Part shown: positions 1 through 64,000 of the stretch, piece by piece | How the letters are laid out: each line of letters opens with the position of its first letter | How positions within the stretch are numbered: the first letter of the stretch is position 1 | Origin: a virus | Virus record (IMG/VR): IMGVR_UViG_3300035092_000015 | Coordinates: 1 to 64,000 of that record | DNA length: 64,000 nt | Reading direction: 5' to 3' (one strand) | The notes under the pieces: model-generated | Databases searched by the model: none | What the model saw: the letters and a program-made list of their open reading frames with translations, nothing else | Told to the model about the DNA's origin: nothing | Program-made: the position numbers and the translations under genes

Positions 1-1703
1 TAGACGGTGTCGAGGCGTTGAAGCTGTTCGCCAGCCTGGCCGGCGACCTGATCGGGATCCTGGGCGGGATCTCCCGGGCAGCCGGCGAAGGCGGCGGGCT
101 GTTCAGCTTCTTCGACCGGTTGAACACCTTGGTCAACTCGGTGTCTGGGCAGGCCACCTTGACCCAGCTGTTTACTGCCTTGGGCGACGCTGCGGTCGCT
201 CTGACACCGGTGTTGCTGGTCCTGTTGCAGGCGTTGGTGCCGATCCTGCAGGGGATCTCGCAGATCGCGGTCGCGTTCGCCCCCGGGCTGACCGTCGTGG
301 TGACTGCGCTGGGGCAGGCGTTGGCGGCGTTGGTCCCGGCGTTCATCGCCCTAGCGCCGTTGATGGACGTGATCGCCGAGGGGTTGATGCCGATCGCGCA
401 GATCCTGGTCGACCTGGTGGTCAACGCAGCCCCGTCTCTGACCGAGTTCTTCCGGTTGCTGGCTGACGCTTTGGCGGAGTTGGCTCCCATCGCCGCGCCG
501 GTTGGCAAAGCGCTCGGGCTGCTGGTGCTGCTCCTGTCCGACGTACTGGCTGGAGTCTTGCCGCTAGTGATCGAGCTGCTCGGGTTCCTGGCCGACGTGT
601 TGATCGTGATCCTCACCCCGCTCGAGCCGCTGGTCCGGCAGATGATCCCGATGTTGACTCTGCTGTTCCACCAACTGTTCGACGCACTCCAGCCGCTACT
701 GCCGGCGCTGTTCGCGGTGGCGATGACCCTAGCCCAGGCATTCATAGACAACAAGGACGCGATCATCACCCTGCTGGTCCAGTGGATCGACCTGTTCACT
801 ATCCTGGCGCAGAAGATGACCGGCGAGTTCGTCCAAGCCCTGACGATGATCATCCCTCTGCTGCCAGGCCTGGTCGAGAGCGGGTTGGCGTTCTCGCAGG
901 TGCTGCTCGAGCTAGCCCAAACCTTGATGCCGTTGATCATGCTGTTCCTGGACCTGACCAACAACGGCGAAGCATGGCGGATCTTGCTGCTGGCGTTCAT
1001 CGGCTGGTCGATCATCGCGACGAACGTCATCCAGCTGTTCATCACCTGGCTGCGGGCCCTGTACGAGATCTTCAGGTTGATCATCCAGGTCCTGGACTGG
1101 GTGATCGAACAGATCAAGCGGTTCGTCAGCTGGGTCACCTCCGGGTTCAGCCAGATCAGCAGCGCGATCGGGGGGGCGTTGCACAACGCCTACCAGGCGA
1201 TCCTGAACTTCGGGGTCAACATGTACAACGCCGGGGCCAACCTGATCTCCCAGCTGATCGGCGGGATCAAGTCGATGCTCGGCCCGGTCGGCAACGCAGT
1301 CGGCGCCATCGTTCAAAGGGCGAAGGACTACTTCAACTGGAGCCCCGCGAAACGCGGCCCGCTGTCCGGACGCGGCGACATGCGCTACGCCGGGCAGAAC
1401 CTGGTCGGGCGGCTGGTTGAGGGCGTCCAGCAGGGCATGACCGAGGCGGAGCAAGCCGCCGCGACCCTCGCCGGGCTGTTCGGGGTCGGCGGGGCTGGAA
1501 GGTTTGCGTTCGCCGGAGTAGGCGGCGCAGCAGGCGGGCAGCCACGGCCGATCTACGCGTTCGTTCAGATCGGCGAACGGCCGGTCAAGGAGATGGTGGA
1601 GGCCACAATCCTGGACAACCCGGAGGCGGTCGCCAAGGCCACCAGCGAGGGCAACCGGCAGGACGCGGCTATCACTGGGCGGAAACGGATCGGTGACACG
1701 TGA
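1..1703 (+). CDS. Tape measure protein, C-terminal part (5'-truncated by window)
   Basis: Frame is open from the window edge. Long amphipathic Ala/Leu-rich helical repeats, C-terminal SPAKRGPLSG motif typical of actinophage TMPs, upstream of minor tail genes. Confidence 0.8.
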   Translation, partial: DGVEALKLFASLAGDLIGILGGISRAAGEGGGLFSFFDRLNTLVNSVSGQATLTQLFTALGDAAVALTPVLLVLLQALVPILQGISQIAVAFAPGLTVVVTALGQALAALVPAFIALAPLMDVIAEGLMPIAQILVDLVVNAAPSLTEFFRLLADALAELAPIAAPVGKALGLLVLLLSDVLAGVLPLVIELLGFLADVLIVILTPLEPLVRQMIPMLTLLFHQLFDALQPLLPALFAVAMTLAQAFIDNKDAIITLLVQWIDLFTILAQKMTGEFVQALTMIIPLLPGLVESGLAFSQVLLELAQTLMPLIMLFLDLTNNGEAWRILLLAFIGWSIIATNVIQLFITWLRALYEIFRLIIQVLDWVIEQIKRFVSWVTSGFSQISSAIGGALHNAYQAILNFGVNMYNAGANLISQLIGGIKSMLGPVGNAVGAIVQRAKDYFNWSPAKRGPLSGRGDMRYAGQNLVGRLVEGVQQGMTEAEQAAATLAGLFGVGGAGRFAFAGVGGAAGGQPRPIYAFVQIGERPVKEMVEATILDNPEAVAKATSEGNRQDAAITGRKRIGDT

Positions 1704-3925
1704 CCGGTGAGATGTACTTCGGGACCCCCGGGTCTTTAATCGAGATCCCCCACCCTCGGGGCGGAGTCCAGACCAGCAGGATCCGGCCGAACTCGACGTT
1801 CCAGACCGCGTCGGGTGGGGCCCGGTTCGGCAAGACTGTCAACGGTAAACGGAAGTTCACCCTGAACTATGAGCGGCTGTTCCTGGACACCTACGCCGAC
1901 CTGCTGCAATACGAGCAGGGCCACATGGGGCCGGGGCCGTTCGTGCTACACGACCCGTCCGCGACCAACTGGCTGACCCCGAACCAGGCCGCTGCGACCT
2001 CGCTGCGTAACGACCCACTAGGGTTTACCGTCGACACGTGCTCGTACACCGTCTACGACAACTACACCCGGTCGGCAGCGTCTGGGTGGGGCACTTCGAC
2101 TTCCGGGCATGCTTGGACCACCGTGTTGACTGCCGGTGCGATCGCTGCATCGGTGTCGGTGAACGGCACCCAGGGGCAGGTTGCGCACAACGTCTTGGCG
2201 GCCGACTACACCCTGCTGCAGCCCGGGATCTACGTCGACACCTATCAGGAAGTCGACATCTCCGTCCCGCTGTACGTCTCCCAGACCAGCCCGTTGCAGT
2301 GGTTCGAGGGTTCGCCGACCTCCGGCGAATGCGACACCCTGTTGATGGCGCGGTACGTCGACGCCAACAACTACTATCGGGTGTTCTGTTCGTTCCAGTC
2401 GAACGGGTTCGTGTCGATCTACCTGGATGAGCTGCTGGCCAGTTCCAGCACCGCCCTGGATAGCGAACTGAACGCGATCGCGTACGAACCGGGCCGGCCG
2501 TTGCGGCTCGGGCTGGAGGTCAGCGGCGACACGATCCGCGCGAAGGTGTGGGACCCGTCGGCCGGGTCTCCGCCTGAGGCTTGGACAGTCACCTCGAACC
2601 TGGCGACGAAGATCTTCAACGGCCAATGCGGGATCCGGACTAGGACCGAGCCTGGCAACAACAACACCTACCCATTCACGGTCAGCTTCGACAACTACAT
2701 GCTGCAGCGGTGCGATGCGTCGCTGATCGCGTATGACAACTACACCCGGACTATCTCCGGGTCGTGGGGGACCGCCGATGATTCTGTCCACTCGTGGGGG
2801 TCGTTGACCGGTGCGCCGAACGCGTTCAACGTCAACGGGACCACCGGGCGGATCACCCTGATCGGTTCGGCCAACACCACCTACAACGCCACGTTGGCGA
2901 CCTTCTCCGAGTTCAACATGCGCCTGCAGCTGACCAACACCTGCTCGGCCACCCCGACTGGCGCCAGCATCACCACCAACATCGACTTCCCCTACGTCGA
3001 CACCAACAACTACTACCGGCTGCAGATCGTCCGGACCACCTCCAACACGGTCACGGTCGAACTGATCAAGGTGATCGGCGGGGTCACCACCAGCCTCGAC
3101 GGGGTGGATACTGTCTCCGGGGTGAACGCTACCTCCAACCTGTCGATTGAGATGGTCCGGGATGCGGGCGAGATCGGCGGGCATGAGCAGGTTTACTGCC
3201 GGGTGTGGCTCGCCACAGCGGCTAAACCGACTGGGGTCACCCTGTTCTCCACCGATACCGAGTTAACCGGGAAGGGCAGTCTGCGGCTTGGCGCGATCCG
3301 CAACACCTCCAACACCAACACCAACCCGGTGGTCACGTTCGATAGTGTCAGCGTCGACTATCTGACCCCGCCGTCGGTTCTGTCGTCGACCCCGACCCCG
3401 GTCAACCGGGGGCCACGGGCGCTCGAGTGGATCCACAGCGGGGTGACCGGGCTGCAAGTCCCCTGGCTGACCATCGACCCGCCGGTCCGCGAATGGCCCG
3501 GGATCCCGGTCATCTCCAACCAGGCGATCATCTTGTCGATGCAGGTTCGAGGCGGCGGGGCCGACGCGATCGTCACCCTCACCCCGAAGCTGGTCTGGTT
3601 GAACTACAACTGGTGCCCGGTCTCGATCACCTCCGGCACCCCGGTCGTGACCTCGACCAGCTACGCCTCCATGACCGTATCTGGGACCCCACCGTCGGGG
3701 GCGGCGTACGTGGTGTGCGTGGTGGAGGCGACCTCTGGGCTGTCGGCCGGGTCGATCATCTACCTGGACCAGTTCCAGCTGGAACGCGGCTCGAGCGTCA
3801 CCGAATGGCGACCTGGTACCGGGATCTTTCCGGTGGCGTTGGTGTCGCTGAACGAGCAGTGGCCGTGGCTGGCGTGGGACTACCGCGAATCGGCGACGTT
3901 GGTGTTGCAGGAGACGGGGCCGTAA
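1700..3925 (+). CDS. Minor tail protein (distal-tail-like) with inserted beta-rich/lectin-like repeats
   Basis: Directly follows TMP. Two internal repeats starting YDNYTR..SG.WGT..H.W, Thr/Ser/Asn-rich, CBM-like C-terminus (YLDQFQLE). Confidence 0.7.
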   Translation: MTGEMYFGTPGSLIEIPHPRGGVQTSRIRPNSTFQTASGGARFGKTVNGKRKFTLNYERLFLDTYADLLQYEQGHMGPGPFVLHDPSATNWLTPNQAAATSLRNDPLGFTVDTCSYTVYDNYTRSAASGWGTSTSGHAWTTVLTAGAIAASVSVNGTQGQVAHNVLAADYTLLQPGIYVDTYQEVDISVPLYVSQTSPLQWFEGSPTSGECDTLLMARYVDANNYYRVFCSFQSNGFVSIYLDELLASSSTALDSELNAIAYEPGRPLRLGLEVSGDTIRAKVWDPSAGSPPEAWTVTSNLATKIFNGQCGIRTRTEPGNNNTYPFTVSFDNYMLQRCDASLIAYDNYTRTISGSWGTADDSVHSWGSLTGAPNAFNVNGTTGRITLIGSANTTYNATLATFSEFNMRLQLTNTCSATPTGASITTNIDFPYVDTNNYYRLQIVRTTSNTVTVELIKVIGGVTTSLDGVDTVSGVNATSNLSIEMVRDAGEIGGHEQVYCRVWLATAAKPTGVTLFSTDTELTGKGSLRLGAIRNTSNTNTNPVVTFDSVSVDYLTPPSVLSSTPTPVNRGPRALEWIHSGVTGLQVPWLTIDPPVREWPGIPVISNQAIILSMQVRGGGADAIVTLTPKLVWLNYNWCPVSITSGTPVVTSTSYASMTVSGTPPSGAAYVVCVVEATSGLSAGSIIYLDQFQLERGSSVTEWRPGTGIFPVALVSLNEQWPWLAWDYRESATLVLQETGP

Positions 3926-3926
3926 G

Positions 3927-6425
3927 ATGCAGACCAGTCTGATCACCCTCGGGCAGGCGTTGCGGGCCGGCGCGGTCACCTGGGATCCGCTGCTGTACGC
4001 CGACTGGGCCGACGATGGGTACGGCGAACGCGGGTCGATCGACGACCTGTCTGGCCAGGCCGGTTCGATCCAGGTGGCCCACTCGATGGACGACGGGATG
4101 CCCGACGAGGTGTCGTTCCTGTCCGGTGGGGTCCCGACACTGCGGACCAACCTGGCCGGCCGGGAGCCGCTGGACGGCACCGAGTATTTCTCGCCGTTCC
4201 GGACCGACTCGCCGATCTTCGGGTATGACCGGGACGTTGCCGGTGTGAAGCTGGACATTGCTGCTGTCACAGCGGAAGGCATGGAAGACATCCGGGTGTT
4301 CACCGGGATCATGCGCGACACGCCTGTGCAGGGTGGGCGGGCCAGTCTCCAGGCTGCGTCGGAGGCCCGGGTCCGGATGAGTACGGTCGTCCAGCCGCAG
4401 GCGAAGGCCCGCTCGAGTGGCGCCGACTCCGGGATCGTGTTCGGGTTGACTGCCACCCATCCGGTCACCTGGGCGCTACACAAGGCGGGCATGGATGCTT
4501 CGCCGCCGCACCCCGACGAGGGGGTGATCTTGTGGATGCCCCTGCACGGCAGTGGCCATGCCTACCATCCTGAGACCAACATGGACATGCAGCAGAACCC
4601 CGACGGGATGCTGCACGCCTACACTGTCAGCACTGCGCACGGCGAGGATCTGCAAGCAGAGCCGGTTTGGATCCGGGGACCGTATGCCGGCGCGTCGTTC
4701 GCCGAGGTCACAACCGACGTGGTGCGGGCGTTCTGGGGCGGGACCTTCAACTTCAACGCCGCCAATGTCCCGAAGATCTGCGGGATCGCCGACGACGGCC
4801 AGGCGTTGATGATGTCCCGCGATGCCTACGACGCTGCTGCTGTCACCCGGCTGGAGTTCTGGGTCCGGGGCGATGTCGCCGCGAACGTCAACACCACCCC
4901 CTCCGGGTCGGCGATCTTCGCCGACACCCACAGTATCTACACCGGCAAGTCGGCTGCGTACGTCAGCCTCAGCATGCGGTATGACCTGTCGCTGTCTGGG
5001 TTTGCGATGGGGATCGACTCGAGCCGCAACCTGTACATCTCCACCTGGGACAACACCGCCCAGAACCACAAACGGACTGGCCCGGCGTTGCCGTCGGACG
5101 GCGAATGGCACTTCGTCGGGTTGGCGTTCAGCCCGGCAGGCAACAAGGTCTGGTTTAACCTGGACGGGGCAGTCACCACCAACACCATCTCCCCCTCGAT
5201 CGTGCGGGCCAACCTGCCCGCGTCTGACTACACCGTCGACAACGTACTGACGATCAACACGTTCCTACCAGTCGCGGAGTTCCTGCTCACCGGATACCCA
5301 ATCGACTCGGATTTCCCCACCATCGCCAACCCGGACACCGGCAACGCCTGGCTCAACGACCAGGGCTGGGAGCAGCGTTCGTTCGTCTACCCGTCGTGTC
5401 TGCAGCTGGAGACCCTGTCCGACCCGACCCCGAGCGAGGTGTGGCAGCTGATCGCCTCCTACGCCAGGGCCGAATATGCGGCGATGACCATCGACGAACA
5501 CGACCAGTTCCACTACTGGCCACGCGGGTATTTCGCCACCGTCGCCGGGCAGACCGTCGCGCAGGAGTTGACCTCCGATTACGACACCGCCATCCCGCAG
5601 GTCGACCTGGACCACACCAGGATCCGTACGATCTGCCGGGTGTCGTACCAGCAAACCCGGGTAGCGCAGATCGTCAACACCGAGGTGGTCGAGGTCCGGG
5701 AGTTCGTGGCGTTCCCGCCCGGGATCACCGAGTTCCAGGTCGCGTTCGATCACACAGCAGTCGGGGTGTTGGGCGGGCCGATGGAGTTGTTGACCGCGAC
5801 CCAGGTCGGCGGGGGCGGTTTGAACCCGCAACGCAGCTACCTGTCGCTGGCGTTGGACGCCGATGCGATCTCCGGCTATGCGACTTCAACTGAGGCCGAG
5901 GCCACCATCCTGGATTGGTGGGCTGGTGGCGCGGTGATTCAGATCGTGAACGACTATTCAGGTCCGCTGTATCTGTTCAACACCGGCGACACCTACCCGT
6001 TCCTGGGGGTGTTCGGTCGGATCGTGTCCTCGAACCGGCTGGCTGTCACCGAATCTTATGATGCCGGAGTCGATGTCCGGGGCGAGCGTGGGTTGACGTT
6101 GACGTTGGACCGGATCCAGCGGGAGATCGATGCCCGGCGGATGGCCCGGCGGATTGTGGTCCCGCAGTCGTTCCCGACTCCGGTTATCCGGTCGGTGCAG
6201 ATGTTCGGCGATCCTCGACGGCAGTCCGGCGATCTGATCCAGTATAGCGACGAGTTCAAGACCGGCGCGGCCGGGAAGTGGCGGGTCCACGCGGTTGGGC
6301 ACACCGTCGACGGGGCCAGTTACACTCAGGAGGTCGCCGCCCAACGGGCGGAGTTGGTCGGGACGTGGGGCGACGGGGTGTCGACCTGGGGCAGCGGTGT
6401 CTGGGCCGGGCTGGAGGAGGCGTAA
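3927..6425 (+). CDS. Minor tail protein (hub/Tal-like) with LamG-like segment
   Basis: Position in tail module, DGEWHFVGLAF..WFNLDG LamG-like motif, C-terminal GDPRRQSGDLI hub motif. Confidence 0.7.
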   Translation: MQTSLITLGQALRAGAVTWDPLLYADWADDGYGERGSIDDLSGQAGSIQVAHSMDDGMPDEVSFLSGGVPTLRTNLAGREPLDGTEYFSPFRTDSPIFGYDRDVAGVKLDIAAVTAEGMEDIRVFTGIMRDTPVQGGRASLQAASEARVRMSTVVQPQAKARSSGADSGIVFGLTATHPVTWALHKAGMDASPPHPDEGVILWMPLHGSGHAYHPETNMDMQQNPDGMLHAYTVSTAHGEDLQAEPVWIRGPYAGASFAEVTTDVVRAFWGGTFNFNAANVPKICGIADDGQALMMSRDAYDAAAVTRLEFWVRGDVAANVNTTPSGSAIFADTHSIYTGKSAAYVSLSMRYDLSLSGFAMGIDSSRNLYISTWDNTAQNHKRTGPALPSDGEWHFVGLAFSPAGNKVWFNLDGAVTTNTISPSIVRANLPASDYTVDNVLTINTFLPVAEFLLTGYPIDSDFPTIANPDTGNAWLNDQGWEQRSFVYPSCLQLETLSDPTPSEVWQLIASYARAEYAAMTIDEHDQFHYWPRGYFATVAGQTVAQELTSDYDTAIPQVDLDHTRIRTICRVSYQQTRVAQIVNTEVVEVREFVAFPPGITEFQVAFDHTAVGVLGGPMELLTATQVGGGGLNPQRSYLSLALDADAISGYATSTEAEATILDWWAGGAVIQIVNDYSGPLYLFNTGDTYPFLGVFGRIVSSNRLAVTESYDAGVDVRGERGLTLTLDRIQREIDARRMARRIVVPQSFPTPVIRSVQMFGDPRRQSGDLIQYSDEFKTGAAGKWRVHAVGHTVDGASYTQEVAAQRAELVGTWGDGVSTWGSGVWAGLEEA

Positions 6426-6905
6426 ATGACGATCGTTGCTCCGGTCGACGGCGACCCGATCGACCCGCAGTGGGCGCAGGACATCACCGATCTGGTCAAC
6501 TCGCTGGATGTGGCGAGCCAGGCCGAGTCGGCGGTCTGGTCGGTCTACGTCCCGACTTGGACCAACGGCGGCAGTATCGGCAACGGCACTTTGACCGGCC
6601 GATACAAGCAGGTCGGGAAGACGGTCCGGCTGAAGATCTACTTCTTGGCCGGGTCGACCACCACATTTGGGGCTGGGGTGTGGTCCTGGAGTTTGCCGGT
6701 CACAGCGCTGGTCACTGCACGCGACTGCGGCTCGGTGTACATGCTGGACGCGGGGACGGCGAACCGCAGCGGGTCGTGCCTGTTGAACACCACCACCTCG
6801 GTGTTCGCGGTCTCGTCGGCCGACGGCGATGTCAGCCCGACCGTCCCGCAGACGTGGGCGGTCAACGATGCGCTGGTCATCGGCATCACCTACGAAGCAG
6901 CGTAA
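6426..6905 (+). CDS. Small tail fibre/tip protein
   Basis: GNGTLTGRYKQVGKTV...WSLPV motif common in actinophage tail-tip proteins. Confidence 0.55.
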   Translation: MTIVAPVDGDPIDPQWAQDITDLVNSLDVASQAESAVWSVYVPTWTNGGSIGNGTLTGRYKQVGKTVRLKIYFLAGSTTTFGAGVWSWSLPVTALVTARDCGSVYMLDAGTANRSGSCLLNTTTSVFAVSSADGDVSPTVPQTWAVNDALVIGITYEAA

Positions 6906-6919
6906 GAGAGGGGTCGGGG

Positions 6920-7213
6920 ATGGTCGAGTTTGTCGCCCTGCCAACGGGGGGGCAGTACATGGCCGAGGGGCACGGTCAGGCCGAGAAGGACCTGCGGGAC
7001 GGGTTGGCTGCTACGCTGGGGGATGTGCAGCAGGCCAACACGGCGGTACTGGCAGAGGCGTGGTACGCCGACGGGCATGGGTTCGGCCACGACTGCGCAC
7101 AACACCAGGACGTCGACCAGTCGCAGTGGGCGCCGGGCTGTCACGACGGGGGGTTCCGGCCGGTGACGGTCGCTACCGTGTGGTCGGCCCCGGGGGGAGT
7201 GAGGCGAGCATGA
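6920..7213 (+). CDS. Hypothetical protein
   Basis: ATG after purine-rich RBS, fills gap between tail and lysis genes. Confidence 0.5.
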   Translation: MVEFVALPTGGQYMAEGHGQAEKDLRDGLAATLGDVQQANTAVLAEAWYADGHGFGHDCAQHQDVDQSQWAPGCHDGGFRPVTVATVWSAPGGVRRA

Positions 7214-7371
7214 CACAGCAGCTCGAGCCGGACCGGCCGGTCCGGACTGACGAGACGATCGCCGAGATGTTCCCCGATCGGGGTGAGTTCCCTGGCAACG
7301 AGGTGACCGTTGACCCGGACGCCCAGCCGGTGCCCGATATCGGGCACCCGGGGGGTCGCCGCGATGAGTGA
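7210..7371 (+). CDS. Small acidic hypothetical protein
   Basis: ATGA overlap with the upstream gene and short overlap with the endolysin start. Confidence 0.45.
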   Translation: MTQQLEPDRPVRTDETIAEMFPDRGEFPGNEVTVDPDAQPVPDIGHPGGRRDE

Positions 7372-8266
7372 ACAGATCCTGTGGGTCGGGTATCCACGTT
7401 CGTACACTCCCGGCCGGGCGAGGGCGCCGCAGTACGTGTGCCTGCACGGGACCGCCGGCAACGAGGGACCGTCCTCGGCCGAGAACGGCGCCCAATACGA
7501 TAAGACCCGCACCGACGGGACCTCGTGCCACTATTTCGTCGACTCGTCTGGGCCGGCGTTGCAGGAGGTCCCAGACGGGGACCGGTCCCATTCGGCGTAT
7601 TTCGTCGGCAACGAGATCGGGATCCACGTCGAGATCTGCGGGTTACCGCAGACCCGCGAGCAGTGGCTCGACCCGGTGTCGTACGCCACCCTGCAGACAG
7701 CAGCTTGGTTGACCCGGACGTTGTGCCAGCGGCACGGGTTCGCGTTGAAGAAGATGACCGTCGACGAGGTGTACCGCGCGTACTACGACCCGGCCGGGTC
7801 CCGGCCGACCGGGTATTGCCAACACGCGGATGTCACCTACGCCTACGGGGCGGGGGACCACCTGGACCTGTGGGACGGGTTCCCGTGGGATGTGTTCAAC
7901 AAGCTTGTGGCCGGCGAGGCGCAGAGGAGGAACGACGTGGGTACCCTGATGATTGCGAAGTCCAACGCAGGCCCGAACGGGGAGGACACCCCCAGCACCA
8001 GGTGGTGGGTCGGCGACGGGATCTACCACCGCGAGACCGACAAGTCCAGCGCCGCCAACCTGCTCGGTGCGATCAAACTGTTCTATGGCGACCCGCGTGC
8101 TGAGATCCTGTCGTGGGGCGACTCGTCCCCGGCGGCGGTGCAGAAGGTCATCGGGTCGATCCCGGCCGGCACCGGCGGCGGCGGTGGCGGCACGATCGCC
8201 CCGTTGACGTTCGACCAGACGGTGGAGGCTGCCCGGTTGGGTGCCAACGCGGCTGAAGACAGCTAA
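7364..8266 (+). CDS. Endolysin, N-acetylmuramoyl-L-alanine amidase (Amidase_2-like)
   Basis: LHGTAG, SCHYFVD, GIHVEICG, HADV and DHLD Zn-amidase motifs, followed by membrane-protein genes. Confidence 0.85.
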   Translation: MSEQILWVGYPRSYTPGRARAPQYVCLHGTAGNEGPSSAENGAQYDKTRTDGTSCHYFVDSSGPALQEVPDGDRSHSAYFVGNEIGIHVEICGLPQTREQWLDPVSYATLQTAAWLTRTLCQRHGFALKKMTVDEVYRAYYDPAGSRPTGYCQHADVTYAYGAGDHLDLWDGFPWDVFNKLVAGEAQRRNDVGTLMIAKSNAGPNGEDTPSTRWWVGDGIYHRETDKSSAANLLGAIKLFYGDPRAEILSWGDSSPAAVQKVIGSIPAGTGGGGGGTIAPLTFDQTVEAARLGANAAEDS

Positions 8267-8335
8267 CCATGGGCTCCCCCCTGGGAACGCCCCACCCGGC
8301 AGAGAGGGAGCACCTGTGGTTGACTGGAGCCGGAG

Positions 8336-8596
8336 TTGCTGAGCACCCTGGTCACCGGCGGGGTGATCGCTTCCCTGGTGGGGGCGATGATCACCCTGGT
8401 CCGGATGGCGGTCTCGGCGGAGCGCCGACGCGCCGACGACTGGCGTACCGCCGCGACCACTTCGGCCGAGGCGAACAAGGTCCTGTCGGGCAATCTCGAC
8501 AAGCTGATCAACACGGTGGACCAGATGGCCAACGCGCAGCACGAGATGATGCAACTGCTGCGGAAAGTGGCAGATGGCGGCGGGGGCCCGTCGTGA
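8336..8596 (+). CDS. Membrane-anchored coiled-coil protein of lysis cassette
   Basis: N-terminal TM helix followed by coiled coil, downstream of endolysin. Confidence 0.6.
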   Translation: MLSTLVTGGVIASLVGAMITLVRMAVSAERRRADDWRTAATTSAEANKVLSGNLDKLINTVDQMANAQHEMMQLLRKVADGGGGPS

Positions 8597-8811
8597 TGCG
8601 CTGGCCCTGGCGCGGGTGGGTGGGGAAGCACCGCAACGGCAGCGCCGCCCGCCAGGCCGTCCAGCAGGCACAGGAGTCGCTGCAGGATGCCACCCGCCAG
8701 GCGGGGCATGCCGACCAGGTGGCCGAGCGCGGCCAGGAGATCGCCAACCGGGCCAGCTGGTTTACTCAAGACATGGAACGGGCGTTGCATCTGAGACGGG
8801 GGTCAGCATGA
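8596..8811 (+). CDS. Hypothetical lysis-cassette protein
   Basis: TGATG coupling, MRWPW start, helical. Confidence 0.55.
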   Translation: MRWPWRGWVGKHRNGSAARQAVQQAQESLQDATRQAGHADQVAERGQEIANRASWFTQDMERALHLRRGSA

Positions 8812-9095
8812 GGGGGGTCCTTGGTTCCCTGATCGTCCTGTCCATCGCCGTCACGGCGTGGTTCGTGTTCCGTCTGGGCAACCCGCAACGCAGCGCCGAC
8901 CCAGCGGCGGCGTGGCTGTGGGCCCTGCTCGGCTGGGTCACGATCGCACTCGACGTCCTACTGCTGTTGGTCCTGCTGCGTGTCCGGTACCCTGCGTGGG
9001 TGGCGGCGGCGGTTCTGACAGCGCAAGACGTCATCTACGTGTGGCGGTCGGTCCGGTTGGAGAAAGCCCGCAGGGCGGACAAGGAGAGCGGCTGA
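8808..9095 (+). CDS. Putative holin (about 3 TM helices)
   Basis: Hydrophobic segments, basic C-terminus, lysis context. Confidence 0.55.
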   Translation: MRGVLGSLIVLSIAVTAWFVFRLGNPQRSADPAAAWLWALLGWVTIALDVLLLLVLLRVRYPAWVAAAVLTAQDVIYVWRSVRLEKARRADKESG

Positions 9096-9448
9096 TGGAT
9101 GTCAAGGCGTGGTTGTATGCCGGGTTGCGGACTGGCGCGCAGGCGTTGTGGGCGTTGCTGGTGGCATTCCTGGCGAAGAAAGGGATCACCCTGCCGGACG
9201 CCCTGCAGGGTTGGTTTGTCGACGTGGTGATCCTGTCGACTGTGATCGGGGCGGCGACGTCGGGGATCCGGTGGATGGAGACCCGCAAGGGCGACCAGTG
9301 GCATGCGCGGCTGTTCCGGGGGATCGCCCATGTGCTGATGCTCGGGTTGTCGGCGAAACAGCCGACCTATTCGGCGGCGGACAGCCGGGCGGCGGCGGTG
9401 GAGGTCACCCACGCCAACGGGCAGGTTGTGTCGAGCTTGCGCGAGTGA
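9095..9448 (+). CDS. Putative holin/membrane protein
   Basis: Two TM segments, LRTGAQALW motif, last gene before terminator. Confidence 0.55.
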   Translation: MDVKAWLYAGLRTGAQALWALLVAFLAKKGITLPDALQGWFVDVVILSTVIGAATSGIRWMETRKGDQWHARLFRGIAHVLMLGLSAKQPTYSAADSRAAAVEVTHANGQVVSSLRE

Positions 9449-9471
9449 TAACGTAGCTCGAGGCCAGACAC

Positions 9472-9510
9472 GCATCAGCCCCCCCGGGCGTCGACCGGGG
9501 GGGCTGATGC
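9472..9510. terminator. Strong hairpin between convergent operons (likely bidirectional terminator)
   Basis: GCATCAGCCCCCCCGG-gcgtcga-CCGGGGGGGCTGATGC perfect 16-bp stem. A second hairpin lies at about 9544-9572. Confidence 0.75.
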
Positions 9511-9697
9511 TATTCTGGGGGGGTTCCCTCGGTCTGCATTGGTGGCAGCCCCCCGCGATCCGGGGGGCTGCCGTTTAGCAGCGGACAGTGGATGGTGACC
9601 ACCCATTTGCCGTACCGGTATCGGGCCCACGCCTGCAGACCCGCGACTGCTGCCGGATCGTCGTACTCCCATTGGAATCCGCCGCCGTAGGGTCGGG

Positions 9698-10042
9698 TCA
9701 GCCGTCGCGGATCCACAGCCGGCCGTCGGTTCCTCGGACATGCCCGGTCTCGGTGTGCCCCGCGCCGAGTAGCGTCCCATACATGGACACCATCGCCTGG
9801 TGGGCGTCGCGGATCCCAAGCAGCCGCTGGTACGGGTACAGGTCCCGCAGCAGGGTCTTACCCATGTACTTCTCGTCGACGTGCGACCCGTCGTCCAACG
9901 CCATCCGGCCCTGCTGTTGGGCTGCTCCTTTCTCTGCAGCCTCAGCTTCGAATGCCTCGATCTTGGCTTGGGTCCGTTCGGCCTGGTCGGCGTGCCAGGC
10001 CATCTTCGCGAAGTTGGCGCTACGGCCGGCTATCTTCGCCAC
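9698..10042 (-). CDS. Hypothetical protein
   Basis: GGGAGG RBS before GTG, part of overlapping leftward operon. Confidence 0.55.
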   Translation of the reverse strand: MAKIAGRSANFAKMAWHADQAERTQAKIEAFEAEAAEKGAAQQQGRMALDDGSHVDEKYMGKTLLRDLYPYQRLLGIRDAHQAMVSMYGTLLGAGHTETGHVRGTDGRLWIRDG

Positions 10043-10379
10043 GGTGGGCCTCCCGGTCGTGTTCGATCAGCAGCTGGCACCAGCCGGGCAGGTCGGGCAG
10101 GAACATGGACCGGTAGGCGTCGCTGCATCGGGCCTGTCCGTCCCGGCCGTCTTTCAACACTGACACCCCGGCGAGGATGACGTAATCGACCTCGCCGTCG
10201 GTGCTGTGCACGGTGACCTCGGTGGGGCGGATCTTGTGGTTGTGGTGCCGGCGCGGGATCGGCGTCGCGCCGACGATCTGGTATTCGGTGGTCCGCTCGC
10301 GGCAGGCGTGCACCGCCTGGGCGATGACCTCCGGGGTCAGGTCGGCGTCCTGGCGCAGGGTGAACGGTTCGCCGGTCAT
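10020..10379 (-). CDS. Hypothetical protein
   Basis: Coupled ORF in leftward operon. Confidence 0.55.
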   Translation of the reverse strand: MTGEPFTLRQDADLTPEVIAQAVHACRERTTEYQIVGATPIPRRHHNHKIRPTEVTVHSTDGEVDYVILAGVSVLKDGRDGQARCSDAYRSMFLPDLPGWCQLLIEHDREAHRGEDSRP

Positions 10380-10843
10380 GCCGCGTCCTCCTCAACCTTC
10401 GCTGGGGTGGTCTTGCGGGGCCGCCCGCCGCGACGCTTCGGCGCCGGTTCCGGCTCGGGGGTCGGCTCGGCGACGATGGGCAGCGGGTAGGCTAGCTGGA
10501 CCCGGGCGATCTGCGCGGTGGACAACGCCCAGGTGGTGTCGTTGTCGGTCCGGAGGATCAACAGGTCGGAGTTGGATCCGGTGGTGGTGGTGGCGACGGC
10601 GACAAGCTCGCCGACGTACTGCTGGTCGCCCATGGCGGCGACCCGGCCGAACCAGCGCTCGAGCACGACCCGGTGTCCGACGAACGGGCGCATGATCTCT
10701 TTGCGGGCTGGGCGCTTCAAGCGCCACAGGGGGGTCTCGATCGGGTCGAGTTCGCCTCGGGTGGGCTTGGTGTCGACGGGCTGGTCGGGCGGGGAGATCG
10801 GCTCGGCCGGGGCGGCGGGGGCGGTCGTGGTGGGGTCGGACAT
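10376..10843 (-). CDS. Hypothetical protein with basic (AT-hook-like GRPRK) C-terminus
   Basis: AAGGAG RBS, KRRGGRPRK tail. Confidence 0.6.
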   Translation of the reverse strand: MSDPTTTAPAAPAEPISPPDQPVDTKPTRGELDPIETPLWRLKRPARKEIMRPFVGHRVVLERWFGRVAAMGDQQYVGELVAVATTTTGSNSDLLILRTDNDTTWALSTAQIARVQLAYPLPIVAEPTPEPEPAPKRRGGRPRKTTPAKVEEDAA

Positions 10844-10845
10844 GG

Positions 10846-11022
10846 TCAGTTCTCCTTCTGGTTGAGGTACTGCAGGTAGTCGGATTGGCGGATTCGGAAC
10901 TGGCGCCCGACCCGGGTGTACGGGATGGCGCCTCGGTGGAGCAGCCGCATGACGGCCATCTTCGACACCCGCAGGTCGCGGACGATCTCGGCGGGGGTCA
11001 GGAACGGGTCGTCGTCGTTCAT
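10846..11022 (-). CDS. Excisionase/MerR-like HTH DNA-binding protein
   Basis: FLTPAEIVRDLRVSKMAVMRLLHRGAIPYTRVGRQFRI matches the HTH_17 pattern. Confidence 0.8.
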   Translation of the reverse strand: MNDDDPFLTPAEIVRDLRVSKMAVMRLLHRGAIPYTRVGRQFRIRQSDYLQYLNQKEN

Positions 11023-11288
11023 AGCAGTTCCAGCCCGGGGAAGTAGTACACGTACTCGTCCAGGGCGCGGGGTCCGGTCCGGACGATCGCGGCGAGCAGG
11101 TGCGCGTCGCCGACCCCGATGTGGTGTACGGCGGCGAGGATCAGCAGGCACAGTTTCTGCGCCGTCCCGACCAGGGCGGGGTGTCCTCCGTGGGCGTGGG
11201 TGGTGCGGATCCCGGCGTCGCGGTTCATAGCCACCCACCGGTCGGTGTTGACGATCAGGGTGACCCTCTGCTCGGCGGGGGCGGTCAT
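11019..11288 (-). CDS. Hypothetical protein
   Basis: ATGA-coupled ORF. Confidence 0.5.
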   Translation of the reverse strand: MTAPAEQRVTLIVNTDRWVAMNRDAGIRTTHAHGGHPALVGTAQKLCLLILAAVHHIGVGDAHLLAAIVRTGPRALDEYVYYFPGLELL

Positions 11289-11473
11289 GGGTGGGCCCAC
11301 GGCTTCGGGCCGTTGTCGAACGCTGTCTGCATCCGGGCCATCCGGGCGTCCCACTCCGGGGTGTGGACCAACCCCCGTGCCTTCTCGGAGTTGTAGTGCG
11401 CCAGCTGAGAGATCCAGTCGGTGTTCGCCCGAGCCCACCGGCGGTACTCGGGGTTGGTCCTGCGTCTGAACAT
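11285..11473 (-). CDS. Hypothetical protein
   Basis: GAGGAG RBS, ATGA overlap. Confidence 0.55.
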   Translation of the reverse strand: MFRRRTNPEYRRWARANTDWISQLAHYNSEKARGLVHTPEWDARMARMQTAFDNGPKPWAHP

Positions 11474-11548
11474 GTCGTGCTCCTCTCTGGTTTCACGTGG
11501 ATCCGGGGAATACAGCGAGGGGGCCGCCGTAGCGACCCCCTCGGTGTG

Positions 11549-12382
11549 TCAGACTGCCGCCAACTCAAGCTCGGAGTCCGCCTGGCGTGCGAGTTCGATG
11601 GCCTTCTTCGCCGCGCCGCGCCCACATCCGGTCGCCCGCATCAGCTGTACGAGCGAGATGTCCGGAGCCTGTACGGCCAGTTCGCGTGCCTTCTGGGCTG
11701 CCACCATGCGCTGCTTGTTAAGCTGGCGCTGGTCGACGGCCGTCTCGACTGTCGCGACCTCGATCGGCGCAACCGCATCGAATCCCCGGGCGAGCTTAGA
11801 CTCGACCTGAAGCTCCATCGCCTCGATCTTGGCGAAGTCCGGGCGGACCAGAACCCGCAGGATCTGGGCTGCCGGGATTACTCCGACGATGAACCCCGCC
11901 AGGACCCGCAGGATCCAGTGGGGGGCCGGGGCCATCACGTTGACCGCGATGGACGCCGTGACCGGGAGCACCATGATGTACATGGCGACCTTCTTGGAGC
12001 TGTCGGACGCGGCGGGTTCGCCAGCGATCCGGATGCAGTTGACGATCAGCAGGTCTGCGGCGATCGGGACTCCACCTACCAGCAGCAGCATTCCCAGGAT
12101 GTGAGTCACCTCTTGGAGGAGGAGGGCGTAGTTGCCCACTGGGGTTGTCACGTGCAGGTATGGGAGGATCAGCCCGAGCAGAAACGCGATCTGGTGGGGC
12201 ATTGAGACGCCGAGGGCGATCTTCGTGATGCGAACGCTGTTCTTCGCGATCTCGTCAAGCGCGTCGAGCATCTTCTTTGCCGCGCCCTTCGCGTGTTCCC
12301 TTGCGAAGAGCGCCGCCTGGCTGACCCCGCGAGGGGCGTCAGGCGTGTTGTTGGCGGCAGGGGTGGCGGTGTCGGCATTCAT
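11549..12382 (-). CDS. Polytopic membrane protein with C-terminal HTH (DUF2637/SpdA-like architecture)
   Basis: GAAGGAG RBS, four TM segments, C-terminal ISLVQLMRATGCGRGAAKKAI HTH-like segment. Confidence 0.6.
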   Translation of the reverse strand: MNADTATPAANNTPDAPRGVSQAALFAREHAKGAAKKMLDALDEIAKNSVRITKIALGVSMPHQIAFLLGLILPYLHVTTPVGNYALLLQEVTHILGMLLLVGGVPIAADLLIVNCIRIAGEPAASDSSKKVAMYIMVLPVTASIAVNVMAPAPHWILRVLAGFIVGVIPAAQILRVLVRPDFAKIEAMELQVESKLARGFDAVAPIEVATVETAVDQRQLNKQRMVAAQKARELAVQAPDISLVQLMRATGCGRGAAKKAIELARQADSELELAAV

Positions 12383-12561
12383 GCCGATCTCCTTCCGGTT
12401 GTGGAATCCGGGCTGACTCCCGGTGCGGGGGGTGGGTTCGGCGCGGCTCCTGCCGACGAGGTCAGCGCCGGCAGGGCACCCCTGCCGGGCGCCGCGCGCC
12501 CCACACCCCCCTGATCGGGGGTCAGAACCGGGGGCCACTGCCCCCTGCTCTGTCTGTTCCG

Positions 12562-12578
12562 CTGTGGAGTTCTCAAGG
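12562..12578 (-). promoter_or_regulatory. rrn boxA-like antitermination element
   Basis: Minus strand reads CCTTGAGAACTCCACAG, resembling actinobacterial rrn leader boxA, in the leader downstream of a strong promoter. Confidence 0.55.
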
Positions 12579-12634
12579 TCCGGGTCTCGCCGGGGTCCGC
12601 CCCGGGGGGCGTCCGGTCCGGCTGGACTGCGTCC

Positions 12635-12664
12635 ATTTTACCACGGTGCCACCCCCTGTGTCAA
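12635..12664 (-). promoter_or_regulatory. Leftward promoter with embedded operator palindrome
   Basis: TTGACA-N18-TAAAAT, with TGACAC-AGGGG-GTGGCA overlapping the -35. Confidence 0.75.
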
Positions 12665-12681
12665 GTCCGATTCCACACGAC

Positions 12682-12711
12682 TTGCCACCGGGGGTGTCGG
12701 GATGGTTTCCT
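12682..12711 (+). promoter_or_regulatory. Divergent rightward promoter/operator
   Basis: TTGCCA-N18-TTTCCT, with TGCCAC-CGGGG-GTGTCG. Confidence 0.5.
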
Positions 12712-12737
12712 AGACGCTGGATGAGAGGAGCTTGGAC

Positions 12738-13190
12738 ATGGTCAACGACCACAGGGTCAACCACAAGCAACGGCGGGGCATCGCCCGCACCAGGTGGACC
12801 TCCGAGCAGCACGACCGGTACAACGACCCACTGGTCGACATCGAACTGGCCCGAGCAGACGCCGGGCGGAGACCCGAACCGCTGGTCCAGGTCACCATGA
12901 CCCACCAGACCGCCCGGCAGATCATGATCGCGCTCGGGATCAACTCCACCCGGTACGGGCTGGAGGTCCGGCAGCTCCTGACCGGGCTGAACATCATGCT
13001 GATCGGGATGGTCGCCGGGCCGGAACCGAGCACCCCCCACGGGCCGGGCCACGGCTGCCGCACCTGCCGGATCCTGAAGCCGATCCACCCCGGGTCGGCG
13101 TGCTGCAACGCCTGTTTCTGGGAGAACCCGGAGCAGTACATCGAGTTCCCGACCGTCTGCGAGCACCGGCTCGAGGCGCTCGATGTCTGA
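12738..13190 (+). CDS. Hypothetical protein, Cys-rich C-terminus
   Basis: GAGAGGAG RBS, CxxC/CCxxC motifs. Confidence 0.6.
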   Translation: MVNDHRVNHKQRRGIARTRWTSEQHDRYNDPLVDIELARADAGRRPEPLVQVTMTHQTARQIMIALGINSTRYGLEVRQLLTGLNIMLIGMVAGPEPSTPHGPGHGCRTCRILKPIHPGSACCNACFWENPEQYIEFPTVCEHRLEALDV

Positions 13191-13359
13191 CCTCGGGTGG
13201 TGCCAAGCCACGACGACAGCGCAGGCGTTCGGCAGCTCCTGGGCCTCCTCGACCTGGTCCTGCCAACGCCGCGCGACCCGCGAAGTCGACGGCGAGAAGC
13301 TGTGCTGGCAACATGCCAGGATCGCCGAGAGGTCCAAGCAGGAGGCGGGCCGTGGTTAG
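13183..13359 (+). CDS. Small putative Zn-binding protein (58 aa, not in ORF track)
   Basis: C...C...CWQH pattern, overlaps both neighbours in operon fashion. Confidence 0.45.
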   Translation: MSDLGWCQATTTAQAFGSSWASSTWSCQRRATREVDGEKLCWQHARIAERSKQEAGRG

Positions 13360-14224
13360 CCTCCGGCCGCAGGACCTGCCCCAGCTGCGCGACGATCTGG
13401 CCCGGTTCGGCCAGACCGACATCGGCGCCGCGATGTTCACCCTGGTCGACCAGTACGACAGCGACACCGCCGCCACCGCCGAATCGATGACCCAGGCGTT
13501 GCAACTGGCCGACGCGACCCTGTTCTACGTCACCCCGGAGATGTGCGAACTGGTCGACGTCGCCGCCCGGACCCTGCCGGAGTTCGCCATGTCACCCGAC
13601 GACCCGCCATCGCAGGTCGGGCTGGCCTGGCTGGCCCGCCCCATCTGCGACGTGACGATGGACGTCCCACCCAGGCCGATCGCCGCATGCGCGACCTCCT
13701 GGATCACCACCGGCGGGACCGTCCGGCTATCGCAGCACCTGGAACGCGACACCCTGCCGATCGAACGGCGGATCCGGGACAAGCTGCCCGGGTTGGGGTT
13801 CCCGGTTGTGTTCCCGATGGGCGCCTGGGATGCCCCGCTGGACGAGCAGGGGATGCCGGTCGCGGTGTCGAATGGCGCCACCCGGCACATTCTGGCGGCG
13901 ATCAAAACCCTGTGGTTGTTGCTGCGACAGCCGATGACTGAACAGGAGGAGGTGGTCCTGCCTCGGCCGGTGCGTCGCCGGCTGGCGCGGGAGGGCAGGG
14001 AACCGCCGCCGGTGCGGGTGATCCGGCTGCGCCGCCCGCCGGGGCGTAGCTCCGAGCCGGGGGAGCCGGTGCAGTGGCACCACCGGTGGATTGTGCGGGG
14101 CCATTGGCGGCAGCAGCCGTTCGGGCCTGGTCGGGGTCTGCGCCGCCCGCAGTGGATCTCGCCGTTTGTTAAGGGGCCGGAGGATGCCCCGTTGATAGGA
14201 GGAGAGAAGGTGCATCTGCTGTGA
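13352..14224 (+). CDS. Conserved phage hypothetical protein
   Basis: GGAGG RBS, C-terminal WIVRGHWRQQ...WISPFVKGP motif widespread in phage proteins. Confidence 0.65.
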   Translation: MVSLRPQDLPQLRDDLARFGQTDIGAAMFTLVDQYDSDTAATAESMTQALQLADATLFYVTPEMCELVDVAARTLPEFAMSPDDPPSQVGLAWLARPICDVTMDVPPRPIAACATSWITTGGTVRLSQHLERDTLPIERRIRDKLPGLGFPVVFPMGAWDAPLDEQGMPVAVSNGATRHILAAIKTLWLLLRQPMTEQEEVVLPRPVRRRLAREGREPPPVRVIRLRRPPGRSSEPGEPVQWHHRWIVRGHWRQQPFGPGRGLRRPQWISPFVKGPEDAPLIGGEKVHLL

Positions 14225-14598
14225 GAGATGGACTGGTTTATGAACAGCCGGATCCGCGTGAGTCCAAGCTGCCGCTGTGGGCCCGGCAGCGGTTGGCGGG
14301 GATGCGCAGCTGGGTGGCGTACGCCCGGGACCAGATGGTGGAGGCGCAGGCCGCCGCCCAACAGGCGATCGCCGGCACCGACCCGTCGGTCACCGACACG
14401 GTGTACGTGTTGGAGATGGGGGCGACGGCCAGCGAGGTCGGGCTGCCGCCGGGGCAGGTGGTCCGGTTCAAGCTGGGCGAGAAGCAGGGGATCGACGCCC
14501 AGATCGTCGACGGGAGGTTGGAGCTATCGGCGCACCGGGGGCAGCTGGTGCTGCGTACCCGGTTCCAGAACGAGGTATACGTCCAGGTCGAGCCGTGA
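14221..14598 (+). CDS. Hypothetical protein
   Basis: GTGA coupling. Confidence 0.55.
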   Translation: MRDGLVYEQPDPRESKLPLWARQRLAGMRSWVAYARDQMVEAQAAAQQAIAGTDPSVTDTVYVLEMGATASEVGLPPGQVVRFKLGEKQGIDAQIVDGRLELSAHRGQLVLRTRFQNEVYVQVEP

Positions 14599-15275
14599 CC
14601 TGGTCGGAGTTCAGCCATGTGTGGTCGGCGCTCGACAGGAGGATCCTGATGGGAGACAGCAAGATGGAGACACGCAGGTCACAGCTGGACCGGGAGATTG
14701 CCCGGCATCGCGACAAGCTCGAACGGGCGGAGGCGCTGCGCGAACAGCTGGCGGGCGTCCCGGATACCGACCCGTTCCCGGACGGGATGGTCCTGGTGTT
14801 CGACGCCCGGTTCGCCGGCAGCGAACGGACCTACTCGTACGCGGCGCTGCGGGCAGCGGGCCGCTGGTTCCTGACCGGGACCCGCGAGGCCAGCGGCGTT
14901 GGCGGGCTGGCCTGGGCGGAGTTGGTCGACTGGTGGATCGAACACCGGGTGGACATGGTCGGGTTCTACGAGCAGACCTCGGTGCACAGCCTGGGCGACC
15001 TGCCGCAGCCGCCGGCACCGCCGAAGAAGGTCGAGATCCGGGGCGGCGGGCGGGTCCAGAAGGACGGCACGACCACCAGGGCGTTCCCGGTTGTGTTCTG
15101 CGGGAACTCGGGTGAGGACCACGACGGGCACATCTGGCACTCCACCGACGCCTGGGCTGCCCAGTGGTGCGCGGGGCAGGGGACGCTGTCCTGCGAGGAC
15201 ACGGGCCGCACCCCACCCCACGGAGCGCATGTTTGGCACCAGGACGGCCGGCGCCTCCACTGCATGGGCGGGTGA
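14595..15275 (+). CDS. Hypothetical protein with C/H-rich C-terminus
   Basis: GTGA coupling, YSYAALRAAGRWFLTG motif. Confidence 0.55.
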   Translation: MTWSEFSHVWSALDRRILMGDSKMETRRSQLDREIARHRDKLERAEALREQLAGVPDTDPFPDGMVLVFDARFAGSERTYSYAALRAAGRWFLTGTREASGVGGLAWAELVDWWIEHRVDMVGFYEQTSVHSLGDLPQPPAPPKKVEIRGGGRVQKDGTTTRAFPVVFCGNSGEDHDGHIWHSTDAWAAQWCAGQGTLSCEDTGRTPPHGAHVWHQDGRRLHCMGG

Positions 15276-15283
15276 CATCCGAC

Positions 15284-15312
15284 TTGACACCGGGCGTGTC
15301 ATCTGGTAGTAT
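15284..15312 (+). promoter_or_regulatory. Promoter with perfect operator palindrome
   Basis: TTGACA-N17-TAGTAT, with TGACAC-CGGGC-GTGTCA. Confidence 0.8.
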
Positions 15313-15362
15313 GGGTTCTGGGGGGAACACACCCCCAGCCCCACCAGAGAGGAGCCACCCGG

Positions 15363-15614
15363 ATGTCACGACTGGCCGACCGGAGCATCAGCACCACCCA
15401 GGTTGACGTCCAGAACCCCGCTACTACGATCGTTGACGAAGACGACTTGGCCTGGCGGGTCGAGTGCGAGGGAGGCTGCAAACGGCGGATCCACGTCGCC
15501 AAGCGGGACTACACCCCGGTTGACTACGCCGACCCGAACGGCCCGCTGACCTGCACCGAGTACAACCGCCCGGGAGCCCGCCGCTGCGCGCTGTGCGGCC
15601 CGTTCACCAAGTAA
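15363..15614 (+). CDS. Small Cys-rich protein
   Basis: GAGAGGAG RBS, CxxxC and CxxC, followed by a hairpin. Confidence 0.6.
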   Translation: MSRLADRSISTTQVDVQNPATTIVDEDDLAWRVECEGGCKRRIHVAKRDYTPVDYADPNGPLTCTEYNRPGARRCALCGPFTK

Positions 15615-15670
15615 CACCCCCGGCCGGGGGGCAGCCGCCCCCCGGCCACAACCATCTGAGAGGACCCGAA

Positions 15671-16825
15671 ATGACCGAGCCCCGCACCCTCACCCGCAAC
15701 GCCAGCCTCACCGACATCCACACCCTGCTGCTCGGACAGCACGCCCGCAAGGTCGACATCATCGCCCCCATCGGCGCGCTGCTGGCCGACGCCGGGCGGC
15801 TCGTCGTCAAGGGCGAACCGCAGGTCACCACCGACGGGGTGTCCCCCGACAGCGTGTTCCTCCCGACCGCCTTGTGCGACGGCGGGATCGCCGATCGGGT
15901 CGGGCACGACCTGTCCGCCAAGTACCTGTCCACCTGCCGCGAGAAGGCCATCGACCTGTACGACCAGAACGTCAACACCTGGCTGCAGCACCCCGACAAC
16001 GCCGGCAAGAAGTACCTGGTCCGGGGTCTGACCAACGACGACGGCACCGCAATCGCCCGCGCGTTCCTGTCCGACAGCTACAAGGTCATCGACAACATCG
16101 ACGTCCTGATGACCGTCCTGGACGGGCTGCGCGAAGCCGGAGTCGACGTCGAGGTCACCTCGTGCGACCTGACCGACCGGCGGATGTACCTGCGGGTCAA
16201 GTCCGAAGCCGTCGCCCTGGCCGTCCCGGAACTGGTCCGGGGCTACCGCAGCCCCTACAACGGCAAGACCGGCGAGGAGCTGCCCCTGATGTTCGCCGGG
16301 TTCGAGGTGTCGAACTCGGAGGTCGGACACGGTGCCTTCTCGATCGCTCCCCGGGTGATCCTGGAAGTCTGCGGCAACGGAATGACCCGCCGGTTCGACG
16401 CGGTCCGCTCGCAGCACCTGGGCGGGAAGCTCGAAGATGAAGGGACCATCGTCTGGTCCCAGGCCACCCAGGAGAAGAACCTCGCGCTGATCCGGTCCAA
16501 GACGGTCGACGCCGTGAAGGGGTTCCTGTCCAGCGAGTACCTGCAGAAGGTGGCCGGCGAGATGGCCGCCGAGGCTGGGGTGGAGATCGCGAGGCCGGAG
16601 GAGACCATCAAGCACGTCGCGAAGACGATGCGCTACACCGAGGAGCAGCAGGCCGACATCCTGCGGATGTTCATCAAGGGCGGCGCGGTGACCGCGATCG
16701 GCGTGATGCACGCGGTGACCGCGTCGGCGCAGGGCCAGCCCGACGCTGACCTGGCGGCGGACATGGAGGCGGACTCGATGCGGGTCCTGTCGCTGGCCGC
16801 CGCCCACGGGCGGGCCACCCGCTAA
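15671..16825 (+). CDS. DUF932-like phage/plasmid protein
   Basis: RAFLSDSYKVIDN, SNSEVGHG and VCGNGM motifs. Confidence 0.7.
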   Translation: MTEPRTLTRNASLTDIHTLLLGQHARKVDIIAPIGALLADAGRLVVKGEPQVTTDGVSPDSVFLPTALCDGGIADRVGHDLSAKYLSTCREKAIDLYDQNVNTWLQHPDNAGKKYLVRGLTNDDGTAIARAFLSDSYKVIDNIDVLMTVLDGLREAGVDVEVTSCDLTDRRMYLRVKSEAVALAVPELVRGYRSPYNGKTGEELPLMFAGFEVSNSEVGHGAFSIAPRVILEVCGNGMTRRFDAVRSQHLGGKLEDEGTIVWSQATQEKNLALIRSKTVDAVKGFLSSEYLQKVAGEMAAEAGVEIARPEETIKHVAKTMRYTEEQQADILRMFIKGGAVTAIGVMHAVTASAQGQPDADLAADMEADSMRVLSLAAAHGRATR

Positions 16826-16885
16826 CCGGACCGGCCCCCACCCCCCCCGGGGGTGGGGGCACCTCCCCGCCACGAAGGAGAAGCC

Positions 16886-17656
16886 ATGAGCGGCAGCAAG
16901 ATCGTCACCGACCAGACCAGCTACAACGGCGAACCTCGGGCCCTGCCCGATGTGGCCAGCGAGCACTACACCGCGATCGACGGGGTGGAGGTCATCGCCC
17001 GCGAGTTGGCGGTCTCGCCGCACCCCCGGTGGAAGGACCAACACCCGCAGACCCACCATTTCATCACCAAGCTGCTGCTGGCCGACGGGCGCGAGGTATA
17101 CGAGTGCAACCACTGCCACCTGCACGATCCGGAGTTGAAGTCGATCAAGGCCCACCTGACCAAGCACCGGCCCAACCCGCCGCAGCCGTTGACCGACGTG
17201 GAGACGATCCGGACGGTGCTGCGGGAGGTCGAGCGGGCCCGCCGGCTGTACGGGGTGGGCCGGTACGGTAAGTACGCGGTGGACGCGCTGACCCGGCTCG
17301 GGGTCCGTCCGGCGACCGGCGATGAGTGGACGGTGGCGAAGGTGACCAGCCTGTACGGTGCCTACAAGGACCGCTACCCGGTCCGGGCGCCGAAGGTTAC
17401 CGCCCGCCCCGTGCAGCGGCGCCCCCGGGTCGTCGCGGCTGCCGTCCCGCCGGCCCCCGAACCGACGGTGGTGGTGTCCGGCAGCAACCGCGACCTGATG
17501 CAGCTGCTGGTCCAGATCGACGCCATCGTCCACCACGCGATGCGGGCGGTCGCGGCAGCAACCGACCCGGATGAGCAGATCGTGGAGAAGGCCGCCAAGC
17601 TGGACCAGCTGGTCGCCGGCCTGGGCGAGGACACGATCAACAAACTGCTGGCTTAG
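16886..17656 (+). CDS. C2H2 zinc-finger DNA-binding protein
   Basis: GAAGGAG RBS, YECNHC-x12-HLTKH. Confidence 0.65.
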   Translation: MSGSKIVTDQTSYNGEPRALPDVASEHYTAIDGVEVIARELAVSPHPRWKDQHPQTHHFITKLLLADGREVYECNHCHLHDPELKSIKAHLTKHRPNPPQPLTDVETIRTVLREVERARRLYGVGRYGKYAVDALTRLGVRPATGDEWTVAKVTSLYGAYKDRYPVRAPKVTARPVQRRPRVVAAAVPPAPEPTVVVSGSNRDLMQLLVQIDAIVHHAMRAVAAATDPDEQIVEKAAKLDQLVAGLGEDTINKLLA

Positions 17657-18054
17657 ACCCCATCCTCCGGCACCTCTCTGGCCTCGGCCGGGGGGGTGTC
17701 GCTGTAGGTGGGTTCGGTGTTGTCCGCCGCGTTCAGGTCCAGCGCCAGCTGCTCCGCCTCGTTCTCGTCCTTCTCGTCCTTAGGGACGCGGATGACCACA
17801 CAGGTCGCCAGGGTGGCGATCGAGTTCGCGTCGACCGACAGGAACACCGGGTCGCCGGTGCGCATGTCGGTTGCCCGGCTGAACACCAGCAGCGTCTTGC
17901 CCTGGCGGGCTTCGGCCCACGTCCGGGTCATGTGCTCGTGGACCTGGTCCTCCTGCGCGTCCGGGTCGGTGTCGTCGGGCAGCTCCAACGAGTCGATCAC
18001 CTGCGCGCGGTGTCCGCTGGCCAGGGTCATGTCAACCACATACTCAACCTTCAC
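17653..18054 (-). CDS. Acidic hypothetical protein
   Basis: AAGGAGAGG RBS, last gene of leftward arm. Confidence 0.55.
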   Translation of the reverse strand: MKVEYVVDMTLASGHRAQVIDSLELPDDTDPDAQEDQVHEHMTRTWAEARQGKTLLVFSRATDMRTGDPVFLSVDANSIATLATCVVIRVPKDEKDENEAEQLALDLNAADNTEPTYSDTPPAEAREVPEDGV

Positions 18055-18752
18055 GGTGCCTCTCCTTGTGTCTCCGACGGTGGGGGGCTATCGACATCCC
18101 CCCGTGGGGGTTTCAGTGTCTCCGTGACCAACGGGAGTACCTTCGCGATACCTTCGGACAGCGACCCGTGCGGGTCCAGTGCTGCCATCCGGGCGACGTT
18201 GATGAACAGAGCGCCGGTGGGCAGGCCGTGGCTGCGGACCGGGATGGTGTTGATGATCGGACGCCACGCCGCCTCAACTGCCTTCCACACTCCGGGCGAC
18301 CCGGCGACCCGGATCTGCTCGGTCGGGTTGACCAGCCGCTCCAACGGGTTCGGCTGGGTGTCCCAGATCGGGCTGTACCCCAGATCGAGTGATTCGCACA
18401 TCCCGGCGAGGCTGTCCAGTTCGGGTTGGGCTATCGGGTAGGTGACGACGGTGGGCAGCGGTCGGACCCGGATCGGGCCGGTCGCCAGGTGCAGCCACAT
18501 CTCCGGTTCGGCGGGTTGGCACACGAACACCAGGTCGCAGTAGTCGGCGAGCGTGTCGAGCCGGCTGGTGGTGGGGATGGCCCACCGCTCGAGCAGATCC
18601 ACCGTCTCGGGTGGGGTGCCATCGGGGGGGGCCCAGACCATCCCGTGGGGGTGGTAGGCGATCACGGAGTGGTACCCGTAGTCGCGCATGGCGAGCGCGA
18701 GCGGGATGCCGCGTTCCCAGTCGAGCCCGATGACCCCGATGCGTCGTTTCAC
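18051..18752 (-). CDS. Degenerate Rossmann-fold protein resembling NDP-sugar dehydrogenase N-terminal domain
   Basis: RIGVIGL start, CDLVFVC, but lacks the canonical GxGxxG. Lies at the end of the glycan cluster. Confidence 0.4.
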   Translation of the reverse strand: MKRRIGVIGLDWERGIPLALAMRDYGYHSVIAYHPHGMVWAPPDGTPPETVDLLERWAIPTTSRLDTLADYCDLVFVCQPAEPEMWLHLATGPIRVRPLPTVVTYPIAQPELDSLAGMCESLDLGYSPIWDTQPNPLERLVNPTEQIRVAGSPGVWKAVEAAWRPIINTIPVRSHGLPTGALFINVARMAALDPHGSLSEGIAKVLPLVTETLKPPRGDVDSPPPSETQGEAP

Positions 18753-18763
18753 CCTGCCGCCTC

Positions 18764-18940
18764 TCAGACCGCCGATGAGAACCCGGACACGGCCTCGCGC
18801 GGGTGATCGACCTCGCGTTGTAGCCGGCGCAGCGTGGCCTCCAACGCTGGATTGCCGGCCAGTTCGGGCAGCTTCGCGAGGCGCGCGCCGTCCAGCCGGG
18901 CCACCGTGGTCGGGACGTCCGCCGGATCCGGGTTCGTCAC
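18764..18940 (-). CDS. FxSxx-COOH RiPP precursor-like peptide (58 aa)
   Basis: AAGGAG RBS then GTG. Sequence ...LAGNPALEATLRRLQREVDHPREAVSGFSSAV* has the FxsA-type leader and terminal F-x-S-x-x. Confidence 0.7.
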   Translation of the reverse strand: MTNPDPADVPTTVARLDGARLAKLPELAGNPALEATLRRLQREVDHPREAVSGFSSAV

Positions 18941-19629
18941 CGGGCGTCTCCTTGTCCCGGGACCCCGGAGGTGTTCCCGCCGTCGGCGTGGTATCGCCAG
19001 GTCCGCTCCGCCAGGTGCACCATCTGCTGGCTGTTCCTGACCGCGTACTGCGACAACCCGATGATGTGGTACCAATCCTCGTTGCCGTACTTCTGCGAGT
19101 CGCCCTGGAACGGGTCGTTGATGAACCCGACCGCCTGGGCGGCGTCGGTCCGGACCAGGAACGTGATCGTGGTGTGGTGCGGGGTGGCCGGGTTGAACGG
19201 GATCCCGAAATGCCCGAGCGGGTCATTGTCCTCGGTCATCCACGGGAACACGAACATCGCCCCGGTCGCCTCCGCGACCTCCAGACACCGTTGCAGGTGC
19301 TGCGGCAGCCACTCGTCGTCCGAATCGCACCACGCCATCCACTCGGTCTGGACCTGGTCCAGGATCTGCTGGCGGGTCCAGCCGGCGCCGTGTCCGTCGC
19401 GGTCGTTTACGACCAGGATCCGGTCGGGTTGGCGGGTCTGGTTGACGATCGACCGGAGTGTCCGCTCGAGCTTCCCGTTCACGTACCGGGCGGGGTGGGC
19501 GGCGACGCAGGCGGTGACGGTGCCTGGGATCAAGGTGCGGACGGCCCGGTCCAGGTAGTGCTCTAGCGAGTACTCCGTCTCGGTCTCGGCCTCGGTCGCG
19601 TCGGTCGCGTCGTCGATCAACTCACCCAT
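18937..19629 (-). CDS. Glycosyltransferase family 2 (GT-A)
   Basis: SIVNQT..D.ILVVND, GAGWTR, WCDSDD (DxD). Confidence 0.8.
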   Translation of the reverse strand: MGELIDDATDATEAETETEYSLEHYLDRAVRTLIPGTVTACVAAHPARYVNGKLERTLRSIVNQTRQPDRILVVNDRDGHGAGWTRQQILDQVQTEWMAWCDSDDEWLPQHLQRCLEVAEATGAMFVFPWMTEDNDPLGHFGIPFNPATPHHTTITFLVRTDAAQAVGFINDPFQGDSQKYGNEDWYHIIGLSQYAVRNSQQMVHLAERTWRYHADGGNTSGVPGQGDAR

Positions 19630-19737
19630 GGTGCCCCCTCCACTTCTCTCCGAGCCACTCCGCCAACGCTACCGCCGCTAGGCCCACCAACAAGATGATG
19701 ATGCCGCCCAGACCTTGTGGGTCGTCCCAGCCGCCGT

Positions 19738-20433
19738 TCACCCGCCACCGCCGTGTTCGTGCAGAATCCACCAGGTCGCCCACGGCAGATCCATATTCCA
19801 CCGGACCGGCGCCGGCCCCAGCTGCGACAGCCGCAACAACACCGGCAGCGACAGCTGGTCCTGATGCGACCAGTTCACACACTCAACCCACCACAGATCC
19901 GACAGCGCGATCACCCCCGGGGTGTGCCGGCGTACATTCGCCCCCGTCGCGACCAACCCCCACCCGCCCGGGTGGAACGAACGGTACGCCTCAATCTGGC
20001 GCAGCACCGACGCCGGGTCGTACCGCCAGGTCAACGTCGCCGAGTATTCCCCCTCGGTGTAGATACAGTCCCGCCACGGGTGGCGCATACAGGACCAGTC
20101 GTCCGACCCGAGCGCCTGCAGGCATTTCTCCGGGTAGTCCGGGAACAGCAGCTGCATCGACCCGTCGATCCACAAGCTGACATCCACCCCGGGGCAGGCA
20201 AGCTCCGGGTGGGTCTTCCACCATTTGTGTGCCAACATCGGCCCGGTCACGGCCGGGTCGCCGTTCAGGGTGGCGATCCCGTGCCGGACGATCCGGGGTT
20301 CCCACCCGGCGGCGGCTGCCTTCTCCGCCGTCACCTCCGAATCGGTGTACAGGTAGGCGGGGATCCCGAGGAACGGCAACGGTTTGACCCAATCGTACGG
20401 GCCGTAGATCGCGGTGTACAGCGCGAGGTTCAT
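19738..20433 (-). CDS. DUF616-like glycosyltransferase
   Basis: LYTAIYGPYD, K.HP, SLWIDGS, HPWRDCIYTE and QDQLS motifs. Confidence 0.75.
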   Translation of the reverse strand: MNLALYTAIYGPYDWVKPLPFLGIPAYLYTDSEVTAEKAAAAGWEPRIVRHGIATLNGDPAVTGPMLAHKWWKTHPELACPGVDVSLWIDGSMQLLFPDYPEKCLQALGSDDWSCMRHPWRDCIYTEGEYSATLTWRYDPASVLRQIEAYRSFHPGGWGLVATGANVRRHTPGVIALSDLWWVECVNWSHQDQLSLPVLLRLSQLGPAPVRWNMDLPWATWWILHEHGGGG

Positions 20434-20648
20434 CGGCCGGCCAGGAAACGTTCAACCGTGGCTGAGTTGCGGTCGGTGTACGTCTGCGCTGTCACCCGGG
20501 CGACCTTGCGCAGCCAGTGCGCCCCCGACGGTCCGACTGGCCGGCTGGTTTCGAGCGCGTTGGCGTATTCGATCAACGATTTGACCGACGGCGGTGCGGG
20601 TACCAGCTGGACGTCGACCCACCACAGCAGCCGGTTGAGCAGCTTCAT
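20430..20648 (-). CDS. Hypothetical protein
   Basis: TGATG/ATGA coupling. Confidence 0.45.
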   Translation of the reverse strand: MKLLNRLLWWVDVQLVPAPPSVKSLIEYANALETSRPVGPSGAHWLRKVARVTAQTYTDRNSATVERFLAGR

Positions 20649-21187
20649 CACTCGTACCCCCGGACCGGTGCGTGGGCGGCGATCGCCTGCAGGTTGACGT
20701 GTAGCCGCCAGTTCCACTCCGCATCCGCCAGTGCGTTGTGCCGGTCCTTCGCAGGCGGCAGGATCTGCTCCGGGTCGACCCCCAACCGGTGCGCCTCCTG
20801 CTGCAGGTCGTTGGTCCACATCGGGATCCCGTTCGGATGGTCGTTCATCGTCCCGTATAGCTGGCACAACACCACATGGTCGTAGGCGCCGTACCAGGCC
20901 CACAACTCGACCGGTTCGCCCGGCCCGGTCAGGAACTGGTGGACCTGCTCGGCGATGGTCTCCCGTTCGCGGAACACTGGGTTGTATTCATCCAGACGCC
21001 CGTCGGGGGTGTGTGGGAGGCTCGGGAGGACGTTCTCGACCAGCCACGGGTGTCTCCGGATCCGCCGCCACGGCGCGTCCAAGTCGACCGCGTAGTACAT
21101 ATCGCCTCGGTCGTTGACAATCCCGATCGAGATCAGATCGACCGTCCGGCCGTCCTCCAGGAACTCACAATCGTAGTAGAACCTCAC
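20648..21187 (-). CDS. DEDDh 3'-5' exoribonuclease (Rv2179c/RNase AS-like)
   Basis: FYYDCEFLEDG, LISIG, WAWYGAYDHV, HNALADA. Confidence 0.85.
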   Translation of the reverse strand: MRFYYDCEFLEDGRTVDLISIGIVNDRGDMYYAVDLDAPWRRIRRHPWLVENVLPSLPHTPDGRLDEYNPVFRERETIAEQVHQFLTGPGEPVELWAWYGAYDHVVLCQLYGTMNDHPNGIPMWTNDLQQEAHRLGVDPEQILPPAKDRHNALADAEWNWRLHVNLQAIAAHAPVRGYE

Positions 21188-22011
21188 CCCAACGCCTCAT
21201 TCCGGTAAGTCAGGACAGCCTCACGCATCAAGTCCAGATCGTACCGGGGCCGCCAACCGAGCAGATCCCACCCCTCGCCCGCCGCGTGGATCTCCGACTC
21301 GATCTCCCCCTGGCGCATCGGCAGGAAATCGAACCGTGGCATCTTCCACCCGGTTGCACTGGCCGCCACCCACGCGACCTGCTTCACCGTCATCGGCACC
21401 CCGGTCCCGCCGTCGAACACCCGATCCGCGTCGCAGTGCTCGACCGCATCCACCAACATCCGCGCGAGGTCGTCCACGTGGATCATGTCGACGGTCTGCT
21501 CGCCCGACCCCCAGACCGGCAGCGGTTCCTGGCGCCACGCCTTCACCGCGAACGTCGGCAGGATCTTCTGCGGGTGTCCCGGGCCGTGTTTCTGCCCCGG
21601 CCCGTACGCGTTGAACGCCCGCACATGCGCCACCTGCAGCCCCCGGTTGTGGTGCAGCGCGGTGGCGATCCGCTGGGCGGCGATCTTGGTCGCGGTGTAC
21701 AGCGACGGGAACACGTCCGGCATCAAGATCCCGACGTACCGGGCGCCGTTGCGGATACACCACTGCATCACGTTCAACGCCCCCAGGACGTTCACCTTGA
21801 CTGCTTCGTTGGGGGTGTCGAACAGTTCTGCTGTCCCGAGCACCCCGGCGAGGTGGATGACCGCGTTGGCCCCCTCAAGCCCGCCGAGGTGACCGAGGAC
21901 ATCCCCGCCGTGGGTCCGGTCGACTGACCAGGCTTGGTGGCCGGCTTTGCGGGCGGCGACCACGGTGGGTGCGCCGATGAACCCGGATCCGCCGGTGACT
22001 GCGATCTTCAT
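21184..22011 (-). CDS. NAD-dependent epimerase/dehydratase
   Basis: TGGSGFIG, VIHLAG, YTATK (YxxxK), FNAYGPGQ. Confidence 0.9.
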   Translation of the reverse strand: MKIAVTGGSGFIGAPTVVAARKAGHQAWSVDRTHGGDVLGHLGGLEGANAVIHLAGVLGTAELFDTPNEAVKVNVLGALNVMQWCIRNGARYVGILMPDVFPSLYTATKIAAQRIATALHHNRGLQVAHVRAFNAYGPGQKHGPGHPQKILPTFAVKAWRQEPLPVWGSGEQTVDMIHVDDLARMLVDAVEHCDADRVFDGGTGVPMTVKQVAWVAASATGWKMPRFDFLPMRQGEIESEIHAAGEGWDLLGWRPRYDLDLMREAVLTYRNEALG

Positions 22012-22670
22012 GCCCACTCCTCGGTGAGTTCGGCCAACGCCTGTTCGGGGGTGATAGCGGTGACCCGGTCCAGTACCGCAGGGGGGACGGTGGTCCAGTC
22101 CTGCCAAATCTCGACCAGCCGCCGGTCCGGTGCCCACTCCTGGGGGTGGGCTGGGAACCCTGACACTACCAGACACCCGGTGGGCCAGGTGTCGACCAGG
22201 CGCAGCCGCAGATCCGGTCGGTATTCGGCGAGCATCCGGCGGATCTTCCACACGTCGCCGGTCCAGTCCCCCAGGATGGGGGTGCCGACGGGGATCCGGC
22301 GGGCTTCTTCCTGGTTACGGGGCAGGACGTCGTCGAGCGCGACGATCGAGCGGGGGTGGCAGTACCGGGCGATGTTCTGGAAGTCCCGTACGACGTATTC
22401 GATCAGGTGCATCCCGTCGATGTACGCCAGGTCGATCTGCCACCCATCAGGTCGGGGGTCGGCGAAGAACTCATCGGAGGTCATGCTGTGGATCTTCTGG
22501 TTCGCGGTCTCCACGACCAGCGGCTGCGGGTCGATCCCGATCGCGACCTCGGCTGCGAACGCCAGGTTCAGGCTGTACCCGTGTTGAACCCCGACCTCCA
22601 GGTAGGTTTTCGGCCGGACCAGCCGGTGCAGCCCGGTCAGGAACCCACGGGTGTCGCTTAGATCGACCAT
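22008..22670 (-). CDS. Class I SAM-dependent methyltransferase (Methyltransf_24-like)
   Basis: YLEVGVQHG, DLAYIDGMH, ALDD, WTGDVWK. Confidence 0.85.
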   Translation of the reverse strand: MVDLSDTRGFLTGLHRLVRPKTYLEVGVQHGYSLNLAFAAEVAIGIDPQPLVVETANQKIHSMTSDEFFADPRPDGWQIDLAYIDGMHLIEYVVRDFQNIARYCHPRSIVALDDVLPRNQEEARRIPVGTPILGDWTGDVWKIRRMLAEYRPDLRLRLVDTWPTGCLVVSGFPAHPQEWAPDRRLVEIWQDWTTVPPAVLDRVTAITPEQALAELTEEWA

Positions 22671-23341
22671 GGCCGGAACCCCCACTTCTCGACAAACAAC
22701 GCCATGTCGACCCCGGTCCTGGCCTGCAACTCCGGGCGGGTCGAGGTCGACTGGTCCGGATACAGATGCCGGACCTCATCCCGGGGCATGATCAACGTCC
22801 CGCCCAACCGGCGGGCCTGCATGTCCAGGTCGTTGTCCCCGCACCACCAGGCGAACCGTTCGTCGGCCCGCAGGTTCCCCTCGCCGCGCAGCAGGAACGC
22901 CCACCCGGGCATCCGTTCATGCAACGCCGTCAACCCCGGTTCGCGGTGGAATACCGGCTCGTGGACCGGGCCGAACCCGGCAGCATAGCACCCCCCCAGG
23001 CGCATCGGGGTCGACAACCGGTCGAACCAGTCCGGCGGAAGGATCGCATCGTCGTTGCACACCGCCACGTCGTACATCGTCCGGTTAGTGCTCGACATGT
23101 TGGCGACCGCGACCCGCCCGAGCCCGACGTTCCACAGCCGGGACAGGTTCGGCGGCTGCTCCGGGTGGTGCTCCACCACAACCAGCGGGTGCCGGTGATC
23201 GTCGAAATAGCCGCCCAAGTCGGAGTTGTCCACTACCACCACCCACGCGTTCTGGGCCTGGGCGGCGGCGATCGCTTCGCGCAGTTCTTTGTCCCGTTCG
23301 CCTCGGGTGGTGATCACCGCATACCGGGGGATCCGGTCCAT
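22658..23341 (-). CDS. Glycosyltransferase family 2
   Basis: VVVVDNS, WNVG, VCNDD, GWAFLLR, WWCGDND. Confidence 0.8.
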   Translation of the reverse strand: MDRIPRYAVITTRGERDKELREAIAAAQAQNAWVVVVDNSDLGGYFDDHRHPLVVVEHHPEQPPNLSRLWNVGLGRVAVANMSSTNRTMYDVAVCNDDAILPPDWFDRLSTPMRLGGCYAAGFGPVHEPVFHREPGLTALHERMPGWAFLLRGEGNLRADERFAWWCGDNDLDMQARRLGGTLIMPRDEVRHLYPDQSTSTRPELQARTGVDMALFVEKWGFRPWSI

Positions 23342-23841
23342 CAACGCTCCTTGTCGGGGTAGACGAGTTGGCCGTCGTACATCAGCCACATCCTGGACAG
23401 CTGGACCTCCATGTCCTGGATAGCCGACAGGAGCCACCTCCGGAACTCCTCAGCGGTAACTCTGTCCCGGTTGAAGATCGGCAGCCGGATAATCAGCCCA
23501 AGCCGGTCGGTCAGCGACTTGTGCGGCGGGATGGTCTGCGACAGGTAGTGCCGTTCTTCCGGCTCGGGGTCGGTGTAGCCGTTCATAGCCGGGAACCGCA
23601 TGCGGTGCAAGAACCGGTTCGGGTCCCGCACCTCGACCCGCAGCACCATCCAATCGACCATATAACCCGGAGGCGTAAACAGTGGGCTGGACGGGTCGAC
23701 CTGGTCCGGAGACAGCAACTCGAACCGCCACCCCGGTTTGTAACTGTGCCGGCGCAGCTGGGCCCGGTACCAACCATCGGTACCCGGCGGGGACAGAGCA
23801 TCCAGCACCTGCTCGCGGCGTTCCTGGACCGGGTCTTTCAC
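23341..23841 (-). CDS. Hypothetical protein
   Basis: Coupled ORF, YKPGWRF motif. Confidence 0.5.
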   Translation of the reverse strand: MKDPVQERREQVLDALSPPGTDGWYRAQLRRHSYKPGWRFELLSPDQVDPSSPLFTPPGYMVDWMVLRVEVRDPNRFLHRMRFPAMNGYTDPEPEERHYLSQTIPPHKSLTDRLGLIIRLPIFNRDRVTAEEFRRWLLSAIQDMEVQLSRMWLMYDGQLVYPDKER

Positions 23842-24821
23842 GACTGGTACGCCTTCAGCCAACGCCAAGCGTTCCCCTCCACCGTCCGGGTCGCGGCCCA
23901 CTCCCGACCCGCCTGCGCCATCTCGTCGCGCAGCTGCGGCGATTTGGTCAACGTCCACAGGTGTTTATCCCACTGTTTCGGGTCAGACACCAGGAACCCG
24001 GTCTTGCCGTGTTGGACCGACTCGCGGTACGCGACCACATCCGACGCGACCACCGGGAACCCCAGCGCGTTCGCCTCCAGACAGCGCAGGTCCGACTTGG
24101 AGGTGTTGAACACCGTCGGCGCCAGCGGCGCCACCGCGAAATGCCAATCCAGCAGGTGGTAGAACCGGTCGTGTCCGACCCAATCGGTCCTGCGGTGCGG
24201 GTGGACGCTGGGGAACGACGGCGGGGTCGATCCGACCGTGTGGAACTCCACCGGGACCCCCTGCTGCCGGGCCTGGTTGAACCAACGCCCGATCGGGTTC
24301 GCGGCGCGGGCCCAGTCGCCGGTGTGGGTGGCCGACCCTTGCCAGCCGACGGTGATCCGGTCGACGTGGTACCCGTGTTGCCAGTCCAGTAACGCCGCCG
24401 GGATGCAGTTCGGTACGACGTGGATGTTCCGGTTGTACTGGGCTAGCCGTTCTGCCAGCGGGGCGGTGGAGACGGTGACCACGTCGGCGACCTGCAGGTT
24501 GGCGATGATGTTCGCCTGGATCTGCGGGTTGTTGAAGAACTCGACGCTCGGGTTGTGCTGGTCCAGGTTCAACAGGTCGTCGTCGACCTCGTACACCAGT
24601 TTCGGCCGGTTCCCTTTCGACCGGGCCATCCGCTGGAAGATCCCGGTCGGGCCTTCCAGGCAGGTCCGTTGGGCGATCACCACGTCGTAATCCCAGAACT
24701 CCTCCTTCAAGGTGTTCCCGAACCGGGTGTGTTCGCCCTGCTCGCGCAAAGCCGCCAGCGGCAGTAGGATCCGGTACCAGGCACAGCCGGCGAAATCGGC
24801 CTGCCAGCCGAAGATCTTCAC
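23838..24821 (-). CDS. Glycosyltransferase (GT-B/GT4-like)
   Basis: GCAWYRILLP, VYEVDD, ADVVTVST, FNTSKSDLRCLE, PVVASD. Confidence 0.85.
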   Translation of the reverse strand: MKIFGWQADFAGCAWYRILLPLAALREQGEHTRFGNTLKEEFWDYDVVIAQRTCLEGPTGIFQRMARSKGNRPKLVYEVDDDLLNLDQHNPSVEFFNNPQIQANIIANLQVADVVTVSTAPLAERLAQYNRNIHVVPNCIPAALLDWQHGYHVDRITVGWQGSATHTGDWARAANPIGRWFNQARQQGVPVEFHTVGSTPPSFPSVHPHRRTDWVGHDRFYHLLDWHFAVAPLAPTVFNTSKSDLRCLEANALGFPVVASDVVAYRESVQHGKTGFLVSDPKQWDKHLWTLTKSPQLRDEMAQAGREWAATRTVEGNAWRWLKAYQS

Positions 24822-25663
24822 AAGACCACCCCGGGGTGTAGTTGACGCATGATCTCGATCGGCACCGGGCGGTACCGGTCGCGGAAGCTGCGCGGGCTGC
24901 GCCCCGCCTGCAGATGGGCCTGGTATAGCGCGTTCTGCTCGGCGAAGGTCAGATCTTCGAACTCCACCCGCAGACTGTGCCGGGGCGGTAGCTTCGCCCG
25001 GTCCAGCTTCTCCCAATCGATGAACCCGACCGCCTCGGGGTCGCTGTACGGCCCAGCCTGCGGGTCGTCGATAGTCCGGTCGGTCCAGGCTTCGAACGGC
25101 TGCCACCCCCGGGCGGTCGCGGCGGCAGCGGCGCCCCGGTCTGGCCCGTCGACGCACCACAGCTGCTGGTACAGCCGGTCGATCCGGTTGTGGGTGCGGG
25201 CGGTGACCCGGTCGAACGTTGCATGCCGCCACAGGTGCAGGTTCGACCGGGGCAGGTCACTGATACTGGACAGGTAGACCAGCCCGTACCCGCCGCGTCC
25301 CATCGCCTGCAACCGGCGGGCCACCCCGATCGGGTCGACCAGTGCCAGGACCGGGGCGACCCGGGCGATCCGCTGTGCGATCGCCGGGGTGACGCTGGCC
25401 TGCCGCCCGCTGTGTAGCCCTTCGACGGTTTTACCCCAGACGGCTGCCTCGAGCGCGATCTGGTACAGGCTCATTCCCTGCTCAAGCAGCGCCTCGATGT
25501 GCAGCCGGGTGGGGAGGGCGTTGATCCGTGACTGCCAGGTCCCGTAGGCGAGGGCCCGGGTGCGGCGGGCTTTCAACTGCCGCCGGTATTCGGCGCAGTC
25601 GGTGCAGCCGACGTGGTAGCGGGCTCGGTGGTTGGGGCAGATTCGTGGCTGTGGCGGGACCAT
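24818..25663 (-). CDS. Putative DNA-binding protein (Zn motif plus HTH)
   Basis: H...GCTDC, GMSLYQIA HTH-like, RRLQAM motif. Confidence 0.55.
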   Translation of the reverse strand: MVPPQPRICPNHRARYHVGCTDCAEYRRQLKARRTRALAYGTWQSRINALPTRLHIEALLEQGMSLYQIALEAAVWGKTVEGLHSGRQASVTPAIAQRIARVAPVLALVDPIGVARRLQAMGRGGYGLVYLSSISDLPRSNLHLWRHATFDRVTARTHNRIDRLYQQLWCVDGPDRGAAAAATARGWQPFEAWTDRTIDDPQAGPYSDPEAVGFIDWEKLDRAKLPPRHSLRVEFEDLTFAEQNALYQAHLQAGRSPRSFRDRYRPVPIEIMRQLHPGVVL

Positions 25664-26112
25664 GGATCTCTCCGGGGTGGCGGGGCGTCGAACAGGGTGG
25701 CGGGTGGTTCGGCCAACTCGGTGGCTCCCCACGGGGTGAGCCAGACGGGGCAGTTGTGGATGCGGGCCCGTTCGACACAATCGGCGGTGCCGGACGACTG
25801 GCCGGGCGGACCCGGGAAGGCCAGGCAGCAGTACGCGTAGGGCCAGTTCTCGGCCCACATGTGGGCGTTACGGATCGGACCGGCGCGGCGACCCATCCGC
25901 CAATCAGCCGGATACGGAACCTGGTAGACGTCGGGGTGGTCCTGCTCTTCGACCCAAACCCGGACGATCTCATCCAGCCCCCGCTCCGCAGCACCGTGCA
26001 CGACCTTGAACAGCTCACCTCGGGCGATGGCCACGTCGCGCAGCAGCCCGAGCGCCTGCCGGGGCAGGGTCGGTGGGGCGTAGAACCGCCAGCCGGTGGC
26101 GACGATCAACAT
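25573..26112 (-). CDS. SLOG/YspA-like (DUF2493) protein
   Basis: LIVATGWR, VVHGAAERGLD, AGPIRNAHM, CLAFPG, SSGTADC. Confidence 0.75.
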   Translation of the reverse strand: MLIVATGWRFYAPPTLPRQALGLLRDVAIARGELFKVVHGAAERGLDEIVRVWVEEQDHPDVYQVPYPADWRMGRRAGPIRNAHMWAENWPYAYCCLAFPGPPGQSSGTADCVERARIHNCPVWLTPWGATELAEPPATLFDAPPPRRDPWSRHSHESAPTTEPATTSAAPTAPNTGGS

Positions 26113-26278
26113 GCGGCTCTCCATCCCGGGCGGGATTCGCGGGCGACAGTGGCCATGATCTGCTCGGCGCAGCGGCGGTGCAGGTAGCGGGTACCGTCCA
26201 GGGTTTCGAGGGTGCTGCACGGTTGGCGGCAGCCGGCGCACAAGCCCACCCGGGGCGGGGTGGATCTGCGCAGCCAGT

Positions 26279-26557
26279 TCATGGCAGGTCCTGCTCCGGC
26301 GGGCCGGTCTCACCCTCGTCCGCCTCGTCCGGCGGTTCGGGGGTTGGGGCGGTGGCGACGTCACCAGCGGGGTCGATGTCGCGCCAGCGGCTGTCGCCGG
26401 GGCGGGTCCCGCCGTGTCCGAGCGGACCCTCATATTCGGCTAGCCACGTCTTGGCCTTGTCCAGCCAGGGCGTGGCGTCGCCTGGCTGGATCCCACGGGC
26501 GATGCTGTTGAAAAGCCCGGCGGCCCGCTCGAGCAGGTCCTGGTCCTTGCTATTCAC
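26279..26557 (-). CDS. Hypothetical protein
   Basis: Coupled ORF. Confidence 0.45.
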   Translation of the reverse strand: MNSKDQDLLERAAGLFNSIARGIQPGDATPWLDKAKTWLAEYEGPLGHGGTRPGDSRWRDIDPAGDVATAPTPEPPDEADEGETGPPEQDLP

Positions 26558-27059
26558 CCTCGTCCTCCTTGCCCGGGTTCAACACCCGCTCCAAACCGGA
26601 CTGGATCGCCTCCAGTTCGTGACGCAACTCGGCCTCGCTGATCCTATCGGTCTGGAACACCCGGCGGGTGTAGTCCGCCCAATGCCGGACCCCCACCCGC
26701 AGCCGGGCCACTTCCATGTCCGACAGCCGGTCAGCCGCCAGCCGCAGCGTCGTCGCGGACAGCTCAACATCGCCGTCCTCGTCCAGCGTCCCCTGCGCGG
26801 TCCGCGAGACGTACAACGCCCGCATCACCTTGCGCAGCGCCTCGTCCTGCTCCGGGTTCGCGACCTCCAGCCCGGTGATCCGCAGTTCGACCGACCGGTC
26901 CTTGTCCTCGTCCGGGGCGGGTTCGTTGCGGACTGCGTGCTTCAACTCCCCGACCACCATGATCCGGGCGCCCTGGTTGCGGTACAGCCGGTCGGCGTAA
27001 AGCTCGACCGCCTCCTGGGCGGAGGTGGACGGTTTGCCGCTGATCTTAACGGTGGTCAC
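26550..27059 (-). CDS. Hypothetical protein
   Basis: AGGAGG RBS, downstream of promoter at 27.1 kb. Confidence 0.6.
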   Translation of the reverse strand: MTTVKISGKPSTSAQEAVELYADRLYRNQGARIMVVGELKHAVRNEPAPDEDKDRSVELRITGLEVANPEQDEALRKVMRALYVSRTAQGTLDEDGDVELSATTLRLAADRLSDMEVARLRVGVRHWADYTRRVFQTDRISEAELRHELEAIQSGLERVLNPGKEDEGE

Positions 27060-27089
27060 GACTGGTTTCCCTCCTGGATGGTTCCCGCA

Positions 27090-27118
27090 AGCAAAACATG
27101 TGTCACACTGGATGTCAA
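27090..27118 (-). promoter_or_regulatory. Leftward promoter/operator
   Basis: TTGACA-N17-TTTGCT, with TGACAT-CCAGT-GTGACA. 19 bp are identical to 43011-43029. Confidence 0.55.
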
Positions 27119-27775
27119 TCAGGCGGGGTCGGGTTCAAGACTCCAACACGGGGTCACCCGCGCCAACGCCCGCGACTGCTGCCGGTCGACCTCGGTGAAC
27201 GGATGCTGCAGCATCGCCGCCGCGATCGCACAACACACCGCCGCCTCGGCCAGGTTGTGATCCGCCTGCCCGTTCGCCCGGTCGATCTGGAAGAACGGCC
27301 ACTGCTCCCGGACCGCCTTGACCATCCTGGTTTTAGCCACCGCCCCCGACCCCAGCTGACCCGTCCCGGTTGCGTAGATCTTCAACTGTGGCGACGGGGC
27401 GATATACACCGGGATCCGGTCGGTCAGCAGAACGTCGATGATCAGACACCACATGTACGACCGTTCGATCTGCCCCCCGTACGATTGGGCCATGTCCAGC
27501 CCCTCGATGCACACCGCGTCCGGTTTGAACCCAGCTGCGTACCCGCCGATCTGCAACGCGAGTGCGGTCAGCTTCGGGATCCGTATCCCCCACGGCTGGA
27601 TGGTCAGTTTGTCCTCGCCGAACAGACGGCATTCGCCGCTGGACAGCGCCACCCCGGTTGCGCGCAGCGACATGTCGATCCCGGCTGTCCGGATCGCGGG
27701 CTGGCTCGAGCGAAGCGGCAGGATCTGTGCGTCTACAGCCGGGCGTTCGATGGTAGCAGCGGTCTGATCGGCCAT
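27119..27775 (-). CDS. RuvC-like Holliday junction resolvase
   Basis: AGIDMSLRATGVA, VCIEG, LKIYATG, NLAEA. Confidence 0.75.
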   Translation of the reverse strand: MADQTAATIERPAVDAQILPLRSSQPAIRTAGIDMSLRATGVALSSGECRLFGEDKLTIQPWGIRIPKLTALALQIGGYAAGFKPDAVCIEGLDMAQSYGGQIERSYMWCLIIDVLLTDRIPVYIAPSPQLKIYATGTGQLGSGAVAKTRMVKAVREQWPFFQIDRANGQADHNLAEAAVCCAIAAAMLQHPFTEVDRQQSRALARVTPCWSLEPDPA

Positions 27776-28458
27776 CGCCCGTCCACTCCTTCTGTCGGTT
27801 TCTGGTTCTTGCGCAGGTACTCGGCGAACGACGCGTCCTGCTTCTGCTTCCACTCGACCTGCAGCTGGTGCAGCTGCGGTACCGTCAAGCTGCCCAGGGC
27901 GGGGTAGAGCCGTCCGATCCGCCACACCACCCGGGCGGCTGCGAACGCATCATAGGCCGACCCGTGTGCAGATGCAGCATCCCAGGGGATCCGGTATTGG
28001 TTCGCGAGGGTCTCGAGCTTACGGCTGCCTTTACGGTACGGGTCGACTGCTTTGTCCAGGACGAACGCATCCAACGCGAAGATCTGGCACCGGTCGGTCA
28101 ACGGCGCCACCCCGTACAGGCGGCAGTTCCGGTCCAACATGGTCAGGTCGAACGGGACGTTCATCCCGACCAGCGGGGTGTGTTCGTCGACCATGATCGA
28201 CAGGACCTGGCACAACGCCTCGAGCGTCTCGGCCGGGTCCGCGCCGTTCTCCTTCAGGAACTGCAGCGAGATTTTGTGTATCTCATACCCACCGGGCGGG
28301 TCAGTCAGACCCGGGTGCAGCAGGTATTCGGTGGTTTCGGCGGGCGGGGCGGTCCGGGGGATATTGATGACCGACGCCGACAGGATCAGATCCCGCTCGG
28401 TGTCGACACCGGTCGTCTCGCAGTCGAACCCAACCATCGGCCCGTCGGTCCAGGTCAT
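27733..28458 (-). CDS. DnaQ-like DEDDh 3'-5' exonuclease
   Basis: GFDCETTG, VGMNVPFDL, AHGSAYDA. Confidence 0.9.
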   Translation of the reverse strand: MTWTDGPMVGFDCETTGVDTERDLILSASVINIPRTAPPAETTEYLLHPGLTDPPGGYEIHKISLQFLKENGADPAETLEALCQVLSIMVDEHTPLVGMNVPFDLTMLDRNCRLYGVAPLTDRCQIFALDAFVLDKAVDPYRKGSRKLETLANQYRIPWDAASAHGSAYDAFAAARVVWRIGRLYPALGSLTVPQLHQLQVEWKQKQDASFAEYLRKNQKPTEGVDGRWPIRPLLPSNARL

Positions 28459-28808
28459 CGCCGGACCCACCCGGCTTGGCGCAGCCCCTCGAACAGCTGC
28501 TCGGCCGGTTGGTGCCAACGCATCCACACCTGGCCGTTGGTGTATGCGCTGGTCTGGGTGGGGATCGGGCCTTGCCGGTCCAGGACCATCCTGGACAGTT
28601 CGACCTGCCATCCGCCGTCCGCGTCCATGTATCGGCGTCGAACCTCGACCATCGGCCCGTCGCCCGGGTCGTCCTCGTGCGGGAACAGCACCACCCCGTC
28701 GCGGCCGTCCGGCAGGGCTCCGGTGGTCCGCTGGACGTGCCACAACTCATCGGCGTTGGACATCTCGCTGGCCGTCTCGTAGACCGGCAGCCACAGGGTG
28801 ATCTTCAT
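28455..28808 (-). CDS. Hypothetical protein
   Basis: ATGA coupling. Confidence 0.5.
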   Translation of the reverse strand: MKITLWLPVYETASEMSNADELWHVQRTTGALPDGRDGVVLFPHEDDPGDGPMVEVRRRYMDADGGWQVELSRMVLDRQGPIPTQTSAYTNGQVWMRWHQPAEQLFEGLRQAGWVRR

Positions 28809-29023
28809 GCCGCGAACCACATGAACAGGTGGATCAGCCCGAACACGCACGCGACCGGGATCAAAGTGACCAGCCCGATCACGGAGCCAGCGTCCAGCTT
28901 CGGACGCCACCACTCCCACGAACACAGGCACCGGCCGGCGTACCGCAGCTGGTCCTGCCAGACCCACAACAACATCGGGCCGACCACAGCCACGACCGGC
29001 AACATGAGATAGAGGGCGATCAC
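28805..29023 (-). CDS. Small membrane protein
   Basis: GGAGG RBS, two hydrophobic segments. Confidence 0.45.
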   Translation of the reverse strand: MIALYLMLPVVAVVGPMLLWVWQDQLRYAGRCLCSWEWWRPKLDAGSVIGLVTLIPVACVFGLIHLFMWFAA

Positions 29024-29298
29024 TTTTTCCTCCGGTACCGTTTGGCGTCGGGGCAGGTTGCGAAATGCGGCAGGTGCAACGTCCCCGGGGTTTTGGTCGC
29101 GATCTGGGTGTTGGTCAGGACCACCGCGAGCGGCGAGTCGAGCCCGGTGTCGCGCAGCTGAATGTTGCCCTTCGGGTCGGGGTTGGCCTCGACCAGCATT
29201 CGGTCTCTGCTGGTCGCGGCCCACACCAGCTGGGCGTCGGTGCATTTCGCCGAGTCGCACCACGGCCCGACCGGGAACCGGCTACCGGTCAGATCCAC
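29020..29298 (-). CDS. Putative Zn-binding phage protein
   Basis: CDSAKC...HFATCPDA motif. Confidence 0.6.
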   Translation of the reverse strand: MDLTGSRFPVGPWCDSAKCTDAQLVWAATSRDRMLVEANPDPKGNIQLRDTGLDSPLAVVLTNTQIATKTPGTLHLPHFATCPDAKRYRRKK

Positions 29299-29644
29299 CG
29301 TCGTCCCCGTCCAGTTCGGCTGCGATCTGCCCGTAGCGGCGTTGGTACACCTCGACCAGCGGTTCGGCCTTCTCCCGCTCCCACCAGCTGTTCAGATATA
29401 TCAAGGTCCGTTCAAACTCGGCCCGTTCGACGAAGATCGCGCTGTGCACGACCCGGCGCAGCGGGTAGGCCGGGTCGGGGCAGCTGCCGATGAAGATCCC
29501 GACCTTTCCGTCCTCCATGATGGCCGACCACATGATCTTCGTGTGGTTCTCCTCCGCCAGGTGGGCGAAAAGCTCGTACGCGACGGGGAACCCGTCGGGC
29601 TGCGCTTTACCGTCCCAACCGAACGGGGCAGGTTCACGAGCCAT
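29282..29644 (-). CDS. Hypothetical protein
   Basis: Coupled ORF. Confidence 0.5.
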   Translation of the reverse strand: MAREPAPFGWDGKAQPDGFPVAYELFAHLAEENHTKIMWSAIMEDGKVGIFIGSCPDPAYPLRRVVHSAIFVERAEFERTLIYLNSWWEREKAEPLVEVYQRRYGQIAAELDGDDGGSDR

Positions 29645-30866
29645 GACGCGACCCCAACCAGGGCAAGAACCCCTCAAGCTCGACGGCGGTCGCCCGAGCC
29701 AACTCGCCGGGCTGCCCGCGCCACTCGCCGTACAACTCCCGCAGCTTCGACATAGACCACTGCCGGGCGCCGGCCAACGTCGCGACCTGGTTCCACAGGG
29801 CCATACGGTCGGGGGATGGTGAACTCGACGGTGCGGGTGAGGAGGTCGACGAACTGGTTGATCCCGGTCCGGCAGTACCGGCAGGGGCAGCGGCGTTGCC
29901 CGACGGCGGCGGGTCGGCGAGCGATGCCCGGCGGGACTGCCACGCTTGCCGCAGCGCGTCCACCTGCTCCGGTTGGAGCTTGCCGATGTTGTCCTGGATG
30001 TGGCCGCTGACCTGCTTGAGCTTGTCCAGTGTGTCCGCCTGGGCGATCCCACGCCACAAGCTGTTGAAGTCCCATGTGTCCTCGGCGGGGGTTGCGGCGG
30101 CGGGCAGTGCGAGCGGTTGCGGGCCGGGCTCGAGCGCGGGGGCGGGGCGGGCCTCCAATGCCGGCGCGGCGGGTGCGCCGAGCAGCGCCACCGCCGGGGT
30201 CATGTCGATGTGCAGGACCGGGACCATGAACCGGGAGATCATCGTCTTATCTGGGTTGCGCGGATCCGGGACCTCCGCCTGCCGTTCCTCCATCTCCAGC
30301 CGGGCCGGGATGTGGCGGCCCAACGCAGTCAGCAGATCCACCGCGCCGGGCAGTTCGGCAGCCGCGTTGTACCCGTGCGACTCCAAACGCCACACACCCA
30401 TCCCAGGGGTGTCGGCGAGCATCAAGGACACCCGGGTGGTCGGTTTACAGCCGGCTTGTTTCTTGTCCGCCGGGTCCGGCCCGCAGACACACGGCTGGTC
30501 CTCCAAAAGCTCCCGCAGCCCGTCGCAACGACGGGAACACCGGCCGTTGGTCCACTGCTCGTAGTATTGGCTGCAGGCGTTCGGCGGGACGATGACCTGC
30601 AAGCTGGTCTTGTCGATCACCACCTGGTGCTGCAGGGCGCCGTGGTCGGGTTGCCACGGTTCAGGTTCTCCGCCGTACACCAACGCGACCTGTTGGATCA
30701 ACGTCTCGGACCGGGAGGTCAGCCGGAACCGGTCGAGTTTGACCGGCTCCTTGTATTCCTTGCCGGCGCGGCTGGTTTTCGGGCGGCTGGTGCCGAGCCG
30801 GATCCGGCCCACTTCGACCTGCCGCGCCTGCACGTCGGCCAGCCGGCGGGGGGTAGGAAGCGTCAT
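29634..30866 (-). CDS. Recombination directionality factor-like (Gp3-like) protein, probable ssDNA-annealing partner
   Basis: GRIRLG, KLDRFRLTS, RRCDG, CKPTTRVSLML, GVWRLESHGYNAAAEL. Lies near a PD-(D/E)XK nuclease. Confidence 0.7.
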   Translation of the reverse strand: MTLPTPRRLADVQARQVEVGRIRLGTSRPKTSRAGKEYKEPVKLDRFRLTSRSETLIQQVALVYGGEPEPWQPDHGALQHQVVIDKTSLQVIVPPNACSQYYEQWTNGRCSRRCDGLRELLEDQPCVCGPDPADKKQAGCKPTTRVSLMLADTPGMGVWRLESHGYNAAAELPGAVDLLTALGRHIPARLEMEERQAEVPDPRNPDKTMISRFMVPVLHIDMTPAVALLGAPAAPALEARPAPALEPGPQPLALPAAATPAEDTWDFNSLWRGIAQADTLDKLKQVSGHIQDNIGKLQPEQVDALRQAWQSRRASLADPPPSGNAAAPAGTAGPGSTSSSTSSPAPSSSPSPDRMALWNQVATLAGARQWSMSKLRELYGEWRGQPGELARATAVELEGFLPWLGSRHGS

Positions 30867-31243
30867 GTGTTACGCACCGCCTCGAGGGTCTGTTCGAATG
30901 TCGGCTCGTGTGGTTTGCGGTTGACCTCGCCGACCAGCGTCAGCCAGGCGGCGAGCCGGAACGCGGCGGCGCTGTCGAGCTTCCGGCCGGACGGGTTGAG
31001 CAGGATGGTGGTCTGCAGGCCGGTGCTGCCGACCATGAAGTCGTTGGTCGCGTCGACCGGGGTGGCGAACTTGGCGGTCTGCAGCCGCAGACGTTCGACC
31101 TCGGTATTCTGGTAGCCGGTGTACCCGCTGCGAGCCTGCGCCGCAGCCTTGTCCACGACGCCTTTCGGGGGCGGTTCGGTGTACACCCCATGCACCACCG
31201 CGCCGTTCAACCCGATGTCTGACACTAGCACAAACACATCCAT
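30863..31243 (-). CDS. Hypothetical protein
   Basis: GAGAGGA RBS. Confidence 0.5.
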   Translation of the reverse strand: MDVFVLVSDIGLNGAVVHGVYTEPPPKGVVDKAAAQARSGYTGYQNTEVERLRLQTAKFATPVDATNDFMVGSTGLQTTILLNPSGRKLDSAAAFRLAAWLTLVGEVNRKPHEPTFEQTLEAVRNT

Positions 31244-31254
31244 GGCGGTTCCTC

Positions 31255-32631
31255 TCAGAACGGCAGCGGCTCGTCCAACAGAGCCAGCTGTGGCGGGCCG
31301 ATCTTGAACTTAGACGACATCGTGGCGGTGGTCACCGACCCGGCGGCTTTGATCAACTCCGCGTTGGCGGCGAGGTCAGCCGCGATCGCCGCTTGGACGC
31401 GGGCTTTCTGCGCCTGCGCGACCGGCGCCAGCGGCAGGTCGGGCAGCGGCGGTTCCTCCTCGGACAGCCAGGAATCGAGCGGATCCGGCCCGTTCGACAT
31501 GTTCTCGGTGCCGGCGAAATGCTCCTGCGCAGTCCGGTGGACCCCATGCGGGTCGCCCATCTCACACAGATAGCAGCCCGGCTCGAGAGCCAACTCGATT
31601 GCCTCTTGGACCGCCGCGAAGTCCACCCCAGCCGGGTCGTCCTCCGCGACATCCATCACGGCCAGCGCCGCGTCCGACACCTGCGCCCGGATGGGCATCT
31701 GATCCAACGGCGGATCGAACGGCTTCTTCCCGATCCCGGTGATCCACCGGTACGCCGTCAACACCCCCAGGAACGCGTCGAACGCACCATCGTCCGACAA
31801 CATCGCCTTGAACGTGTACGATTCCGGGCGCAGCTGCAACACCGCCCGCGCCCAGGTCGACGGCGCCTCGAACTCCTGCCCGTCCGACAACATCGCCACC
31901 TGGCACCGCTCGTACGCTACCGCCTGCAACGGCATGTCGTAGTACAGCCGCTCGTCCGGCTTCTCCCGGGTCTTGTAGTCCACCCGGATAAGCTCCGCGT
32001 CCCCACCGCCGACCCGGTCCAGGAACTCATCCGCCCACCGCGACGCGCCCCGCCGGACCCACACCGCCCCGTCCGACGTGCCGGCGTAGCCGTGCAGGCG
32101 GTTCAACAACGTCACCTCGGTCTGCTCCCACGAACCGGCCCCATCCGGGCCATTCGGGTGTAGACCGTAGTCGGTCACCCACTGGTGGAACTGGTCCATG
32201 TACGGGCGGACCTCCGGACGGATCGAGATCTGCGACCCACCCCCGAGAATCCACGCGTTGATCGCCTCGTGCACCTCCGTCCCCTCCTGCGATCGGCGGT
32301 TCGACTCCGCCTCATGCCGCCACGCGACGCGGCGCCACCAGCAACGTTCGCACCGGCCACACGGGCAACGTTCGCAGGTCTGGCCCCGGCCGTGTTTCAG
32401 GTAGCACTTGTTGAACGTGTTCCCGCACGCTGGGGTCATCTGCGCAGCCCAGATCGCCGGCAGGTTGTCCACCGCATAGTCCGCCGCGACCATTCCGGCC
32501 CAGATCTTCAACGCCGCCTTGTCCACCAGGTCCAGGATGGTGGTGACCGAGTCGAACCGTTCATTGGTCAACGGATGCACGTAGTACTTGCCACCGGCTG
32601 GGTTGGTCTGACGGTTGGCCGGTTCAGCCAC
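31255..32631 (-). CDS. PD-(D/E)XK exonuclease (RecE/Cas4-like) with Cys-rich insertion
   Basis: SVTTIL, GTEVH, YAGTSD, VDYKT, QAVAY. Confidence 0.8.
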   Translation of the reverse strand: MAEPANRQTNPAGGKYYVHPLTNERFDSVTTILDLVDKAALKIWAGMVAADYAVDNLPAIWAAQMTPACGNTFNKCYLKHGRGQTCERCPCGRCERCWWRRVAWRHEAESNRRSQEGTEVHEAINAWILGGGSQISIRPEVRPYMDQFHQWVTDYGLHPNGPDGAGSWEQTEVTLLNRLHGYAGTSDGAVWVRRGASRWADEFLDRVGGGDAELIRVDYKTREKPDERLYYDMPLQAVAYERCQVAMLSDGQEFEAPSTWARAVLQLRPESYTFKAMLSDDGAFDAFLGVLTAYRWITGIGKKPFDPPLDQMPIRAQVSDAALAVMDVAEDDPAGVDFAAVQEAIELALEPGCYLCEMGDPHGVHRTAQEHFAGTENMSNGPDPLDSWLSEEEPPLPDLPLAPVAQAQKARVQAAIAADLAANAELIKAAGSVTTATMSSKFKIGPPQLALLDEPLPF

Positions 32632-32818
32632 TGGACAGCTCCTGTTCGAACAGACGGTGCACGGCTGCGGCGGGGATCCGCCACCGCTTGCCTGGACGGA
32701 TGGCCTCGATCCGGCCGGTCCTAGCCCAATCGGACACAGTCCGGCGGGACAGGCGCAGCATCTTGGCGACCTCGCCGGTGGTGTAGGTGCAACGTTCGCG
32801 TGGCGGGTGGTACGTCAT
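32624..32818 (-). CDS. Excisionase/MerR-like HTH DNA-binding protein
   Basis: YTTGEVAKMLRLSRRTVSDWARTGRIEAIRPGKRWRIP. Confidence 0.85.
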   Translation of the reverse strand: MTYHPPRERCTYTTGEVAKMLRLSRRTVSDWARTGRIEAIRPGKRWRIPAAAVHRLFEQELSSG

Positions 32819-32846
32819 CGGAGGTGGCGCTCCTGCGGGTCCGGTG

Positions 32847-33386
32847 TCAGGTCACGTGGCTGACTGGGGTGGCGGTGCCGATCCAACTGTGGATCTGCCC
32901 GTCGGTCACCACCGGGTCGGCGGTGTTGGACAGCAGCCACTCCTGGGCTGCTGCCTTGCGGGCCTGCTCGTTCTCGGCCCGAACCCGTCTCTGGTTGGCC
33001 GCCCCGGTGATCTCATACCGGGAGAACCGGTCCCACCGGTGTTGCCCGATCCGCTCCTGGTAGTGCTCGTCACGTCGGCGCAGCCAACGCTGCGCCAACC
33101 CGTCCAACACCCAGTACGACCGGTCGGACAAGGACTGCCACAGCAGCGACAGCACAGCCACGGTCGGGCGGATCAGCCGCTGCGGTGCCGGTTCGGATCG
33201 GGTCCGCAGCAGCGCACCGAGTTCGTCTTCCAACAGCCGCAGCTTGTAATGCGCCAGAGTGGCCTCCACCCCCGAACCGATCGTGTACACCACGGCCAGG
33301 ACCGGCAGCCAGTACACGCCGGTCAAGAGCGCGGCGACGATCAACACGGACACGGCGGGTACGGTACGGACCAGCCAGGACAACAT
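32847..33386 (-). CDS. Membrane protein
   Basis: GGAGG RBS, N-terminal TM segments. Confidence 0.5.
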   Translation of the reverse strand: MLSWLVRTVPAVSVLIVAALLTGVYWLPVLAVVYTIGSGVEATLAHYKLRLLEDELGALLRTRSEPAPQRLIRPTVAVLSLLWQSLSDRSYWVLDGLAQRWLRRRDEHYQERIGQHRWDRFSRYEITGAANQRRVRAENEQARKAAAQEWLLSNTADPVVTDGQIHSWIGTATPVSHVT

Positions 33387-33400
33387 CGGAACCTCCGGGG

Positions 33401-33664
33401 TCAGGCCGCTTGCTGCTGGGGATTACTGTTCTCGTGCACGCGCAGCCAACGACGCGGCACTTCGTGGGTGATGTAGACCCGGGACTTCGAATCGGTCACG
33501 TTCCGGTTGATGATCTCCATCATCTCGTCCCGAATAGCAACGAAGGTAGCGGGCGGGTCGCCGCCGCGCCGCTTCTGGATGAACTCGATCGGGTCGCACC
33601 CGAGACGAGAGGCGACCAGCTGGTACAGCGGCCGGTCGGCCAGAGGTGTGGGGGTATCTGCCAT
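33401..33664 (-). CDS. Small putative DNA-binding regulator (leaderless first gene of left arm)
   Basis: ATG 6 nt after a -10 box, helical with terminal xRRW motif. Confidence 0.5.
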   Translation of the reverse strand: MADTPTPLADRPLYQLVASRLGCDPIEFIQKRRGGDPPATFVAIRDEMMEIINRNVTDSKSRVYITHEVPRRWLRVHENSNPQQQAA

Positions 33665-33670
33665 CGGTCA

Positions 33671-33700
33671 AGCAAACCACGGCAAAGTGAAACCCGTCAA
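33671..33700 (-). promoter_or_regulatory. Leftward promoter of central divergence
   Basis: TTGACG-N18-TTTGCT preceded by TGG, at the strand switch. Confidence 0.55.
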
Positions 33701-33722
33701 GCAACCTGGCGTGGCACGTCGC

Positions 33723-33751
33723 TTGACACACCAGCTGTGGGTTGGTATGCT
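33723..33751 (+). promoter_or_regulatory. Rightward promoter driving purZ0 operon
   Basis: TTGACA-N17-TATGCT, ATG 7 nt downstream (leaderless). Confidence 0.75.
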
Positions 33752-33758
33752 CGGACCC

Positions 33759-34115
33759 ATGACCCTGACACCGACTGACCCTGCCCTGCCCACCGCCCAC
33801 GACCTCGGCCTGCAACGGTTCGACGAAGTCATCGCCCGTCTGGAGCAGCTGGGCTGGCGCCGCCTGCGCGTCGACACCCTCGTGTGGGAGGCCGACCAAG
33901 CCAACCACCCCCGGGCGCTGCCCACCGTCCGGCACCACTACGACCACGGGGTGTGGGAGCTGTACTACGAACTGGACCGGTACTGGAACCACGACACCAA
34001 GCCGTTCTCGATCGCTCGGCTCGACCAGGCCGACCTGCCCACCGTCAACCAGGTGCTGGCCCAGCTGTTCGGCAAACACCTGCGTCGGTACGTCACAACC
34101 CAACGCAGCGCATGA
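33759..34115 (+). CDS. Hypothetical protein
   Basis: Leaderless start, ATGA coupling to next gene. Confidence 0.55.
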   Translation: MTLTPTDPALPTAHDLGLQRFDEVIARLEQLGWRRLRVDTLVWEADQANHPRALPTVRHHYDHGVWELYYELDRYWNHDTKPFSIARLDQADLPTVNQVLAQLFGKHLRRYVTTQRSA

Positions 34116-34342
34116 TCCAGGAGCTTAGCGCCGTCGAACGGACCGCGCTGCACATCGTGGTCGAAGGCGCCAAAACCGCCGTCGAGATGTTCCAGGAACA
34201 ACCAGCCAAAACCGCCGACGGGACCTTGGTCGACGACACCACCTGCCGTCAGATCGCGCTGCTCGCCGCGAACCTCACCCACGCCATCGCCTGCTACCCC
34301 CACGTCCTGCTCGAACTCGCCGCCCAGGAGGAACCGACATGA
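34112..34342 (+). CDS. Hypothetical protein
   Basis: Coupled, contains the AGGAGG RBS for purZ. Confidence 0.5.
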   Translation: MIQELSAVERTALHIVVEGAKTAVEMFQEQPAKTADGTLVDDTTCRQIALLAANLTHAIACYPHVLLELAAQEEPT

Positions 34343-35388
34343 CCCGAGGCACCATCCAAGTCATCGCAGGCGGACAGTACGGATCCGAAGCGAAAGGCGC
34401 CGTCGCCGGCTACCTGGCCGCCGAACAGGAACAGATGCTCGCGATCCGGGTCGCTGGCCCCAACGCCGGACATTCGGTGGTCGACCCGATCACCGGCGAG
34501 AAGTACGCCCTGCGGCAGATCCCCGCCGCCGCTGTTACCAACCCCGGCGCGTCGCTGTGCATCGCCGCCGGATCCGAGATCGACCCGTACGTGCTGCACG
34601 AAGAGATCGCCTGGCTCGAACGCGGCGGGATCCACGTCAAGGACCGGTTGTTGATCGACCCGGCCGCGACCTGGCTCACCCAGGACCACAAAGACCGCGA
34701 AATCACCGCCGGGATCGTCGGGCGGATCGGGTCCACCGGGAAAGGGATCGGCGCTGCCCGCGCCGCCCGGATCATGCGCGAAGCCCGCACCGTCGGACAG
34801 CACCGGTCCGAGTTCGAACAGTACGGACACATCGGGTCCGTTGCTACCGCCGCCCGGTCCGTACTGCGCGGCGGGGCCACGGTCCAGATCGAAGGGACAC
34901 AAGGGTACGGGTTGGGGCTGCACGGGGAACACTACCCGCAATGCACCTCCTCGGATTGCACCGCGTTGGATTTCCTGCAGATGGCCCGGGTCAACCCGTG
35001 GGAAGCCGACCAGCTGCAGGTGTGGCTGGTGTTCCGGCCCTACCCGATCCGGGTCGCCGGCAACTCCGGATATCTGTACGGCGAGACCAGCTGGGAGGCA
35101 CTCGGGCTGGCACCGGAGATGACCACCGTCACCAAGAATATCCGCCGGGTCGGGCAGTGGGACGGCGGGCTGGCGTACGCCGCGATGCAAGCCAACGGTG
35201 GGTCGCGTGTCGTGTGGCCGGTGCTGACCATGGCCGACCAGATCGACCCTGCCCTGGCCGGGGTGACCGACTCTGACACGGTGCTCGGGTCGGATCTGCT
35301 CGGGCAGTTCCTGAAGATCTTCGAAGCCGACGTCGGGCTCGAACCGTGCATGATCACCACCTCCGACCGCACCTGCGTGAGGCTGTGA
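34339..35388 (+). CDS. purZ: PurA paralogue, PurZ0-type 2-amino-deoxyadenylosuccinate synthetase
   Basis: GGQYGSEAKG (Ser replaces the PurA catalytic Asp of GDEGKG), GPNAGH, GSTGKGIG, EGTQG, YPQCTS, PIRVAGNSG, TTVTK..RRV, and LTMAD (GTP-type TxxD). Confidence 0.85.
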   Translation: MTRGTIQVIAGGQYGSEAKGAVAGYLAAEQEQMLAIRVAGPNAGHSVVDPITGEKYALRQIPAAAVTNPGASLCIAAGSEIDPYVLHEEIAWLERGGIHVKDRLLIDPAATWLTQDHKDREITAGIVGRIGSTGKGIGAARAARIMREARTVGQHRSEFEQYGHIGSVATAARSVLRGGATVQIEGTQGYGLGLHGEHYPQCTSSDCTALDFLQMARVNPWEADQLQVWLVFRPYPIRVAGNSGYLYGETSWEALGLAPEMTTVTKNIRRVGQWDGGLAYAAMQANGGSRVVWPVLTMADQIDPALAGVTDSDTVLGSDLLGQFLKIFEADVGLEPCMITTSDRTCVRL

Positions 35389-35963
35389 TGGCCAAGAAGA
35401 AGCTCCCCCTGCAGGTCGCCTGCTCGACTTGCCACCGGCAGTACAAACCCCGACCCAACAACACCCTGCCCCGCCACAAAGACGGACTGCGGTGGTGCCC
35501 CGGCAGCTACCAGCCGCCCGCCGCACCCGACGACAACGCCACACCCGGCGGCAGTGGGTTTGCTTGGCTGCCCACCCCCGAACCGATCCTGATCGAAGTG
35601 CCCCGAGTCGGGGCGAAAGCACAACCACTGGCCGATTGGTGGGCCGCCCGCGCCCTGGCCGAGATCGAGATGGTCGTGGCGAAAGCCGTCGAATACGGCG
35701 CCACCGACCTGCGCGACCTGGGCTACCAGATGCTGGACATGGCCGGGCGGCGCGAGCAGTTCATGGACCCGGAGGACCTGCACTACAGCGACGCCTACGC
35801 CACCGAGGTCGGGATCGTCTTCTACGCCCAAGGGAAACTCGCCCGCGCCGTGGCCGCGATCAAAGAAGGCCGACGGCCCTCAGTCGATACCTGGCTGGAC
35901 CTCGGGGTGTACGCCCGGATGGCCCAACGGGTCCACGACCGAGGCGGCTGGCCCGGTGTCTAG
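35388..35963 (+). CDS. Zn-ribbon plus Nmad1/DUF1599-like (MazG-fold) nucleotide pyrophosphohydrolase candidate
   Basis: K..EYG..DL ... KLAR ... DTWLDLGVY pattern, TGATG-coupled to purZ. Confidence 0.6.
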   Translation: MAKKKLPLQVACSTCHRQYKPRPNNTLPRHKDGLRWCPGSYQPPAAPDDNATPGGSGFAWLPTPEPILIEVPRVGAKAQPLADWWAARALAEIEMVVAKAVEYGATDLRDLGYQMLDMAGRREQFMDPEDLHYSDAYATEVGIVFYAQGKLARAVAAIKEGRRPSVDTWLDLGVYARMAQRVHDRGGWPGV

Positions 35964-36041
35964 CCGGCACTGGTTCGACCCGATCCCCGCCTGCATCTAC
36001 TGGGTGTGGTTCATCCTGACTTACTGCACTGGCAGCTGACC

Positions 36042-36287
36042 ATGCCCACCCGGATATCCACCGCAGACGAACACTACTGGGAGCAGCAAGCCCGACACCT
36101 GGTCGCCTGCGACACCTGCCCCGCCCCGATCGACCAACCATGCCACTACCCGACCAGCGGAGTCGAAGCGTCAGTGTGCTGCCACACCAGCCGGATGGTC
36201 AAAGCCGTCAACCACCCCGACTGGGCCGGAAGGAAACCCAAATGGCTACCGACGAAACAATGCGCGACTGGCTCGCCCCCCAGATGA
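36042..36287 (+). CDS. Small Zn-finger protein
   Basis: CDTCPA...PC...CHTSR. Confidence 0.5.
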   Translation: MPTRISTADEHYWEQQARHLVACDTCPAPIDQPCHYPTSGVEASVCCHTSRMVKAVNHPDWAGRKPKWLPTKQCATGSPPR

Positions 36288-36532
36288 GACGCGCCGACTG
36301 CCCCGAACCCGACTGCAACATGTGGGCCGGACATCAAGGGCTACACTCCATCGCCCCCCGGGCTAGGCACACCATCCCCGGCTGGGCAGTGACCCTGTTC
36401 GCACTCACCGCCGGGCTGGCCATGCTAGCCGCCGCCGCCCGGATCCATCTGGAAACCGCCCTGCTCGCCGGCTGCGGGACGCTGCTGGTCGGCACCGCCA
36501 TCGCCGCGATCAACGAGATGAGGAGACACTGA
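36242..36532 (+). CDS. Small membrane protein
   Basis: GAAGGA RBS, two TM segments. Confidence 0.5.
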   Translation: MATDETMRDWLAPQMRRADCPEPDCNMWAGHQGLHSIAPRARHTIPGWAVTLFALTAGLAMLAAAARIHLETALLAGCGTLLVGTAIAAINEMRRH

Positions 36533-37485
36533 TGGGCACACCCTGGGGCGACCAACCCCCACTCGTCTACTTCGCCGAACCGATCGACAAAGCCCACGGG
36601 CAGAACTTCGCCATCGCCGCCACCATGCACGGCGCACTCACCACCTGGGGCTGCACCACCTACCGCCCCAGCGCAGCCTGGAAAGCCACCCACCTGGACT
36701 GGCGGGTCGACCACCTCAACCGGCAAGCGCTACGCCTGGCCGACCTGATCGTCGCCTACCTCGACGAACACACCCCATCGATCGGAGTCCCCGCCGAGAT
36801 CGAAGCCGCCACCGCCCAGAAAATCCCCGCCATCGTGCACTACACCGGCACCTCGTTCGTCCTGGCCGGCAACCCCCTGGTCACCGTCATCACCAAAACC
36901 GAAGACCTGGTCGCAGCGGTGATGCGAGCATTGAAAGACCACCCCCGGCCCGACCGGGCCGCCGACCACCAACTGGCCCGGACCCTCGCATCGGGTGGTT
37001 CGGTCAGCCTCGGCACCATCACCCCCGCACAGGCCACCGCCCTGGTCGCCAAGATCAACGGCCCCGAACCGATCCGGCTGGTCGTCACCGAAGGCGCCGC
37101 CCCACCCCAGCGGGTCTACCAAGACGACGCCGGAATCGACCTCACCACCGCCGCCGAGATCGTCATCAACCCCGGACAGTACGTCGACGTCCCCACCCAG
37201 GTCGAAGCCACCCAACTCCCCTCCGGATACTGGGGGTTGATCACCGGCCGCTCGAGTGCGCTGCGGAAATGGCGCCTGCACATCCCCATCGCCGTGATCG
37301 ACCCCGGCTGGCGCGGCCCGCTGTTCGTCGGGGTGTGGAACCTCGGCGGGAACCCCGTCACCGTCAAAGCCGGCGACCGGCTCGGCCAGCTGATCCTCAT
37401 CCCCAACCACACCGCCCCGATCGAAGTCGTCGCGGCGGTTGAAGACCACCCCCGGGGTTTGAAAGGATTCGGCTCGAGCGGATGA
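36532..37485 (+). CDS. Fusion of nucleoside 2-deoxyribosyltransferase/N-glycosidase-like domain and trimeric dUTPase-like domain
   Basis: N-term VYFAEPID...ADLIVA...SIGVPAEIEAA. C-term DAGIDL, GRSS, VIDPGWRG, GDRLGQ, RGLKGFGSSG. Confidence 0.8.
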   Translation: MGTPWGDQPPLVYFAEPIDKAHGQNFAIAATMHGALTTWGCTTYRPSAAWKATHLDWRVDHLNRQALRLADLIVAYLDEHTPSIGVPAEIEAATAQKIPAIVHYTGTSFVLAGNPLVTVITKTEDLVAAVMRALKDHPRPDRAADHQLARTLASGGSVSLGTITPAQATALVAKINGPEPIRLVVTEGAAPPQRVYQDDAGIDLTTAAEIVINPGQYVDVPTQVEATQLPSGYWGLITGRSSALRKWRLHIPIAVIDPGWRGPLFVGVWNLGGNPVTVKAGDRLGQLILIPNHTAPIEVVAAVEDHPRGLKGFGSSG

Positions 37486-37925
37486 AACCCAGCCACCAAT
37501 GCCGGGTCTGCGGACGGTGGCTCGAAGGCGAGTGGAACCGGACCACCGACCCAGACCTGCAGGCCGCCCTGCAACGGCAGATGAACCAAGGCCACTGCGA
37601 CGGGTGCACACCCGACCTCGAACGGCCCCACCAATGGCGACCCACCCGGCTCGGCGTCACCCGGATCCTGCAAACCGAACGGCTGGCCATCCACCGGATC
37701 AACTACCTGTGGTGGTGCGCCTGGTGCGGCACACAGACCAGACAACCCGACTACCCCGGCGGGACCTGCAACCAACACCGCCTGGCCGAACTGACCGGCC
37801 GGACCTACACCGTCGACACCAAACCGACCCTCCCAGGAAGGCCACCCAACCGGACATGGCACTCGACTACCAATGCGTGTACTGCCGCCCCCAACCCCAC
37901 GCACGATTCCACAACGGGACATTGA
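37482..37925 (+). CDS. Cys-rich hypothetical protein
   Basis: Multiple CxxC, ATGA coupling. Confidence 0.45.
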   Translation: MKPSHQCRVCGRWLEGEWNRTTDPDLQAALQRQMNQGHCDGCTPDLERPHQWRPTRLGVTRILQTERLAIHRINYLWWCAWCGTQTRQPDYPGGTCNQHRLAELTGRTYTVDTKPTLPGRPPNRTWHSTTNACTAAPNPTHDSTTGH

Positions 37926-38146
37926 TCGAGATCGCCCTACACCACACCGGACGGCGCTGCCACGGCGACATCACCCGGCTCACACCCACCGAATGGGACA
38001 GTTACGCCCCCGCACACGTGGACACCGAGCTGCGCCAGAAATGGGTCCGAGGGTGGCAGGCAACCCAATCACCCGACGCGAAACCACCCAAACCCGACCG
38101 GGTACGCCCCGCCGGGACCGTCCGCCGGCCCACCCCCCGCCGGTAG
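37856..38146 (+). CDS. Hypothetical protein
   Basis: CVYC...H...C pattern. Confidence 0.4.
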   Translation: MALDYQCVYCRPQPHARFHNGTLIEIALHHTGRRCHGDITRLTPTEWDSYAPAHVDTELRQKWVRGWQATQSPDAKPPKPDRVRPAGTVRRPTPRR

Positions 38147-38326
38147 GGTGTTGTCCCGCCAGAACCAGCGGTACGATAGACGATCCGCGTCCGGGGACAG
38201 GAGCGGGGGGCTGCGCCGCCACGCGCAACCCCCCACCTGCTGACACCGGAACCCGCAAGACCACCCGGATCAATCCTAGCACAACCGGCCCCCGACGGCC
38301 GCCAACCACAACAAGAGGGGGGACGA

Positions 38327-40474
38327 GTGGAACGTACCCCGCTGCAGGTCGTGCTCGACGCCATCACCACCCGCACCGGGACCGGGCAGCTGCAGAACGG
38401 GCAATGGCGACTGCACTGCCCCGCCCACCCAGACCGAAACTCCAGCCTCGGACTGGCCGAAACCCCAGCCGGACATGCGCTGCTGTACTGCCAAGCCGGC
38501 TGCCGCACCGAAGACGTCCTCGCATCCGTCGACCTGCAGATGCGCGACCTGTACCCCATCACCAACGGCGACCGGCGCGAAGACCCCATCGTCGCCACCT
38601 ACCCATACGTGGACGAAACCGGGCAGCTGCTGTACCAAGTGCTGCGGACCGCCAACAAACGGTTCATGCAACGCCGCCCCGACCCCACCCAACCCACCAA
38701 ATGGATCTACAAACTCGACGACACCCGCCGGGTCCTGTACCGCCTCCCAGCCGTGCTGCAAGCCATCCGCGAAGGCCAAACCATCTACCTCGTGGAAGGC
38801 GAGAAAGACGTCCACACCGTCGAACAAGACGGCTGCGTCGGGACGTGTAACCCCGGCGGAGCCGGGAAATGGCGACCCGAATACACCGACCAGCTACGCG
38901 GCGCCCACCTCGTGATCGTCGCCGACATCGACCCCACCGGGGTCGGGATGCGCCACGCCCGAACCCTACACCAACAGCTACAACCAGTAGCAGCCAGCCT
39001 GCTGCTGTGCCAACCCGCCGCCGGGAAAGACACCACCGACCACCGGCTCGCCGGGTTCGCCCTGGACGAGCTGACCATCGTCGACCCCAACCCCCCAACC
39101 CCCACCCCGCAGGCCGTCCCGCTGCCCCCGGAGGCCATCGACGGGCCGCCCGAGCCGGTATCACCCGCAACCACCGACATGGGGAGAGCGAGGATCCGGT
39201 TGACCCCCGCATCGGCGTTCACCATCAAACCCGTCCGGTGGGTCTGGGACGGACGGATGCCACTCGGCGAGATCTGCCTCATCGCCGGACGCGAAGGCGT
39301 CGGCAAATCCACCTTCCTGGCCTGGCTCACCGCCGCCATCACAAACGGTAACCTCCCCGGGGTGTACGAAGGCGAACCCCGGGCCGTCCTGTACAGCGCC
39401 TCCGAAGACGCCTGGAGTTACACCATCGCCCCCCGGATGGTCGCCGCCGGAGCCAACCTCGACCTGGTCTACCGGATCGACACACTCGACGACGACGGCA
39501 CCCCAGGGAAGCTGATCCTCCCACGCGACAGCCGATACCTGCCCGAGATCGCCGAAGAAACCAAAGCCGCCGCACTCATGTGCGACCCCATCCTCAGCCT
39601 CGTCGACGGAAGGATCAACCCCAACCAAGCCCAAGAACTGCGCTCCGCACTCGAACCGTTGAAACACGCCGCCGAAACCGCCGGGATCGTCGTCCCCGCA
39701 CTCGTGCACTTCAACAAAACCCGCGACGTGGACATCCTGTCGATGATCGCCGGGTCGAGATCGTGGTCCGAAGTCGCCCGCGCCGCCCTGGCGATCGCCG
39801 AGGACAAAGAAGCCGAAGAATACACCTGTGTCGTCTCCCAGGGCAAGAACAACCTCGGCCGTAAAAACCTCCCCAACCTGCTGTACACCATCGACGACGT
39901 AGCGTTGGAGACCGAGGACGGACCACCTGCCAGGGTCGGCCGGCTGCGGTGGACCGGCGAGACCGAACTGGAGGCGGAAGAGGTGCTGCAACGCAAACCG
40001 ACCAGCCAAGCCAACCGGGAGAACATGAACCGGACCCAGGCGGCGATCTTGGACTGGCTGGACGAACAGGGCCGCGCCTGCAGCCCCCGCGAGGTTGCCG
40101 ATGGGCTGCCGGACGTCCTGAACTATGAGAACGCGAAGAAAACCCTCGCCCGGCTGGCGTCACGCGGCGTAATCCAACGGGTAGGGACAGGCTTGTATCG
40201 CACCGAACCTGCTGTCCCTGCCGCTGGAGCCGGGTCAACGCCCATGCGTACGCGCGACCCCCTCGGAAAACAGTCCCCGTCCCCCGCCCAAGTCAAGGGG
40301 GGTGGAGGGACTGGAAGTAAGGGTATACTTGTCCCCGCAGGGACTGGAGGAGGGACTGGGACGCAGGGGGCGGGCAAGTTGTCCCCCGAGGTGGTAAGGA
40401 GTTGCACGGTCTGCTACGGACCGTTAACGATCACCGAGCCCGGCCAGACCACCCACCCCACCTGCGAGCCCTAG
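38327..40474 (+). CDS. DNA primase (Zn-binding + TOPRIM) / AAA_25 helicase fusion
   Basis: CPAHPD...YCQAGC, LVEGEKD, IVADID, Walker A GREGVGKS, C-terminal wHTH. Confidence 0.9.
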   Translation: MERTPLQVVLDAITTRTGTGQLQNGQWRLHCPAHPDRNSSLGLAETPAGHALLYCQAGCRTEDVLASVDLQMRDLYPITNGDRREDPIVATYPYVDETGQLLYQVLRTANKRFMQRRPDPTQPTKWIYKLDDTRRVLYRLPAVLQAIREGQTIYLVEGEKDVHTVEQDGCVGTCNPGGAGKWRPEYTDQLRGAHLVIVADIDPTGVGMRHARTLHQQLQPVAASLLLCQPAAGKDTTDHRLAGFALDELTIVDPNPPTPTPQAVPLPPEAIDGPPEPVSPATTDMGRARIRLTPASAFTIKPVRWVWDGRMPLGEICLIAGREGVGKSTFLAWLTAAITNGNLPGVYEGEPRAVLYSASEDAWSYTIAPRMVAAGANLDLVYRIDTLDDDGTPGKLILPRDSRYLPEIAEETKAAALMCDPILSLVDGRINPNQAQELRSALEPLKHAAETAGIVVPALVHFNKTRDVDILSMIAGSRSWSEVARAALAIAEDKEAEEYTCVVSQGKNNLGRKNLPNLLYTIDDVALETEDGPPARVGRLRWTGETELEAEEVLQRKPTSQANRENMNRTQAAILDWLDEQGRACSPREVADGLPDVLNYENAKKTLARLASRGVIQRVGTGLYRTEPAVPAAGAGSTPMRTRDPLGKQSPSPAQVKGGGGTGSKGILVPAGTGGGTGTQGAGKLSPEVVRSCTVCYGPLTITEPGQTTHPTCEP
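40184..40385. repeat. Cluster of ten GGGAC/GTCCC pentamers (iteron-like), candidate replication origin
   Basis: Copies at 40184, 40214, 40273, 40279, 40307, 40331, 40340, 40352, 40358 and 40381 in both orientations, in the low-complexity 3' tail of the primase gene. Confidence 0.5.
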
Positions 40475-40503
40475 CCGTCGGGACCGCGTGATAGAGTGCA
40501 GGG

Positions 40504-40767
40504 ATGGCAACCCAGATCCAACCGGGACAACCCGGTGACCTGCCCGACCACCCACGCCCCATCAGCAGCACCACCTACCCCTGGGACCAATGGGCCGACG
40601 GACACACCTGGCTGCTCACCCGAGACACCGACTACACCGACACCACCCACAAAGTCACCGAAGCCGCCAAGAAACACGCCCAACGCCACGGCTACCACCT
40701 GCGCTACGCCACCACCCCCAACAGCATCCGCCTACGATTCATCCCGAAGGAACCCGCCACACCATGA
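40504..40767 (+). CDS. Hypothetical protein
   Basis: YPWDQWADG motif, ATGA coupling to purB. Confidence 0.6.
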   Translation: MATQIQPGQPGDLPDHPRPISSTTYPWDQWADGHTWLLTRDTDYTDTTHKVTEAAKKHAQRHGYHLRYATTPNSIRLRFIPKEPATP

Positions 40768-42206
40768 GCCGACGTACACCCACCCCAGACATCGACCGCA
40801 TCTGGACCACCACCTGGACCACACACCTGTGGCACCAACAATGGCTCGCCCATTTATACACCCAAACCCGAGCCAACCCCAACCACCCAGGACACGACCA
40901 CCTCGACCACTACCACCAAGCCGCCCAGCAATACGCCGACAACCCCACCCCGTGGTTGATCGAACAAGGGCACCAAGAACAGATCACCCGACACGACCTC
41001 CAAGCCGCCCTCGACATCTACAACCAGCACGCCGGACACGACACCGCCCACCTCGGACTCACCAGCCACGACATCACCGACCCCACCACCCAGATCCAGA
41101 TCCGAGACAGCGCCAACCACATCCTGCGGCAGATCACCGAACTCGCCCACCTGCTCGGACAGCAAGCCCAAACCTGGCGCCTGCAACCGCTGCTCGCCCG
41201 CACCCACGGCCAACCCGCCCAGACCACAAGCTACGGACACCGGATCGCCGCCACCATCACCCCGCTGCTGGCGGCCGGGGCCCGGCTCGAGGCCGCGATC
41301 CAGAACTACGACTTCCGCCCCCCGCACGGTGCGGTCGGCACCTCTGCTGACCTGAACCGCGTCCTGCACGGGTGGGCCGGGCACGGGAACGGCCCGACGA
41401 CGGCCTCGGAGGGGTCTCCGAGCGCCTCGGAGCCCCCAGCGGGTATTTCGGGCCCCCCAGGAGCTTCGGAGGCCGCCGGAAAGGCTTCCGAAGCCGTCGA
41501 CCTGTACGGCGTTTTGATCGCCAAAGCGGCCGGGTTCCAGTTCGTGATGCCCACCACCCGTCAGATCTACCACCGGTCCTACGACCTGCCGATCGCCTCG
41601 GCGATGGTGGAGATCGCGGCGGTCGCGCAGACCTGGGCCACCGACCGGCGGCTGGAGGCGATGCTCGGGTTGGGCAACGAGGCCCGCGACCCGGGGCAGG
41701 TCGGTTCGTCTGCGATGGCGCATAAGACCAACCCGGTCCTGTGCGAACGGATCTGCAGCCTGACGTCGGTTACTCGGAGTCACTACACCGGGTTGGCGGA
41801 GATCGCCGGGCAGGGGTGGCTCGAGGGGGATGTGTCGACCTCTGCAGCCCGGCGGTTGTTGCTGCCGCAACTGTTCTCGAATGTCTCGGCGATCTTGATC
41901 AACTGGCGCGACGCCGCCCTGCGGTGGGAGCCGGATTGTAAGCAGCTGTCCCGTGAGTTGGAGTTACACAACCAGGAGGTGTCGACGGGGGCGTTGCTGC
42001 ACTACCTGGTCGAGTCGGGGGTGCCACGGTCGGAGGCCCACCGGCGGCTGCGTGGGGGGGTGTTGGGGCTGCTGGCCGATGCGGATGGCGAGGAGCATGA
42101 TCGGTTACTGGCTGTGATGGTGGATGCGTCTCGGATCCCGGTGCAGGCGTTGGTCGAGGTCGATGTGATTGTGGCGGCGACGGCATCGCTCGGCCCGTCC
42201 AGTTGA
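40764..42206 (+). CDS. purB: Adenylosuccinate lyase (fumarase/ASL superfamily)
   Basis: TRHD, HLGLTSHDITD, ARTHGQPAQ, GAVGT, and signature GSSAMAHKTNP..CE. Confidence 0.85.
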   Translation: MSRRTPTPDIDRIWTTTWTTHLWHQQWLAHLYTQTRANPNHPGHDHLDHYHQAAQQYADNPTPWLIEQGHQEQITRHDLQAALDIYNQHAGHDTAHLGLTSHDITDPTTQIQIRDSANHILRQITELAHLLGQQAQTWRLQPLLARTHGQPAQTTSYGHRIAATITPLLAAGARLEAAIQNYDFRPPHGAVGTSADLNRVLHGWAGHGNGPTTASEGSPSASEPPAGISGPPGASEAAGKASEAVDLYGVLIAKAAGFQFVMPTTRQIYHRSYDLPIASAMVEIAAVAQTWATDRRLEAMLGLGNEARDPGQVGSSAMAHKTNPVLCERICSLTSVTRSHYTGLAEIAGQGWLEGDVSTSAARRLLLPQLFSNVSAILINWRDAALRWEPDCKQLSRELELHNQEVSTGALLHYLVESGVPRSEAHRRLRGGVLGLLADADGEEHDRLLAVMVDASRIPVQALVEVDVIVAATASLGPSS

Positions 42207-42232
42207 CACCCGGGGTGGCACGGTGGTTTCCT
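42203..42232 (+). promoter_or_regulatory. Promoter/operator
   Basis: TTGACA-N18-TTTCCT, with TGACAC-CCGGG-GTGGCA. Confidence 0.55.
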
Positions 42233-42266
42233 GGCGGGCGGGATGAGCGAGAGCTAAGCTGGATCT

Positions 42267-42449
42267 ATGGCAGCCGATGTCTCCGCCCGAGTCCGGATCG
42301 TCAAAGTCTTCAACCTCGAAGAACAACTCCGCGACCAGGTCCAAACCCTGCGCGACCAGGTCCAAACCATGCAGGGGCAAATCCAGACCCTGCAGGGCCA
42401 GGTCCAGAACCTGAACCAACGAGTCACCGCACTGGAGAACGCACCTTGA
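42267..42449 (+). CDS. Short coiled-coil protein built from 21-bp tandem repeats
   Basis: LRDQVQT LRDQVQT MQGQIQT LQGQVQN heptads. Confidence 0.6.
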   Translation: MAADVSARVRIVKVFNLEEQLRDQVQTLRDQVQTMQGQIQTLQGQVQNLNQRVTALENAP

Positions 42450-42462
42450 GAGGACGGCATCT

Positions 42463-43005
42463 GTGGTAAGCGACGGATACTGGCTGGCCGCCCCCGGCCA
42501 CGACTGGCGGCGGGTCAAGCTCGAGGACTACCTGACCGCAGCCGGCAACGCCGGACTGTACCGTACCGTCACCGACCGGCCTCCCGAGGCGTTCACCGAC
42601 ATCGCCTCCGGGATCCGAGGAACCACGTCCGACCCGAACGCGGACCCGCAGGAGATCCCCCGGTTGCACGTGCAAGGCCGGACGTTGAACGAGCAACAAC
42701 TAGCTGCCTTGCGCACTGCGTGGGGCCAGGTCGGCGCTGTGCTCGCACAGGTCCGTGCCGACACCATCGCGGCGATGCGGGTTGTTGCCGAAGCAATGGG
42801 CGCCGCTGTCGATGAGGCTCAGAAGGTCCGGGAGGCTGCGACGATCAGGAACCAACCCTGCACGGCCGCACCCGACGATGTGCTCCGCCGTGTGTGCTAC
42901 GTCTGGACGACCCACGAACATCCCGACCTGCCCGGGGTTCAGGTCGAGACCTGTATGCGGTGCGGGGAGCCCAACTGGGAGGCTCTAGCTAAACTCCTCC
43001 AATAA
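42463..43005 (+). CDS. Hypothetical protein
   Basis: GAGAGGA RBS, C-terminal CMRC. Confidence 0.5.
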   Translation: MVSDGYWLAAPGHDWRRVKLEDYLTAAGNAGLYRTVTDRPPEAFTDIASGIRGTTSDPNADPQEIPRLHVQGRTLNEQQLAALRTAWGQVGAVLAQVRADTIAAMRVVAEAMGAAVDEAQKVREAATIRNQPCTAAPDDVLRRVCYVWTTHEHPDLPGVQVETCMRCGEPNWEALAKLLQ

Positions 43006-43009
43006 CACC

Positions 43010-43038
43010 TTGTGTCACACTGGATGTCACGCTAAGAT
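43010..43038 (+). promoter_or_regulatory. Promoter/operator for leaderless lipoprotein gene
   Basis: TTGTGT-N17-TAAGAT containing TGTCAC-ACTGG-ATGTCA. Confidence 0.5.
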
Positions 43039-43044
43039 GGTGGT

Positions 43045-43680
43045 GTGAATCTATCGACCCGCACCGCCACCGCCACCCTGGCCGCCCTGACCACACTCAC
43101 CCTCACCGCTGGATGTGACACCGACTTCTGGGGCAACCCACAACCCGGCCCCAGCGACGAAGGCACCAGCTGCCCCGTAGGAGAAGGACCCGTGGCCCCA
43201 CCCCTGCCATTCGACCCCGCCGCCCAGCAGAAACCCGACGGCGTCACCCCCGGCAACAGCTGGATCGTGTTCGAACTCGAGGTCAGGGCGTTGGGCGGCG
43301 ACGGGGACCGCGACTACTGCGTCCCGTTCGCCGGGCACGTCTACGCCCGGTCCGGCGAAGCCGACACCGTCACCCTCGACGGTGCCGGGCTGCCCGGCGG
43401 GCCGCACGACTTCATCGGGACCACCCCCTGGACCGGGCGGTACCTCGCCCTGCAGTACAACCCCACCGAGCAGCGGTTCGCCGGAACACCCCCCGCCTAT
43501 GAGGTCCACCTCGACGCGACCTACCTGGCCGATCGGGACGCCCACAACCCCCCACCTGCAGCCCTGCGGTGTGCGATCCGACTGCGCGGGGCGACCGTCG
43601 CGCAGGACCTGTCGGTGATCGCGAAAGGCAGCAACGTCCGATGCGAGCTGCGCAGCAACGACTACTGGATCCACGCATGA
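43045..43680 (+). CDS. Lipoprotein
   Basis: Signal peptide with lipobox LTAGC. Confidence 0.7.
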   Translation: MNLSTRTATATLAALTTLTLTAGCDTDFWGNPQPGPSDEGTSCPVGEGPVAPPLPFDPAAQQKPDGVTPGNSWIVFELEVRALGGDGDRDYCVPFAGHVYARSGEADTVTLDGAGLPGGPHDFIGTTPWTGRYLALQYNPTEQRFAGTPPAYEVHLDATYLADRDAHNPPPAALRCAIRLRGATVAQDLSVIAKGSNVRCELRSNDYWIHA

Positions 43681-43759
43681 AGATCTCGATCCTGTTGGTC
43701 GCTCTGGCGGCGGCGTTCTGCGTGGTCATGGCGGTCGGGTTCCTGGCCGGGTACATCCG

Positions 43760-44122
43760 ATGAACCGGGTACTGTACGGCGACGCCCAGGGCCGGTGGGC
43801 GCAATTGATCTGGCCGGATGGGCTGGTGTCCCCTCCGGCGCTGGCGATGCACCAGCCGCTGGTCGGGCCGGCCGGGTTGATCCACCTCGGGCATCCGTGT
43901 GAGGTGGTGGGCCAGATCTGCGCCCGGCACGGCGGGAATAAACGCCCGGTCCAGCAGGCGATCGCCGGGCTGCTCGGGGTGACGCAGCAGCAAGTGTCGC
44001 GGTATGCCCTGGGGCAGTCGTTGCCGCCGCCCGTTGTCCTGCCGGTGGTCGTCCGGATGTGGTTCGATCCGCAGCTGGTCGAAGACGTGATAGCCGGGAT
44101 CGAGGAGGTCGACGGTGGGTGA
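43760..44122 (+). CDS. XRE-like HTH protein
   Basis: QQAIAGLLGVTQQQVSRYALG. Confidence 0.6.
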   Translation: MNRVLYGDAQGRWAQLIWPDGLVSPPALAMHQPLVGPAGLIHLGHPCEVVGQICARHGGNKRPVQQAIAGLLGVTQQQVSRYALGQSLPPPVVLPVVVRMWFDPQLVEDVIAGIEEVDGG

Positions 44123-44480
44123 TCTTCACGGCGAGATCCGGGTTCGGGTCGAGGCCCGGCAGCAACGGGCCCGAGAAGTTGCCCCGACCTGGGGGAAAAG
44201 CGTCCGCAATGGCGGGGTCGGTACGACCTTCACCCACCAGGCTGGGCAGTGGGAGGCGGCCGAGGCGACGAAGGTGTTCGTCTATCATGAGAACCCGACC
44301 GTCGTCCTGCGCAACTGCGCCGAAGACCTGCGGATCCTGGACGAGCACCGTCCGTGCGCCTGCGACTTGGCCCGGGAGGTTCCGCACTGTGTCACCCACC
44401 GCTGCCCGGCCAGACGGCCGCACACCGCGCTGTCGTCGCTCGCCCGTCGCTACGGAATTGAGGAGAACGATCATGACTGA
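44115..44480 (+). CDS. DUF6221-like protein
   Basis: NPTVVLRNCAEDLRILDEH ... LARRY pattern. Confidence 0.55.
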   Translation: MGDLHGEIRVRVEARQQRAREVAPTWGKSVRNGGVGTTFTHQAGQWEAAEATKVFVYHENPTVVLRNCAEDLRILDEHRPCACDLAREVPHCVTHRCPARRPHTALSSLARRYGIEENDHD

Positions 44481-44676
44481 CGAACTCACCTGGTTTAAGA
44501 GCACCTACTCTGCCGACAGCGCCGCCTGCGTCGAGGTCGCCCGCACCGACACCGAGGTGTGGCTGCGGGACTCGAAACACCCCACCGGGCCCGTGCTGCG
44601 GCTCGACCCGGACGTGTGGCGCCGGTTCGTCCAAGACGTGAGCGCGGGAGCGTTCGACATTGGGACGAAGCCGTGA
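44473..44676 (+). CDS. DUF397 (BldB/Scr1-like) protein
   Basis: WFKSTYS...CVEVA...LRDSK.P.GPVL...W..F. Confidence 0.9.
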   Translation: MTDELTWFKSTYSADSAACVEVARTDTEVWLRDSKHPTGPVLRLDPDVWRRFVQDVSAGAFDIGTKP

Positions 44677-44852
44677 GCGGCGAAGCCCAGGACATCCCCT
44701 GGACCAGCCCGTGCGACACCGGTACCTGCATCCAGACCCGCACCGTCGGCGGCCAGGTCGAGATCCGCGACTCCGAAAACCCAAACGCTACGCTGCTCGT
44801 ACCGGCGCAGGCGTGGGAGCGGTTTCTCGCCGCTGTCGTAGCAGACCGTTGA
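44673..44852 (+). CDS. Second, divergent DUF397 protein
   Basis: CDTGTCIQ...IRDSENP...AWERFLAAV. Confidence 0.75.
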   Translation: MSGEAQDIPWTSPCDTGTCIQTRTVGGQVEIRDSENPNATLLVPAQAWERFLAAVVADR

Positions 44853-45229
44853 TGGCTGGCGAACGCCCTTACCAGGACGGGCTGGTCGTGGTCAACTCGG
44901 ACGGGACCGACACCGGCGGGCCGTTGCAGTTCCTGGCCGACGCACTGCTCGCGAACGGGGTCGACCGGCAGGCTGCCGCCCTGATCATCTCCACCATGGC
45001 CGACACCCTCGAGGTCGAGCGGAAAGCCGCTGACATGAACGCCTGGCGGCAAGGACGGGCCACAGCCACCGAACTGGTCCGCAAAGTCGACCAATCCCAC
45101 CAGCTGTACACCGTGCGTTGGCAAGAAGCCTGGGACGCGCACGAGATCATGCAAGCCGTGCGGTGGCGCGGCGTGGCGGAGGGTCTGCAGATCGCACTGT
45201 CGATCCTGGCCGGACCGGAGGACCAGTAA
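44852..45229 (+). CDS. Hypothetical protein
   Basis: TGATG coupling. Confidence 0.5.
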   Translation: MAGERPYQDGLVVVNSDGTDTGGPLQFLADALLANGVDRQAAALIISTMADTLEVERKAADMNAWRQGRATATELVRKVDQSHQLYTVRWQEAWDAHEIMQAVRWRGVAEGLQIALSILAGPEDQ

Positions 45230-45759
45230 TGGCTGGCTGGTGGGACCACTTGCTGCACACCCCGATGCGTGACCTGGCGTGGTATGACTGGATCGCCGCG
45301 ATCGCGGCGATCCTGATGTCCGTCGCGGGCATGATCGGTGGGGCGACGGCCGTCCGATGGGGGCTGCAGCGGTGGCGCCCGGGGCCCACCCCGGAGCAGC
45401 TGATCGCCGCGATCAAAGCCAACTACGCCGGCCAGTGGGTCGCTGTGCACGGCGGGAAGGTCATCGGGCACAGCCAATACAACACCCGGGTCCTGCCTGA
45501 CGCTGTTGGTCGTGCCGGGACGACTATCGCCTACGTCTGCCGCCCGGAGGAGATCCCCAAGTGGGCAGCCAGGTTCGACCGGGAAGGACGGATCGGACCG
45601 AACGACGAGCACGAAACCCGCGAAGAGGCCGAACGTTGGGCGCAGTCCTGGGTTCGGTCGCGCGGCCCGGCGACGTTGATGCAACGGGTGGACGACCCGA
45701 TGCACCTGTGCGGGGTGTGGGTCGAGGTCGGACCGATCGAGGTGGGGCGGGATGCTTGA
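45229..45759 (+). CDS. Membrane-anchored hypothetical protein
   Basis: TAATG coupling, TM helix, GQWVAVHGGKVIGH motif. Confidence 0.55.
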   Translation: MAGWWDHLLHTPMRDLAWYDWIAAIAAILMSVAGMIGGATAVRWGLQRWRPGPTPEQLIAAIKANYAGQWVAVHGGKVIGHSQYNTRVLPDAVGRAGTTIAYVCRPEEIPKWAARFDREGRIGPNDEHETREEAERWAQSWVRSRGPATLMQRVDDPMHLCGVWVEVGPIEVGRDA

Positions 45760-46120
45760 CCGTTGGTACGGGGTCAGCTGCGATGGGTGCGGCGCAACTC
45801 AGGAGATTCTGCCTTCTGGTCGTGCGGCTCGAGCAGCGGCGAAGAGGAGAGGCTGGCGGCGGATCCTGGGCCGAGACCTGTGCCCGCGATGTCTGGCGAA
45901 GGAAGCTGAAGATGCCTGACGGGGGGCAGGAGGAGCAGGAGGGTGGGGCTATGGTCCTGACGTTCCGCGACGAGGCAGGCCGGGAATGGCTCGCCGCCGC
46001 CCTGGTTGGCCCGCTGTACCGGTATGAGGGCGCCGACCCGGTCCCGGTCGAAACCATCCCGGTCTCGTTGTTGAAAGACCGCCCGTTCACCCTGTGCCGG
46101 ATCACGGTGGTCGACCAGTG

Positions 46121-46531
46121 ATGGACGGACGCGGGACCGGGCTGTGGAGCCGCGACAACGACACCTACCGGATGTTGTCCTACGTCGCCAACCGCAGGAA
46201 AGGCTGGAGCCTCCAACCCGGCCAATGGTACTACCGCTGGCCTGGCAAGGCAGTCGCTGCCGCACTCCCGAACCTGCCCTACGGGCGGGCGTCGGCGAAA
46301 CCCCACACCGACCGGACGGTTGCGCACATCTCACATCTGGTCCTGCTGGGGTGGCGCGGTGGGCAGCTGCTCGGGACGATGGCGGTGTGGCTGTGCGGCT
46401 CCACCACCACCCAGTTCGTCCTCGAGCAGGATCTACAGTCCCGTCCGTGTCCGATGTGCTTCCTGCGCCGGGATGGGCTCGGGATCCTGATCCAGAACAG
46501 CATCGTCGTGATCGGAGGCCGCAGTGGCTGA
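46121..46531 (+). CDS. Hypothetical protein
   Basis: TGATG coupling, H...WLCG...CPMC. Confidence 0.5.
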   Translation: MDGRGTGLWSRDNDTYRMLSYVANRRKGWSLQPGQWYYRWPGKAVAAALPNLPYGRASAKPHTDRTVAHISHLVLLGWRGGQLLGTMAVWLCGSTTTQFVLEQDLQSRPCPMCFLRRDGLGILIQNSIVVIGGRSG

Positions 46532-46745
46532 ACCGCGACACCGTTGCCCCGGGCTGTGCGGCAACACCGTCCCGAACCATCTGCTGGCCTGCGGGCCGTG
46601 CTGGTGGCGCCTGCCGGCGCAGCTAAAACGGACGGTCGGGCGGGCCTACCACCGCCGGGAACACGACCCGACCGGGCACCAGCAGGCGGTCGCGGCAGCG
46701 GCGGCGTGGTACCGACAGCAGAAAGAGGGGCAAGCGAATGGCTGA
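46524..46745 (+). CDS. Small Zn-binding protein
   Basis: CPGLC...CGPCW. Confidence 0.55.
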   Translation: MAEPRHRCPGLCGNTVPNHLLACGPCWWRLPAQLKRTVGRAYHRREHDPTGHQQAVAAAAAWYRQQKEGQANG

Positions 46746-47295
46746 GGTCGATCTGGAGAAGGTCGAGGGCCGTCGGGCGCGGGCAGCTGCCTGGATGAAC
46801 GGGCAGGACCCGCCGGAGGGTGCGGGGGAACGCGCGGCATGGCTGGTCGTGACGGGTGATGTTCCGGCGTTGATCGCCGAACTGGAGCAGATCCGACGTG
46901 ACATGGCCGACCTGCGGGTCGAGCGAGATCAATACTGGAGCCGGTTCAACAGTTCCCAGGACTCGAACAGGACCCTTGCGACTATGGCGCGGGAGGAGCG
47001 TGACCGGGCTAACGAGGCTGCCCGGTTGAGCGCTGAGGCCCGCGACCTGCGAACAGAGATCGCCGAGATGGAGGAGGTGATCCAGGACCTGCGGCAGGAT
47101 CTGCAGCGGCACAGCGACGCCCGGATTGTCGAGACCCGCGCCCGGTGCCGGGCCGAGCAGGTTCAGTTCACCCACTCCATGTTCGCCTACCCCCACCTGT
47201 TCCTGTGGCATGCCCTGTTCGACGGGACCCCGCTGTGCCGGTGTTGGCACAGCCGCGAGATGAGGGAGCACGCCCGTGCACTGGATGTGGAGTGA
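46738..47295 (+). CDS. Coiled-coil hypothetical protein
   Basis: DVPALIAELE motif, heptads. Confidence 0.55.
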   Translation: MAEVDLEKVEGRRARAAAWMNGQDPPEGAGERAAWLVVTGDVPALIAELEQIRRDMADLRVERDQYWSRFNSSQDSNRTLATMAREERDRANEAARLSAEARDLRTEIAEMEEVIQDLRQDLQRHSDARIVETRARCRAEQVQFTHSMFAYPHLFLWHALFDGTPLCRCWHSREMREHARALDVE

Positions 47296-47472
47296 CTTCG
47301 TCCCGAACGTCCTGGCCAACATCGCCGGGACCGGGACCGTCGCCCTGGCCGTCGCCGGGTTGATCAAACTCGACACCGTCCGGGCCAGACGTCGCGCCGC
47401 CCAGGCCCGCGCCGAGCGCGCCGCATCGAACCTGTCCCCCGCTCCGTCCGCCACACCCGAAGGAGACAACCA

Positions 47473-47979
47473 GTGACCCAGCCCGACGACCGGCTGTACC
47501 AAGACCTGCGGCAGGCGTTGAACCGCAACAGCGCCGAGAACGGCAGCAACACCCCCGACTTCATCCTGGCCGAATACCTGCAGTCTTGCCTGCGGGCGTT
47601 CGACCACGCTGTGCGGACCCGGGCGTCCGCGACCCAGTTGAGCCCGCTGGACCCGAACCCCGGGTCGACCCTGTTCGCGCGTTTCGACCCTGTCGAGCAG
47701 CCACTGGCTGTCCTCCCGGGGATCCAGACGCTGCTCGAGCAGCACGTCAAAGCTGTGGAGGAGTTGCTGCGGACGGCGGCGTGTGCGGTGTGCGGCGACC
47801 CTGCGGTCATGCTGATGCAGACCAAGCCGGCGCGGATCGGGTTCCGCCGGGATGCGACGGACGACCTGGCGTTGAGGATCACGGAGGAGGTCCGGCCGTT
47901 GTGCGCCGCCCACTCAGACACACCGATCCAGACGCCGGACGTCCCGTCTGACCCGTACCTGTGGGAGTCCGGGACATGA
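47473..47979 (+). CDS. Hypothetical phage protein
   Basis: AAGGAG RBS, LNRNSAENGSNTPDFILAEYL motif. Confidence 0.6.
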   Translation: MTQPDDRLYQDLRQALNRNSAENGSNTPDFILAEYLQSCLRAFDHAVRTRASATQLSPLDPNPGSTLFARFDPVEQPLAVLPGIQTLLEQHVKAVEELLRTAACAVCGDPAVMLMQTKPARIGFRRDATDDLALRITEEVRPLCAAHSDTPIQTPDVPSDPYLWESGT

Positions 47980-48154
47980 CCGGCAAGATCCCAGAGAGCG
48001 TCTTCATCGACGCCAACCGGGCCCGCAACAGCGAAGTGCACGGGCTGAACAACGGCGGGCTCGAGCGTCTGATCGTCATCGGCGCCCGCGAACGCGGATT
48101 CCGCGCCGCCGTCGCCGCCGCCTACCGCGCCGGCCAGGCCAGTACAATAGACCC

Positions 48155-49072
48155 ATGCACCCACACGTGTGGAACCCCCGGCTGCACCCCCGCGACCGGA
48201 TCGGCCAGTTCACCGACACACCCGGCAGCGGGTCGTGGCTCTCCCGGGCTGCCGAGCAGGCCCGGCGCGGGTTCACCGACGCCGAGCTTGCACAGCGCGA
48301 GCAGGACGTCAACGACCTGATCGCCGGGAGCCGCCATCTGGACACCCACCGGGTGCACAAACCGAACGGACGCTGGTCCGACGAACGGGCCGCCGCTCAC
48401 CGGGAGATCTTGGACAGGGTGTGGGCGGAGAAAGCCACCCGGGTGCCGAACGAACACCGGGCGGTGATGACCGGCGGGTTGATGGGCGCCGGAAAGACCA
48501 CCGTCCTAGCCGGACACCCCGAGATCGACATGTCCGACTACCTGATGGTGTCGGCCGACGACATGAAAGAGGAGATCATCCGCCACGGTCTGGTCCCGCG
48601 CATCCCGGGCGCCGAACACCTGTCGCCGATGGAGCTGTCGGCGATGTACCACGTCGAATCGGCCTACCTGGCGGACGCACTGGCCGAACGCGCCTACGCC
48701 GAAGGGAAGAACGTGATCCTGGATGCGTCGATGGGCGACCGGACTGCCCCGGCGGCGCGGCTGGCGCGGCTGCGCGACATGGGCTACCAGGTCCGGGGGG
48801 TGTTCGTCGACATCCCGGTCGAGACGAGCCTGCAACGGGCGTCGGCCCGGTACCGGTCGGGGATGCAGCAGTGGGGCAGCGGTACCGGCCCGGGCGGGCG
48901 GACGATCCCTCCGGCGTTGATCGAGGGGCAACGCGGCCCGGGTGGGATGACGAAGAACCGGGTGGTGTTCGACCAGCTGCGCGAGGAGGGGTTGTTCGGG
49001 GCGGGGTGGGAGGTACACGACAACACCGGGTCGGCGCCGGTGCTGTTGAAGCGCGGAGGAATACAGACGTGA
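48155..49072 (+). CDS. Zeta-toxin family P-loop kinase with N-terminal HPR leader
   Basis: GGLMGAGKTT, SADDMK, HVESAYLA, NVILDAS, RASAR, GGRTIP, DN. N-terminus WNPRLHPRDRIGQF. Confidence 0.85.
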   Translation: MHPHVWNPRLHPRDRIGQFTDTPGSGSWLSRAAEQARRGFTDAELAQREQDVNDLIAGSRHLDTHRVHKPNGRWSDERAAAHREILDRVWAEKATRVPNEHRAVMTGGLMGAGKTTVLAGHPEIDMSDYLMVSADDMKEEIIRHGLVPRIPGAEHLSPMELSAMYHVESAYLADALAERAYAEGKNVILDASMGDRTAPAARLARLRDMGYQVRGVFVDIPVETSLQRASARYRSGMQQWGSGTGPGGRTIPPALIEGQRGPGGMTKNRVVFDQLREEGLFGAGWEVHDNTGSAPVLLKRGGIQT

Positions 49073-49105
49073 CACGGAGCGTTGCACTTAGAGGAGGAGT
49101 GTCGC

Positions 49106-49372
49106 ATGGGCAGCAGCAGGACGGTGCAGCAACTGGTGGACGATCTCGCATCTGGCAGGATCAACCTGGATCTGGCGGTGAGGGATTTTGGGACCCGCCG
49201 TTGGCCCGGCCCGGCGCCGGAGACCGCGCAGCAGCGGCACGGGGTGCACGACGCGGACCTGCCCGACCCGAACAGTATCGATTGGGTGCAGGTGAGCCCC
49301 GGGCTGTCAGACGAGCAGCGTCGCGCGTTGCTGCGCGTGTACGACCAGCGTACGTCCCGCTCTGGGCGTTGA
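49106..49372 (+). CDS. Small protein, candidate zeta antitoxin/partner
   Basis: GAGGAGGAG RBS, immediately downstream of zeta gene. Confidence 0.5.
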   Translation: MGSSRTVQQLVDDLASGRINLDLAVRDFGTRRWPGPAPETAQQRHGVHDADLPDPNSIDWVQVSPGLSDEQRRALLRVYDQRTSRSGR

Positions 49373-49611
49373 TCGCGGTCCGCGAGCTGTGTTTCGCGGT
49401 GATGGTCGCGGCGTGTGGGTGGTTGGCGGTGTATGCGGTCTGGCCGTGGTCGCCGTTGCCGGCGCTGCTGGTGTTGTGGTTGGGGACGCAGGTGGTGCCG
49501 TGGTTCCGGCGGCTGTCCCACCCCCGCCGCCCCCGGGTTGCACCCGAGGTGTCACCTGTGGTACAATGGTGGGGTAAGGGACAACTACAGAGAGGACCCT
49601 GCAATGAGTGA
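49369..49611 (+). CDS. Small membrane protein
   Basis: TTGA coupling, two TM segments. Confidence 0.4.
   Translation: MIAVRELCFAVMVAACGWLAVYAVWPWSPLPALLVLWLGTQVVPWFRRLSHPRRPRVAPEVSPVVQWWGKGQLQRGPCNE
49538..49567 (+). promoter_or_regulatory. Promoter/operator
   Basis: TTGCAC-N18-TACAAT with GTGTCA half-site, near-duplicate of 50140-50169. Confidence 0.75.
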
Positions 49612-49903
49612 GAGCCAGGGCTACAGCGCCCCCGACGCCACCTCGCCCGAGTACCGGGCAGGCTGGGCCGCCGAGAGCGCCAGCCAGGCAACGACTCTGG
49701 TCGGAGAGGATCTGGACGACGATGAGCTGGGCATGTTCGCCAGCCGGCTGCTGGGATGGCTGCGCAGTCAGCCGGACGTGATCAGCGCCGAGATCGTGAT
49801 GGACACCGGCAAGGACGACCGCAAGACCAGCGCCGACATCATCCTCGGGGTGGATGTCGCCGCGATCGGCGGAGTCAGCATGACGATGAACATCACCCCG
49901 TGA
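49604..49903 (+). CDS. Acidic hypothetical protein
   Basis: AGAGGA RBS, own promoter and terminator. Confidence 0.6.
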   Translation: MSESQGYSAPDATSPEYRAGWAAESASQATTLVGEDLDDDELGMFASRLLGWLRSQPDVISAEIVMDTGKDDRKTSADIILGVDVAAIGGVSMTMNITP

Positions 49904-49925
49904 CCTTGTTCCCTCTCTGATGGGC

Positions 49926-49968
49926 CCGGCCCCCCGGCGCGACGACGCCCGGGGGGCCGGTGCTTTTC
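49926..49968 (+). terminator. Intrinsic terminator
   Basis: CCGGCCCCCCGG...CCGGGGGGCCGG followed by TGCTTTTC. Confidence 0.65.
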
Positions 49969-49970
49969 TC

Positions 49971-50041
49971 GGCTGCTTAGCTCAACGGCAGAGCAGGCGT
50001 CTCTAACACGCCGGTTGCGGGTCCGACTCCCGCCGCAGCCT
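49971..50041 (+). tRNA. tRNA with CUA anticodon (putative amber suppressor), no encoded CCA
   Basis: Acceptor GGCTGC/GCAGCC, T8A9, D stem GCTC/GAGC, anticodon stem GGCGT/ACGCC with loop CT-CTA-AC, T stem GCGGG/CCCGC with loop TCCGACT. Confidence 0.7.
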
Positions 50042-50139
50042 CGCACCGCGCGTGGCCCGGACAGCCGGGTAACGCGGCGGGTCAGGGCGCCGGGCTGGCT
50101 GGGCGCCTTGTCGACTTGGCCCGCCGGGGCCACGAGCGG

Positions 50140-50169
50140 TTGCACGCGAGGTGTCACCTGTGATATAAT
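50140..50169 (+). promoter_or_regulatory. Promoter/operator
   Basis: TTGCAC-N18-TATAAT with GTGTCA half-site. Confidence 0.8.
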
Positions 50170-50228
50170 GGAGGTGCCCGGCCGGACGTCGGTCGGGCGG
50201 GTTGGCAACTCCAGAGAGGGAGAACAGG

Positions 50229-50633
50229 ATGTCTGTGACAGTGGGCGCAGGAGCCACCGAACAGGGCCGCGACTGGAAGATCATCCAGGGTGACCGGCCG
50301 CAGAGTGGCGCCTACGACAACCACGTCTGGCAGGAGTTCGCCGGGCTGGCCATCGAGGTGGGCGGCTACAGCGACCTGACTGCCATCGACCCCTACAGCG
50401 GGCGCAGGTTCTGGCTGGGCGACGCCTACCGGTGCAACACGCACACGGCGATGCTGAAAGCCGCCAAGCCCGGCGAGGAGGCTCTCGCGGTCTACCAGGC
50501 GTCACACGAGTGCGGCGACTGCGGCGGCACGATGATCGCCGCGATCCGCCGGCTGTTGGACGCGATGGAGGCCGTCGGGTTCCCCGGCGAGCCGGCCGAC
50601 GAGCCCCGCAGGGCGAACGTGGCCAGCGCCTGA
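50229..50633 (+). CDS. Hypothetical protein with C/H motifs
   Basis: GAGGGAG RBS, CNTH...HECGDC. Confidence 0.6.
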   Translation: MSVTVGAGATEQGRDWKIIQGDRPQSGAYDNHVWQEFAGLAIEVGGYSDLTAIDPYSGRRFWLGDAYRCNTHTAMLKAAKPGEEALAVYQASHECGDCGGTMIAAIRRLLDAMEAVGFPGEPADEPRRANVASA

Positions 50634-50644
50634 CCAACCCAACA

Positions 50645-50676
50645 CGACGCCCCCCAGGGCAACCTGGGGGGCGTCG
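50645..50676. terminator. Hairpin between convergent genes
   Basis: CGACGCCCCCCAGG-GCAA-CCTGGGGGGCGTCG, GNRA loop. Confidence 0.7.
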
Positions 50677-50678
50677 CC

Positions 50679-50825
50679 CTATCCGGGGATGTGTTCGATC
50701 AGCACCGCGACCACAAACGCACAGAACCCGCCCCAACCCAGCCGCTCCGGGATCAACCCGAACGCAGCCAGCCCCGACAGGACCAACGCCAACAGCAGGA
50801 ACAGCAAAACCAACACGGTTGCCAT
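50679..50825 (-). CDS. 48-aa hydrophobic membrane peptide (not in ORF track)
   Basis: MATVLVLLFLLLALVLSGLAAFGLIPERLGWGGFCAFVVAVLIEHIPG, ending at the hairpin. Confidence 0.45.
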   Translation of the reverse strand: MATVLVLLFLLLALVLSGLAAFGLIPERLGWGGFCAFVVAVLIEHIPG

Positions 50826-50910
50826 ACCGGGTGTTTACCCACCGCGACCCCCGGGCATGCTACCATCGGGTAGCCAGGGTCGCGATGACCCCTGGATAGG
50901 GAGAGTCGAG

Positions 50911-51447
50911 ATGACCAAACCCGCCGAAGGTAAACGGCTAAGCGGCAACCCCGTCGGGATCCGGGTCAGCCCCAACAAAGACAGCCTCATCGCCCGCCGG
51001 ATCCGCGCGGTTGAACTGCGCGTCCAAGGCATGACCCTCAACCAGGTCTCCCAGGCCACCGGCGTCAACCCACGGACCGTCCGGATCGACATCGACACGG
51101 TGTTGCGCGAGCGGGACGCGGAGACCATCCCGAAGCTGCGCGCGCTGGAAGAGGAACGGCTCGACCTGGCCGTCCGGACCGCGACCGCGATCATCGAAGC
51201 CCACCCCGGGACTGAACTGGCGTTGAAGGCCGTCGACCGGTTGATCCGGGCATCGGCCCGCCGCGCCGGGCTGCTCGGGTTGGACGCCCCGGTGGAGTTG
51301 AACATCCGCAGCACCGAGGTGACCCAGGCAGACCTCGAGTTGGACGAGCTGATCCGGGAGGCGCAGGCACGTAACGCGAACACCCGGGAACAGCTGATCG
51401 CGCAGGCAGGCGGTGGCGGTGACGACACGGCAACCCCGGTGGCCTAA
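50911..51447 (+). CDS. Terminase small subunit (HTH type)
   Basis: AVELRVQGMT HTH, LEEERLD, RRAGLLGLDAP, upstream of TerL. Confidence 0.7.
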   Translation: MTKPAEGKRLSGNPVGIRVSPNKDSLIARRIRAVELRVQGMTLNQVSQATGVNPRTVRIDIDTVLRERDAETIPKLRALEEERLDLAVRTATAIIEAHPGTELALKAVDRLIRASARRAGLLGLDAPVELNIRSTEVTQADLELDELIREAQARNANTREQLIAQAGGGGDDTATPVA

Positions 51448-51943
51448 GGGTACGCCGTGGCAGCGGCAGGGACCTGGCCCGGGACGTTGGGCTGAGCAGC
51501 TGTCGGCGCAGCTGCCCGGCCACGTCGAAGAGCCTGACTACCGGGGGGTGCACCAACCACCCGACCCCCGTGGCGCCGACACCGTGATGCGGCTGGACGA
51601 CCTCGAAGCTGACATGCCCGACGTGTACGAACACCCCGAATACTACCTGTCCAGAGAAACCGAGGGCTGGCGGGAAGCAGTCCGCGCGATGCGCGCCGTC
51701 CGGGGCCGACCCGACGCTACGATCACAATCTACCGGGCCGCACCGCCCGAGGCGGGGGCGATCAACCCCGGCGACTGGGTCAGCACCAGCCGGGCCTACG
51801 CCGCGACCCACGGTAGACACGCCCACGACCCCGCCCAGGACTGGCCGGTCATCTCGATGCAGGTTCCGGTCAGGGACGTGTACTGGGGCGGGAACGACTT
51901 CACGGAGTTCGGGTACTGGCCCGGTGTTGAGGAACGGCCGTGA
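51413..51943 (+). CDS. ADP-ribosyltransferase-fold protein with QPR leader
   Basis: IYRA...PGDWVSTSRAYA..HG...TEFGY (R-S-E-like). N-terminus QPRWPKGTP...GRWAEQLS. Confidence 0.55.
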   Translation: MAVTTRQPRWPKGTPWQRQGPGPGRWAEQLSAQLPGHVEEPDYRGVHQPPDPRGADTVMRLDDLEADMPDVYEHPEYYLSRETEGWREAVRAMRAVRGRPDATITIYRAAPPEAGAINPGDWVSTSRAYAATHGRHAHDPAQDWPVISMQVPVRDVYWGGNDFTEFGYWPGVEERP

Positions 51944-53559
51944 CTGCCGTTCTGCCTGGGCTCGAGCTTGAGCTTGACGCCCCGCCGCTGCCCTGGATCA
52001 CCGACCCGTACCACCCCGAGGTCAACGCTGAGAACTTCGACCTGTACGGGTATCTGGCCCAGTTCGACCCCAGGCTGTTCACCCACAGCCGAGGCCGGCG
52101 TGAGATCACCCGGTACGACCCGATCCTGTTCGCGATCGTTTACTTCCCGCACCACATCCGCACCGACGGGCGGATCTCATTCGCCGACCCGCATTTCCAG
52201 TGGGCCGGCGCCGCCCGACGGTGGATCGTCCCCGCCGGGCTGAAGCAAGACCGGCACGCCTACGTCGCCCCCCGCGACACCGGCAAGTCGACCTGGTGGT
52301 TCCTGCTGCTGCCGATGTGGGCCGCCGCGCACGGGCACATCAAGTTCGCCGCCGCGTTCGCCCACTCCGGCACCCAATCCGAGACCCACCTGCACGCGTT
52401 CCGCTCGGAACTGGCCGAGAACCAACGGCTGCGGCAGGACTACCCCGACCTGTGCACCCCCGCCAGGAAGCCGAACGGGAAAACCACCGCCGACAACATC
52501 CAGATGTTGCGAACCAAGGCCAACTTTGCGTTCGCTGCGCGTGGGGTGGACGCGGCGAACCTCGGGTTGAAGGAGAAAGACACCCGCCCCGACCTGATCC
52601 TGCTGGACGACGTCGAACCGGACGAAGCCTCGTACAGCCAGTACCAGATGGAGAAACGACGCGGGACCATCATCGAGGCGATCCTGCCGATGAACCTGCG
52701 CGCCCATGTCGTGCTGGTCGGGACCGTCACCATGCCCGGCAGTATCGTCCACCAGCTGGTCGCAGTCGCGAGAGGCGACACCGAGGTCGAAGCGTGGGTC
52801 GGGGAGGAGAACTTCGCCCCGCACCACGCCCTGCCGATCTGTCTACGCGACGACGGGACCGAACGAAGCATCTGGCCCGCGAAATGGCCCCTGTCGTTCC
52901 TGATCTCGATCCGCCGGACCCGATCCTACCTGAAGAACTTCGCCAACGACCCGATGGGCACCGAGGGCGGGTATTGGACGTTGGAAGATTTCACCTACGG
53001 CGAACTGGGCAACCCGACCCGCTGGTTCCTCGCGTTGGACCCGACGATCACCACGAAAACCCGCTCCGACCCGGCCGGGGTCGCGGTCATCTCCTATGCC
53101 CCCGGCTATGTGATCCCGGCCGAGTCGCCGCGCAGGCTGCCGGCGAAGGTCCCGAGCCGGTGTCTGGTGGAGTTCGCAGCGGAGGTGAAGCTGGTCGGGG
53201 AGGGTCTGCGCCGGTACCTGTTGAAGGTCTTGCAGCGGTACCCGAGGGTCAAGGCGATCATCGTCGAAGGCAACCAGGGCGGGGAGAACTGGCACGCGAT
53301 CCTGCACGATATGCCGGTCCGGGTGGTTGTCGTGTGGTCGGAGGAGAAGAAGGAGGTCCGGGCGGCGAACCTGCTGGAGCTGTACCAACACAACCCGCCG
53401 AGGGTCCTGCACCCGGAGCCTGGGGCGGTGGTGGCGCTGGAGCAGCAGATGGCGTCTTTCCCCCGGGGCAAGGACGACATGGTGGACGCGGTCGGGTCGG
53501 TGTGTCTGCGTGTCCTGGGGAAGCCGCCGAAGAAGGGCCAGACGTTCTTCCCGGTCTGA
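51940..53559 (+). CDS. terL: Terminase large subunit
   Basis: APRDTGKST Walker A, LILLDD Walker B, VGT, LALDP, VEGNQGG, DDMVDA. Confidence 0.9.
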   Translation: MTAVLPGLELELDAPPLPWITDPYHPEVNAENFDLYGYLAQFDPRLFTHSRGRREITRYDPILFAIVYFPHHIRTDGRISFADPHFQWAGAARRWIVPAGLKQDRHAYVAPRDTGKSTWWFLLLPMWAAAHGHIKFAAAFAHSGTQSETHLHAFRSELAENQRLRQDYPDLCTPARKPNGKTTADNIQMLRTKANFAFAARGVDAANLGLKEKDTRPDLILLDDVEPDEASYSQYQMEKRRGTIIEAILPMNLRAHVVLVGTVTMPGSIVHQLVAVARGDTEVEAWVGEENFAPHHALPICLRDDGTERSIWPAKWPLSFLISIRRTRSYLKNFANDPMGTEGGYWTLEDFTYGELGNPTRWFLALDPTITTKTRSDPAGVAVISYAPGYVIPAESPRRLPAKVPSRCLVEFAAEVKLVGEGLRRYLLKVLQRYPRVKAIIVEGNQGGENWHAILHDMPVRVVVVWSEEKKEVRAANLLELYQHNPPRVLHPEPGAVVALEQQMASFPRGKDDMVDAVGSVCLRVLGKPPKKGQTFFPV

Positions 53560-53594
53560 TACCCTGGTCGTAACCGACAGAGAGGGGGCCGGCG

Positions 53595-55604
53595 TTGACC
53601 AGAGCGCTCACCCCGGCCCACGCCGCCCAGCTGCAGGTCGGAACCATGACCACCGCCGGCTACGGCACCCCCGCCCTGGTCAACCCCGGCAACCCGGTGG
53701 AGATCACAGTCACCCCCGACAGCGACGGCGACGGACAGCACCTCGATACTGGCGCCACCGGGCTGTTGATGCGCAGCCTCGCCGAACTGGACGCCGCCCG
53801 CCCCGAATACGCCCTAGCGGACGAGATGTACGACGGGACCGTCGAAGAACTGCACGTATCCGACGCCATCGCCCGGCTGCTGGCACAATCCGGCGTGAAC
53901 AACATCGAAAACCTGAACTACGCGAAAGTCCCAGTCGACACCATCGCCGAGAAGCTGCAGATCCGCGCGATCACAGTCTCTGCCGGCGACCTGGCCGAGG
54001 ACGACAGCCACGACCCCGACCGGGAGATCGGCGAAGCCGACCGCGACATCGAAGACGACCCTGAGGTCGACGAGCAGAAAGAAATCAGCAGTCACGCGCA
54101 GGAGCTGCTGGACGAGATCCGCAAACGCAACCAGCTCGACGCGGAAGAACCCGAGCTGATGAAAACCTGCTCCCGCTACGGCGAAGGCTACCTGTTCGTC
54201 TGGCCGGTGGTGGCCGACCCGGAAGGCTACGAAGAAGCCTCACCGCTCGAGCCGGACCAACCCGCCCGGATCGTCGGGGTTGACATGTTCGTCAACAGCC
54301 CGTACACCACCCGGGCGTACTACGACGCGGAGAACCCGCTGCGGATGACCCACGTCCTGAAATCGTGGGAGTGGTACGACGAGGCCAACGACGCCGACCG
54401 GCTCCGCGCCACCCTGTACTTCCCCGACCGGATCGAACGTTGGGTGGTCAAGCTGCAGGGCGACCAGGCCCGCCGCGAAGACTGGGAGCACTACGTCGAG
54501 GGCGACGAGCAGTGGCCGTTGGACAACCCGACCGGCGAGATCCCGTTCTTCCACCTGCGCAACGCCCGCCCCTACGGCGTGCCCGAACACCGGGCAGCGT
54601 ACGGGCCGCAACGGTTGATCAACAAACTGGTCAGCACCCACGCGGCGACGATCGACTTCCAGGGCTGGCCGCAGCGGTACTTCCTGATCGACCCTAAAGC
54701 CGACGACCCGATGATGAACCTGCTCGACCCGGACAACCCCGAGGACGATGGGGACGACCCGGAAGGCAGCGGACGCAGCCCGTTCCGGGCCGACCCGGCA
54801 GCGGTGTGGAAGATGTTCGCCAGCGCGGTCGGGCAGTTCCAGGCCGCCGACCCGCAAGTGTTCATGGCGCCGCTGGACCGGTACATCAAGTCGATCTCCG
54901 AACTGTGCGGGATCCCGCTGGACCGGTTCGTCGGGTATTCGACCCCGCCGTCGGGGGAGTCGCGGAAGGCCGCGAACGAACCGCTGTACGAGAAGGCCGG
55001 GTCGCGGCAGGACTCGTACGGGCCGGTGATGGAGGACGCGTACGAGTTCGCGCTGCAGCTGCTGGGTGTGACCGATGTGACGGTCGACGTGAAATGGAAG
55101 CCGCTGCAGGTCGCGGTTGGGCTCGAGGATTGGAACATCATCCAGGCGAAGATCGGCAACGGTGTCCCGGTCCGGCAGGCGTTGATCGAAGCCGGCTACC
55201 CGGAGGACGAGGTCGACATCTGGCTGGTGGATGAGACCGGCGCGGACCTGGTCCGGCGGGTGGCGTTGTTGAACTCGATCGGGACCGCGATCCAGGCGAT
55301 GTCGGCCGGTGTCGCGGTCGGGATGGTCTCTCCGGAGCAGGCCGGCGACATCATCGCCCGGATCATTGGGGCGGTTGGGGAGAACCTGCCGCGTCTGGCG
55401 AAGCCGGTCGCGTTGCATCCGCAGATGCAGCAGATGGCGGACCAGATGCAGAAGGACGCCCGGGGTCAGCAGGTGGCTGAGCATATCGCGTCCGCGCCGC
55501 CGCAGCCGCAGTTCGACCCGGAGGGTAAGCCTATCCCGCCGCCGCCTGACCGGCCGTTGCCGCCGATGCCGCCCCCGCCGCCGCCAGTAAGGGTCGGACG
55601 ATGA
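53595..55604 (+). CDS. Portal protein (SPP1 gp6-like)
   Basis: Follows TerL. NYAKVPVD..AEKL, NPTGEIPFFH, YG.PEH, PQRY, PSGES, Pro-rich tail. Confidence 0.85.
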   Translation: MTRALTPAHAAQLQVGTMTTAGYGTPALVNPGNPVEITVTPDSDGDGQHLDTGATGLLMRSLAELDAARPEYALADEMYDGTVEELHVSDAIARLLAQSGVNNIENLNYAKVPVDTIAEKLQIRAITVSAGDLAEDDSHDPDREIGEADRDIEDDPEVDEQKEISSHAQELLDEIRKRNQLDAEEPELMKTCSRYGEGYLFVWPVVADPEGYEEASPLEPDQPARIVGVDMFVNSPYTTRAYYDAENPLRMTHVLKSWEWYDEANDADRLRATLYFPDRIERWVVKLQGDQARREDWEHYVEGDEQWPLDNPTGEIPFFHLRNARPYGVPEHRAAYGPQRLINKLVSTHAATIDFQGWPQRYFLIDPKADDPMMNLLDPDNPEDDGDDPEGSGRSPFRADPAAVWKMFASAVGQFQAADPQVFMAPLDRYIKSISELCGIPLDRFVGYSTPPSGESRKAANEPLYEKAGSRQDSYGPVMEDAYEFALQLLGVTDVTVDVKWKPLQVAVGLEDWNIIQAKIGNGVPVRQALIEAGYPEDEVDIWLVDETGADLVRRVALLNSIGTAIQAMSAGVAVGMVSPEQAGDIIARIIGAVGENLPRLAKPVALHPQMQQMADQMQKDARGQQVAEHIASAPPQPQFDPEGKPIPPPPDRPLPPMPPPPPPVRVGR

Positions 55605-56074
55605 CCTGGGGACCAAGCGACGAGCAGAAACACCCTCGCGACCGGGCTGGGCGGTGGGCCGAGAAGCTGTCCGATCTGATCGGCCAGCGCCGTTACCGTG
55701 GCATGCTCGCTGACTTGGCGGCGATGTCCGCAGACACCCCGGAGCACCGACAACAGGGGGCGGCGGCCCGCCGGGAGACGGCTGAGTGGTTGCGTGGTCT
55801 TCTGTCCGACCCGGAGTCCGGGCACGCTACGATCCCGGTCGGTGTTGGTGTCCTGCTCGACTTGGCTGACGTGATCGCGGGTGGGGAGTGGCAGGTCGCC
55901 CCGGCGTGGGGGTCGGGTGAGCCGGGCGGGGTGATCCGCCGGGTGTACACCGGCGGGCCGGGCGCCGGGTCGCTGCGGATTGAGACCGACGGGGGGAATC
56001 TGGATTTCCCGATCCCCGAGCCGTGGTCACGGGGCGAAGAGATCCGCATCCAACGCGCCTTCCGTCGGGGGTGA
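55601..56074 (+). CDS. HPR-leader protein 1
   Basis: MTWGPSDEQKHPRDRAGRWAEKLSDLI. Confidence 0.65.
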   Translation: MTWGPSDEQKHPRDRAGRWAEKLSDLIGQRRYRGMLADLAAMSADTPEHRQQGAAARRETAEWLRGLLSDPESGHATIPVGVGVLLDLADVIAGGEWQVAPAWGSGEPGGVIRRVYTGGPGAGSLRIETDGGNLDFPIPEPWSRGEEIRIQRAFRRG

Positions 56075-56077
56075 CCT

Positions 56078-56923
56078 GTGACGTGGGGACCGGAGGAGGA
56101 GCGGGCACACCCGCGCGACGCTGAAGGCCGTTGGACTGACCGGCTCGATGCCCGGCTGCGTCGGCTGCCGGATTTTCCGGCCGATGGGACGCGGATGCAA
56201 GCATCCGAGATGGCGTACCGTAAACGCTGGCTGGACGAACACGGTCGGTACAGCGGGCTGGAGATCTGGCACCCGAACCAGGGCACTTGGGCGGACGCAG
56301 CCGACGCCTTCCCAAAGGGCCGCTCCTACGGGCCAGCTGACGAGGACGACCCGATGAAGGGTATCAAGCTGGACGACCCGTACGGGATCGGGATGGAGGC
56401 GCATTGGACCCCCTCCGCTCCGATCCACGTCCGCAGGAAACTCGAGCCGGTCCGCCGGGTCGACCAGACGCGGGAGAAACCCAACCCGAGGATGGAGTAC
56501 CTGCACGAGGAGACCGGCGTGTGGGTGCCAGGGGCTAGGCTTGACGTTGACCCTGACACGGGGATGTGGGATGCGTTCGGCAGCCCGTTCGGCTCGGGGA
56601 AGGTTGCCGAACGGCCGCACTACCCGCCGACGAACTTCGACAAGCAGACCGTCGCCTACGGGTTCACCCCGGAGGATCACGCGTTCAACGGGATGATCCG
56701 AACCATCCACCTGCAGGACGTGGTCGACCAGCCGTCTTACCTGCAGGGCGGGTACCAGATGCTCGGGCAGGACGGGCAGTGGCACACCCTGGAAGAGGCG
56801 TACCAGGTCTATCCGGAGCTTGAAGACTCGGATCTGTTCGAGTTGATCGCGGGGGATCTGCATTTCCCGGAGATCGAAGCGTCGTCGGAGTTGACGGTCC
56901 GCCGCACCCCGATGGACTACTGA
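56078..56923 (+). CDS. HPR-leader protein 2 with repeated beta domains
   Basis: MTWGPEEERAHPRDAEGRWTDRL. Confidence 0.7.
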   Translation: MTWGPEEERAHPRDAEGRWTDRLDARLRRLPDFPADGTRMQASEMAYRKRWLDEHGRYSGLEIWHPNQGTWADAADAFPKGRSYGPADEDDPMKGIKLDDPYGIGMEAHWTPSAPIHVRRKLEPVRRVDQTREKPNPRMEYLHEETGVWVPGARLDVDPDTGMWDAFGSPFGSGKVAERPHYPPTNFDKQTVAYGFTPEDHAFNGMIRTIHLQDVVDQPSYLQGGYQMLGQDGQWHTLEEAYQVYPELEDSDLFELIAGDLHFPEIEASSELTVRRTPMDY

Positions 56924-56934
56924 CAGGAGGAGAA

Positions 56935-57108
56935 ATGGCAACCTACGGAGCACCCCGGCAGGTGCCGGGCCGTAACAGTACCGGCCGCAGCCGCCAGACG
57001 AGCAGCGCGAAGCGTAAGGGGATGAAGGCGCTGCCGCCGCGACGGACCGGCGGGTCGAAGATGACCCGCGACGGGTCGAACCCGATGGCCCACGGCGGGA
57101 ACTGCTAA
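56935..57108 (+). CDS. 57-aa basic peptide (not in ORF track)
   Basis: AGGAGG RBS, MATYGAPRQ...KRKGMK...NPMAHGGNC. Confidence 0.65.
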   Translation: MATYGAPRQVPGRNSTGRSRQTSSAKRKGMKALPPRRTGGSKMTRDGSNPMAHGGNC

Positions 57109-57114
57109 GGAGAG

Positions 57115-57969
57115 ATGGCGATGCGCCGTTGGAACGAGAAGGACCACCCCCGCAACCCCGAGGACGGTAGGTTCCGGGACAAGATCGGCGGCGGCGGGTG
57201 GGCGCGGCGTATCTCCGACGCGATCGGGCGACGCCGAGGCGAGCGTGACCAACGCCGCGAAGACGCCCAGTACGAACGCGACCGGCGCGAACACATGCGC
57301 ACCCACCCTGGCGCGACTGCCCGGCAGGCGGCGATCCATGCGTCGATGCAGCAGTCGTTCCGCCGGGAGGAGCAGGCCAGGGCGGCGGGCGACACCGCGC
57401 GGGCGGACAAGCTGAAGGCCCAGGGGTTCGATTTCATGCAGTCGTACCACCAGCCTGACCCGGGTGGGCCGTCGCGGCTGTCCCGGATGGAGGACGGCAC
57501 CGGTTCGCGTGACCCCAGGCAGGTCGGTGGGCGTCCGATCGAGATCAACGGCCAGACGGTCGGGTACGAATCGACCGGGCCTGGGATCCGGGGCGTCAAC
57601 CAGGACGAGGAGGGGCTGCCCCGGGGTCGGCTCGAGCGGGAGTTCGCCGATGTGGTTAAGGCCGACGAGGCCGCCCACGTCGGGGCGTTGAACGAGTCGA
57701 AACACCAGATCATCACAACCTACGTCGATGACCTGTTCGAGGTCGCGGAGGACATCCAGAACGGGGTCTTCCAGCATGATTTCGAGGAGGACCCGGATCT
57801 GGAGGATCTGGTGAATGCGATGGCGGATGTGGTGATGGACCGGCCGGACAACTGGGGGGCGATGCAGTCGGCGGCGGAGCGGCTGCGCAAGTACATCATC
57901 CGCAGCGGCTATGCGAATGTGGCGAAGCTGCCGCGACGCCCGCCGGAGTCGACCTGGAGGAGGGACTAG
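57115..57969 (+). CDS. HPR-leader protein 3
   Basis: RRWNEKDHPRNPEDGRF...WARRISDAIG. Confidence 0.7.
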   Translation: MAMRRWNEKDHPRNPEDGRFRDKIGGGGWARRISDAIGRRRGERDQRREDAQYERDRREHMRTHPGATARQAAIHASMQQSFRREEQARAAGDTARADKLKAQGFDFMQSYHQPDPGGPSRLSRMEDGTGSRDPRQVGGRPIEINGQTVGYESTGPGIRGVNQDEEGLPRGRLEREFADVVKADEAAHVGALNESKHQIITTYVDDLFEVAEDIQNGVFQHDFEEDPDLEDLVNAMADVVMDRPDNWGAMQSAAERLRKYIIRSGYANVAKLPRRPPESTWRRD

Positions 57970-57972
57970 TTC

Positions 57973-58350
57973 GTGTCGTGGGGCCCGGACGACGAGCGCA
58001 ACCATCCACGCGACCCTGCGGGGCGGTGGGCGGAGAAACTGTCTGCCAGGATGATCCATCCGTTCGACGATTTGGACTACCCGGAACCCCGCCCACATGG
58101 GAACCGGTCGTTTGCTGGGGCGAAGATGGTCCCGGTGTCGGCGATGTTGCAACGGCTGGAGCTGTGGAGTGGGCAGGTCGATGTGTACGACCAGCGCAGC
58201 GACCGGTGGGTGAACCTGGGCGAGGTCCGGCCGGGCCGGGGTACCGACCGGGTGCAGTTTCGGGGCCGGGGTCCGGGTCCGGCGTTGTTCTCCCGGAATC
58301 GGACGGATAGCGTGATTGTCCGGAGGGCTACCGGACAAGCAGGGGCGTGA
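57973..58350 (+). CDS. HPR-leader protein 4
   Basis: MSWGPDDERNHPRDPAGRWAEKLS. Confidence 0.7.
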   Translation: MSWGPDDERNHPRDPAGRWAEKLSARMIHPFDDLDYPEPRPHGNRSFAGAKMVPVSAMLQRLELWSGQVDVYDQRSDRWVNLGEVRPGRGTDRVQFRGRGPGPALFSRNRTDSVIVRRATGQAGA

Positions 58351-58376
58351 CACATACGGTGTCACTCTGGTAGAAT
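58347..58376 (+). promoter_or_regulatory. Promoter with perfect operator palindrome
   Basis: GTGACA-N18-TAGAAT, with GTGACAC-ATACG-GTGTCAC. Confidence 0.7.
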
Positions 58377-58387
58377 GGGAGTATGCA

Positions 58388-58570
58388 ATGGCAGTCACCG
58401 TCAAACCCCTCGGGCGGGTCGGTAAGTACACCGCCCGAGGCCACCACGCCCACACCGCGATCGGCTACCTCAACAGCGGCGCCCCCCTCGCCCACGGCGG
58501 GAACTGGCGCGGCGGGGCAGCCGCACCCCGGGCCCGCCGTGGTGGCGGACGTCGACGCAGCAGCTACTGA
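58388..58570 (+). CDS. 60-aa Arg/Gly-rich basic peptide
   Basis: MAVTVKP...APLAHGGNW...RARRGGGRRRSSY, directly after promoter. Confidence 0.6.
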   Translation: MAVTVKPLGRVGKYTARGHHAHTAIGYLNSGAPLAHGGNWRGGAAAPRARRGGGRRRSSY

Positions 58571-58585
58571 CGCCAGGAGTCACGC

Positions 58586-59587
58586 GTGAGCCGCTGGAAC
58601 GAACGCGAACACCCCCGATGGCCCGCCGGTACACCAACCTCCGGGAACATCGGGGGTGGCCGGTTCGCCGGAGCACCCCGACCCGGTGTCCCATCGTCGG
58701 GCGGACACGCGTGGGCCGACCAACTGTCCGGGCAGATCGGACGGCGGATGCTCGACCTGGGCCGCGACCGAGGCGACGGCACCCGGACCGTCACCACCGA
58801 GCAGATGCTCGCCGCCCGCGCCTCGATCCGCCCCGGGATGTACGACTACCAGGACCGGTGGACCGGCGAGTGGCGTCCGCTGCACGGGGTTGACCCGCAC
58901 GGGGTCGCCGCAGCGCACGGGATGGCGCTGTCCAGCAGCCCAACCTCCGCACAGATCTACTGGGATCGGGTCCGGATCAAACCAGCCGGCCAGCCGGTCC
59001 AACCCCATGCCGAACCGACCCCCCGGATCGGCATCCCGCAGGGCGACGGGACCTACCTGATCACCGGGCAGGAGCTTGCCCAACACGGCGCCGAGCTTGA
59101 AGGCCGGATCGACTACATCCCGCGAGGGGGCGCCGGGGACTCGCGGCTCGAGCCGCGCGAGGTGGTGTTCATAGAGCCCGGCAAAGGCAGCGGGGTGTTC
59201 TTGGGCCAGTTCGGGTCCACCAGCCTGCTGCGCGGCGACAGCGAGGTGCTGATCAGCTACCACGGCGAACCGACCGACGACCAGCAGTTCTTCGAGATGC
59301 GGATGGCCACCGGGCTCGAGAGTGACGAGGACCCGGAGGATCTGTTCACCCACGACCGGCGTTACATCGGCAACATCGAGGTGCAGGACCCGCAGACCGG
59401 CCAGTGGGGTGTGTACCGGGGCGGGGAGTACGAGGAGGACGAGCTGACCGGGCAGGACGTGATCCACATCTGGGTCGGGGAGCCCGGCGGCGAGTCGAAG
59501 ATCGTCCTGCCGGACAACCCTCGTGGCGGGTATGGGCGGATCCGGATCCGGCCGATCTCTGGGCAGGCCGGGGGGGGTCCGCGATGA
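58586..59587 (+). CDS. HPR-leader protein 5
   Basis: MSRWNEREHPRWPAGTP...GGGRF...WADQLSGQIG. Confidence 0.7.
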   Translation: MSRWNEREHPRWPAGTPTSGNIGGGRFAGAPRPGVPSSGGHAWADQLSGQIGRRMLDLGRDRGDGTRTVTTEQMLAARASIRPGMYDYQDRWTGEWRPLHGVDPHGVAAAHGMALSSSPTSAQIYWDRVRIKPAGQPVQPHAEPTPRIGIPQGDGTYLITGQELAQHGAELEGRIDYIPRGGAGDSRLEPREVVFIEPGKGSGVFLGQFGSTSLLRGDSEVLISYHGEPTDDQQFFEMRMATGLESDEDPEDLFTHDRRYIGNIEVQDPQTGQWGVYRGGEYEEDELTGQDVIHIWVGEPGGESKIVLPDNPRGGYGRIRIRPISGQAGGGPR

Positions 59588-60456
59588 AGTGGGACGAGCG
59601 GAAACACCCCCGCGACCCGCGCGATGGGCAGTTCACCGAGTCGTGGGCCACGGCTATCTCCGACCGGATCGCCGGGGCGGTCGGCAGAGCAACGTCCAGC
59701 CCGAACCTGCCCCGGCTGCAGCCCGGCGGCGGGCTGCCCGCTGACACCCCTGCCGACGGGCGGGTCGACAAGATCGACGACCTGGTCGACGCTACCGCCC
59801 ACCTGGACGAAGGCGAGGGGTTCGGCAGGTTCGACGGCATCGAGTTCTACGTGGGAGATGTCGGCTGGGTCAACGCCGACGAGGCACGGGTGTTGCGCCT
59901 CGGCCTTGACGAGGCCCATCGCTCCCACATCATCCACCTGGACAACTCGGAGATGACCATCCCTGGCGGGCTGGGTGGCGCGGTCGACGTGAGTCTCGAG
60001 GGCAAAGTCCGGTGGCGCCACGCCGACATCCGGCCGGTGGACACCAGCCAACCGCCGAACCCCGGCTGGGAATACCTGGTCGACTTTTACGACGAGTCGG
60101 AGTGGATCGACGCCCCGCAGATCGATGCGGTCGATGGGGAGTGGGTGTACGACGCGGAGATCCTGACCGCTGTCCTCGGGGGCCGGCCGATGATCGACCC
60201 GCCCGAGATGGAAGGTCTGCACACCCACCCGCAGAAGACCACCGTCGGCGCCCGGTTGTTGGACGACCTGCCCGCCTGGACCGGCGGCGGGTACCAGATC
60301 TACAACCCCGACACCGGGACCTGGCACACGATCGAAGAGATCTACCAGGACGACCCGGATGAGGAGGAGATCGAACTGATCGCCGACGGGTACCACCTGC
60401 CGCACCTGGACACTTCGGACGAGATCGTCGTCCGTCCGATACCCGTAGGGGACTGA
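59584..60456 (+). CDS. HPR-leader protein 6
   Basis: MKWDERKHPRDPRDGQFTESWATAISDRI. Confidence 0.7.
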   Translation: MKWDERKHPRDPRDGQFTESWATAISDRIAGAVGRATSSPNLPRLQPGGGLPADTPADGRVDKIDDLVDATAHLDEGEGFGRFDGIEFYVGDVGWVNADEARVLRLGLDEAHRSHIIHLDNSEMTIPGGLGGAVDVSLEGKVRWRHADIRPVDTSQPPNPGWEYLVDFYDESEWIDAPQIDAVDGEWVYDAEILTAVLGGRPMIDPPEMEGLHTHPQKTTVGARLLDDLPAWTGGGYQIYNPDTGTWHTIEEIYQDDPDEEEIELIADGYHLPHLDTSDEIVVRPIPVGD

Positions 60457-60458
60457 CA

Positions 60459-61205
60459 ATGGCCCGCGATTGGCGTGAACAGGACCACCCACGCAACCCA
60501 GCCGACGGCCAGTTCGTCGACAAGGCCGGCGCCGGACGGTGGGCCAGCCGAATCTCCGACGCGATCGGGCAGATGCGAGGCGAGCCCGGCCGCAGCCGCC
60601 GCCAGCGCACAGCCGGTGCCGCCAACGCTGACCCCGCCCCGGGTGAAGTCCGGGCAGCGCTGCACGGGCTGGTGCGCGACTCGGACCTGGCAGCCCTGAA
60701 CGACGACATGATCCGGGAGGCGATCGAGCAGGCCAAAGTGGATGTCGGAACGAACCCGCTGCGGGGCGGGATGACGTTCGATCGGTTTGTCGTGGACCAG
60801 ATGCAGCAGTACCTGTCCAATCAACACCCGGACGAGATCTGGCCGCATCTGGCGGAGGTCACCGCCCGCCGCGAGGCTGTGCTCGAGGCGTTCAACCCTG
60901 AGGCGGCGTTCCGCAGCAAATACGCCGCGCTGCTGACCGAACTGGTCCCCGGCATCAGCCAAGCCAGCATCGACGACGCCGCCCAGGACCACCTCAAGTA
61001 CGCCAGGGCGGGGCTGCAAGCCCCGATCACTGATGAAGATCTGGACTGGGGTCTCGCCTCCTACATCTCGCTGCTGGACGGCGACTCGATCATGAACGTC
61101 TACGACGCGCTGATGGAGTTGCAACAGCGGACCGGCCGGAGCTTCCCGAACACGATCGACGCCATCGACGAGATGGGGCTGCTCGACGACGAGGAGGATT
61201 ACTGA
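60459..61205 (+). CDS. HPR-leader protein 7 (helical, acidic)
   Basis: MARDWREQDHPRNPADGQF...RWASRISDAIG. Confidence 0.7.
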   Translation: MARDWREQDHPRNPADGQFVDKAGAGRWASRISDAIGQMRGEPGRSRRQRTAGAANADPAPGEVRAALHGLVRDSDLAALNDDMIREAIEQAKVDVGTNPLRGGMTFDRFVVDQMQQYLSNQHPDEIWPHLAEVTARREAVLEAFNPEAAFRSKYAALLTELVPGISQASIDDAAQDHLKYARAGLQAPITDEDLDWGLASYISLLDGDSIMNVYDALMELQQRTGRSFPNTIDAIDEMGLLDDEEDY

Positions 61206-61429
61206 TGGTGTACAAGGCGAACAAGACCTTCCGACGCCAGGTAGGCCGGGGCGTCCGGGCGTTGGGCCGCGCCATCGCCGCCGGGATCCGGCTGACCCGG
61301 CAGAAACGGCTCCAACGGATCCGCACCGGCGAACTGCAAGGATCGGTCCCGCGCCGGCACAGCCGCGCCCGGGGCCGTGTCACAGCCACCCGCCACGGGA
61401 TCCGCACCGCCCGCCGCAAACGCCGCTAG
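61205..61429 (+). CDS. 74-aa protamine-like Arg-rich peptide
   Basis: GAGGAGG RBS, TGATG coupling, very Arg-rich with a single acidic residue. Confidence 0.6.
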   Translation: MVYKANKTFRRQVGRGVRALGRAIAAGIRLTRQKRLQRIRTGELQGSVPRRHSRARGRVTATRHGIRTARRKRR

Positions 61430-61437
61430 GAGTCGAG

Positions 61438-64000
61438 ATGGCACGACGCCGGTACGGGATGCACCCCGGGGATGACGACCAACCCCGCTGGCCCGAAGGC
61501 ACCCCGGTCCGCCCGGATGGGCACGGGCCGGGTGGTGGGCGTTTCCGTGGCACCGGCGATGTCGGCGGGGCTGATGTTGGCGACCTCGTGTCCGGGCTGC
61601 AGGGGGCGTCTAGCCGGCCGTGGTACGAGACCGCAGCGGGGCAGATCGCGCAACAGCGCGGCGGTGGGCACCCGAGGGTGGCGTACAACCTGGCTGTGAT
61701 CAACGCCGCCCAGGCGCAGTACAACGAGAACCGGGGCGACGGGTTCCACGACGAACAGCTGCCGCAGCTGATCGGGCAGTACAACGTCGCGGAGGCGCAG
61801 GGCAACCCGGCTGGGCAGGATGTCGCGGTCGACCAACTCCGGTTGTGGATCGACTCGCATTACCCGGAGCAGTGGGCTGGTGCTCTGCCGGCGCGGGTGG
61901 AGGCCAGGGAGGCGCCTCGGGCGGCGGACCAGGACCAACGTAACAGCGCTGCCTTGGATCTGGCCCGGACAGCCCAGGCGAATATCGAGGTGAACACCGG
62001 CGACCCGGATGATGCTCTGGCGATCCGGATCGAAGCACTCGAGCGGCACCTCGGGCGGACTGGGCATCGGGTGGAGGCGGATCGGGAGGCAGCTGCTCTG
62101 CGCCGATATATGGACCACGAGATGGACCAGGAGGCGGCGTCGCCGCCGGGCACTGCGGTGATGCATGCCCGGCTCGAGGCGTCTCGACCGTCGGGCGAGG
62201 GTCAAGAGCTACGGGCGAGCGAGATCGCTCTGCAGTACATGTCGGGCAGGCCGCTCGAGTTGAACCTGCTCGACGGGCGCGGCTGGGGCCGGATCACCGA
62301 TTACAGTGAAGAGAGCGGCGGGACCGAGCACCGGTTCGAGCTACAGTACGAAGACGGCGGCGGCGACGAGATCTTCATGGGGTCGACCGATCGGTTGATC
62401 GCCCGACGTGTACCCGGCAGCCTCCCCGATCAGGCCCAGCAGCCGGAGATGGACCACGACCGGAACCTGCGACTGGTCAACGCGATGGAAACCCCCGAAG
62501 GTGGCGAGGTCACCGCTGCTGAACTGCTTGAGCTGGTCGGCAACGGGCACCGGCTGGAGGTCCTGGGCCGGCACGGGTGGGATCGAGTTGAGACGGTCGA
62601 CGTTTCCGGCGAGGGCGACCATTTCATCTACTTGGAGAACGACCCGGAGCCGATCTCGATGTCGCCGGAGGGTCGGGTGGCGATCCGATTCCCCCAGACA
62701 CCCGAGCCGGCCACGGCCAGTACCGGTCTCAGTCTCGGCGGGAACCCTCTCACCGATCGCGACGCGTGGAACCGGCTCGTCGTACACCTGGCCCGCCAGC
62801 ACAACGACAACCGCGCACGCGACGGGCTGGGCCGCGACGAGGTCATGGACCAGATGGTCGCCGACATCGAACACCCCGACGTCACCGACGTGCAGGGGGT
62901 GGCGGACAGCAACGCGGAGGTCCTGCGGCAACGGCTGGAGCGGATGTACCGGGCATCGATCATCGACCCACCAACCCGCCGCGCCGAGCCGCAGTTCACC
63001 ATCCCCGAGACTGGGGTCATCTCCGCCGCCGAGGACGTGAACCGCGTCCGCCGGGTGACGGGCCAGGCGGAGGACGCCCACCTCGCCGATATGCTGCGGG
63101 TGGTGCGGGGTGAACTCCCGGGCGACCCTCACGGCATGGTGGCGGCGATGCGGCAGCGGCTGCAGCAGATCCACGGCGTGACCGTTCCTGGCGGCGACGA
63201 TCTGGAGGCCCTGAACGACCGCGACCTGCGCGACCTCGGCATCGAATACGACATCGCCGTCCCCGCACCGCCGCTGGCCCCCGACTACCGCGCCGACCTG
63301 ATCGCCCGCATCCGCTACCGGCAACAGGCCGACGCCAACCGTGGAGTCTCACGGGCTGCCGCCCATAGCAACGTCAACTGGGCCGACACCCACATCAGCC
63401 ACCAACGCCCCAGGTTCTACCGCCAAGCGGTCGACGACTACCAGATGCCGTTGCAGATCCGCGACGCGCAGGGCCAATGGCGCACCGTCACCTCGATCGG
63501 CTACCCCACCAACGGGCAGTACGAGATCACCCACGACGGACCAACCGGCCACACGTTCGTCCCTGAGAACCACACGATCACCGCCCGGTTCGGGTCGGAC
63601 CGCAGTGGCACCACGAACCAGGACCGGCAGCGGTTCAACCAGCAGGTCGCGGTGGTCGCCGAGTCGATGCTCGAACAGGTGGCTCCGGAGGACCGGGCGG
63701 ACGACGAAGGCTACACCCGGCTGCGCGCCGCACTCGACAGCTACAACGACACCACCTCCAACCCGAACGACCAGGAGTCGATCGACTCGGCGGTGGACGA
63801 TTTGGTGAACGAACTGGCCGACTGGGATATCTACTTCGACGTCCCGCCGTACCAGGACTACGACAGCGGCGGGCCCAGCTACCTGCCGCCGAGCCGGTAC
63901 AACGGCGGGGTCTACACCGGGGACGACGAAGAAGACGACTACTACGACCAGCCGGCAATCCCCGAGATCTACGGCAACACGCTCGCCGCCGCGATAAGCC
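61438..64000 (+). CDS. Large acidic multidomain QPR-leader protein (>850 aa, runs off window, absent from ORF track)
   Basis: AGGAG RBS. MARRRYGMHPGDDDQPRWPEGTP...GGGRFRG, with the frame appearing open to the window end. Confidence 0.75.
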   Translation, partial: MARRRYGMHPGDDDQPRWPEGTPVRPDGHGPGGGRFRGTGDVGGADVGDLVSGLQGASSRPWYETAAGQIAQQRGGGHPRVAYNLAVINAAQAQYNENRGDGFHDEQLPQLIGQYNVAEAQGNPAGQDVAVDQLRLWIDSHYPEQWAGALPARVEAREAPRAADQDQRNSAALDLARTAQANIEVNTGDPDDALAIRIEALERHLGRTGHRVEADREAAALRRYMDHEMDQEAASPPGTAVMHARLEASRPSGEGQELRASEIALQYMSGRPLELNLLDGRGWGRITDYSEESGGTEHRFELQYEDGGGDEIFMGSTDRLIARRVPGSLPDQAQQPEMDHDRNLRLVNAMETPEGGEVTAAELLELVGNGHRLEVLGRHGWDRVETVDVSGEGDHFIYLENDPEPISMSPEGRVAIRFPQTPEPATASTGLSLGGNPLTDRDAWNRLVVHLARQHNDNRARDGLGRDEVMDQMVADIEHPDVTDVQGVADSNAEVLRQRLERMYRASIIDPPTRRAEPQFTIPETGVISAAEDVNRVRRVTGQAEDAHLADMLRVVRGELPGDPHGMVAAMRQRLQQIHGVTVPGGDDLEALNDRDLRDLGIEYDIAVPAPPLAPDYRADLIARIRYRQQADANRGVSRAAAHSNVNWADTHISHQRPRFYRQAVDDYQMPLQIRDAQGQWRTVTSIGYPTNGQYEITHDGPTGHTFVPENHTITARFGSDRSGTTNQDRQRFNQQVAVVAESMLEQVAPEDRADDEGYTRLRAALDSYNDTTSNPNDQESIDSAVDDLVNELADWDIYFDVPPYQDYDSGGPSYLPPSRYNGGVYTGDDEEDDYYDQPAIPEIYGNTLAAAIS

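What the first reader, a model, noticed from the sequence alone, without database searches (positions are those of the whole stretch)
18764..18940. Orphan FxSxx-COOH RiPP precursor encoded by a phage
Seen: a 58-aa ORF with AAGGAG RBS, 4-nt overlap with the upstream glycosyltransferase stop, a helical leader and terminal GFSSAV. No radical SAM CxxxCxxC gene is seen in the window. Known: actinobacterial FxsA peptides are cyclophane (triceptide) substrates of the FxsB radical SAM, in loci that also encode TIR-like FxsC and NTPase/TPR proteins. Inference: a phage mimic or decoy that titrates or hijacks a host Fxs system, which would hint that these loci are antiviral. Alternatively it is a substrate for the neighbouring glycosyltransferases.
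Basis: partly seen in the sequence, partly recalled or inferred. Interest (0 to 1): 0.8.

Follow-up and report, generated by a model that had tools for sequence, protein, structure and literature searches.

The report
Orphan FxsA peptide gene in phage
A complete soil phage carries, inside its sugar-building operon and without the enzyme that normally modifies it, a small peptide gene that actinomycetes keep in a predicted immune gene cluster, so the phage probably uses the peptide to interfere with that host cluster.

Summary
Window 18764-18940 (-) encodes a 58-aa peptide ending in GFSSAV. It scores 35.5 bits against NCBIfam TIGR04268 (FxSxx-COOH), whose cut-off is 28. It has an AAGGAG ribosome-binding site and a GTGA overlap with the upstream GT2 gene.

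The 80,875-bp genome has terminal repeats and is rated 100% complete. It holds no FxsB, no other radical SAM enzyme, no HExxH hydroxylase and no Fxs TPR protein.

The gene is conserved in a syntenic phage and in an unrelated phage lineage, where it sits in tRNA arrays. A temperate phage carries a host-type copy. None of these 5 viral records has FxsB, whereas 5 of 5 bacterial FxsA genomes do. Selection is purifying on the leader helix and core only.

Best reading (about 0.5): a phage copy of the host precursor that engages host Fxs machinery. The rival reading, a substrate of the neighbouring glycosyltransferases, is weakened because the GT link is confined to this lineage.

This scan has already found orphan phage FxsA on other DNA: 21 notes in at least 18 genomes. 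I found no open-access paper describing it.

The parts
18764..18940 (-). 58-aa FxsA-like (FxSxx-COOH family) precursor-type peptide gene, GTG start, TGA stop
   Evidence: Translation. TIGR04268 scores 35.5 bits against a cut-off of 28. Codon-position GC is 0.79/0.53/0.86. A 79%-identical ortholog sits in the same place in phage L003.
18948..18953 (-). AAGGAG ribosome-binding site, 7 nt before the GTG start
   Evidence: Read from the sequence (plus strand CTCCTT).
18806..18880 (-). Leader part, residues 21-45 (LAKLPELAGNPALEATLRRLQREVD). It holds the two predicted helices and the family's conserved ALExTLRRL block.
   Evidence: Helices at 21-27 and 31-45. Invariant columns in the phage-type alignment. 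dN/dS is 0.24 for residues 25-58 and 1.14 for residues 2-24.
18767..18784 (-). Core GFSSAV, residues 53-58. F54-S55-S56 is the F-x-S motif, followed by exactly two residues and the stop.
   Evidence: G53, F54 and S56 are conserved in at least 90% of the 39 aligned family members. All six viral copies seen end two residues after the Ser.
18937..19629 (-). Upstream GT2 glycosyltransferase (230 aa), translationally coupled to the peptide gene by a GTGA overlap
   Evidence: PF00535 at 49.3 bits and phrog_14775 at E 4.6e-30. 42.5% identical to the Zuko gp106 glycosyltransferase.
18051..18752 (-). Downstream 233-aa gene, 11 nt after the peptide's stop. It is probably a short, divergent UDP-glucose/GDP-mannose dehydrogenase-like protein (a lead only).
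   Evidence: No Pfam, PHROG or NCBIfam hit. In the ESM Atlas feature search the first hit is a UDPG_MGDP_dh cluster, score 0.93 with 170 shared features. The fold model was too poor to use, pLDDT 47.8.
19738..24821 (-). Rest of the leftward glycan-building operon: a TOD1/MUCI70-like GT, a 73-aa ORF, an Rv2179c-like exoribonuclease, an NAD epimerase, a Methyltransf_24 gene, a 228-aa and a 155-aa ORF, and a phrog_7162 GT. This is context, not shown to act on the peptide.

Best explanation
The ORF is a real, translated phage gene for a precursor-type peptide of the FxsA (FxSxx-COOH) family. It was captured from actinomycete hosts and is kept by phages without any maturase.

Inferred mechanism. 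The peptide is made early or mid infection from the leftward operon. Its conserved leader (ALEATLRRL helix) and its exact C-terminal F-S-S-x-x-COOH core let it be recognised by the host's Fxs proteins. These are the FxsB radical SAM/SPASM cyclophane synthase and, modified or not, the FxSxx-COOH-system TPR/NTPase and TIR partners. By occupying or feeding these proteins, the phage copy keeps the host's predicted suicide or alarm module from firing or from sending its peptide signal. It would act as a decoy substrate, or as a stand-in ligand when host synthesis is shut off.

Shown: family membership, orphan state, conservation in several phage lineages, and purifying selection on leader and core.

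Inferred: every step that involves host proteins.
For: Family membership and coding:
- HMM over cut-off.
- FSSAV-COOH terminus.
- RBS, GTGA coupling and coding GC pattern.

No phage maturase: in a 100%-complete genome there are 0 hits for TIGR04269, PF04055, TIGR04267 and NF040586.

FxsA recurs in phages without FxsB:
- TIGR04269 is in 0 of 5 other viral records that hold FxsA; three of these are 93-100% complete.
- It is in 5 of 5 bacterial genomes that hold FxsA, and lies adjacent in Longispora.

The only constant partner must therefore be host-supplied, because the phage contexts differ:
- a glycan operon here and in L003;
- tRNA arrays of 28 and 22 tRNAs in L006 and L007;
- beside HicAB and an integrase in L009;
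- the terminases of the two main lineages are unrelated, E 0.37.

Selection:
- Against the L003 ortholog, dN/dS is 0.24 for residues 25-58 and 1.14 for residues 2-24.
- A strain variant in a rhizosphere contig differs by A19V plus two changes that leave the peptide unaltered.

Bacterial Fxs loci carry FxsB, an aKG-HExxH hydroxylase and the FxSxx_TPR protein. A preprint places FxsC/FxsT in TIR-ParA immune systems and proposes the FxsAB peptide as an antiviral molecule or alarm (10.64898/2026.10.19.760177, passages read).
Against: - The host is unknown, so it is not shown that it has an Fxs locus. In a sample of the GTDB order of Longispora only 28 of 401 genomes pass the TIGR04268 cut-off. In a phylum-wide sample only 1 of 401 matched the phage-type profile, and that one was the centre genome itself.
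- No bacterial genome examined holds the phage-type sequence (PREAVSGFSSA[VI]). The narrow pattern gave 0 confirmed of 34 stretches in 185,579 species genomes. None of the 27 C-termini extracted from the order sample has it. A cognate host enzyme for this sub-type is therefore not identified.
- The gene is flanked on both sides by sugar-metabolism genes and is translationally coupled to a GT2, which fits the rival.
- The peptide is less conserved (79%) than its neighbours (87-97%) between the two sister phages.
- No expression data exist; no RNA run holds the stretch.
Confidence: 0.5

Rival explanations
1. The peptide belongs to the phage's own glycan operon. It would be glycosylated on its Ser-rich tail (SGFSSAV) by the coupled GT2 or the other GTs (a glycopeptide), or it would serve as an acceptor, primer or regulator for that pathway, independent of any host FxsB.
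For: - GTGA translational coupling to a GT2, kept in the sister phage L003.
- The downstream gene looks like a UDP-sugar dehydrogenase, so the peptide lies inside the operon, not at its end (a lead only).
- There are three Ser residues in the last seven positions.
Against: - Streptomyces phage Zuko has the homologous GT-methyltransferase-GT cluster (GT2 42.5% identical) but no peptide gene after it, and 0 TIGR04268 hits in its whole genome.
- In the 100%-complete 104,655-bp phage behind L006, FxsA lies at 31.8 kb and the only PF00535 hit at 87.2 kb.
- The 95%-complete phage behind L009 has FxsA and no PF00535 hit.
- The two bacterial Fxs loci annotated show no GT.
- What is conserved is the FxsB-type leader plus the exact FxSxx-COOH end, not Ser/Thr positions in general.
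- The GT2 is only 230 aa. It lacks the extra peptide-binding domain that I recall for glycocin transferases; this point rests on recall and was not tested.
Confidence: 0.15
2. The phage borrows the host's FxsB to make a mature cyclophane peptide for its own purposes rather than to block defence. Possible uses are a signal between infected cells, an agent against competing phages or bacteria, or a trigger of the alarm in neighbouring cells.
For: The data are the same as for the best explanation: leader and core conserved, no maturase. The preprint proposes that the host peptide may be a diffusible alarm or an antiviral molecule, which a phage could exploit as well as block.
Against: No protease, exporter or receptor gene specific to such a use was recognised near the gene. 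The phage appears lytic: no integrase was noticed in my gene list, though I did not search for one by HMM. Nothing here separates this reading from a decoy.
Confidence: 0.2
3. It is a functionless passenger, a recently captured fragment of a host Fxs locus or a chance ORF.
For: It is short. The N-terminal 24 residues evolve neutrally (dN/dS 1.14). No RNA evidence exists.
Against: - It is conserved at 57-61% identity across phage lineages with unrelated terminases and different GC content, 67% against 60%.
- dN/dS is 0.24 on residues 25-58.
- It has an RBS and operon coupling.
- The ORF is intact in environmental variants.
- The HMM E-value is 8.3e-9.
Confidence: 0.05

Closest known systems
FxsA / FxSxx-COOH precursor peptides of Actinomycetota (NCBIfam TIGR04268), substrates of the FxsB-family cyclophane-forming radical SAM/SPASM maturase (TIGR04269); a triceptide-type RiPP
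   Same: - Size: 58 aa.
- HMM score over the curated cut-off.
- Helical leader with the ALxxxLRRL block.
- The F-x-S motif lies exactly two residues before the C-terminus.
- Roughly 33-43% identical to the canonical AGF(Q/N/S)S-type members in the 39-row alignment.
   Different: - It is encoded by a phage with no FxsB, hydroxylase, TPR or TIR partner.
- It belongs to a sequence sub-type (E[AT]TLRRL...PREAVSGFSSA[VI]) seen here only in viral contigs and in metagenome proteins of unknown origin.
- It is embedded in a glycan operon.
Earlier notes of this scan: 'phage-borne orphan FxsA peptide precursor' on other phage genomes (e1-5611230, e1-5785253 and others)
   Same: Same family, same lack of a maturase, same proposed use of the host system. 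I saw the tRNA-array context myself in L006 and L007, and a temperate, integrase-bearing phage context in L009.
   Different: Here the gene is translationally coupled inside a glycosyltransferase operon of a PurZ-type phage. None of the 8 notes listed to me describes this context.
Phage-encoded stand-ins for labile host immunity components, for example antitoxin mimics that keep abortive-infection toxins silent (general concept, recalled, not from a call)
   Same: A small phage gene copies the short-lived or regulatory member of a host suicide-type module while the effector stays host-encoded.
   Different: No toxin-antitoxin relation has been shown for Fxs. The role of FxsA in the host locus is itself unknown.
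Glycocins such as sublancin with its GT2-family S-glycosyltransferase (recalled, not from a call)
   Same: A small precursor gene sits next to a GT2-family gene.
   Different: The peptide has no Cys and matches the FxsA HMM. The GT2 has homologs without any peptide partner.

Membership tests
FxsA / FxSxx-COOH precursor (NCBIfam TIGR04268) | Score at or above the curated HMM cut-off (28 bits) | tested here: met
   35.5 bits, E 8.3e-9. 34.9 bits in the six-frame genome search, with 0 of 14 control genomes over cut-off.
FxsA / FxSxx-COOH precursor (NCBIfam TIGR04268) | C-terminus F-x-S-x-x-COOH | tested here: met
   ...GFSSAV followed by a stop.
FxsA / FxSxx-COOH precursor (NCBIfam TIGR04268) | Short peptide with a leader carrying the conserved (D/N)xALxxxLRRL block before the core | tested here: met
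   It aligns over residues 5-58 with 38 family members. Predicted helices at 21-27 and 31-45.
FxsA / FxSxx-COOH precursor (NCBIfam TIGR04268) | Encoded beside an FxsB-family radical SAM/SPASM maturase (TIGR04269) | tested here: not met
   0 matches for TIGR04269 and PF04055 in the complete 80,875-bp genome. For comparison, 5 of 5 bacterial FxsA genomes have FxsB.
FxsA / FxSxx-COOH precursor (NCBIfam TIGR04268) | Locus also holds the aKG-HExxH hydroxylase (TIGR04267) and the FxSxx-COOH-system TPR protein (NF040586) | tested here: not met
   0 matches for either in the phage. Both are present in the Longispora and Nonomuraea loci.
FxsA / FxSxx-COOH precursor (NCBIfam TIGR04268) | Phe-to-Ser C-beta cyclophane crosslink made by FxsB (triceptide chemistry) | not testable with these tools
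   This needs co-expression and mass spectrometry. The triceptide definition is taken from passages of PMC11499958.
Glycocin-type glycosylated RiPP | Cys-containing helical-hairpin precursor modified by a dedicated GT2 with a peptide-binding domain (features recalled) | tested here: not met
   The peptide has no Cys. The GT2 is 230 aa with only the PF00535 catalytic region recognised, and it has homologs in phages that lack the peptide. Glycosylation itself was not testable.

The most novel reading that the evidence does not exclude
A phage-specific branch of the FxsA family (E[AT]TLRRL...PREAVSGFSSA[VI]) has spread among unrelated actinophages as an anti-defence gene.

In this reading the free FxSxx-COOH tail, cyclised by host FxsB or not, is the ligand of the Fxs TPR/NTPase sensor. 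The host locus guards its own short-lived FxsA, and the phage supplies a stand-in during host shut-off so that the TIR-ParA suicide module stays silent.

If true, Fxs loci would be abortive-infection systems controlled by a RiPP, and this peptide would be the first phage-encoded RiPP-precursor mimic.
Probability: 0.25. Interest if true: 0.85.

Novelty: new variant of a known kind. Interest (0 to 1): 0.62.

Why it matters
Fxs loci are widespread in filamentous actinomycetes, yet no function is known for their peptide. One 2026 preprint predicts that their TIR and ParA partners are immune modules.

A phage that keeps only the precursor gene, under purifying selection on exactly the parts the host machinery should recognise, is independent genetic evidence that the Fxs system matters during infection. 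It also makes the question directly testable. Express the phage peptide in an Fxs+ host, or delete it from a cultured FxsA phage, and measure phage plating, FxsB modification and TPR binding.

It would further be a rare case of a virus carrying a RiPP precursor that depends on a host maturase.

The position inside a glycan operon is peculiar to this phage lineage. It offers a second, cheaper test: is the peptide glycosylated?

Tried and rejected
1. GenBank phages. tblastn of the peptide against 50,697 records gave 15 records at E<=10, with a best E of 3. None is a relative.

2. Complex prediction. Longispora FxsB (6-row alignment) with the phage peptide (13-row alignment) gave 'no answer': median 0.46, but one unrelated control scored 0.70. 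This is no evidence either way.

3. Expression. No RNA holder was listed for window 17600-21200. All 24 listed runs are soil or rhizosphere DNA metagenomes.

4. Fold of the 233-aa downstream protein. Mean pLDDT was 47.8, too poor for a fold search, so none was run.

Their phage or bacterial origin is therefore unknown.

6. Related phages found through the 233-aa protein. Only the same sister contig came back, so I could not look for an 'empty site' version of this operon in IMG/VR. Zuko served instead.

7. Host inference.
- The phylum sample gave 1 of 401, and that one was the centre genome itself.
- DNA-level matches to GenBank phages are only 116-124 bp of a DnaQ-like gene in 6 Gordonia phage records.

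8. A second weak TIGR04268 hit at 26860-26949 (+) scores 13.7 bits, below cut-off, and is antisense to the gene at 26550-27059 (-). I rejected it as chance.

9. The tree of 65 rows on 60 columns is poorly resolved: 33 of 61 inner branches are open. Its bacterial rows were picked by a canonical-type pattern. I use it only as a description.

10. No promoter-like site was found, and no terminator-like site on the minus strand, in 17400-20600. This fits an operon but proves nothing.

Supplementary Fig. S8 and the tables of preprint 10.64898/2026.10.19.760177 may show Fxs neighbourhoods, possibly phage-borne ones, that I could not see.

Full report
**What is there.**

Window 18764-18940 on the minus strand encodes a 58-residue peptide, VTNPDPADVPTTVARLDGARLAKLPELAGNPALEATLRRLQREVDHPREAVSGFSSAV.
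- It starts at a GTG preceded by AAGGAG at a 7-nt spacing.
- The start overlaps the TGA of the upstream 230-aa gene by four bases, GTGA.
- GC by codon position is 0.79/0.53/0.86, the same coding signature as the neighbouring genes of this 67% GC genome.
- Against NCBIfam the peptide matches one family only, TIGR04268 'FxSxx-COOH cyclophane-containing RiPP peptide'. The score is 35.5 bits against a curated cut-off of 28, E 8.3e-9, and the match runs to the last residue of both peptide and profile.
- My Pfam copy gave nothing. The precomputed annotation of its relatives lists PF27839.
- The same HMM passes the cut-off in 0 of 14 control genomes.

**The replicon.**

The window is the first 64 kb of an 80,875-bp IMG/VR record with direct terminal repeats, rated 100% complete by CheckV.
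- Its large terminase is 45% identical over 95% of its length to that of Streptomyces phage Zuko (82.3 kb), and is similar to those of other Streptomyces and Microbacterium phages.
- At the DNA level only 116-124 bases of a DnaQ-like gene match GenBank phages, in 6 Gordonia phage records.
- Near-identical DNA occurs in rhizosphere and soil metagenomes: 24 runs are listed, 3 of them with half or more of the sampled words.
- The host is unknown. It is an actinomycete by inference only.

**Orphan state.**

The whole genome has no match to FxsB (TIGR04269, E<=1). It has no radical SAM domain (PF04055, E<=1, while 14 of 14 control genomes match). It also lacks the aKG-HExxH peptide hydroxylase (TIGR04267) and the FxSxx-COOH-system TPR protein (NF040586).

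As a positive control I fetched bacterial FxsA loci.
- 9 were confirmed out of 93 pattern matches: Longispora, Parafrankia, Frankia, two Actinoplanes, Nonomuraea, a Micromonosporaceae MAG, a Mycobacteriales MAG and an Actinomycetota MAG.
- In 5 of the 5 genomes tested, FxsB is present over its cut-off.
- In Longispora the FxsB reading frame begins a few bases after the FxsA stop.
- The Longispora and Nonomuraea loci also hold the hydroxylase and the FxSxx_TPR protein.

**Conservation in phages.**

IMG/VR scans found the following.
- A sister phage (72,977 bp, 93% complete). Its copy is 79% identical and sits in the same place, GT2 then peptide then the 233-aa gene, again with a 4-nt overlap.
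- A second lineage of about 60% GC. It has contigs of 104,655 bp (100% complete), 39,698 bp and 16,558 bp, with copies 54-61% identical.
- Two contigs with a canonical, host-like copy ending AVAGFQS(A/S)(L/I). One is 46,498 bp (95% complete) and one is a 5.5-kb fragment.

None of the 5 viral records tested has FxsB.

The contexts differ.
- In the second lineage the gene lies inside tRNA arrays, with 28 and 22 tRNA genes in the fetched loci.
- In the 46.5-kb phage it lies between the lysis region and a HicA/HicB pair, near an integrase.
- The terminases of this phage and of the 104.7-kb phage are unrelated (E 0.37).

So the peptide gene recurs in unrelated phages with no constant phage-encoded neighbour.

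**Selection.**

Against the sister phage, the peptide is 79% identical. The flanking proteins are 92% (GT2), 97% (TOD1-like GT) and 87% (233-aa protein) identical.

The changes are concentrated in the first 24 residues.

| Residues | dN | dS | dN/dS |
|---|---|---|---|
| 2-24 | 0.288 | 0.253 | 1.14 |
| 25-58 | 0.057 | 0.240 | 0.24 |

The counts are small: 26 substitutions in all.

A 7,928-bp contig from a rhizosphere run carries a variant with three differences inside the ORF, at 18885, 18821 and 18770. The protein from that contig (P0002) differs from the window's peptide only by A19V, apart from the start residue. The other two differences are therefore silent.

The conserved part is the predicted helical leader (helices 21-27 and 31-45, pLDDT 73-83) plus the core. 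All six viral copies end exactly two residues after the Ser of F-x-S.

**A phage-type sub-family?**

An exhaustive profile search of 1.84 billion representatives found 54 proteins at E<=1e-3. The closest ones share ...E[AT]TL.RL...PREAVSGFSSA[VI].
- Ten of these were looked up. Nine come from metagenome collections (ENA, Logan, JGI/IMG) and one from an unnamed NCBI contig of 7,536 bp. All sit on short contigs, and none has an informative name.
- A scan of 185,579 species genomes with the pattern [PRE][RQT]E[AP]VSGF[STA]S gave 34 stretches, none confirmed.
- In an HMM-based sample of the GTDB order of Longispora, which does not depend on such a pattern, 28 of 401 genomes pass the TIGR04268 cut-off. 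None of the 27 C-termini I extracted is of the phage type. They end AAFQ(N/S)S(L/I), AGF(N/E)SAL, SAFESSF and similar.

I ranked everything with a profile of the phage clade. The top 15 rows, at 51 bits or more, are 3 viral and 12 metagenomic proteins of unknown origin. The best row from a bacterial genome is at rank 24 with 45.4 bits. Three of the top rows were used to build the profile.

The fall-off is gradual, not a gap. The tree is poorly resolved, and its bacterial rows were chosen by a canonical-type pattern. I therefore call this a lead: the sub-type is so far seen only in viruses and in unassigned metagenome contigs.

**The glycan operon and the rival reading.**

The peptide lies in a tightly packed leftward operon with these genes:
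- GT2, 18937-19629
- a TOD1/MUCI70-like GT, 19738-20433
- an Rv2179c-like exoribonuclease
- an NAD-dependent epimerase
- a Methyltransf_24 methyltransferase
- a phrog_7162 GT, 23838-24821

The downstream 233-aa protein has no HMM hit and only three relatives. It looks like a short UDP-glucose/GDP-mannose dehydrogenase by language-model features, score 0.93 (a lead).

The peptide is thus inside a sugar operon, and its tail is Ser-rich, so glycosylation by the coupled GT2 is conceivable. Four points argue against this as the gene's reason for existing.
- Zuko has the homologous GT-methyltransferase-GT cluster but no such peptide anywhere.
- In the 104.7-kb phage the only GT2 is 55 kb from FxsA, and the 46.5-kb phage has none.
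- The two bacterial Fxs loci annotated show no GT.
- Conservation follows the FxsA family pattern.

I keep this rival at 0.15.

**Mechanism.**

What is known of the family:
- Triceptide synthases make an aromatic-to-C-beta crosslink on a three-residue motif (passages of PMC11499958).
- NCBIfam names FxsB a cyclophane-forming maturase.
- A preprint of October 2026 (10.64898/2026.10.19.760177; passages read) assigns FxsC (active TIR) and FxsT (ParA plus inactive TIR) to predicted apoptosis-type immune systems.
- The same preprint suggests that the FxsAB peptide is an antiviral molecule or an alarm signal. In the passages found it says nothing about phage copies; the terms decoy, mimic and counter-defense occur 0 times.

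From this and the anatomy I infer that the phage peptide is recognised by host Fxs proteins and blunts or steers the system. Either it acts as a decoy substrate of FxsB, or it acts as a stand-in ligand of the TPR sensor. I favour the second. The family's defining feature is a free C-terminus at a fixed distance from the motif, and TPR domains are known to clamp C-terminal peptides. That last point is recalled, not from a call. None of these host steps is shown here. The one complex prediction gave no verdict, and the host is unknown.

**Novelty and standing.**

This scan has already noted orphan phage FxsA genes on other DNA: 21 notes in at least 18 genomes, 8 of them listed to me. The phenomenon is therefore not unique to this window.

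New here are the position inside a glycosyltransferase operon of a phage with PurZ-type genes and the evidence for a phage-type sequence sub-family.

In the held open-access library I found no paper on phage-encoded FxsA. I ran four searches:
- 'FxsA/FxsB'
- 'FxSxx-COOH/triceptide/FxsC'
- RiPP, precursor peptide, prophage, radical SAM and anti-defense
- 'FxsAB/FxsT/TIGR04268/TIGR04269/SjiA/MscB'

Subscription journals and supplements were not searchable.

I rate it a new variant of a known kind, with interest 0.62.

Noticed in passing
window 55601-64000 and on to about 72300 of the genome: A run of paralogous genes have products that all begin with a W..(E/D)xxHPR(D/N)PxxG(R/Q)F-type N-terminal motif, placed after the portal gene (gene list). 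The scan has already followed this up as a candidate capsid-cargo tag (e1-6126324).
   Followed up: no
L007 8639-8713: ARAGORN calls a tRNA with anticodon CTA (labelled tRNA-Pyl), that is an amber-reading tRNA. It sits in the 22-tRNA array of the phage contig that also holds an FxsA gene.
   Followed up: no
L009 10332-10947: A HicA-like ORF (113 aa) and a HicB-like ORF (82 aa) lie directly after the orphan FxsA gene of a temperate 46.5-kb phage, with an integrase 2.4 kb further on. The names come from my reading of the translations; no HMM was run.
   Followed up: no
proteins P0018 (1221 aa) and P0047 (849 aa): Two long metagenome proteins match only the leader-helix part of the phage FxsA profile, positions 23-47 and 27-56, in 6 and 4 separate stretches. 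They look like proteins with repeated FxsA-leader-like segments. I left them unexplained and out of the tree.
   Followed up: no
proteins P0010, P0015, P0019, P0024 (94-117 aa): These FxsA-type peptides carry 40-60 extra N-terminal residues, which may be mis-called starts or a longer-leader form. P0010 and P0019 have the phage-type tail.
   Followed up: no
window 18051-18752 (-): The 233-aa protein begins RIGVIGLDWERGIPLA where a dinucleotide-binding glycine motif would be expected (the motif is recalled). It has only 3 relatives among 5.8 billion proteins. Its feature-based look-alikes are UDP-glucose/GDP-mannose dehydrogenases, many of them viral. It may be a degenerate or non-catalytic dehydrogenase.
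   Followed up: partly
window 19585 (GT2 N-terminal region): The 7,928-bp rhizosphere contig lacks 6 bases here. This is an in-frame 2-codon length variant in the acidic N-terminal tail of the GT2.
   Followed up: no
window 34339-42206: Earlier notes of the scan place a PurZ0-type 2-aminoadenine (Z-base) gene set with its own adenylosuccinate lyase in this phage (e1-6126329). I did not re-test this.
   Followed up: no

What the first reader, a model, noticed from the sequence alone, without database searches (positions are those of the whole stretch)
34339..42206. Z-base (2-aminoadenine) pathway that includes a phage-encoded PurB
Seen: a PurA paralogue with GSEAKG and TMAD motifs, and on the same strand 5.4 kb downstream an adenylosuccinate lyase with intact-looking catalytic motifs. 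Known: PurZ/PurZ0 converts dGMP + Asp to a succinylated intermediate, and characterised Z phages rely on host PurB to release dZMP. Inference: this phage carries both committed steps, and its divergent PurB (SSAMAHK rather than SSxMPxK) may be specialised for the 2-amino-deoxy substrate.
Basis: partly seen in the sequence, partly recalled or inferred. Interest (0 to 1): 0.82.

Follow-up and report, generated by a model that had tools for sequence, protein, structure and literature searches.

The report
PurZ0 Z-DNA genes with own lyase
An uncultured 81-kb phage of high-GC bacteria carries the known PurZ0-type gene set for making the DNA base 2-aminoadenine (Z) together with its own adenylosuccinate lyase; this pairing is already annotated in cultured phages, but the lyase here comes from a separate evolutionary source.

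Summary
On the + strand of a complete 80,875-bp virus record lie a PurZ0-type synthetase (34339-35388), a DmtZ-DutZ fusion (36532-37485), a primase-helicase (38327-40474) and a PurB-like lyase. The lyase's real start is 40764, so it has 480 aa. The synthetase passes NCBI's curated PurZ model and carries Ser where PurA has Asp.

"PurB-like adenylosuccinate lyase" is already annotated in cultured PurZ0 phages: Streptomyces phages Hiyaa, Keanu, Spocter and Galactica, and Gordonia phages Ghobes, Sapo, Frizzle and Archimedes. Of 22 PurZ0 virus records at least 90% complete, 12 carry a lyase. The scan has also reported this pairing on other DNA.

Three things are new here:
- **Separate origin.** This lyase sits in a second viral clade beside actinobacterial long-type ADSL. 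An AU test rejects one clade with the Hiyaa/Ghobes lyases (p 0.0004), which points to two recruitments.
- **No polymerase.** All four near-complete genomes with this lyase type lack a family A polymerase (DpoZ).
- **SSAMAHK.** This is a sub-clade trait, not a family hallmark, though Pro-to-Ala recurs in both phage clades.

Specialisation for the 2-amino-deoxy substrate is plausible but untested. Verdict: a new variant of a known kind, of moderate interest.

The parts
34339..35388 (+). PurZ0-type succino-amino-deoxyadenylate synthetase (349 aa). GSEAKG has Ser at the PurA catalytic-Asp position; TMAD lies at 297-300.
   Evidence: NCBIfam NF038379 PurZ scores 316.9 bits against a cut-off of 300, and all purA equivalogs fall below their cut-offs. 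PDB matches: 7VF6 (PurZ0 of Gordonia phage Archimedes) 291.7 bits, P. horikoshii PurA 160.3, phiVC8 PurZ 121.5, S-2L PurZ 96.2. phrog_1211.
35388..35963 (+). Conserved partner ORF of unknown function (191 aa from the ATG that overlaps the PurZ0 stop). It has a Cys-rich N-terminal part and a four-helix C-terminal domain.
   Evidence: A homologue lies directly downstream of purZ0 in 74 of 80 IMG/VR PurZ0 loci. No Pfam, PHROG, NCBIfam or PDB sequence match. No relation to Wayne DUF5664 (hhalign probability 0.13%). AF2 model has helices 81-102, 105-118, 135-159 and 166-185. ESM Atlas gives a lead to DUF1599/Nmad1 clusters (TM 0.70), but PF07659 finds nothing.
36006..36287 (+). Small phage zinc-finger protein (93 aa)
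   Evidence: Pfam PF24623 Phage_zn_bind_8, E 1.5e-05, 25.1 bits against a cut-off of 24
36532..37485 (+). DmtZ-DutZ fusion (317 aa): an N-terminal NDT-like domain and a C-terminal dUTPase-fold domain
   Evidence: Pfam dUTPase E 5.1e-23; Nuc_deoxyrib_tr weak at 17.7 bits, below the cut-off of 28.8. Aligns end to end (12-317 against 5-305) with the characterised Wayne DmtZ-DutZ ALY10777.1 at 32% identity, E 1e-34. Its function is described in PMC12884076 (passages read).
38327..40474 (+). Primase-helicase (715 aa): Toprim-type primase region plus an AAA_25 RepA-like helicase
   Evidence: Pfam AAA_25 E 6e-22; PHROGs 10729, 239, 6088 and 47; about 28% identity to Microbacterium phage primase/helicases
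40504..40767 (+). Small ORF (87 aa) whose stop overlaps the PurB start as ATGA
   Evidence: no family match
40764..42206 (+). PurB-like adenylosuccinate lyase (480 aa) of a viral clade that branches beside Actinomycetota long-type ADSL
   Evidence: Pfam Lyase_1. TIGR00928 purB is the best NCBIfam hit at 209 bits, below its cut-off of 326.2. PDB 4NLE 149.7 bits. AF2 model pLDDT 88.8. Foldseek top hit is M. tuberculosis PurB 9OO0, TM 0.79/0.81. H77, S101, D103, H148, S315, S316, K321, N323 and E328 are invariant in the clade and shared with cellular ADSL. Trees.
41379..41462 (+). Low-complexity Ser/Ala/Pro/Gly insert within PurB (residues 206-233), predicted disordered
   Evidence: pLDDT below 50 for residues 206-233. 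The stretch is absent from the Streptomyces PurB in the pairwise view and unaligned to 4NLE.

Best explanation
This is a PurZ0-type 2-aminoadenine (Z) DNA module of an uncultured actinophage. The proposed chain is as follows.
1. The DutZ domain turns dGTP and dATP into dGMP and dAMP, and the DmtZ domain destroys dAMP. This follows from homology to the characterised Wayne enzyme.
2. [quoted passage not shown] This is inferred from family membership.
3. The phage's own PurB-like lyase removes fumarate to give dZMP. This step is inferred and not shown for any phage lyase.
4. Host kinases make dZTP, and a host polymerase incorporates it, because the genome has no recognisable polymerase.

The lyase makes the phage independent of the level or specificity of host PurB. 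It was recruited separately from the lyase of Hiyaa- and Ghobes-type phages.
For: **PurZ identity.**
- NF038379 scores above its cut-off.
- Ser stands at the Asp position, as in 88 of 88 strong PurZ0-like hits with a readable motif. By contrast 13 of 13 cellular and 9 of 9 other viral PurA neighbours with a readable motif have Asp.
- The closest solved structure is PurZ0 7VF6.

**Companion enzymes.** A DmtZ/DutZ homologue lies within 10 kb in 77 of 80 PurZ0 loci. The window's fusion aligns over its full length with the assayed Wayne enzyme.

**Lyase integrity.**
- The ADSL fold is complete, TM about 0.8.
- The catalytic His, Ser-Ser, Lys, Asn and Glu positions are kept.

**Linkage of lyase and PurZ0.**
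- In the phage collection the PurB-like tblastn hits include all 11 Streptomyces and Gordonia records. These match, in organism count, the PurZ hits from those two genera.
- Lyase_1 is present in 26 of 50 PurZ0 virus records searched whole, and in 12 of 22 that are at least 90% complete.
- On the window's side of the tree PurZ0 is found in the window, L007, L009, L012 and the record of L015.

**Two recruitments.** The window clade has SH-aLRT 97 and the Hiyaa/Ghobes clade 100. The AU test rejects joining them (p 0.0004, delta lnL 154.9).
Against: - No chemistry exists for this phage or for any phage PurB-like protein in the papers I could search.
- Host PurB is stated to suffice for PurZ phages (passages in PMC12884076 and the bioRxiv preprint 2025.10.22.683976), so the phage lyase may be dispensable. 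Ten of 22 near-complete PurZ0 records lack one, as do the Wayne-type Arthrobacter phages.
- The lyase scores below NCBI's purB equivalog cut-off (209 against 326.2).
- It has lost several residues that are invariant in its cellular sister clade: Tyr of the N-terminal Arg-Tyr pair, K80, R82, R102, K159 and K188 equivalents. Activity on any substrate is therefore not assured.
- Six records on the window's side of the tree show no PurZ0. All are fragments: four are rated 30-52% complete, and two are contigs of 7.2 and 8.5 kb.
- The AU groups were named after a first tree had been seen.
Confidence: 0.72

Rival explanations
1. The lyase is a general purine-flux auxiliary gene. It works as an ordinary bifunctional ADSL (SAICAR and adenylosuccinate) that raises de novo purine supply during infection. 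That supply feeds the dGMP used by PurZ0, and host PurB or both enzymes handle dSMP.
For: ADSL enzymes are bifunctional (established knowledge). Ordinary PurA (Asp motif) next to PurB occurs on 9 other viral contigs, so phages do carry plain purine genes. The catalytic residues are those of normal ADSL.
Against: Both phage lyase clades are tied to PurZ0 genomes rather than to phages in general. The clade has lost residues that are invariant in its cellular sisters, which would not be expected if both normal substrates still had to be served. No other purine-synthesis gene was seen among the genes scanned in the window.
Confidence: 0.13
2. The pair is an ordinary AMP-supplying PurA plus PurB module, and the phage DNA holds normal adenine.
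For: Both proteins belong to the PurA and PurB superfamilies. The synthetase also resembles archaeal PurA (160.3 bits to P. horikoshii PurA).
Against: Ser replaces the catalytic Asp. The NCBIfam PurZ model is passed while every purA equivalog model fails. A DmtZ-DutZ enzyme, whose characterised homologue destroys dATP and dAMP, lies 1.1 kb downstream. That would work against an AMP/dATP supply role.
Confidence: 0.05
3. The lyase-like protein has drifted to another reaction of the fumarase/aspartase superfamily, or is inactive, and plays no part in Z synthesis.
For: It scores below the purB equivalog cut-off. It carries a 28-residue disordered insert, Pro-to-Ala in the signature loop, and loss of several residues conserved in cellular ADSL.
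Against: purB is by far the best family: 209 bits against 74.7 for pcaB and 19.7 for argH. Forty-six columns are invariant across 34 clade members at 37-94% identity to the window's protein, including the catalytic set, which shows purifying selection. The best structural matches are all ADSL.
Confidence: 0.07

Closest known systems
PurZ0 Z-cluster of Gordonia phages Archimedes and Ghobes (PurZ0 structure 7VF6; DutZ and DmtZ characterised in PMC12884076)
   Same: PurZ0-type synthetase with Ser for Asp. A homologue of the small conserved ORF lies directly downstream (Archimedes gp51). DutZ and DmtZ activities are encoded nearby. A PurB-like lyase is annotated in the same genome.
   Different: The Gordonia lyase is a short form (365-377 aa as annotated) in another clade, with only 29% identity over 211 aa to the window's. 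It lies on the opposite strand next to DNA polymerase I. Those phages are about 45 kb and encode a family A polymerase; the window's genome does not. DmtZ and DutZ are separate genes there and fused here.
Hiyaavirus Streptomyces phages (Hiyaa, Keanu, Spocter, Galactica)
   Same: Genomes of 81-83 kb from high-GC actinobacterial hosts. PurZ0 is 47-48% identical. The gene order is the same: PurZ0, conserved ORF, NDT-dUTPase fusion, then a PurB-like lyase about 5 kb downstream on the same strand.
   Different: Their lyase belongs to the short-type clade, with 28% identity to the window's. Hiyaa has a family A polymerase. The window's terminase is closest to other Streptomyces phages (Zuko, Dryad and others, about 45%). 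No nucleotide-level match to any phage record was found.
Arthrobacter phage Wayne (Korravirus) PurZ0 cluster
   Same: PurZ0 is 44.9% identical. The DmtZ-DutZ fusion is homologous over its full length.
   Different: In Wayne a DUF5664 pyrophosphohydrolase occupies the slot after PurZ0, where the window has an unrelated ORF. The two Wayne-type records searched have no lyase (G051, G055). DNA polymerase I is annotated beside the cluster.
PurZ clusters of Vibrio phage phiVC8 and cyanophage S-2L (PurZ, DatZ, MazZ)
   Same: The same committed reaction family (PurZ), with the same expected product.
   Different: Similarity is much lower (121.5 and 96.2 bits). According to the passages read, those phages use DatZ and MazZ rather than DutZ and DmtZ, and rely on host PurB.
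Cellular adenylosuccinate lyase of Actinomycetota (M. tuberculosis PurB 9OO0, M. smegmatis 4NLE)
   Same: Same fold over the full length (TM 0.79-0.81), same catalytic residues, and the nearest cellular branch in the tree.
   Different: Only 26-31% identical. A disordered insert is present, and many positions invariant in the cellular clade are changed. No relative closer than 31% was found among the kept hits from the representative genomes of 185,579 species.

Membership tests
PurZ (succino-amino-deoxyadenylate synthase, NCBIfam NF038379) | Score above the curated model cut-off | tested here: met
   316.9 bits against a cut-off of 300. The purA equivalogs score 200.4/368, 125.5/395.55 and 100.1/402, all below cut-off.
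PurZ (succino-amino-deoxyadenylate synthase, NCBIfam NF038379) | Ser in place of the catalytic Asp of PurA in the P-loop (GDEGKG in PurA). PMC12884076 states this for 147 of 147 phage sequences (passage read). | tested here: met
   The window has GSEAKG. All 88 strong PurZ0-like hits with a readable motif have Ser; cellular neighbours have Asp in 13 of 13.
PurZ (succino-amino-deoxyadenylate synthase, NCBIfam NF038379) | dGMP rather than IMP as substrate | not testable with these tools
   Needs an enzyme assay.
PurZ0 subgroup | Closer to PurZ0 (7VF6) and archaeal PurA than to ATP-type PurZ | tested here: met
   291.7 bits to 7VF6, 160.3 to P. horikoshii PurA, 121.5 to phiVC8 PurZ and 96.2 to S-2L PurZ. 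No tree of the synthetases was built here.
PurZ0 subgroup | GTP as phosphate donor | not testable with these tools
   The TMAD motif aligns with TMLD of P. horikoshii PurA and SMAD of 7VF6. That this Asp reads guanine is recalled, not tested. The Tong et al. 2023 paper is not held.
PurZ0 subgroup | Co-occurrence with dutZ/dmtZ (98 of 98 and 85 of 98 genomes in PMC12884076, passage read) | tested here: met
   A DmtZ-DutZ fusion lies at 36532-37485. 77 of 80 IMG/VR PurZ0 loci have a homologue.
Adenylosuccinate lyase PurB (TIGR00928 / Pfam Lyase_1 + ADSL_C) | Score above the purB equivalog cut-off | tested here: not met
   209 bits against a cut-off of 326.2. It is therefore a PurB-like lyase, not a certified equivalog.
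Adenylosuccinate lyase PurB (TIGR00928 / Pfam Lyase_1 + ADSL_C) | Lyase_1 domain and the three conserved regions, with the catalytic His and the signature-loop Ser | tested here: met
   PF00206 E 6.5e-18. The motifs TRHD, HLGLTSHD, RTHGQPAQ and GSSAMAHKTNPVLCE are present. H77, S101, D103, H148, S315, S316, K321, N323 and E328 are conserved at 90% or more in both the viral clade and cellular ADSL. The assignment of catalytic roles is recalled.
Adenylosuccinate lyase PurB (TIGR00928 / Pfam Lyase_1 + ADSL_C) | Full ADSL fold including the C-terminal domain | tested here: met
   Foldseek aligns 493 columns to 9OO0 at TM 0.79/0.81. Pfam ADSL_C (PF10397) is not detected by sequence in the window protein, and in the precomputed Pfam column it appears on only 3 of the 34 A1 clade members (P0041, P0044, P0045).
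Adenylosuccinate lyase PurB (TIGR00928 / Pfam Lyase_1 + ADSL_C) | Cleavage of adenylosuccinate, SAICAR or dSMP | not testable with these tools
   Needs an enzyme assay.
DmtZ-DutZ fusion (PMC12884076) | NDT-like N-terminal domain fused to a dUTPase-fold C-terminal domain, homologous to Wayne ALY10777.1 | tested here: met
   32% identity over residues 12-317 against 5-305, E 1e-34. dUTPase is above cut-off; NDT scores 17.7, below 28.8.
DpoZ (Z-selective family A DNA polymerase) | A DNA_pol_A gene in the genome | tested here: not met
   No PF00476 match in the complete 80,875-bp record. PolB, DnaE-type and Prim-Pol also give no match.
DUF5664 / dGTP_diPhyd_N pyrophosphohydrolase | A PF18909 domain in the genome | tested here: not met
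   No match at E <= 1. The ORF in the equivalent slot is unrelated by hhalign.

The most novel reading that the evidence does not exclude
PurZ0 phages have twice, independently, captured an adenylosuccinate lyase from two deeply separated ADSL subfamilies. In each case they remodelled it into a dedicated dSMP lyase that no longer serves SAICAR or adenylosuccinate. The traces would be the loss of the Arg-Tyr Tyr and several invariant basic residues, and the recurrent Pro-to-Ala change in the signature loop. In the window's lineage this lyase, together with PurZ0 and DmtZ-DutZ, would be enough to impose a Z genome on the host's own replicase, with no Z-selective polymerase at all.
Probability: 0.3. 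Interest if true: 0.62.

Novelty: new variant of a known kind. Interest (0 to 1): 0.46.

Why it matters
The second step of Z-nucleotide synthesis is described as a host function in the passages I could read. If phage lyases are dedicated dSMP lyases, the pathway in the PurZ0 branch would be more self-contained than described. A compact enzyme set (DutZ/DmtZ, PurZ0, lyase) would then be available for making Z-DNA in heterologous hosts.

Two independent recruitments would be evidence from evolution that host PurB limits Z synthesis in actinobacterial hosts. The lack of any polymerase in this lineage bears on whether a Z-selective polymerase is needed, or whether control of the nucleotide pool alone is enough.

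Tried and rejected
- **Nucleotide search.** The 7.9-kb region found no phage record.
- **Single-protein locus search.** PurZ0 alone found only one close relative, so I repeated the search with an alignment.
- **Genomic context of the 34 metagenomic clade members.** Linkage to PurZ0 inside the window's clade therefore rests on IMG/VR records only. PurZ0 is present in the window, L007, L009, L012 and the record of L015. It was not seen in L008, L010, L021 and L027 (30-52% complete), nor in L011 and L013 (contigs of 8.5 and 7.2 kb).
- **The conserved 191-aa ORF.** I looked for a MazG, DUF5664 or DUF1599 relation.
  - There was no Pfam hit at E <= 1 shared by more than one of the 22 members and no PDB sequence hit.
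  - hhalign to Wayne DUF5664 gave probability 0.13%, and PF07659 found nothing at E <= 10.
  - Foldseek found nothing at E <= 0.001. VIA-align gave only generic helical hairpins, Z at most 6.7.
  - Only the ESM Atlas gave a lead, to DUF1599-bearing clusters.
- **SSAMAHK as a family hallmark.** Rejected.
- **Promoter and terminator scan of 33.3-43.2 kb.** It gave no more than chance.
- **Literature.**
  - Searches for PurZ0; for PurZ, PurB and phage-encoded; for adenylosuccinate lyase, 2-aminoadenine and phage; and for PurB, diaminopurine and phage found no paper that discusses a phage-encoded PurB in Z phages.
  - PMC12884076 holds neither 'lyase' nor 'PurB'.
  - Tong et al. 2023 (Nature Microbiology, recalled) is not held. 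The 2021 Science papers were not read, so either may mention it.
- **Not done.** I built no tree of the synthetases and made no analysis of ligand-contact residues for the 2'-OH or the 2-amino group. The functional roles of ADSL residues are recalled, not tested.

Full report
**What the window is.** It is bases 1-64000 of an IMG/VR virus record of 80,875 bp with direct terminal repeats, rated 100% complete. G+C is about 67% throughout. The record starts inside a tape-measure gene, followed by tail and endolysin genes. A leftward block follows, with glycosyltransferases, an epimerase, a Gp3-like protein and a Cas4-type exonuclease. Then come a rightward early block that holds the finding, and terminase and portal genes at 51.9-55.6 kb. 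The terminase is about 45% identical to those of Streptomyces phages such as Zuko and Dryad. No phage record matches at the nucleotide level. This is therefore a free phage genome of a new lineage, most likely infecting an actinobacterium; the host is inferred from composition and relatives only.

**Check of the observation.** The synthetase (34339-35388, 349 aa) and the lyase are both there.
- The lyase ORF as listed (40590-42206) begins with 58 residues of His/Pro/Arg-rich read-through. The credible start is the ATG at 40764, in an ATGA overlap with the upstream 87-aa gene and with GAAGGA 11 nt upstream. This gives 480 aa, starting 5,376 bp after the synthetase stop.
- GSEAKG (residues 15-20) and TMAD (297-300) are present. 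Their key positions are invariant in 11 of 11 aligned PurZ0-type sequences.
- SSAMAHK is at residues 315-321 of the lyase.

**The synthetase is a PurZ of the PurZ0 branch.**
- It passes NCBI's curated PurZ model (316.9 bits, cut-off 300) and fails every purA equivalog model.
- The best solved relative is 7VF6 (291.7 bits), which PMC12884076 names as PurZ0 of Gordonia phage Archimedes (passage read).
- The other scores are 160.3 bits for archaeal PurA, 121.5 for phiVC8 PurZ and 96.2 for S-2L PurZ.
- Ser stands where PurA has its catalytic Asp. Across the loci fetched, all 88 strong PurZ0-like hits with a readable motif have Ser. Cellular PurA next to PurB has Asp in 13 of 13 cases, and so do 9 of 9 other viral PurA neighbours with a readable motif.

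**The surroundings fit the published PurZ0 gene set.**
- The 317-aa protein at 36532-37485 has a dUTPase domain and a weak NDT-like N-terminus. It aligns end to end with the DmtZ-DutZ fusion of Arthrobacter phage Wayne (32% identity, E 1e-34).
- Directly after PurZ0 lies a 191-aa ORF. A homologue occupies the same slot in 74 of 80 IMG/VR PurZ0 loci, and a DmtZ/DutZ homologue lies nearby in 77 of 80.
- Wayne has a DUF5664 pyrophosphohydrolase in that slot. The window's ORF is unrelated to it, and the genome has no DUF5664.

**The lyase is an intact-looking but divergent ADSL.**
- Pfam Lyase_1 is matched. purB is much the best NCBIfam model, but at 209 bits it is below the equivalog cut-off of 326.2.
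- The AlphaFold model is confident (pLDDT 88.8, pTM 0.87) except for residues 206-233, a Ser/Ala/Pro-rich insert. Its best structural matches are M. tuberculosis and M. smegmatis PurB and eukaryotic ADSLs, at TM 0.76-0.81 over the full length.
- In an alignment of 34 clade members at 37-94% identity to the window's protein, 46 columns are invariant. They include the His of TRHD, the TS.D motif, the His of RTHG, both Ser of the signature loop, and the Lys, Asn and Glu that follow. The same positions are conserved in the cellular sister clade.
- On the other side, many positions invariant in 35 cellular sequences are changed or free in the viral clade. Among them are the Tyr of the N-terminal Arg-Tyr pair and several basic residues. 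Whether these touch the substrate is recalled knowledge at best and was not tested.

**Is a phage-encoded PurB new? No.**
- tblastn against 50,697 phage records shows an annotated "PurB-like adenylosuccinate lyase" or "adenylosuccinate lyase" in Streptomyces phages Galactica, Keanu, Spocter and Hiyaa, and in Gordonia phages Ghobes, Sapo, Frizzle and Archimedes. By organism count (5 Streptomyces and 6 Gordonia records in each search) these match the PurZ hits from the two genera.
- Galactica has the same order as the window: PurZ0, an unnamed ORF, an NDT-dUTPase fusion, and the lyase about 4.7 kb downstream.
- Among 80 IMG/VR PurZ0 loci, 28 have a PurB-like gene within the fetched flanks. I gave 50 of those 80 records, mainly the longer loci picked by eye, to a whole-record search. 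Twenty-six hold a Lyase_1 gene, and 12 of the 22 rated at least 90% complete do. The Wayne-type records do not.
- The searchable literature does not discuss these genes. PMC12884076 says the dSMP-to-dZMP step is done by host enzymes and contains neither 'lyase' nor 'PurB'.
- Earlier reports of this scan reached the same view on other genomes.

**What is different here.**
- The window's lyase is only 28% identical to Galactica gp75 and 29% over 211 aa to Ghobes gp36.
- A protein search found 46 metagenomic relatives at 37-94% identity (P0001-P0046). Below them identity drops to cellular ADSL at about 30%.
- The closest cellular genes among the representative genomes of 185,579 species are Actinomycetota PurB at 26-31% identity. 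No closer prophage copy was among the kept hits.
- In a FastTree of 190 sequences the first split separates long-type from short-type ADSL. The window's clade lies beside the Actinomycetota/Verrucomicrobiota long-type enzymes. The Hiyaa, Ghobes and Archimedes lyases form a PurZ0-rich clade inside the short type.
- An IQ-TREE of 87 chosen rows recovers both clades: 21 rows each, SH-aLRT 97 and 100. An AU test rejects uniting them (delta lnL 154.9, p 0.0004). The caveats are that the groups were named after the first tree, and that the model was LG+G4 without a mixture.
- PurZ0 phages therefore acquired a lyase at least twice, from different ADSL subfamilies. On the window's side PurZ0 is seen wherever the record is long enough: the window, L007, L009, L012 and the 80.6-kb record of L015. 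In that last record PurZ0 lies across the permuted ends.

**The SSAMAHK point.** The clade consensus is SSAMPHK.
- Ala at that position occurs in 17 of 51 rows on the window's side (all of the window's own sub-clade) and in 7 of 28 rows of the Hiyaa/Ghobes-side clade.
- It occurs in only 5 of 111 other rows.
- The rows are related sequences filtered at 80% identity, so these are not independent events. Recurrence in both phage clades is a mild hint of a relaxed or retuned signature loop, no more.

**Polymerase.**
- The complete genome has no match to family A, family B, DnaE-type or Prim-Pol polymerase models. Its only replication enzyme in view is a primase-helicase.
- Family A polymerase is also absent from the three other records at least 90% complete that carry this lyase type (G003, G006, G009). 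It is present in Hiyaa and Archimedes.
- PMC12884076 reports that DpoZ-1 tracks PurZ0 (passage read). This lineage is an exception, and it presumably relies on pool control plus the host replicase (inference).

**Mechanism and odds.** The most likely reading (0.72) is the PurZ0 pathway with the phage lyase doing the dSMP-to-dZMP step. The gene identities rest on models and structures. The reaction of the lyase is inferred. Rivals:
- A general purine-flux ADSL (0.13).
- A plain PurA/PurB module (0.05). This is contradicted by the Ser motif, the PurZ model score and the dATP-destroying partner.
- A drifted or inactive lyase (0.07).

**Verdict.** The finding is real and coherent, but it belongs to a known kind. 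The pairing is already annotated in cultured phages and is common in metagenomes. Its own contribution is a second, independently captured lyase lineage in a polymerase-less PurZ0 architecture. I rate it a new variant of a known kind, interest 0.46.

Noticed in passing
window 35388-35963 (+); homologues e.g. L106:11134-11448, L119:12019-12369: An uncharacterised 100-residue four-helix domain (consensus WW...KA.EYG..DL..G...ELG..FY..GK.AR...GR.PS.DTW.D..VY..MA) follows purZ0 directly in 74 of 80 IMG/VR loci. It includes Archimedes gp51 and the Hiyaa record. It takes the slot that DUF5664 has in Wayne but is unrelated to it. The only lead is an ESM Atlas structural likeness to DUF1599/Nmad1 clusters (TM 0.70).
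   Followed up: partly
whole genome G000 (window 1-64000 plus 64001-80875); records of L085, L088, L245: The complete genome has no family A, family B, DnaE-type or Prim-Pol polymerase. The three other near-complete PurZ0 records with the same lyase type also lack family A polymerase, whereas Hiyaa and Archimedes have one.
   Followed up: partly
loci L025, L034, L044, L046, L047, L049, L057, L065, L079: Other viral contigs carry an ordinary PurA (GDEGKG, Asp) 1-2 kb upstream of a short-type PurB. These are plain purine auxiliary pairs and form a useful contrast to the PurZ0 pairs.
   Followed up: partly
PurB-like proteins of L054/L095, L075, L099 and P0064, P0068, P0071, P0089; window residues 315-321: Pro-to-Ala in the ADSL signature loop (SS.MA.K) recurs in both PurZ0-linked lyase clades (24 of 79 rows) and is rare elsewhere (5 of 111 rows).
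   Followed up: partly
window 18937-22251 (-): A leftward block encodes a family 2 glycosyltransferase, a TOD1/MUCI70-like glycosyltransferase-like protein and an NAD-dependent sugar epimerase/dehydratase. The target is unknown; it could be the virion, the host envelope or DNA.
   Followed up: no
window 29634-30866 (-) and 31255-32631 (-): A 410-aa protein with a Gp3-like domain (PF18897, E 2.8e-39) lies next to a 458-aa PD-(D/E)XK/Cas4-type exonuclease (phrog_298). They are probably a recombination pair.
   Followed up: no
window 11549-12538 (-): A 329-aa ORF has a weak SAVED-domain hit below the cut-off (E 6.9e-4, 19.8 bits against 26.2). It may be chance.
   Followed up: no
L075 (IMGVR_UViG_3300003320_000823): The open frame around the PurB-like hit, taken from the first start codon, reads 799 aa, far longer than the others. 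It could be a fusion or an over-extended frame from my ORF routine.
   Followed up: no

Follow-up and report, generated by a model that had tools for sequence, protein, structure and literature searches.

Organization of the purZ0 module

The locus lies in a window of 64,000 nucleotides (the whole stretch of phage DNA analysed), which belongs to a complete genome of 80,875 bp with terminal repeats, rated 100% complete; the genome-wide profile searches described below cover this entire genome. The module reads, all on the plus strand, purZ0, a gene that we call X, two overlapping ORFs of 93 and 130 aa, and a fusion of the dmtZ-dutZ kind (Table 1). The stop codon of purZ (TGA, 35386-35388) and the ATG of X share one A, and a GAGG motif stands just 5' of the X start, which bears out the coupling of purZ to the following gene proposed in an earlier note made from this sequence. 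The 93-aa ORF is 87% conserved in a close relative (L006) and was not found elsewhere in the module. The 130-aa ORF, conserved (71%) in L006 only, has no family match, and its true start is uncertain because of the overlap with the 93-aa ORF.

Table 1. Features of the module, in window coordinates.
Feature	Position	Strand	Remarks
purZ0-type 2-aminoadenylosuccinate synthetase gene (predicted)	34339..35388	+	349 aa; NF038379 profile match
Gene X	35388..35963	+	191 aa; start overlaps purZ stop (TGATG)
Gene X, zinc ribbon	35412-35507	+	Residues about 9-40; N-terminal part
Gene X, conserved four-helix domain	35622-35954	+	Residues about 79-189; AlphaFold model
93-aa zinc-finger ORF	36006..36287	+	PF24623 (Phage_zn_bind_8), 1.5e-5, 25.1 bits, cut-off 24
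130-aa ORF	36140..36532	+	Hydrophobic C-terminus; stop overlaps fusion ATG (TGATG), AGGAGA upstream
Fusion gene	36532-37485	+	317 aa; NDT/DNPH1-fold domain and trimeric dUTPase
DmtZ-like domain (NDT/DNPH1 fold)	36532..36951	+	Residues 1 to about 140
Linker between fusion domains	36952..37086	+	Residues about 141-185; length varies among relatives (alignment)
DutZ-like trimeric dUTPase domain	37087..37485	+	Residues about 186-317

PurZ type and enzymes absent from the genome

In a profile search the purZ product scored 316.9 bits against the NF038379 (PurZ) model, above its cut-off of 300. The P-loop reads GSEAKG, with a Ser (S16) in place of the Asp of PurA, invariant among 17 aligned homologues. 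Identity to the PurZ0 proteins of actinophages, Wayne and Ghobes included, is 43-48%, against 29-36% to the Vibrio and Acinetobacter PurZ proteins, and in the tree the protein falls outside the PurZ clade (100/100) and groups with the PurZ0 references at 85/94. Taken together, the score, the Ser and the grouping with Wayne and Ghobes assign the predicted enzyme to the PurZ0 type on sequence grounds.

The absence of a recognizable HD-domain dATPase (DatZ) remarked on in the earlier note extends beyond the window, since PF01966, PF12917 (YfbR-like) and PF13023 (HD_3) gave 0 matches each across the whole genome. PF04447 (DUF550/MazZ), PF18909 (DUF5664) and PF03819 (MazG) likewise gave 0 matches genome-wide. 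The genome yielded no DNA polymerase of families A, B or C, so that control of the nucleotide pool may be the sole barrier of this phage against adenine.

The fusion of DmtZ-like and DutZ-like domains

The fusion combines an NDT/DNPH1-like domain with a trimeric dUTPase, as had been read from the sequence before, and both halves are recovered here, the second by PF00692 (residues 192-317, 5e-23, 81.7 bits, cut-off 22) and the first by its predicted fold. Residues 1-155 were modelled with a pLDDT of 88.7, which drops past residue 140, and a pTM of 0.83, and Foldseek against the PDB placed nucleoside 2'-deoxyribosyltransferase, DNPH1 and MilB on top (E 1.4e-6 to 4e-5, TM about 0.6, probability 1.00). 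PF05014 (NDT) aligned with residues 13-105 at 17.7 bits (E 0.004), under its gathering cut-off of 28.8; since the assayed DmtZ of Ghobes is also below the cut-off (18.3 bits), the PF05014 model is too narrow for the DmtZ clade.

The protein contains both of the motifs described in the earlier note, SIGVPAE (with Glu89) and AVIDPGWRG. For Ghobes DmtZ a catalytic triad of Tyr6, Asn77 and Glu103 has been reported together with Asp12 and Pro57, these residues having been tested by mutagenesis or modelling, and Asp12 has been proposed to read the 6-amino group of adenine (PMC12884076). In our alignment they correspond to Tyr13, Asn63, Glu89, Asp19 and Pro46 of the fusion, all invariant in 12/12 sequences. 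Where Ghobes DmtZ has its lid residue, Trp124, the fusion has Phe109, and because this column varies over the 12 sequences (F,W,W,F,Q,Q,Y,V,A,V,V,V) the lid Trp is not a defining trait of the wider DmtZ family.

The C-terminal domain is the only dUTPase detected by PF00692 in the whole genome. Its five motifs are complete (DAGIDL, GRSS, IDPGWRG, RLGQL and RGLKGFGSSG), with Trp for Tyr in motif III. Judged by identity, the closest relatives of the domain appear to be dUTPases from the PurZ0 phages of Microbacterium, Arthrobacter and Gordonia (41-50%, E 1e-22 to 1e-30; Wayne 44.7%, Ghobes 45%), with a clear drop to those of other phages (36% or less, E 1e-11 to 1e-14). The suggestion that the Trp of motif III underlies the use of purine nucleotides does not hold: the DutZ enzymes of Wayne and Ghobes, which each hydrolyse dATP as well as dGTP, have IDAGYRG at this motif. 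Because two assayed enzymes carry Tyr, the Trp is not the source of purine activity and is ruled out as a specificity switch. It is a common variant, present in 26 of 41 fused homologues (Tyr in 13, Phe in 2) and in 6 of the 62 viral loci that carry a DutZ homologue (Tyr in 55, motif unrecognised in 1).

Residues 12-317 of the fusion align with residues 5-305 of Wayne gp53 at 32% identity (E 1e-34), identity to Ghobes DmtZ is 26% over 105 residues, and 110 phage records match the fusion over at least 80% of its length. Both of these identities to assayed enzymes are modest. The protein of Wayne, an Arthrobacter phage, is a DmtZ-DutZ that converts dATP to dAMP and then to adenine by assay, and the split pair of Ghobes showed the same two-step activity (Poubanne et al., NAR 2026; PMC12884076). 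Wayne gp53 aligns over its full length and has the same domain order (NDT fold, linker, trimeric dUTPase), the same Tyr, Asp, Pro, Asn and Glu in its DmtZ part and all five dUTPase motifs; its gene likewise lies a few genes 3' of a PurZ0-type purZ, in a genome without DatZ or MazZ. The differences are Tyr instead of Trp in motif III, a shorter linker than in the window, DUF5664-1 instead of X as the gene after purZ, and a family A DNA polymerase (DpoZ-1), for which no counterpart was found in the window's genome. In the Gordonia phage Ghobes the same catalytic residues are found, but DmtZ (gp53) and DutZ (gp55) are encoded by separate genes instead of one fused gene, and an X homologue (gp51) directly follows purZ0, as in the window. 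In all probability, then, the fusion is a DmtZ-DutZ, with activities predicted from homology.

Gene X belongs to a large family linked to purZ0

The AlphaFold model of X (mean pLDDT 86.3) places helices at residues 79-103, 106-118, 131-159 and 166-185. The protein matched no model of Pfam, PHROG or NCBIfam, and Foldseek against the PDB returned nothing at E<=0.001. Its family comprises 946 clusters (50% identity) at E<=0.001, and among 125 members 11 positions are invariant, including K99, E102, Y103, K150, R153, D171 and Y175, and E92, E140 and D167 are nearly so. The N-terminal part is variable, with either a zinc ribbon or several zinc fingers in a row; the conserved part is the helical domain, since many members (106-137 aa) have no zinc ribbon. 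One of the ten long members scanned, P0307 (491 aa), joins PurZ and X in a single protein. Homologues were found in 31 actinophage GenBank records, all annotated as hypothetical proteins (Ghobes gp51 included) and 0/31 from Arthrobacter. The literature searched on PurZ0 and Nmad1 yielded no description of X, which the supplementary gene-presence tables and the Fig. 1A maps of PMC12884076 may nevertheless name.

X had been described as a MazG-fold-like or Nmad1-like protein. This description is borne out in part: the C-terminal four-helix domain is modelled with confidence, and the MazG, DUF1599 and DUF5664 HMMs gave no match. X differs in sequence from Nmad1 (DUF1599), as the PF07659 HMM matched nothing across the genome at E<=10 and, in a Pfam scan of the 125 family members (E<=10), neither PF07659 nor any other family recurred, the best being DUF1127 in 2 members. 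At the level of the fold, the models lend the Nmad1-like label weak support: X weakly resembles ESM Atlas clusters that carry PF07659 (TM 0.70 and 0.59), and its weak structure neighbours in BFVD (E 0.1 to 1.5) include entries that bear the names Nmad1 ('Nucleotide modification associated domain 1', E 0.11) and DUF6378. Homology to DUF5664 was also considered and rejected. Using hhalign with DUF5664 alignments of 11, then 15 proteins from named phage records and viral loci, the probability was 0.04-0.2%, and a reversed-sequence control scored higher; the sequence relation is undetectable and X is therefore no member of DUF5664. A predicted PurZ-X complex, made from our own alignments and without controls, scored 0.00 against a mark of 0.32 and is neutral on binding.

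X served as the entry point to 64 viral loci, of which 60 have a PurZ homologue immediately upstream in the same orientation; 3 of the remaining 4 have under 500 nt of sequence ahead of X. Downstream, 62 of the 64 carry a DutZ homologue, the other 2 loci ending shortly after X. PurZ as the entry point gave 554 loci, and in a second sample made up of the best 80 of these, the slot that follows purZ is occupied by X in 76 and by DUF5664 in 4, with no locus having both or neither; this sample is biased to PurZ proteins close to the window's and shares many contigs with the first. The Arthrobacter PurZ0 phages have DUF5664 in this slot (MeganNoll gp50, PF18909 5.5e-31), as does Wayne (PMC12884076). 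X is a member of a large unannotated family that is strictly linked to purZ0, a point that the earlier note does not raise.

Discussion

We consider it likely that these genes serve the nucleotide pool within a PurZ0-type Z-DNA module, with a fusion that works as in Wayne and X perhaps as a stand-in, and the DNA of this phage probably has 2-aminoadenine (Z) in place of adenine. The C-terminal trimeric Dut domain (DutZ) would convert dATP, dGTP and dUTP to their monophosphates, and the dGMP so formed would feed PurZ0, in agreement with the published system, in which DutZ itself yields dGMP (PMC12884076). The N-terminal NDT-fold domain (DmtZ) would split dAMP into adenine and deoxyribose 5-phosphate and may transfer the sugar phosphate to a free Z base; the combined steps would irreversibly deplete dATP. 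X, whose translation is coupled to that of purZ0, may add a second dNTP pyrophosphohydrolase. The DatZ/MazZ system of S-2L, phiVC8 and Acinetobacter phage SH-Ab 15497 also combines removal of dATP with the supply of dGMP for the PurZ reaction, but through unrelated enzymes (an HD dATPase; DUF550 or MazG), none of which was detected in the window's genome. Two-step exclusion of adenine, with the Dut domain acting on dATP and dGTP and the glycosidase on dAMP, was the core of the earlier note's interpretation and is supported by the homology to Wayne and Ghobes, while its emphasis on the Trp falls away; the idea is not new, as the activity of such a fusion was described in related phages in 2026 (PMC12884076). 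The note also had Nmad1 as a possible source of dGMP; no Nmad1 HMM matches X, and in the published system dGMP already comes from DutZ.

The fusion could instead be a housekeeping dUTPase joined to a DNPH1-like hydrolase for some other nucleotide, for instance dUMP or a modified dNMP, and take no part in adenine exclusion. The Wayne fusion indeed prefers dUTP, with a kcat app of 16.4 per s compared to 5.9 per s for dATP (PMC12884076, Table 1), the genome has no other dUTPase, and the closest folds, DNPH1 and MilB, act on other bases. However, Asp19, the counterpart of the proposed adenine reader, is invariant, the assayed DmtZ homologues are dAMP-specific (PMC12884076), and in the sampled loci the fusion or DutZ gene always lies within purZ0 modules, so that we regard a housekeeping function as very improbable and retain the DmtZ-DutZ assignment.

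The role of X is more tentative. In Wayne-like phages its slot is held by DUF5664-1 (PF18909, dGTP_diPhyd_N), a small helical protein like X and an assayed pyrophosphohydrolase of dATP, dGTP and dUTP (PMC12884076), and the two are mutually exclusive in the best 80 of 554 loci. Since X fills the slot of this enzyme, it may be a functional stand-in for DUF5664-1 and thus a second dNTP pyrophosphohydrolase; position, mutual exclusion and the charged, conserved helix face all point this way, and we give this reading somewhat less than an even chance. It is weakened by the lack of a sequence relation to DUF5664, of a MazG or DUF1599 HMM match and of a PDB match at E<=0.001. In addition, a second hydrolase is not obviously needed, because DutZ of Ghobes, a phage that has X (gp51), hydrolysed dATP and dGTP alone in vitro. 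The chance comes close to even that X founds a new, widespread family and that the PurZ0 pathway requires it as a third member wherever DUF5664-1 is missing, X being either a novel dNTP pyrophosphohydrolase or a PurZ0 subunit. As a pyrophosphohydrolase it would have a new structure and an origin independent of MazZ, DUF550, DUF5664 and DutZ, and as a subunit it would be required for Z-nucleotide synthesis.

X could also be a non-enzymatic partner of PurZ0, either a scaffold or a subunit that regulates PurZ0 or sets its specificity, with the overlapping stop and start keeping the synthesis of the two proteins in pace. This would account for the strict adjacency to purZ, for the natural PurZ-X fusion and for the fact that X fits no catalytic family in the searches made. 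We find this unlikely, as the same slot in the other lineage is held by an assayed stand-alone enzyme (PMC12884076), fusion to PurZ occurs in just 1/10 long members, and the conserved E92, K99, E102, E140, K150, R153, D167, D171 and R181 resemble a ligand site rather than an interface. More improbable still is a target in the host instead of the nucleotide pool, with X blocking, for example, a host enzyme that degrades dGTP/dZTP or resupplies dATP, or binding DNA through its zinc ribbon. Small phage proteins encoded beside metabolic genes often inhibit host enzymes, and the zinc ribbon or run of zinc fingers at the N-terminus would suit such a role. Nevertheless, many members have no zinc ribbon and the part that is conserved is the helical domain, whose residues are kept among phages that infect hosts of several genera, a pattern more in keeping with a small-molecule site than with a protein target in the host.

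Synthetic biology seeks the smallest set of genes with which a cell can make Z-DNA, and the PurZ0 route described so far consists of PurZ0, DutZ, DmtZ and DUF5664-1. Gene X is the more useful lead from this locus, lying directly 3' of purZ0 in 76 of the best 80 of 554 loci. As a target it is cheap and well defined, and its homologue Ghobes gp51 sits in a cultured phage of the authors of PMC12884076.

Module layout and enzymes absent from the genome

The viral record is 80,875 bp long, carries direct terminal repeats and is rated complete; the window covers its bases 1-64000 and has a G+C content of about 67%. Five plus-strand ORFs occupy 34339-37485, and downstream of this module lie a primase/helicase and then a PurB-like lyase. 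The two ORFs between X and the fusion are kept only in the one close relative, L006, and translation of the second is coupled to that of the fusion gene.

Features of the purZ module and its downstream neighbours
Feature	Position	Strand	Length	Remarks
purZ	starts 34339	+	349 aa	
Gene X	35388-35963	+	191 aa	Directly after purZ; ATG shares one base with purZ stop (TGATG)
Zinc-finger ORF (PF24623)	within 36006-36532	+	93 aa	
ORF with hydrophobic tail	within 36006-36532	+	130 aa	Overlaps the 93-aa ORF
NDT-Dut fusion	36532-37485	+	317 aa	ATG overlaps stop of preceding ORF
Cys-rich ORF	37482-37925	+	147 aa	Start overlaps fusion gene stop; 90% conserved in L006
Primase/helicase	38327-40474		715 aa	
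PurB-like adenylosuccinate lyase	40590-42206	+		Long His/Pro/Thr-rich N-terminal stretch; TIGR00928 1.7e-61, under its cut-off

A family search with the Cys-rich ORF gave nothing past weak zinc-binding matches (HypA, E 0.0036). Streptomyces phage Keanu also encodes a PurB-like lyase (gp74), and in 24 of the 64 viral loci found through X such a match falls no more than 8 kb from purZ.

Across the whole genome there were no matches to the HD (PF01966), HD_3 (PF13023) and YfbR-like (PF12917) models, in agreement with the earlier note, which had recognised no HD-domain dATPase. The DUF550 (PF04447), DUF5664 (PF18909), MazG (PF03819) and DUF1599 (PF07659) models were likewise without a match. Wayne and Ghobes, both PurZ0 phages, have a DpoZ-1 polymerase, whereas this genome, rated complete, matched none of the DNA polymerase family A (PF00476), family B (PF00136) and pol III alpha (PF07733) models; the primase/helicase was all that was seen.

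A PurZ0-type synthetase and a DmtZ-DutZ homologue

The window purZ scores 316.9 bits against the NCBI PurZ model (cut-off 300) and is 43-48% identical to actinophage PurZ0, compared with 29-36% to Vibrio and Acinetobacter PurZ. Its P-loop, GSEAKG, is common to Wayne, Ghobes, Keanu and TurboVicky, while phiVC8-type PurZ has GSTGKG and the PurA-like outgroup GDEGKG. A maximum-likelihood tree of 16 sequences unites the four PurZ-type ones in a clade that excludes the window purZ (100/100) and places the latter with the PurZ0 references (85/94). By identity, P-loop and tree, it is assigned to the PurZ0 type.

The fusion, the sole dUTPase in the genome, has a PF00692 domain at residues 192-317 (5e-23), a sub-threshold NDT match at residues 13-105 and the strings SIGVPAE and AVIDPGWRG, so that both the domain composition and the motifs described in the earlier note were recovered. 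It aligns over its full length with Wayne gp53 (32% identity, E 1e-34), which is likewise a single protein; in Ghobes DmtZ and DutZ are split, and the fusion is 45% identical to the latter and 26% to the former over 105 residues (E 3e-5). In a 12-sequence alignment including the fusion, the equivalents of Ghobes Tyr6, Asp12, Pro57, Asn77 and Glu103 are invariant, and the lid Trp124 of Ghobes, in a variable column, is Phe in the fusion. Among solved structures, the predicted model of residues 1-155 (pLDDT 88.7) comes closest to nucleoside deoxyribosyltransferase, DNPH1 and MilB (E ~1e-6), which PMC12884076 also names for the Wayne protein. Against dUTPases of PurZ0 phages the Dut domain reaches 41-50% identity, and against all other phage dUTPases at most 36%. 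Judged from these comparisons, the fusion is a DmtZ-DutZ protein, with activities predicted from its homologues.

The Wayne and Ghobes enzymes were assayed by Poubanne et al. (Nucleic Acids Res 2026, PMC12884076). In that paper, dATP given to the 307-aa NDT-Dut protein of the Arthrobacter phage Wayne ends up mainly as adenine, DutZ, the C-terminal half of this protein, converts dATP, dGTP and dUTP to monophosphates, and Gordonia phage Ghobes has the same two activities on separate proteins; dutZ was present in 98/98 PurZ0 genomes of the set and dmtZ in 85/98, with 77 of the 85 fused. The two-step adenine exclusion that the earlier note proposed for the fusion is thus right by homology, and was already known, having been published in February 2026.

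Motif III of DutZ homologues reads Trp in 6, Tyr in 55 and is unrecognised in one of 62 viral loci, and the 41 fused homologues from a protein search divide into 26 with Trp, 13 with Tyr and 2 with Phe. In trimeric dUTPases this aromatic residue stacks on the deoxyribose. The stress that the earlier note laid on Trp in place of the usual Tyr is not supported: Trp as a purine switch was rejected, because the motif is IDAGYRG in the DutZ of Wayne and in that of Ghobes, and both enzymes are active on purine dNTPs (PMC12884076).

Gene X is linked to purZ0

X occurs in 31 GenBank phage records (Microbacterium 18, Gordonia 6, Streptomyces 5, Micrococcus 1, Curtobacterium 1; no Arthrobacter phage among them), and is annotated as hypothetical in all 31. 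It directly follows purZ in the four records inspected (TurboVicky gp54, Ghobes gp51, Keanu gp66 and the window). Of 64 IMG/VR loci found through X, 60 have a PurZ homologue immediately upstream in the same orientation; in three others X begins 14 to 409 nt into the locus, leaving no room, and in L058 the only PurZ match lies downstream on the opposite strand, perhaps because the module is rearranged or the contig permuted. In these loci an overlap of 4 to 13 nt between the purZ stop and the first start of the X frame is common, and a DutZ homologue lies downstream in 62/64, the remaining two ending soon after X. One of ten long family members scanned, P0307 (491 aa), is a fusion of an adenylosuccinate-synthetase domain with the X domain, possibly produced by a frameshift artefact.

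When IMG/VR was searched through PurZ instead, the best 80 of 554 loci, which share many contigs with the 64 and are biased to PurZ near that of the window, had X in the slot after purZ in 76 cases and DUF5664 in 4, never both and never neither. In Arthrobacter PurZ0 phages DUF5664 takes this slot (MeganNoll gp50, PF18909 5.5e-31), and the Wayne DUF5664-1 found there is a dATP, dGTP and dUTP pyrophosphohydrolase by assay (PMC12884076).

In a large group of similar loci (L022-L049, L054-L062, L069), purZ0 is accompanied by an X that consists of the domain only (113-137 aa) and by a DutZ that stands alone and reads IDCGYTG in motif III, with no DmtZ detectable by tblastn; this would be a minimal three-gene module.

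Family, predicted structure and possible role of gene X

X has no match among Pfam, PHROG and NCBIfam models, and a word-based search gave 91 relatives; apart from one evident misnomer, each was either unnamed or 'hypothetical'. In the confident AlphaFold model, built on 40 of these relatives (mean pLDDT 86.3), residues 9-40 form a small beta zinc ribbon (CxxC...H...C), a disordered linker follows, and residues 79-185 contain four helices. A profile of the helical domain recovers 946 clusters at E<=0.001, 915 of them at E<=1e-10; many members are domain-only, and others carry at least one zinc finger N-terminal to the domain. Across 125 members eleven residues never vary (W85, K99, E102, Y103, G112, G149, K150, R153, D171, Y175, G186), and E92, E140, D167, R181 and a C-terminal GGWPG are nearly invariant. 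Their spacing places one stripe along each helix, which we read as a polar cleft.

No sequence relation to DUF5664, MazG or DUF1599 was detectable, and solved structures gave generic helical matches only. Structure rows in the ESM Atlas (TM 0.70 and 0.59) come from clusters with 66% and 100% DUF1599 members, and BFVD lists seven true family members followed by 'Nucleotide modification associated domain 1' and DUF6378 rows (E 0.1 to 1.5); these model-based matches are weak hints. The label 'Nmad1-like' in the earlier note therefore stands as a fold-level lead and fails as family membership, as X has no DUF1599 HMM match.

The literature searches and the sections covered of PMC12884076 and of the preprint 10.1101/2025.10.22.683976 contain no description of X, although supplementary maps of the former may show the gene; the association study in the preprint is built on Pfam domains, to which X is invisible.

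We propose tentatively, at rather less than even confidence, that X is a functional stand-in for DUF5664-1 and a putative dNTP pyrophosphohydrolase, on the grounds of the shared slot, the mutual exclusion, the coupling to purZ0 and the presumed cleft with its conserved charged residues. The main rival, that X is a partner protein of PurZ0, seems to us unlikely. In the most likely mechanism, the fusion would deplete dATP in two steps and supply dGMP to PurZ0, as shown for its homologues, and X would take over the job of DUF5664-1 as a further dNTP pyrophosphohydrolase.
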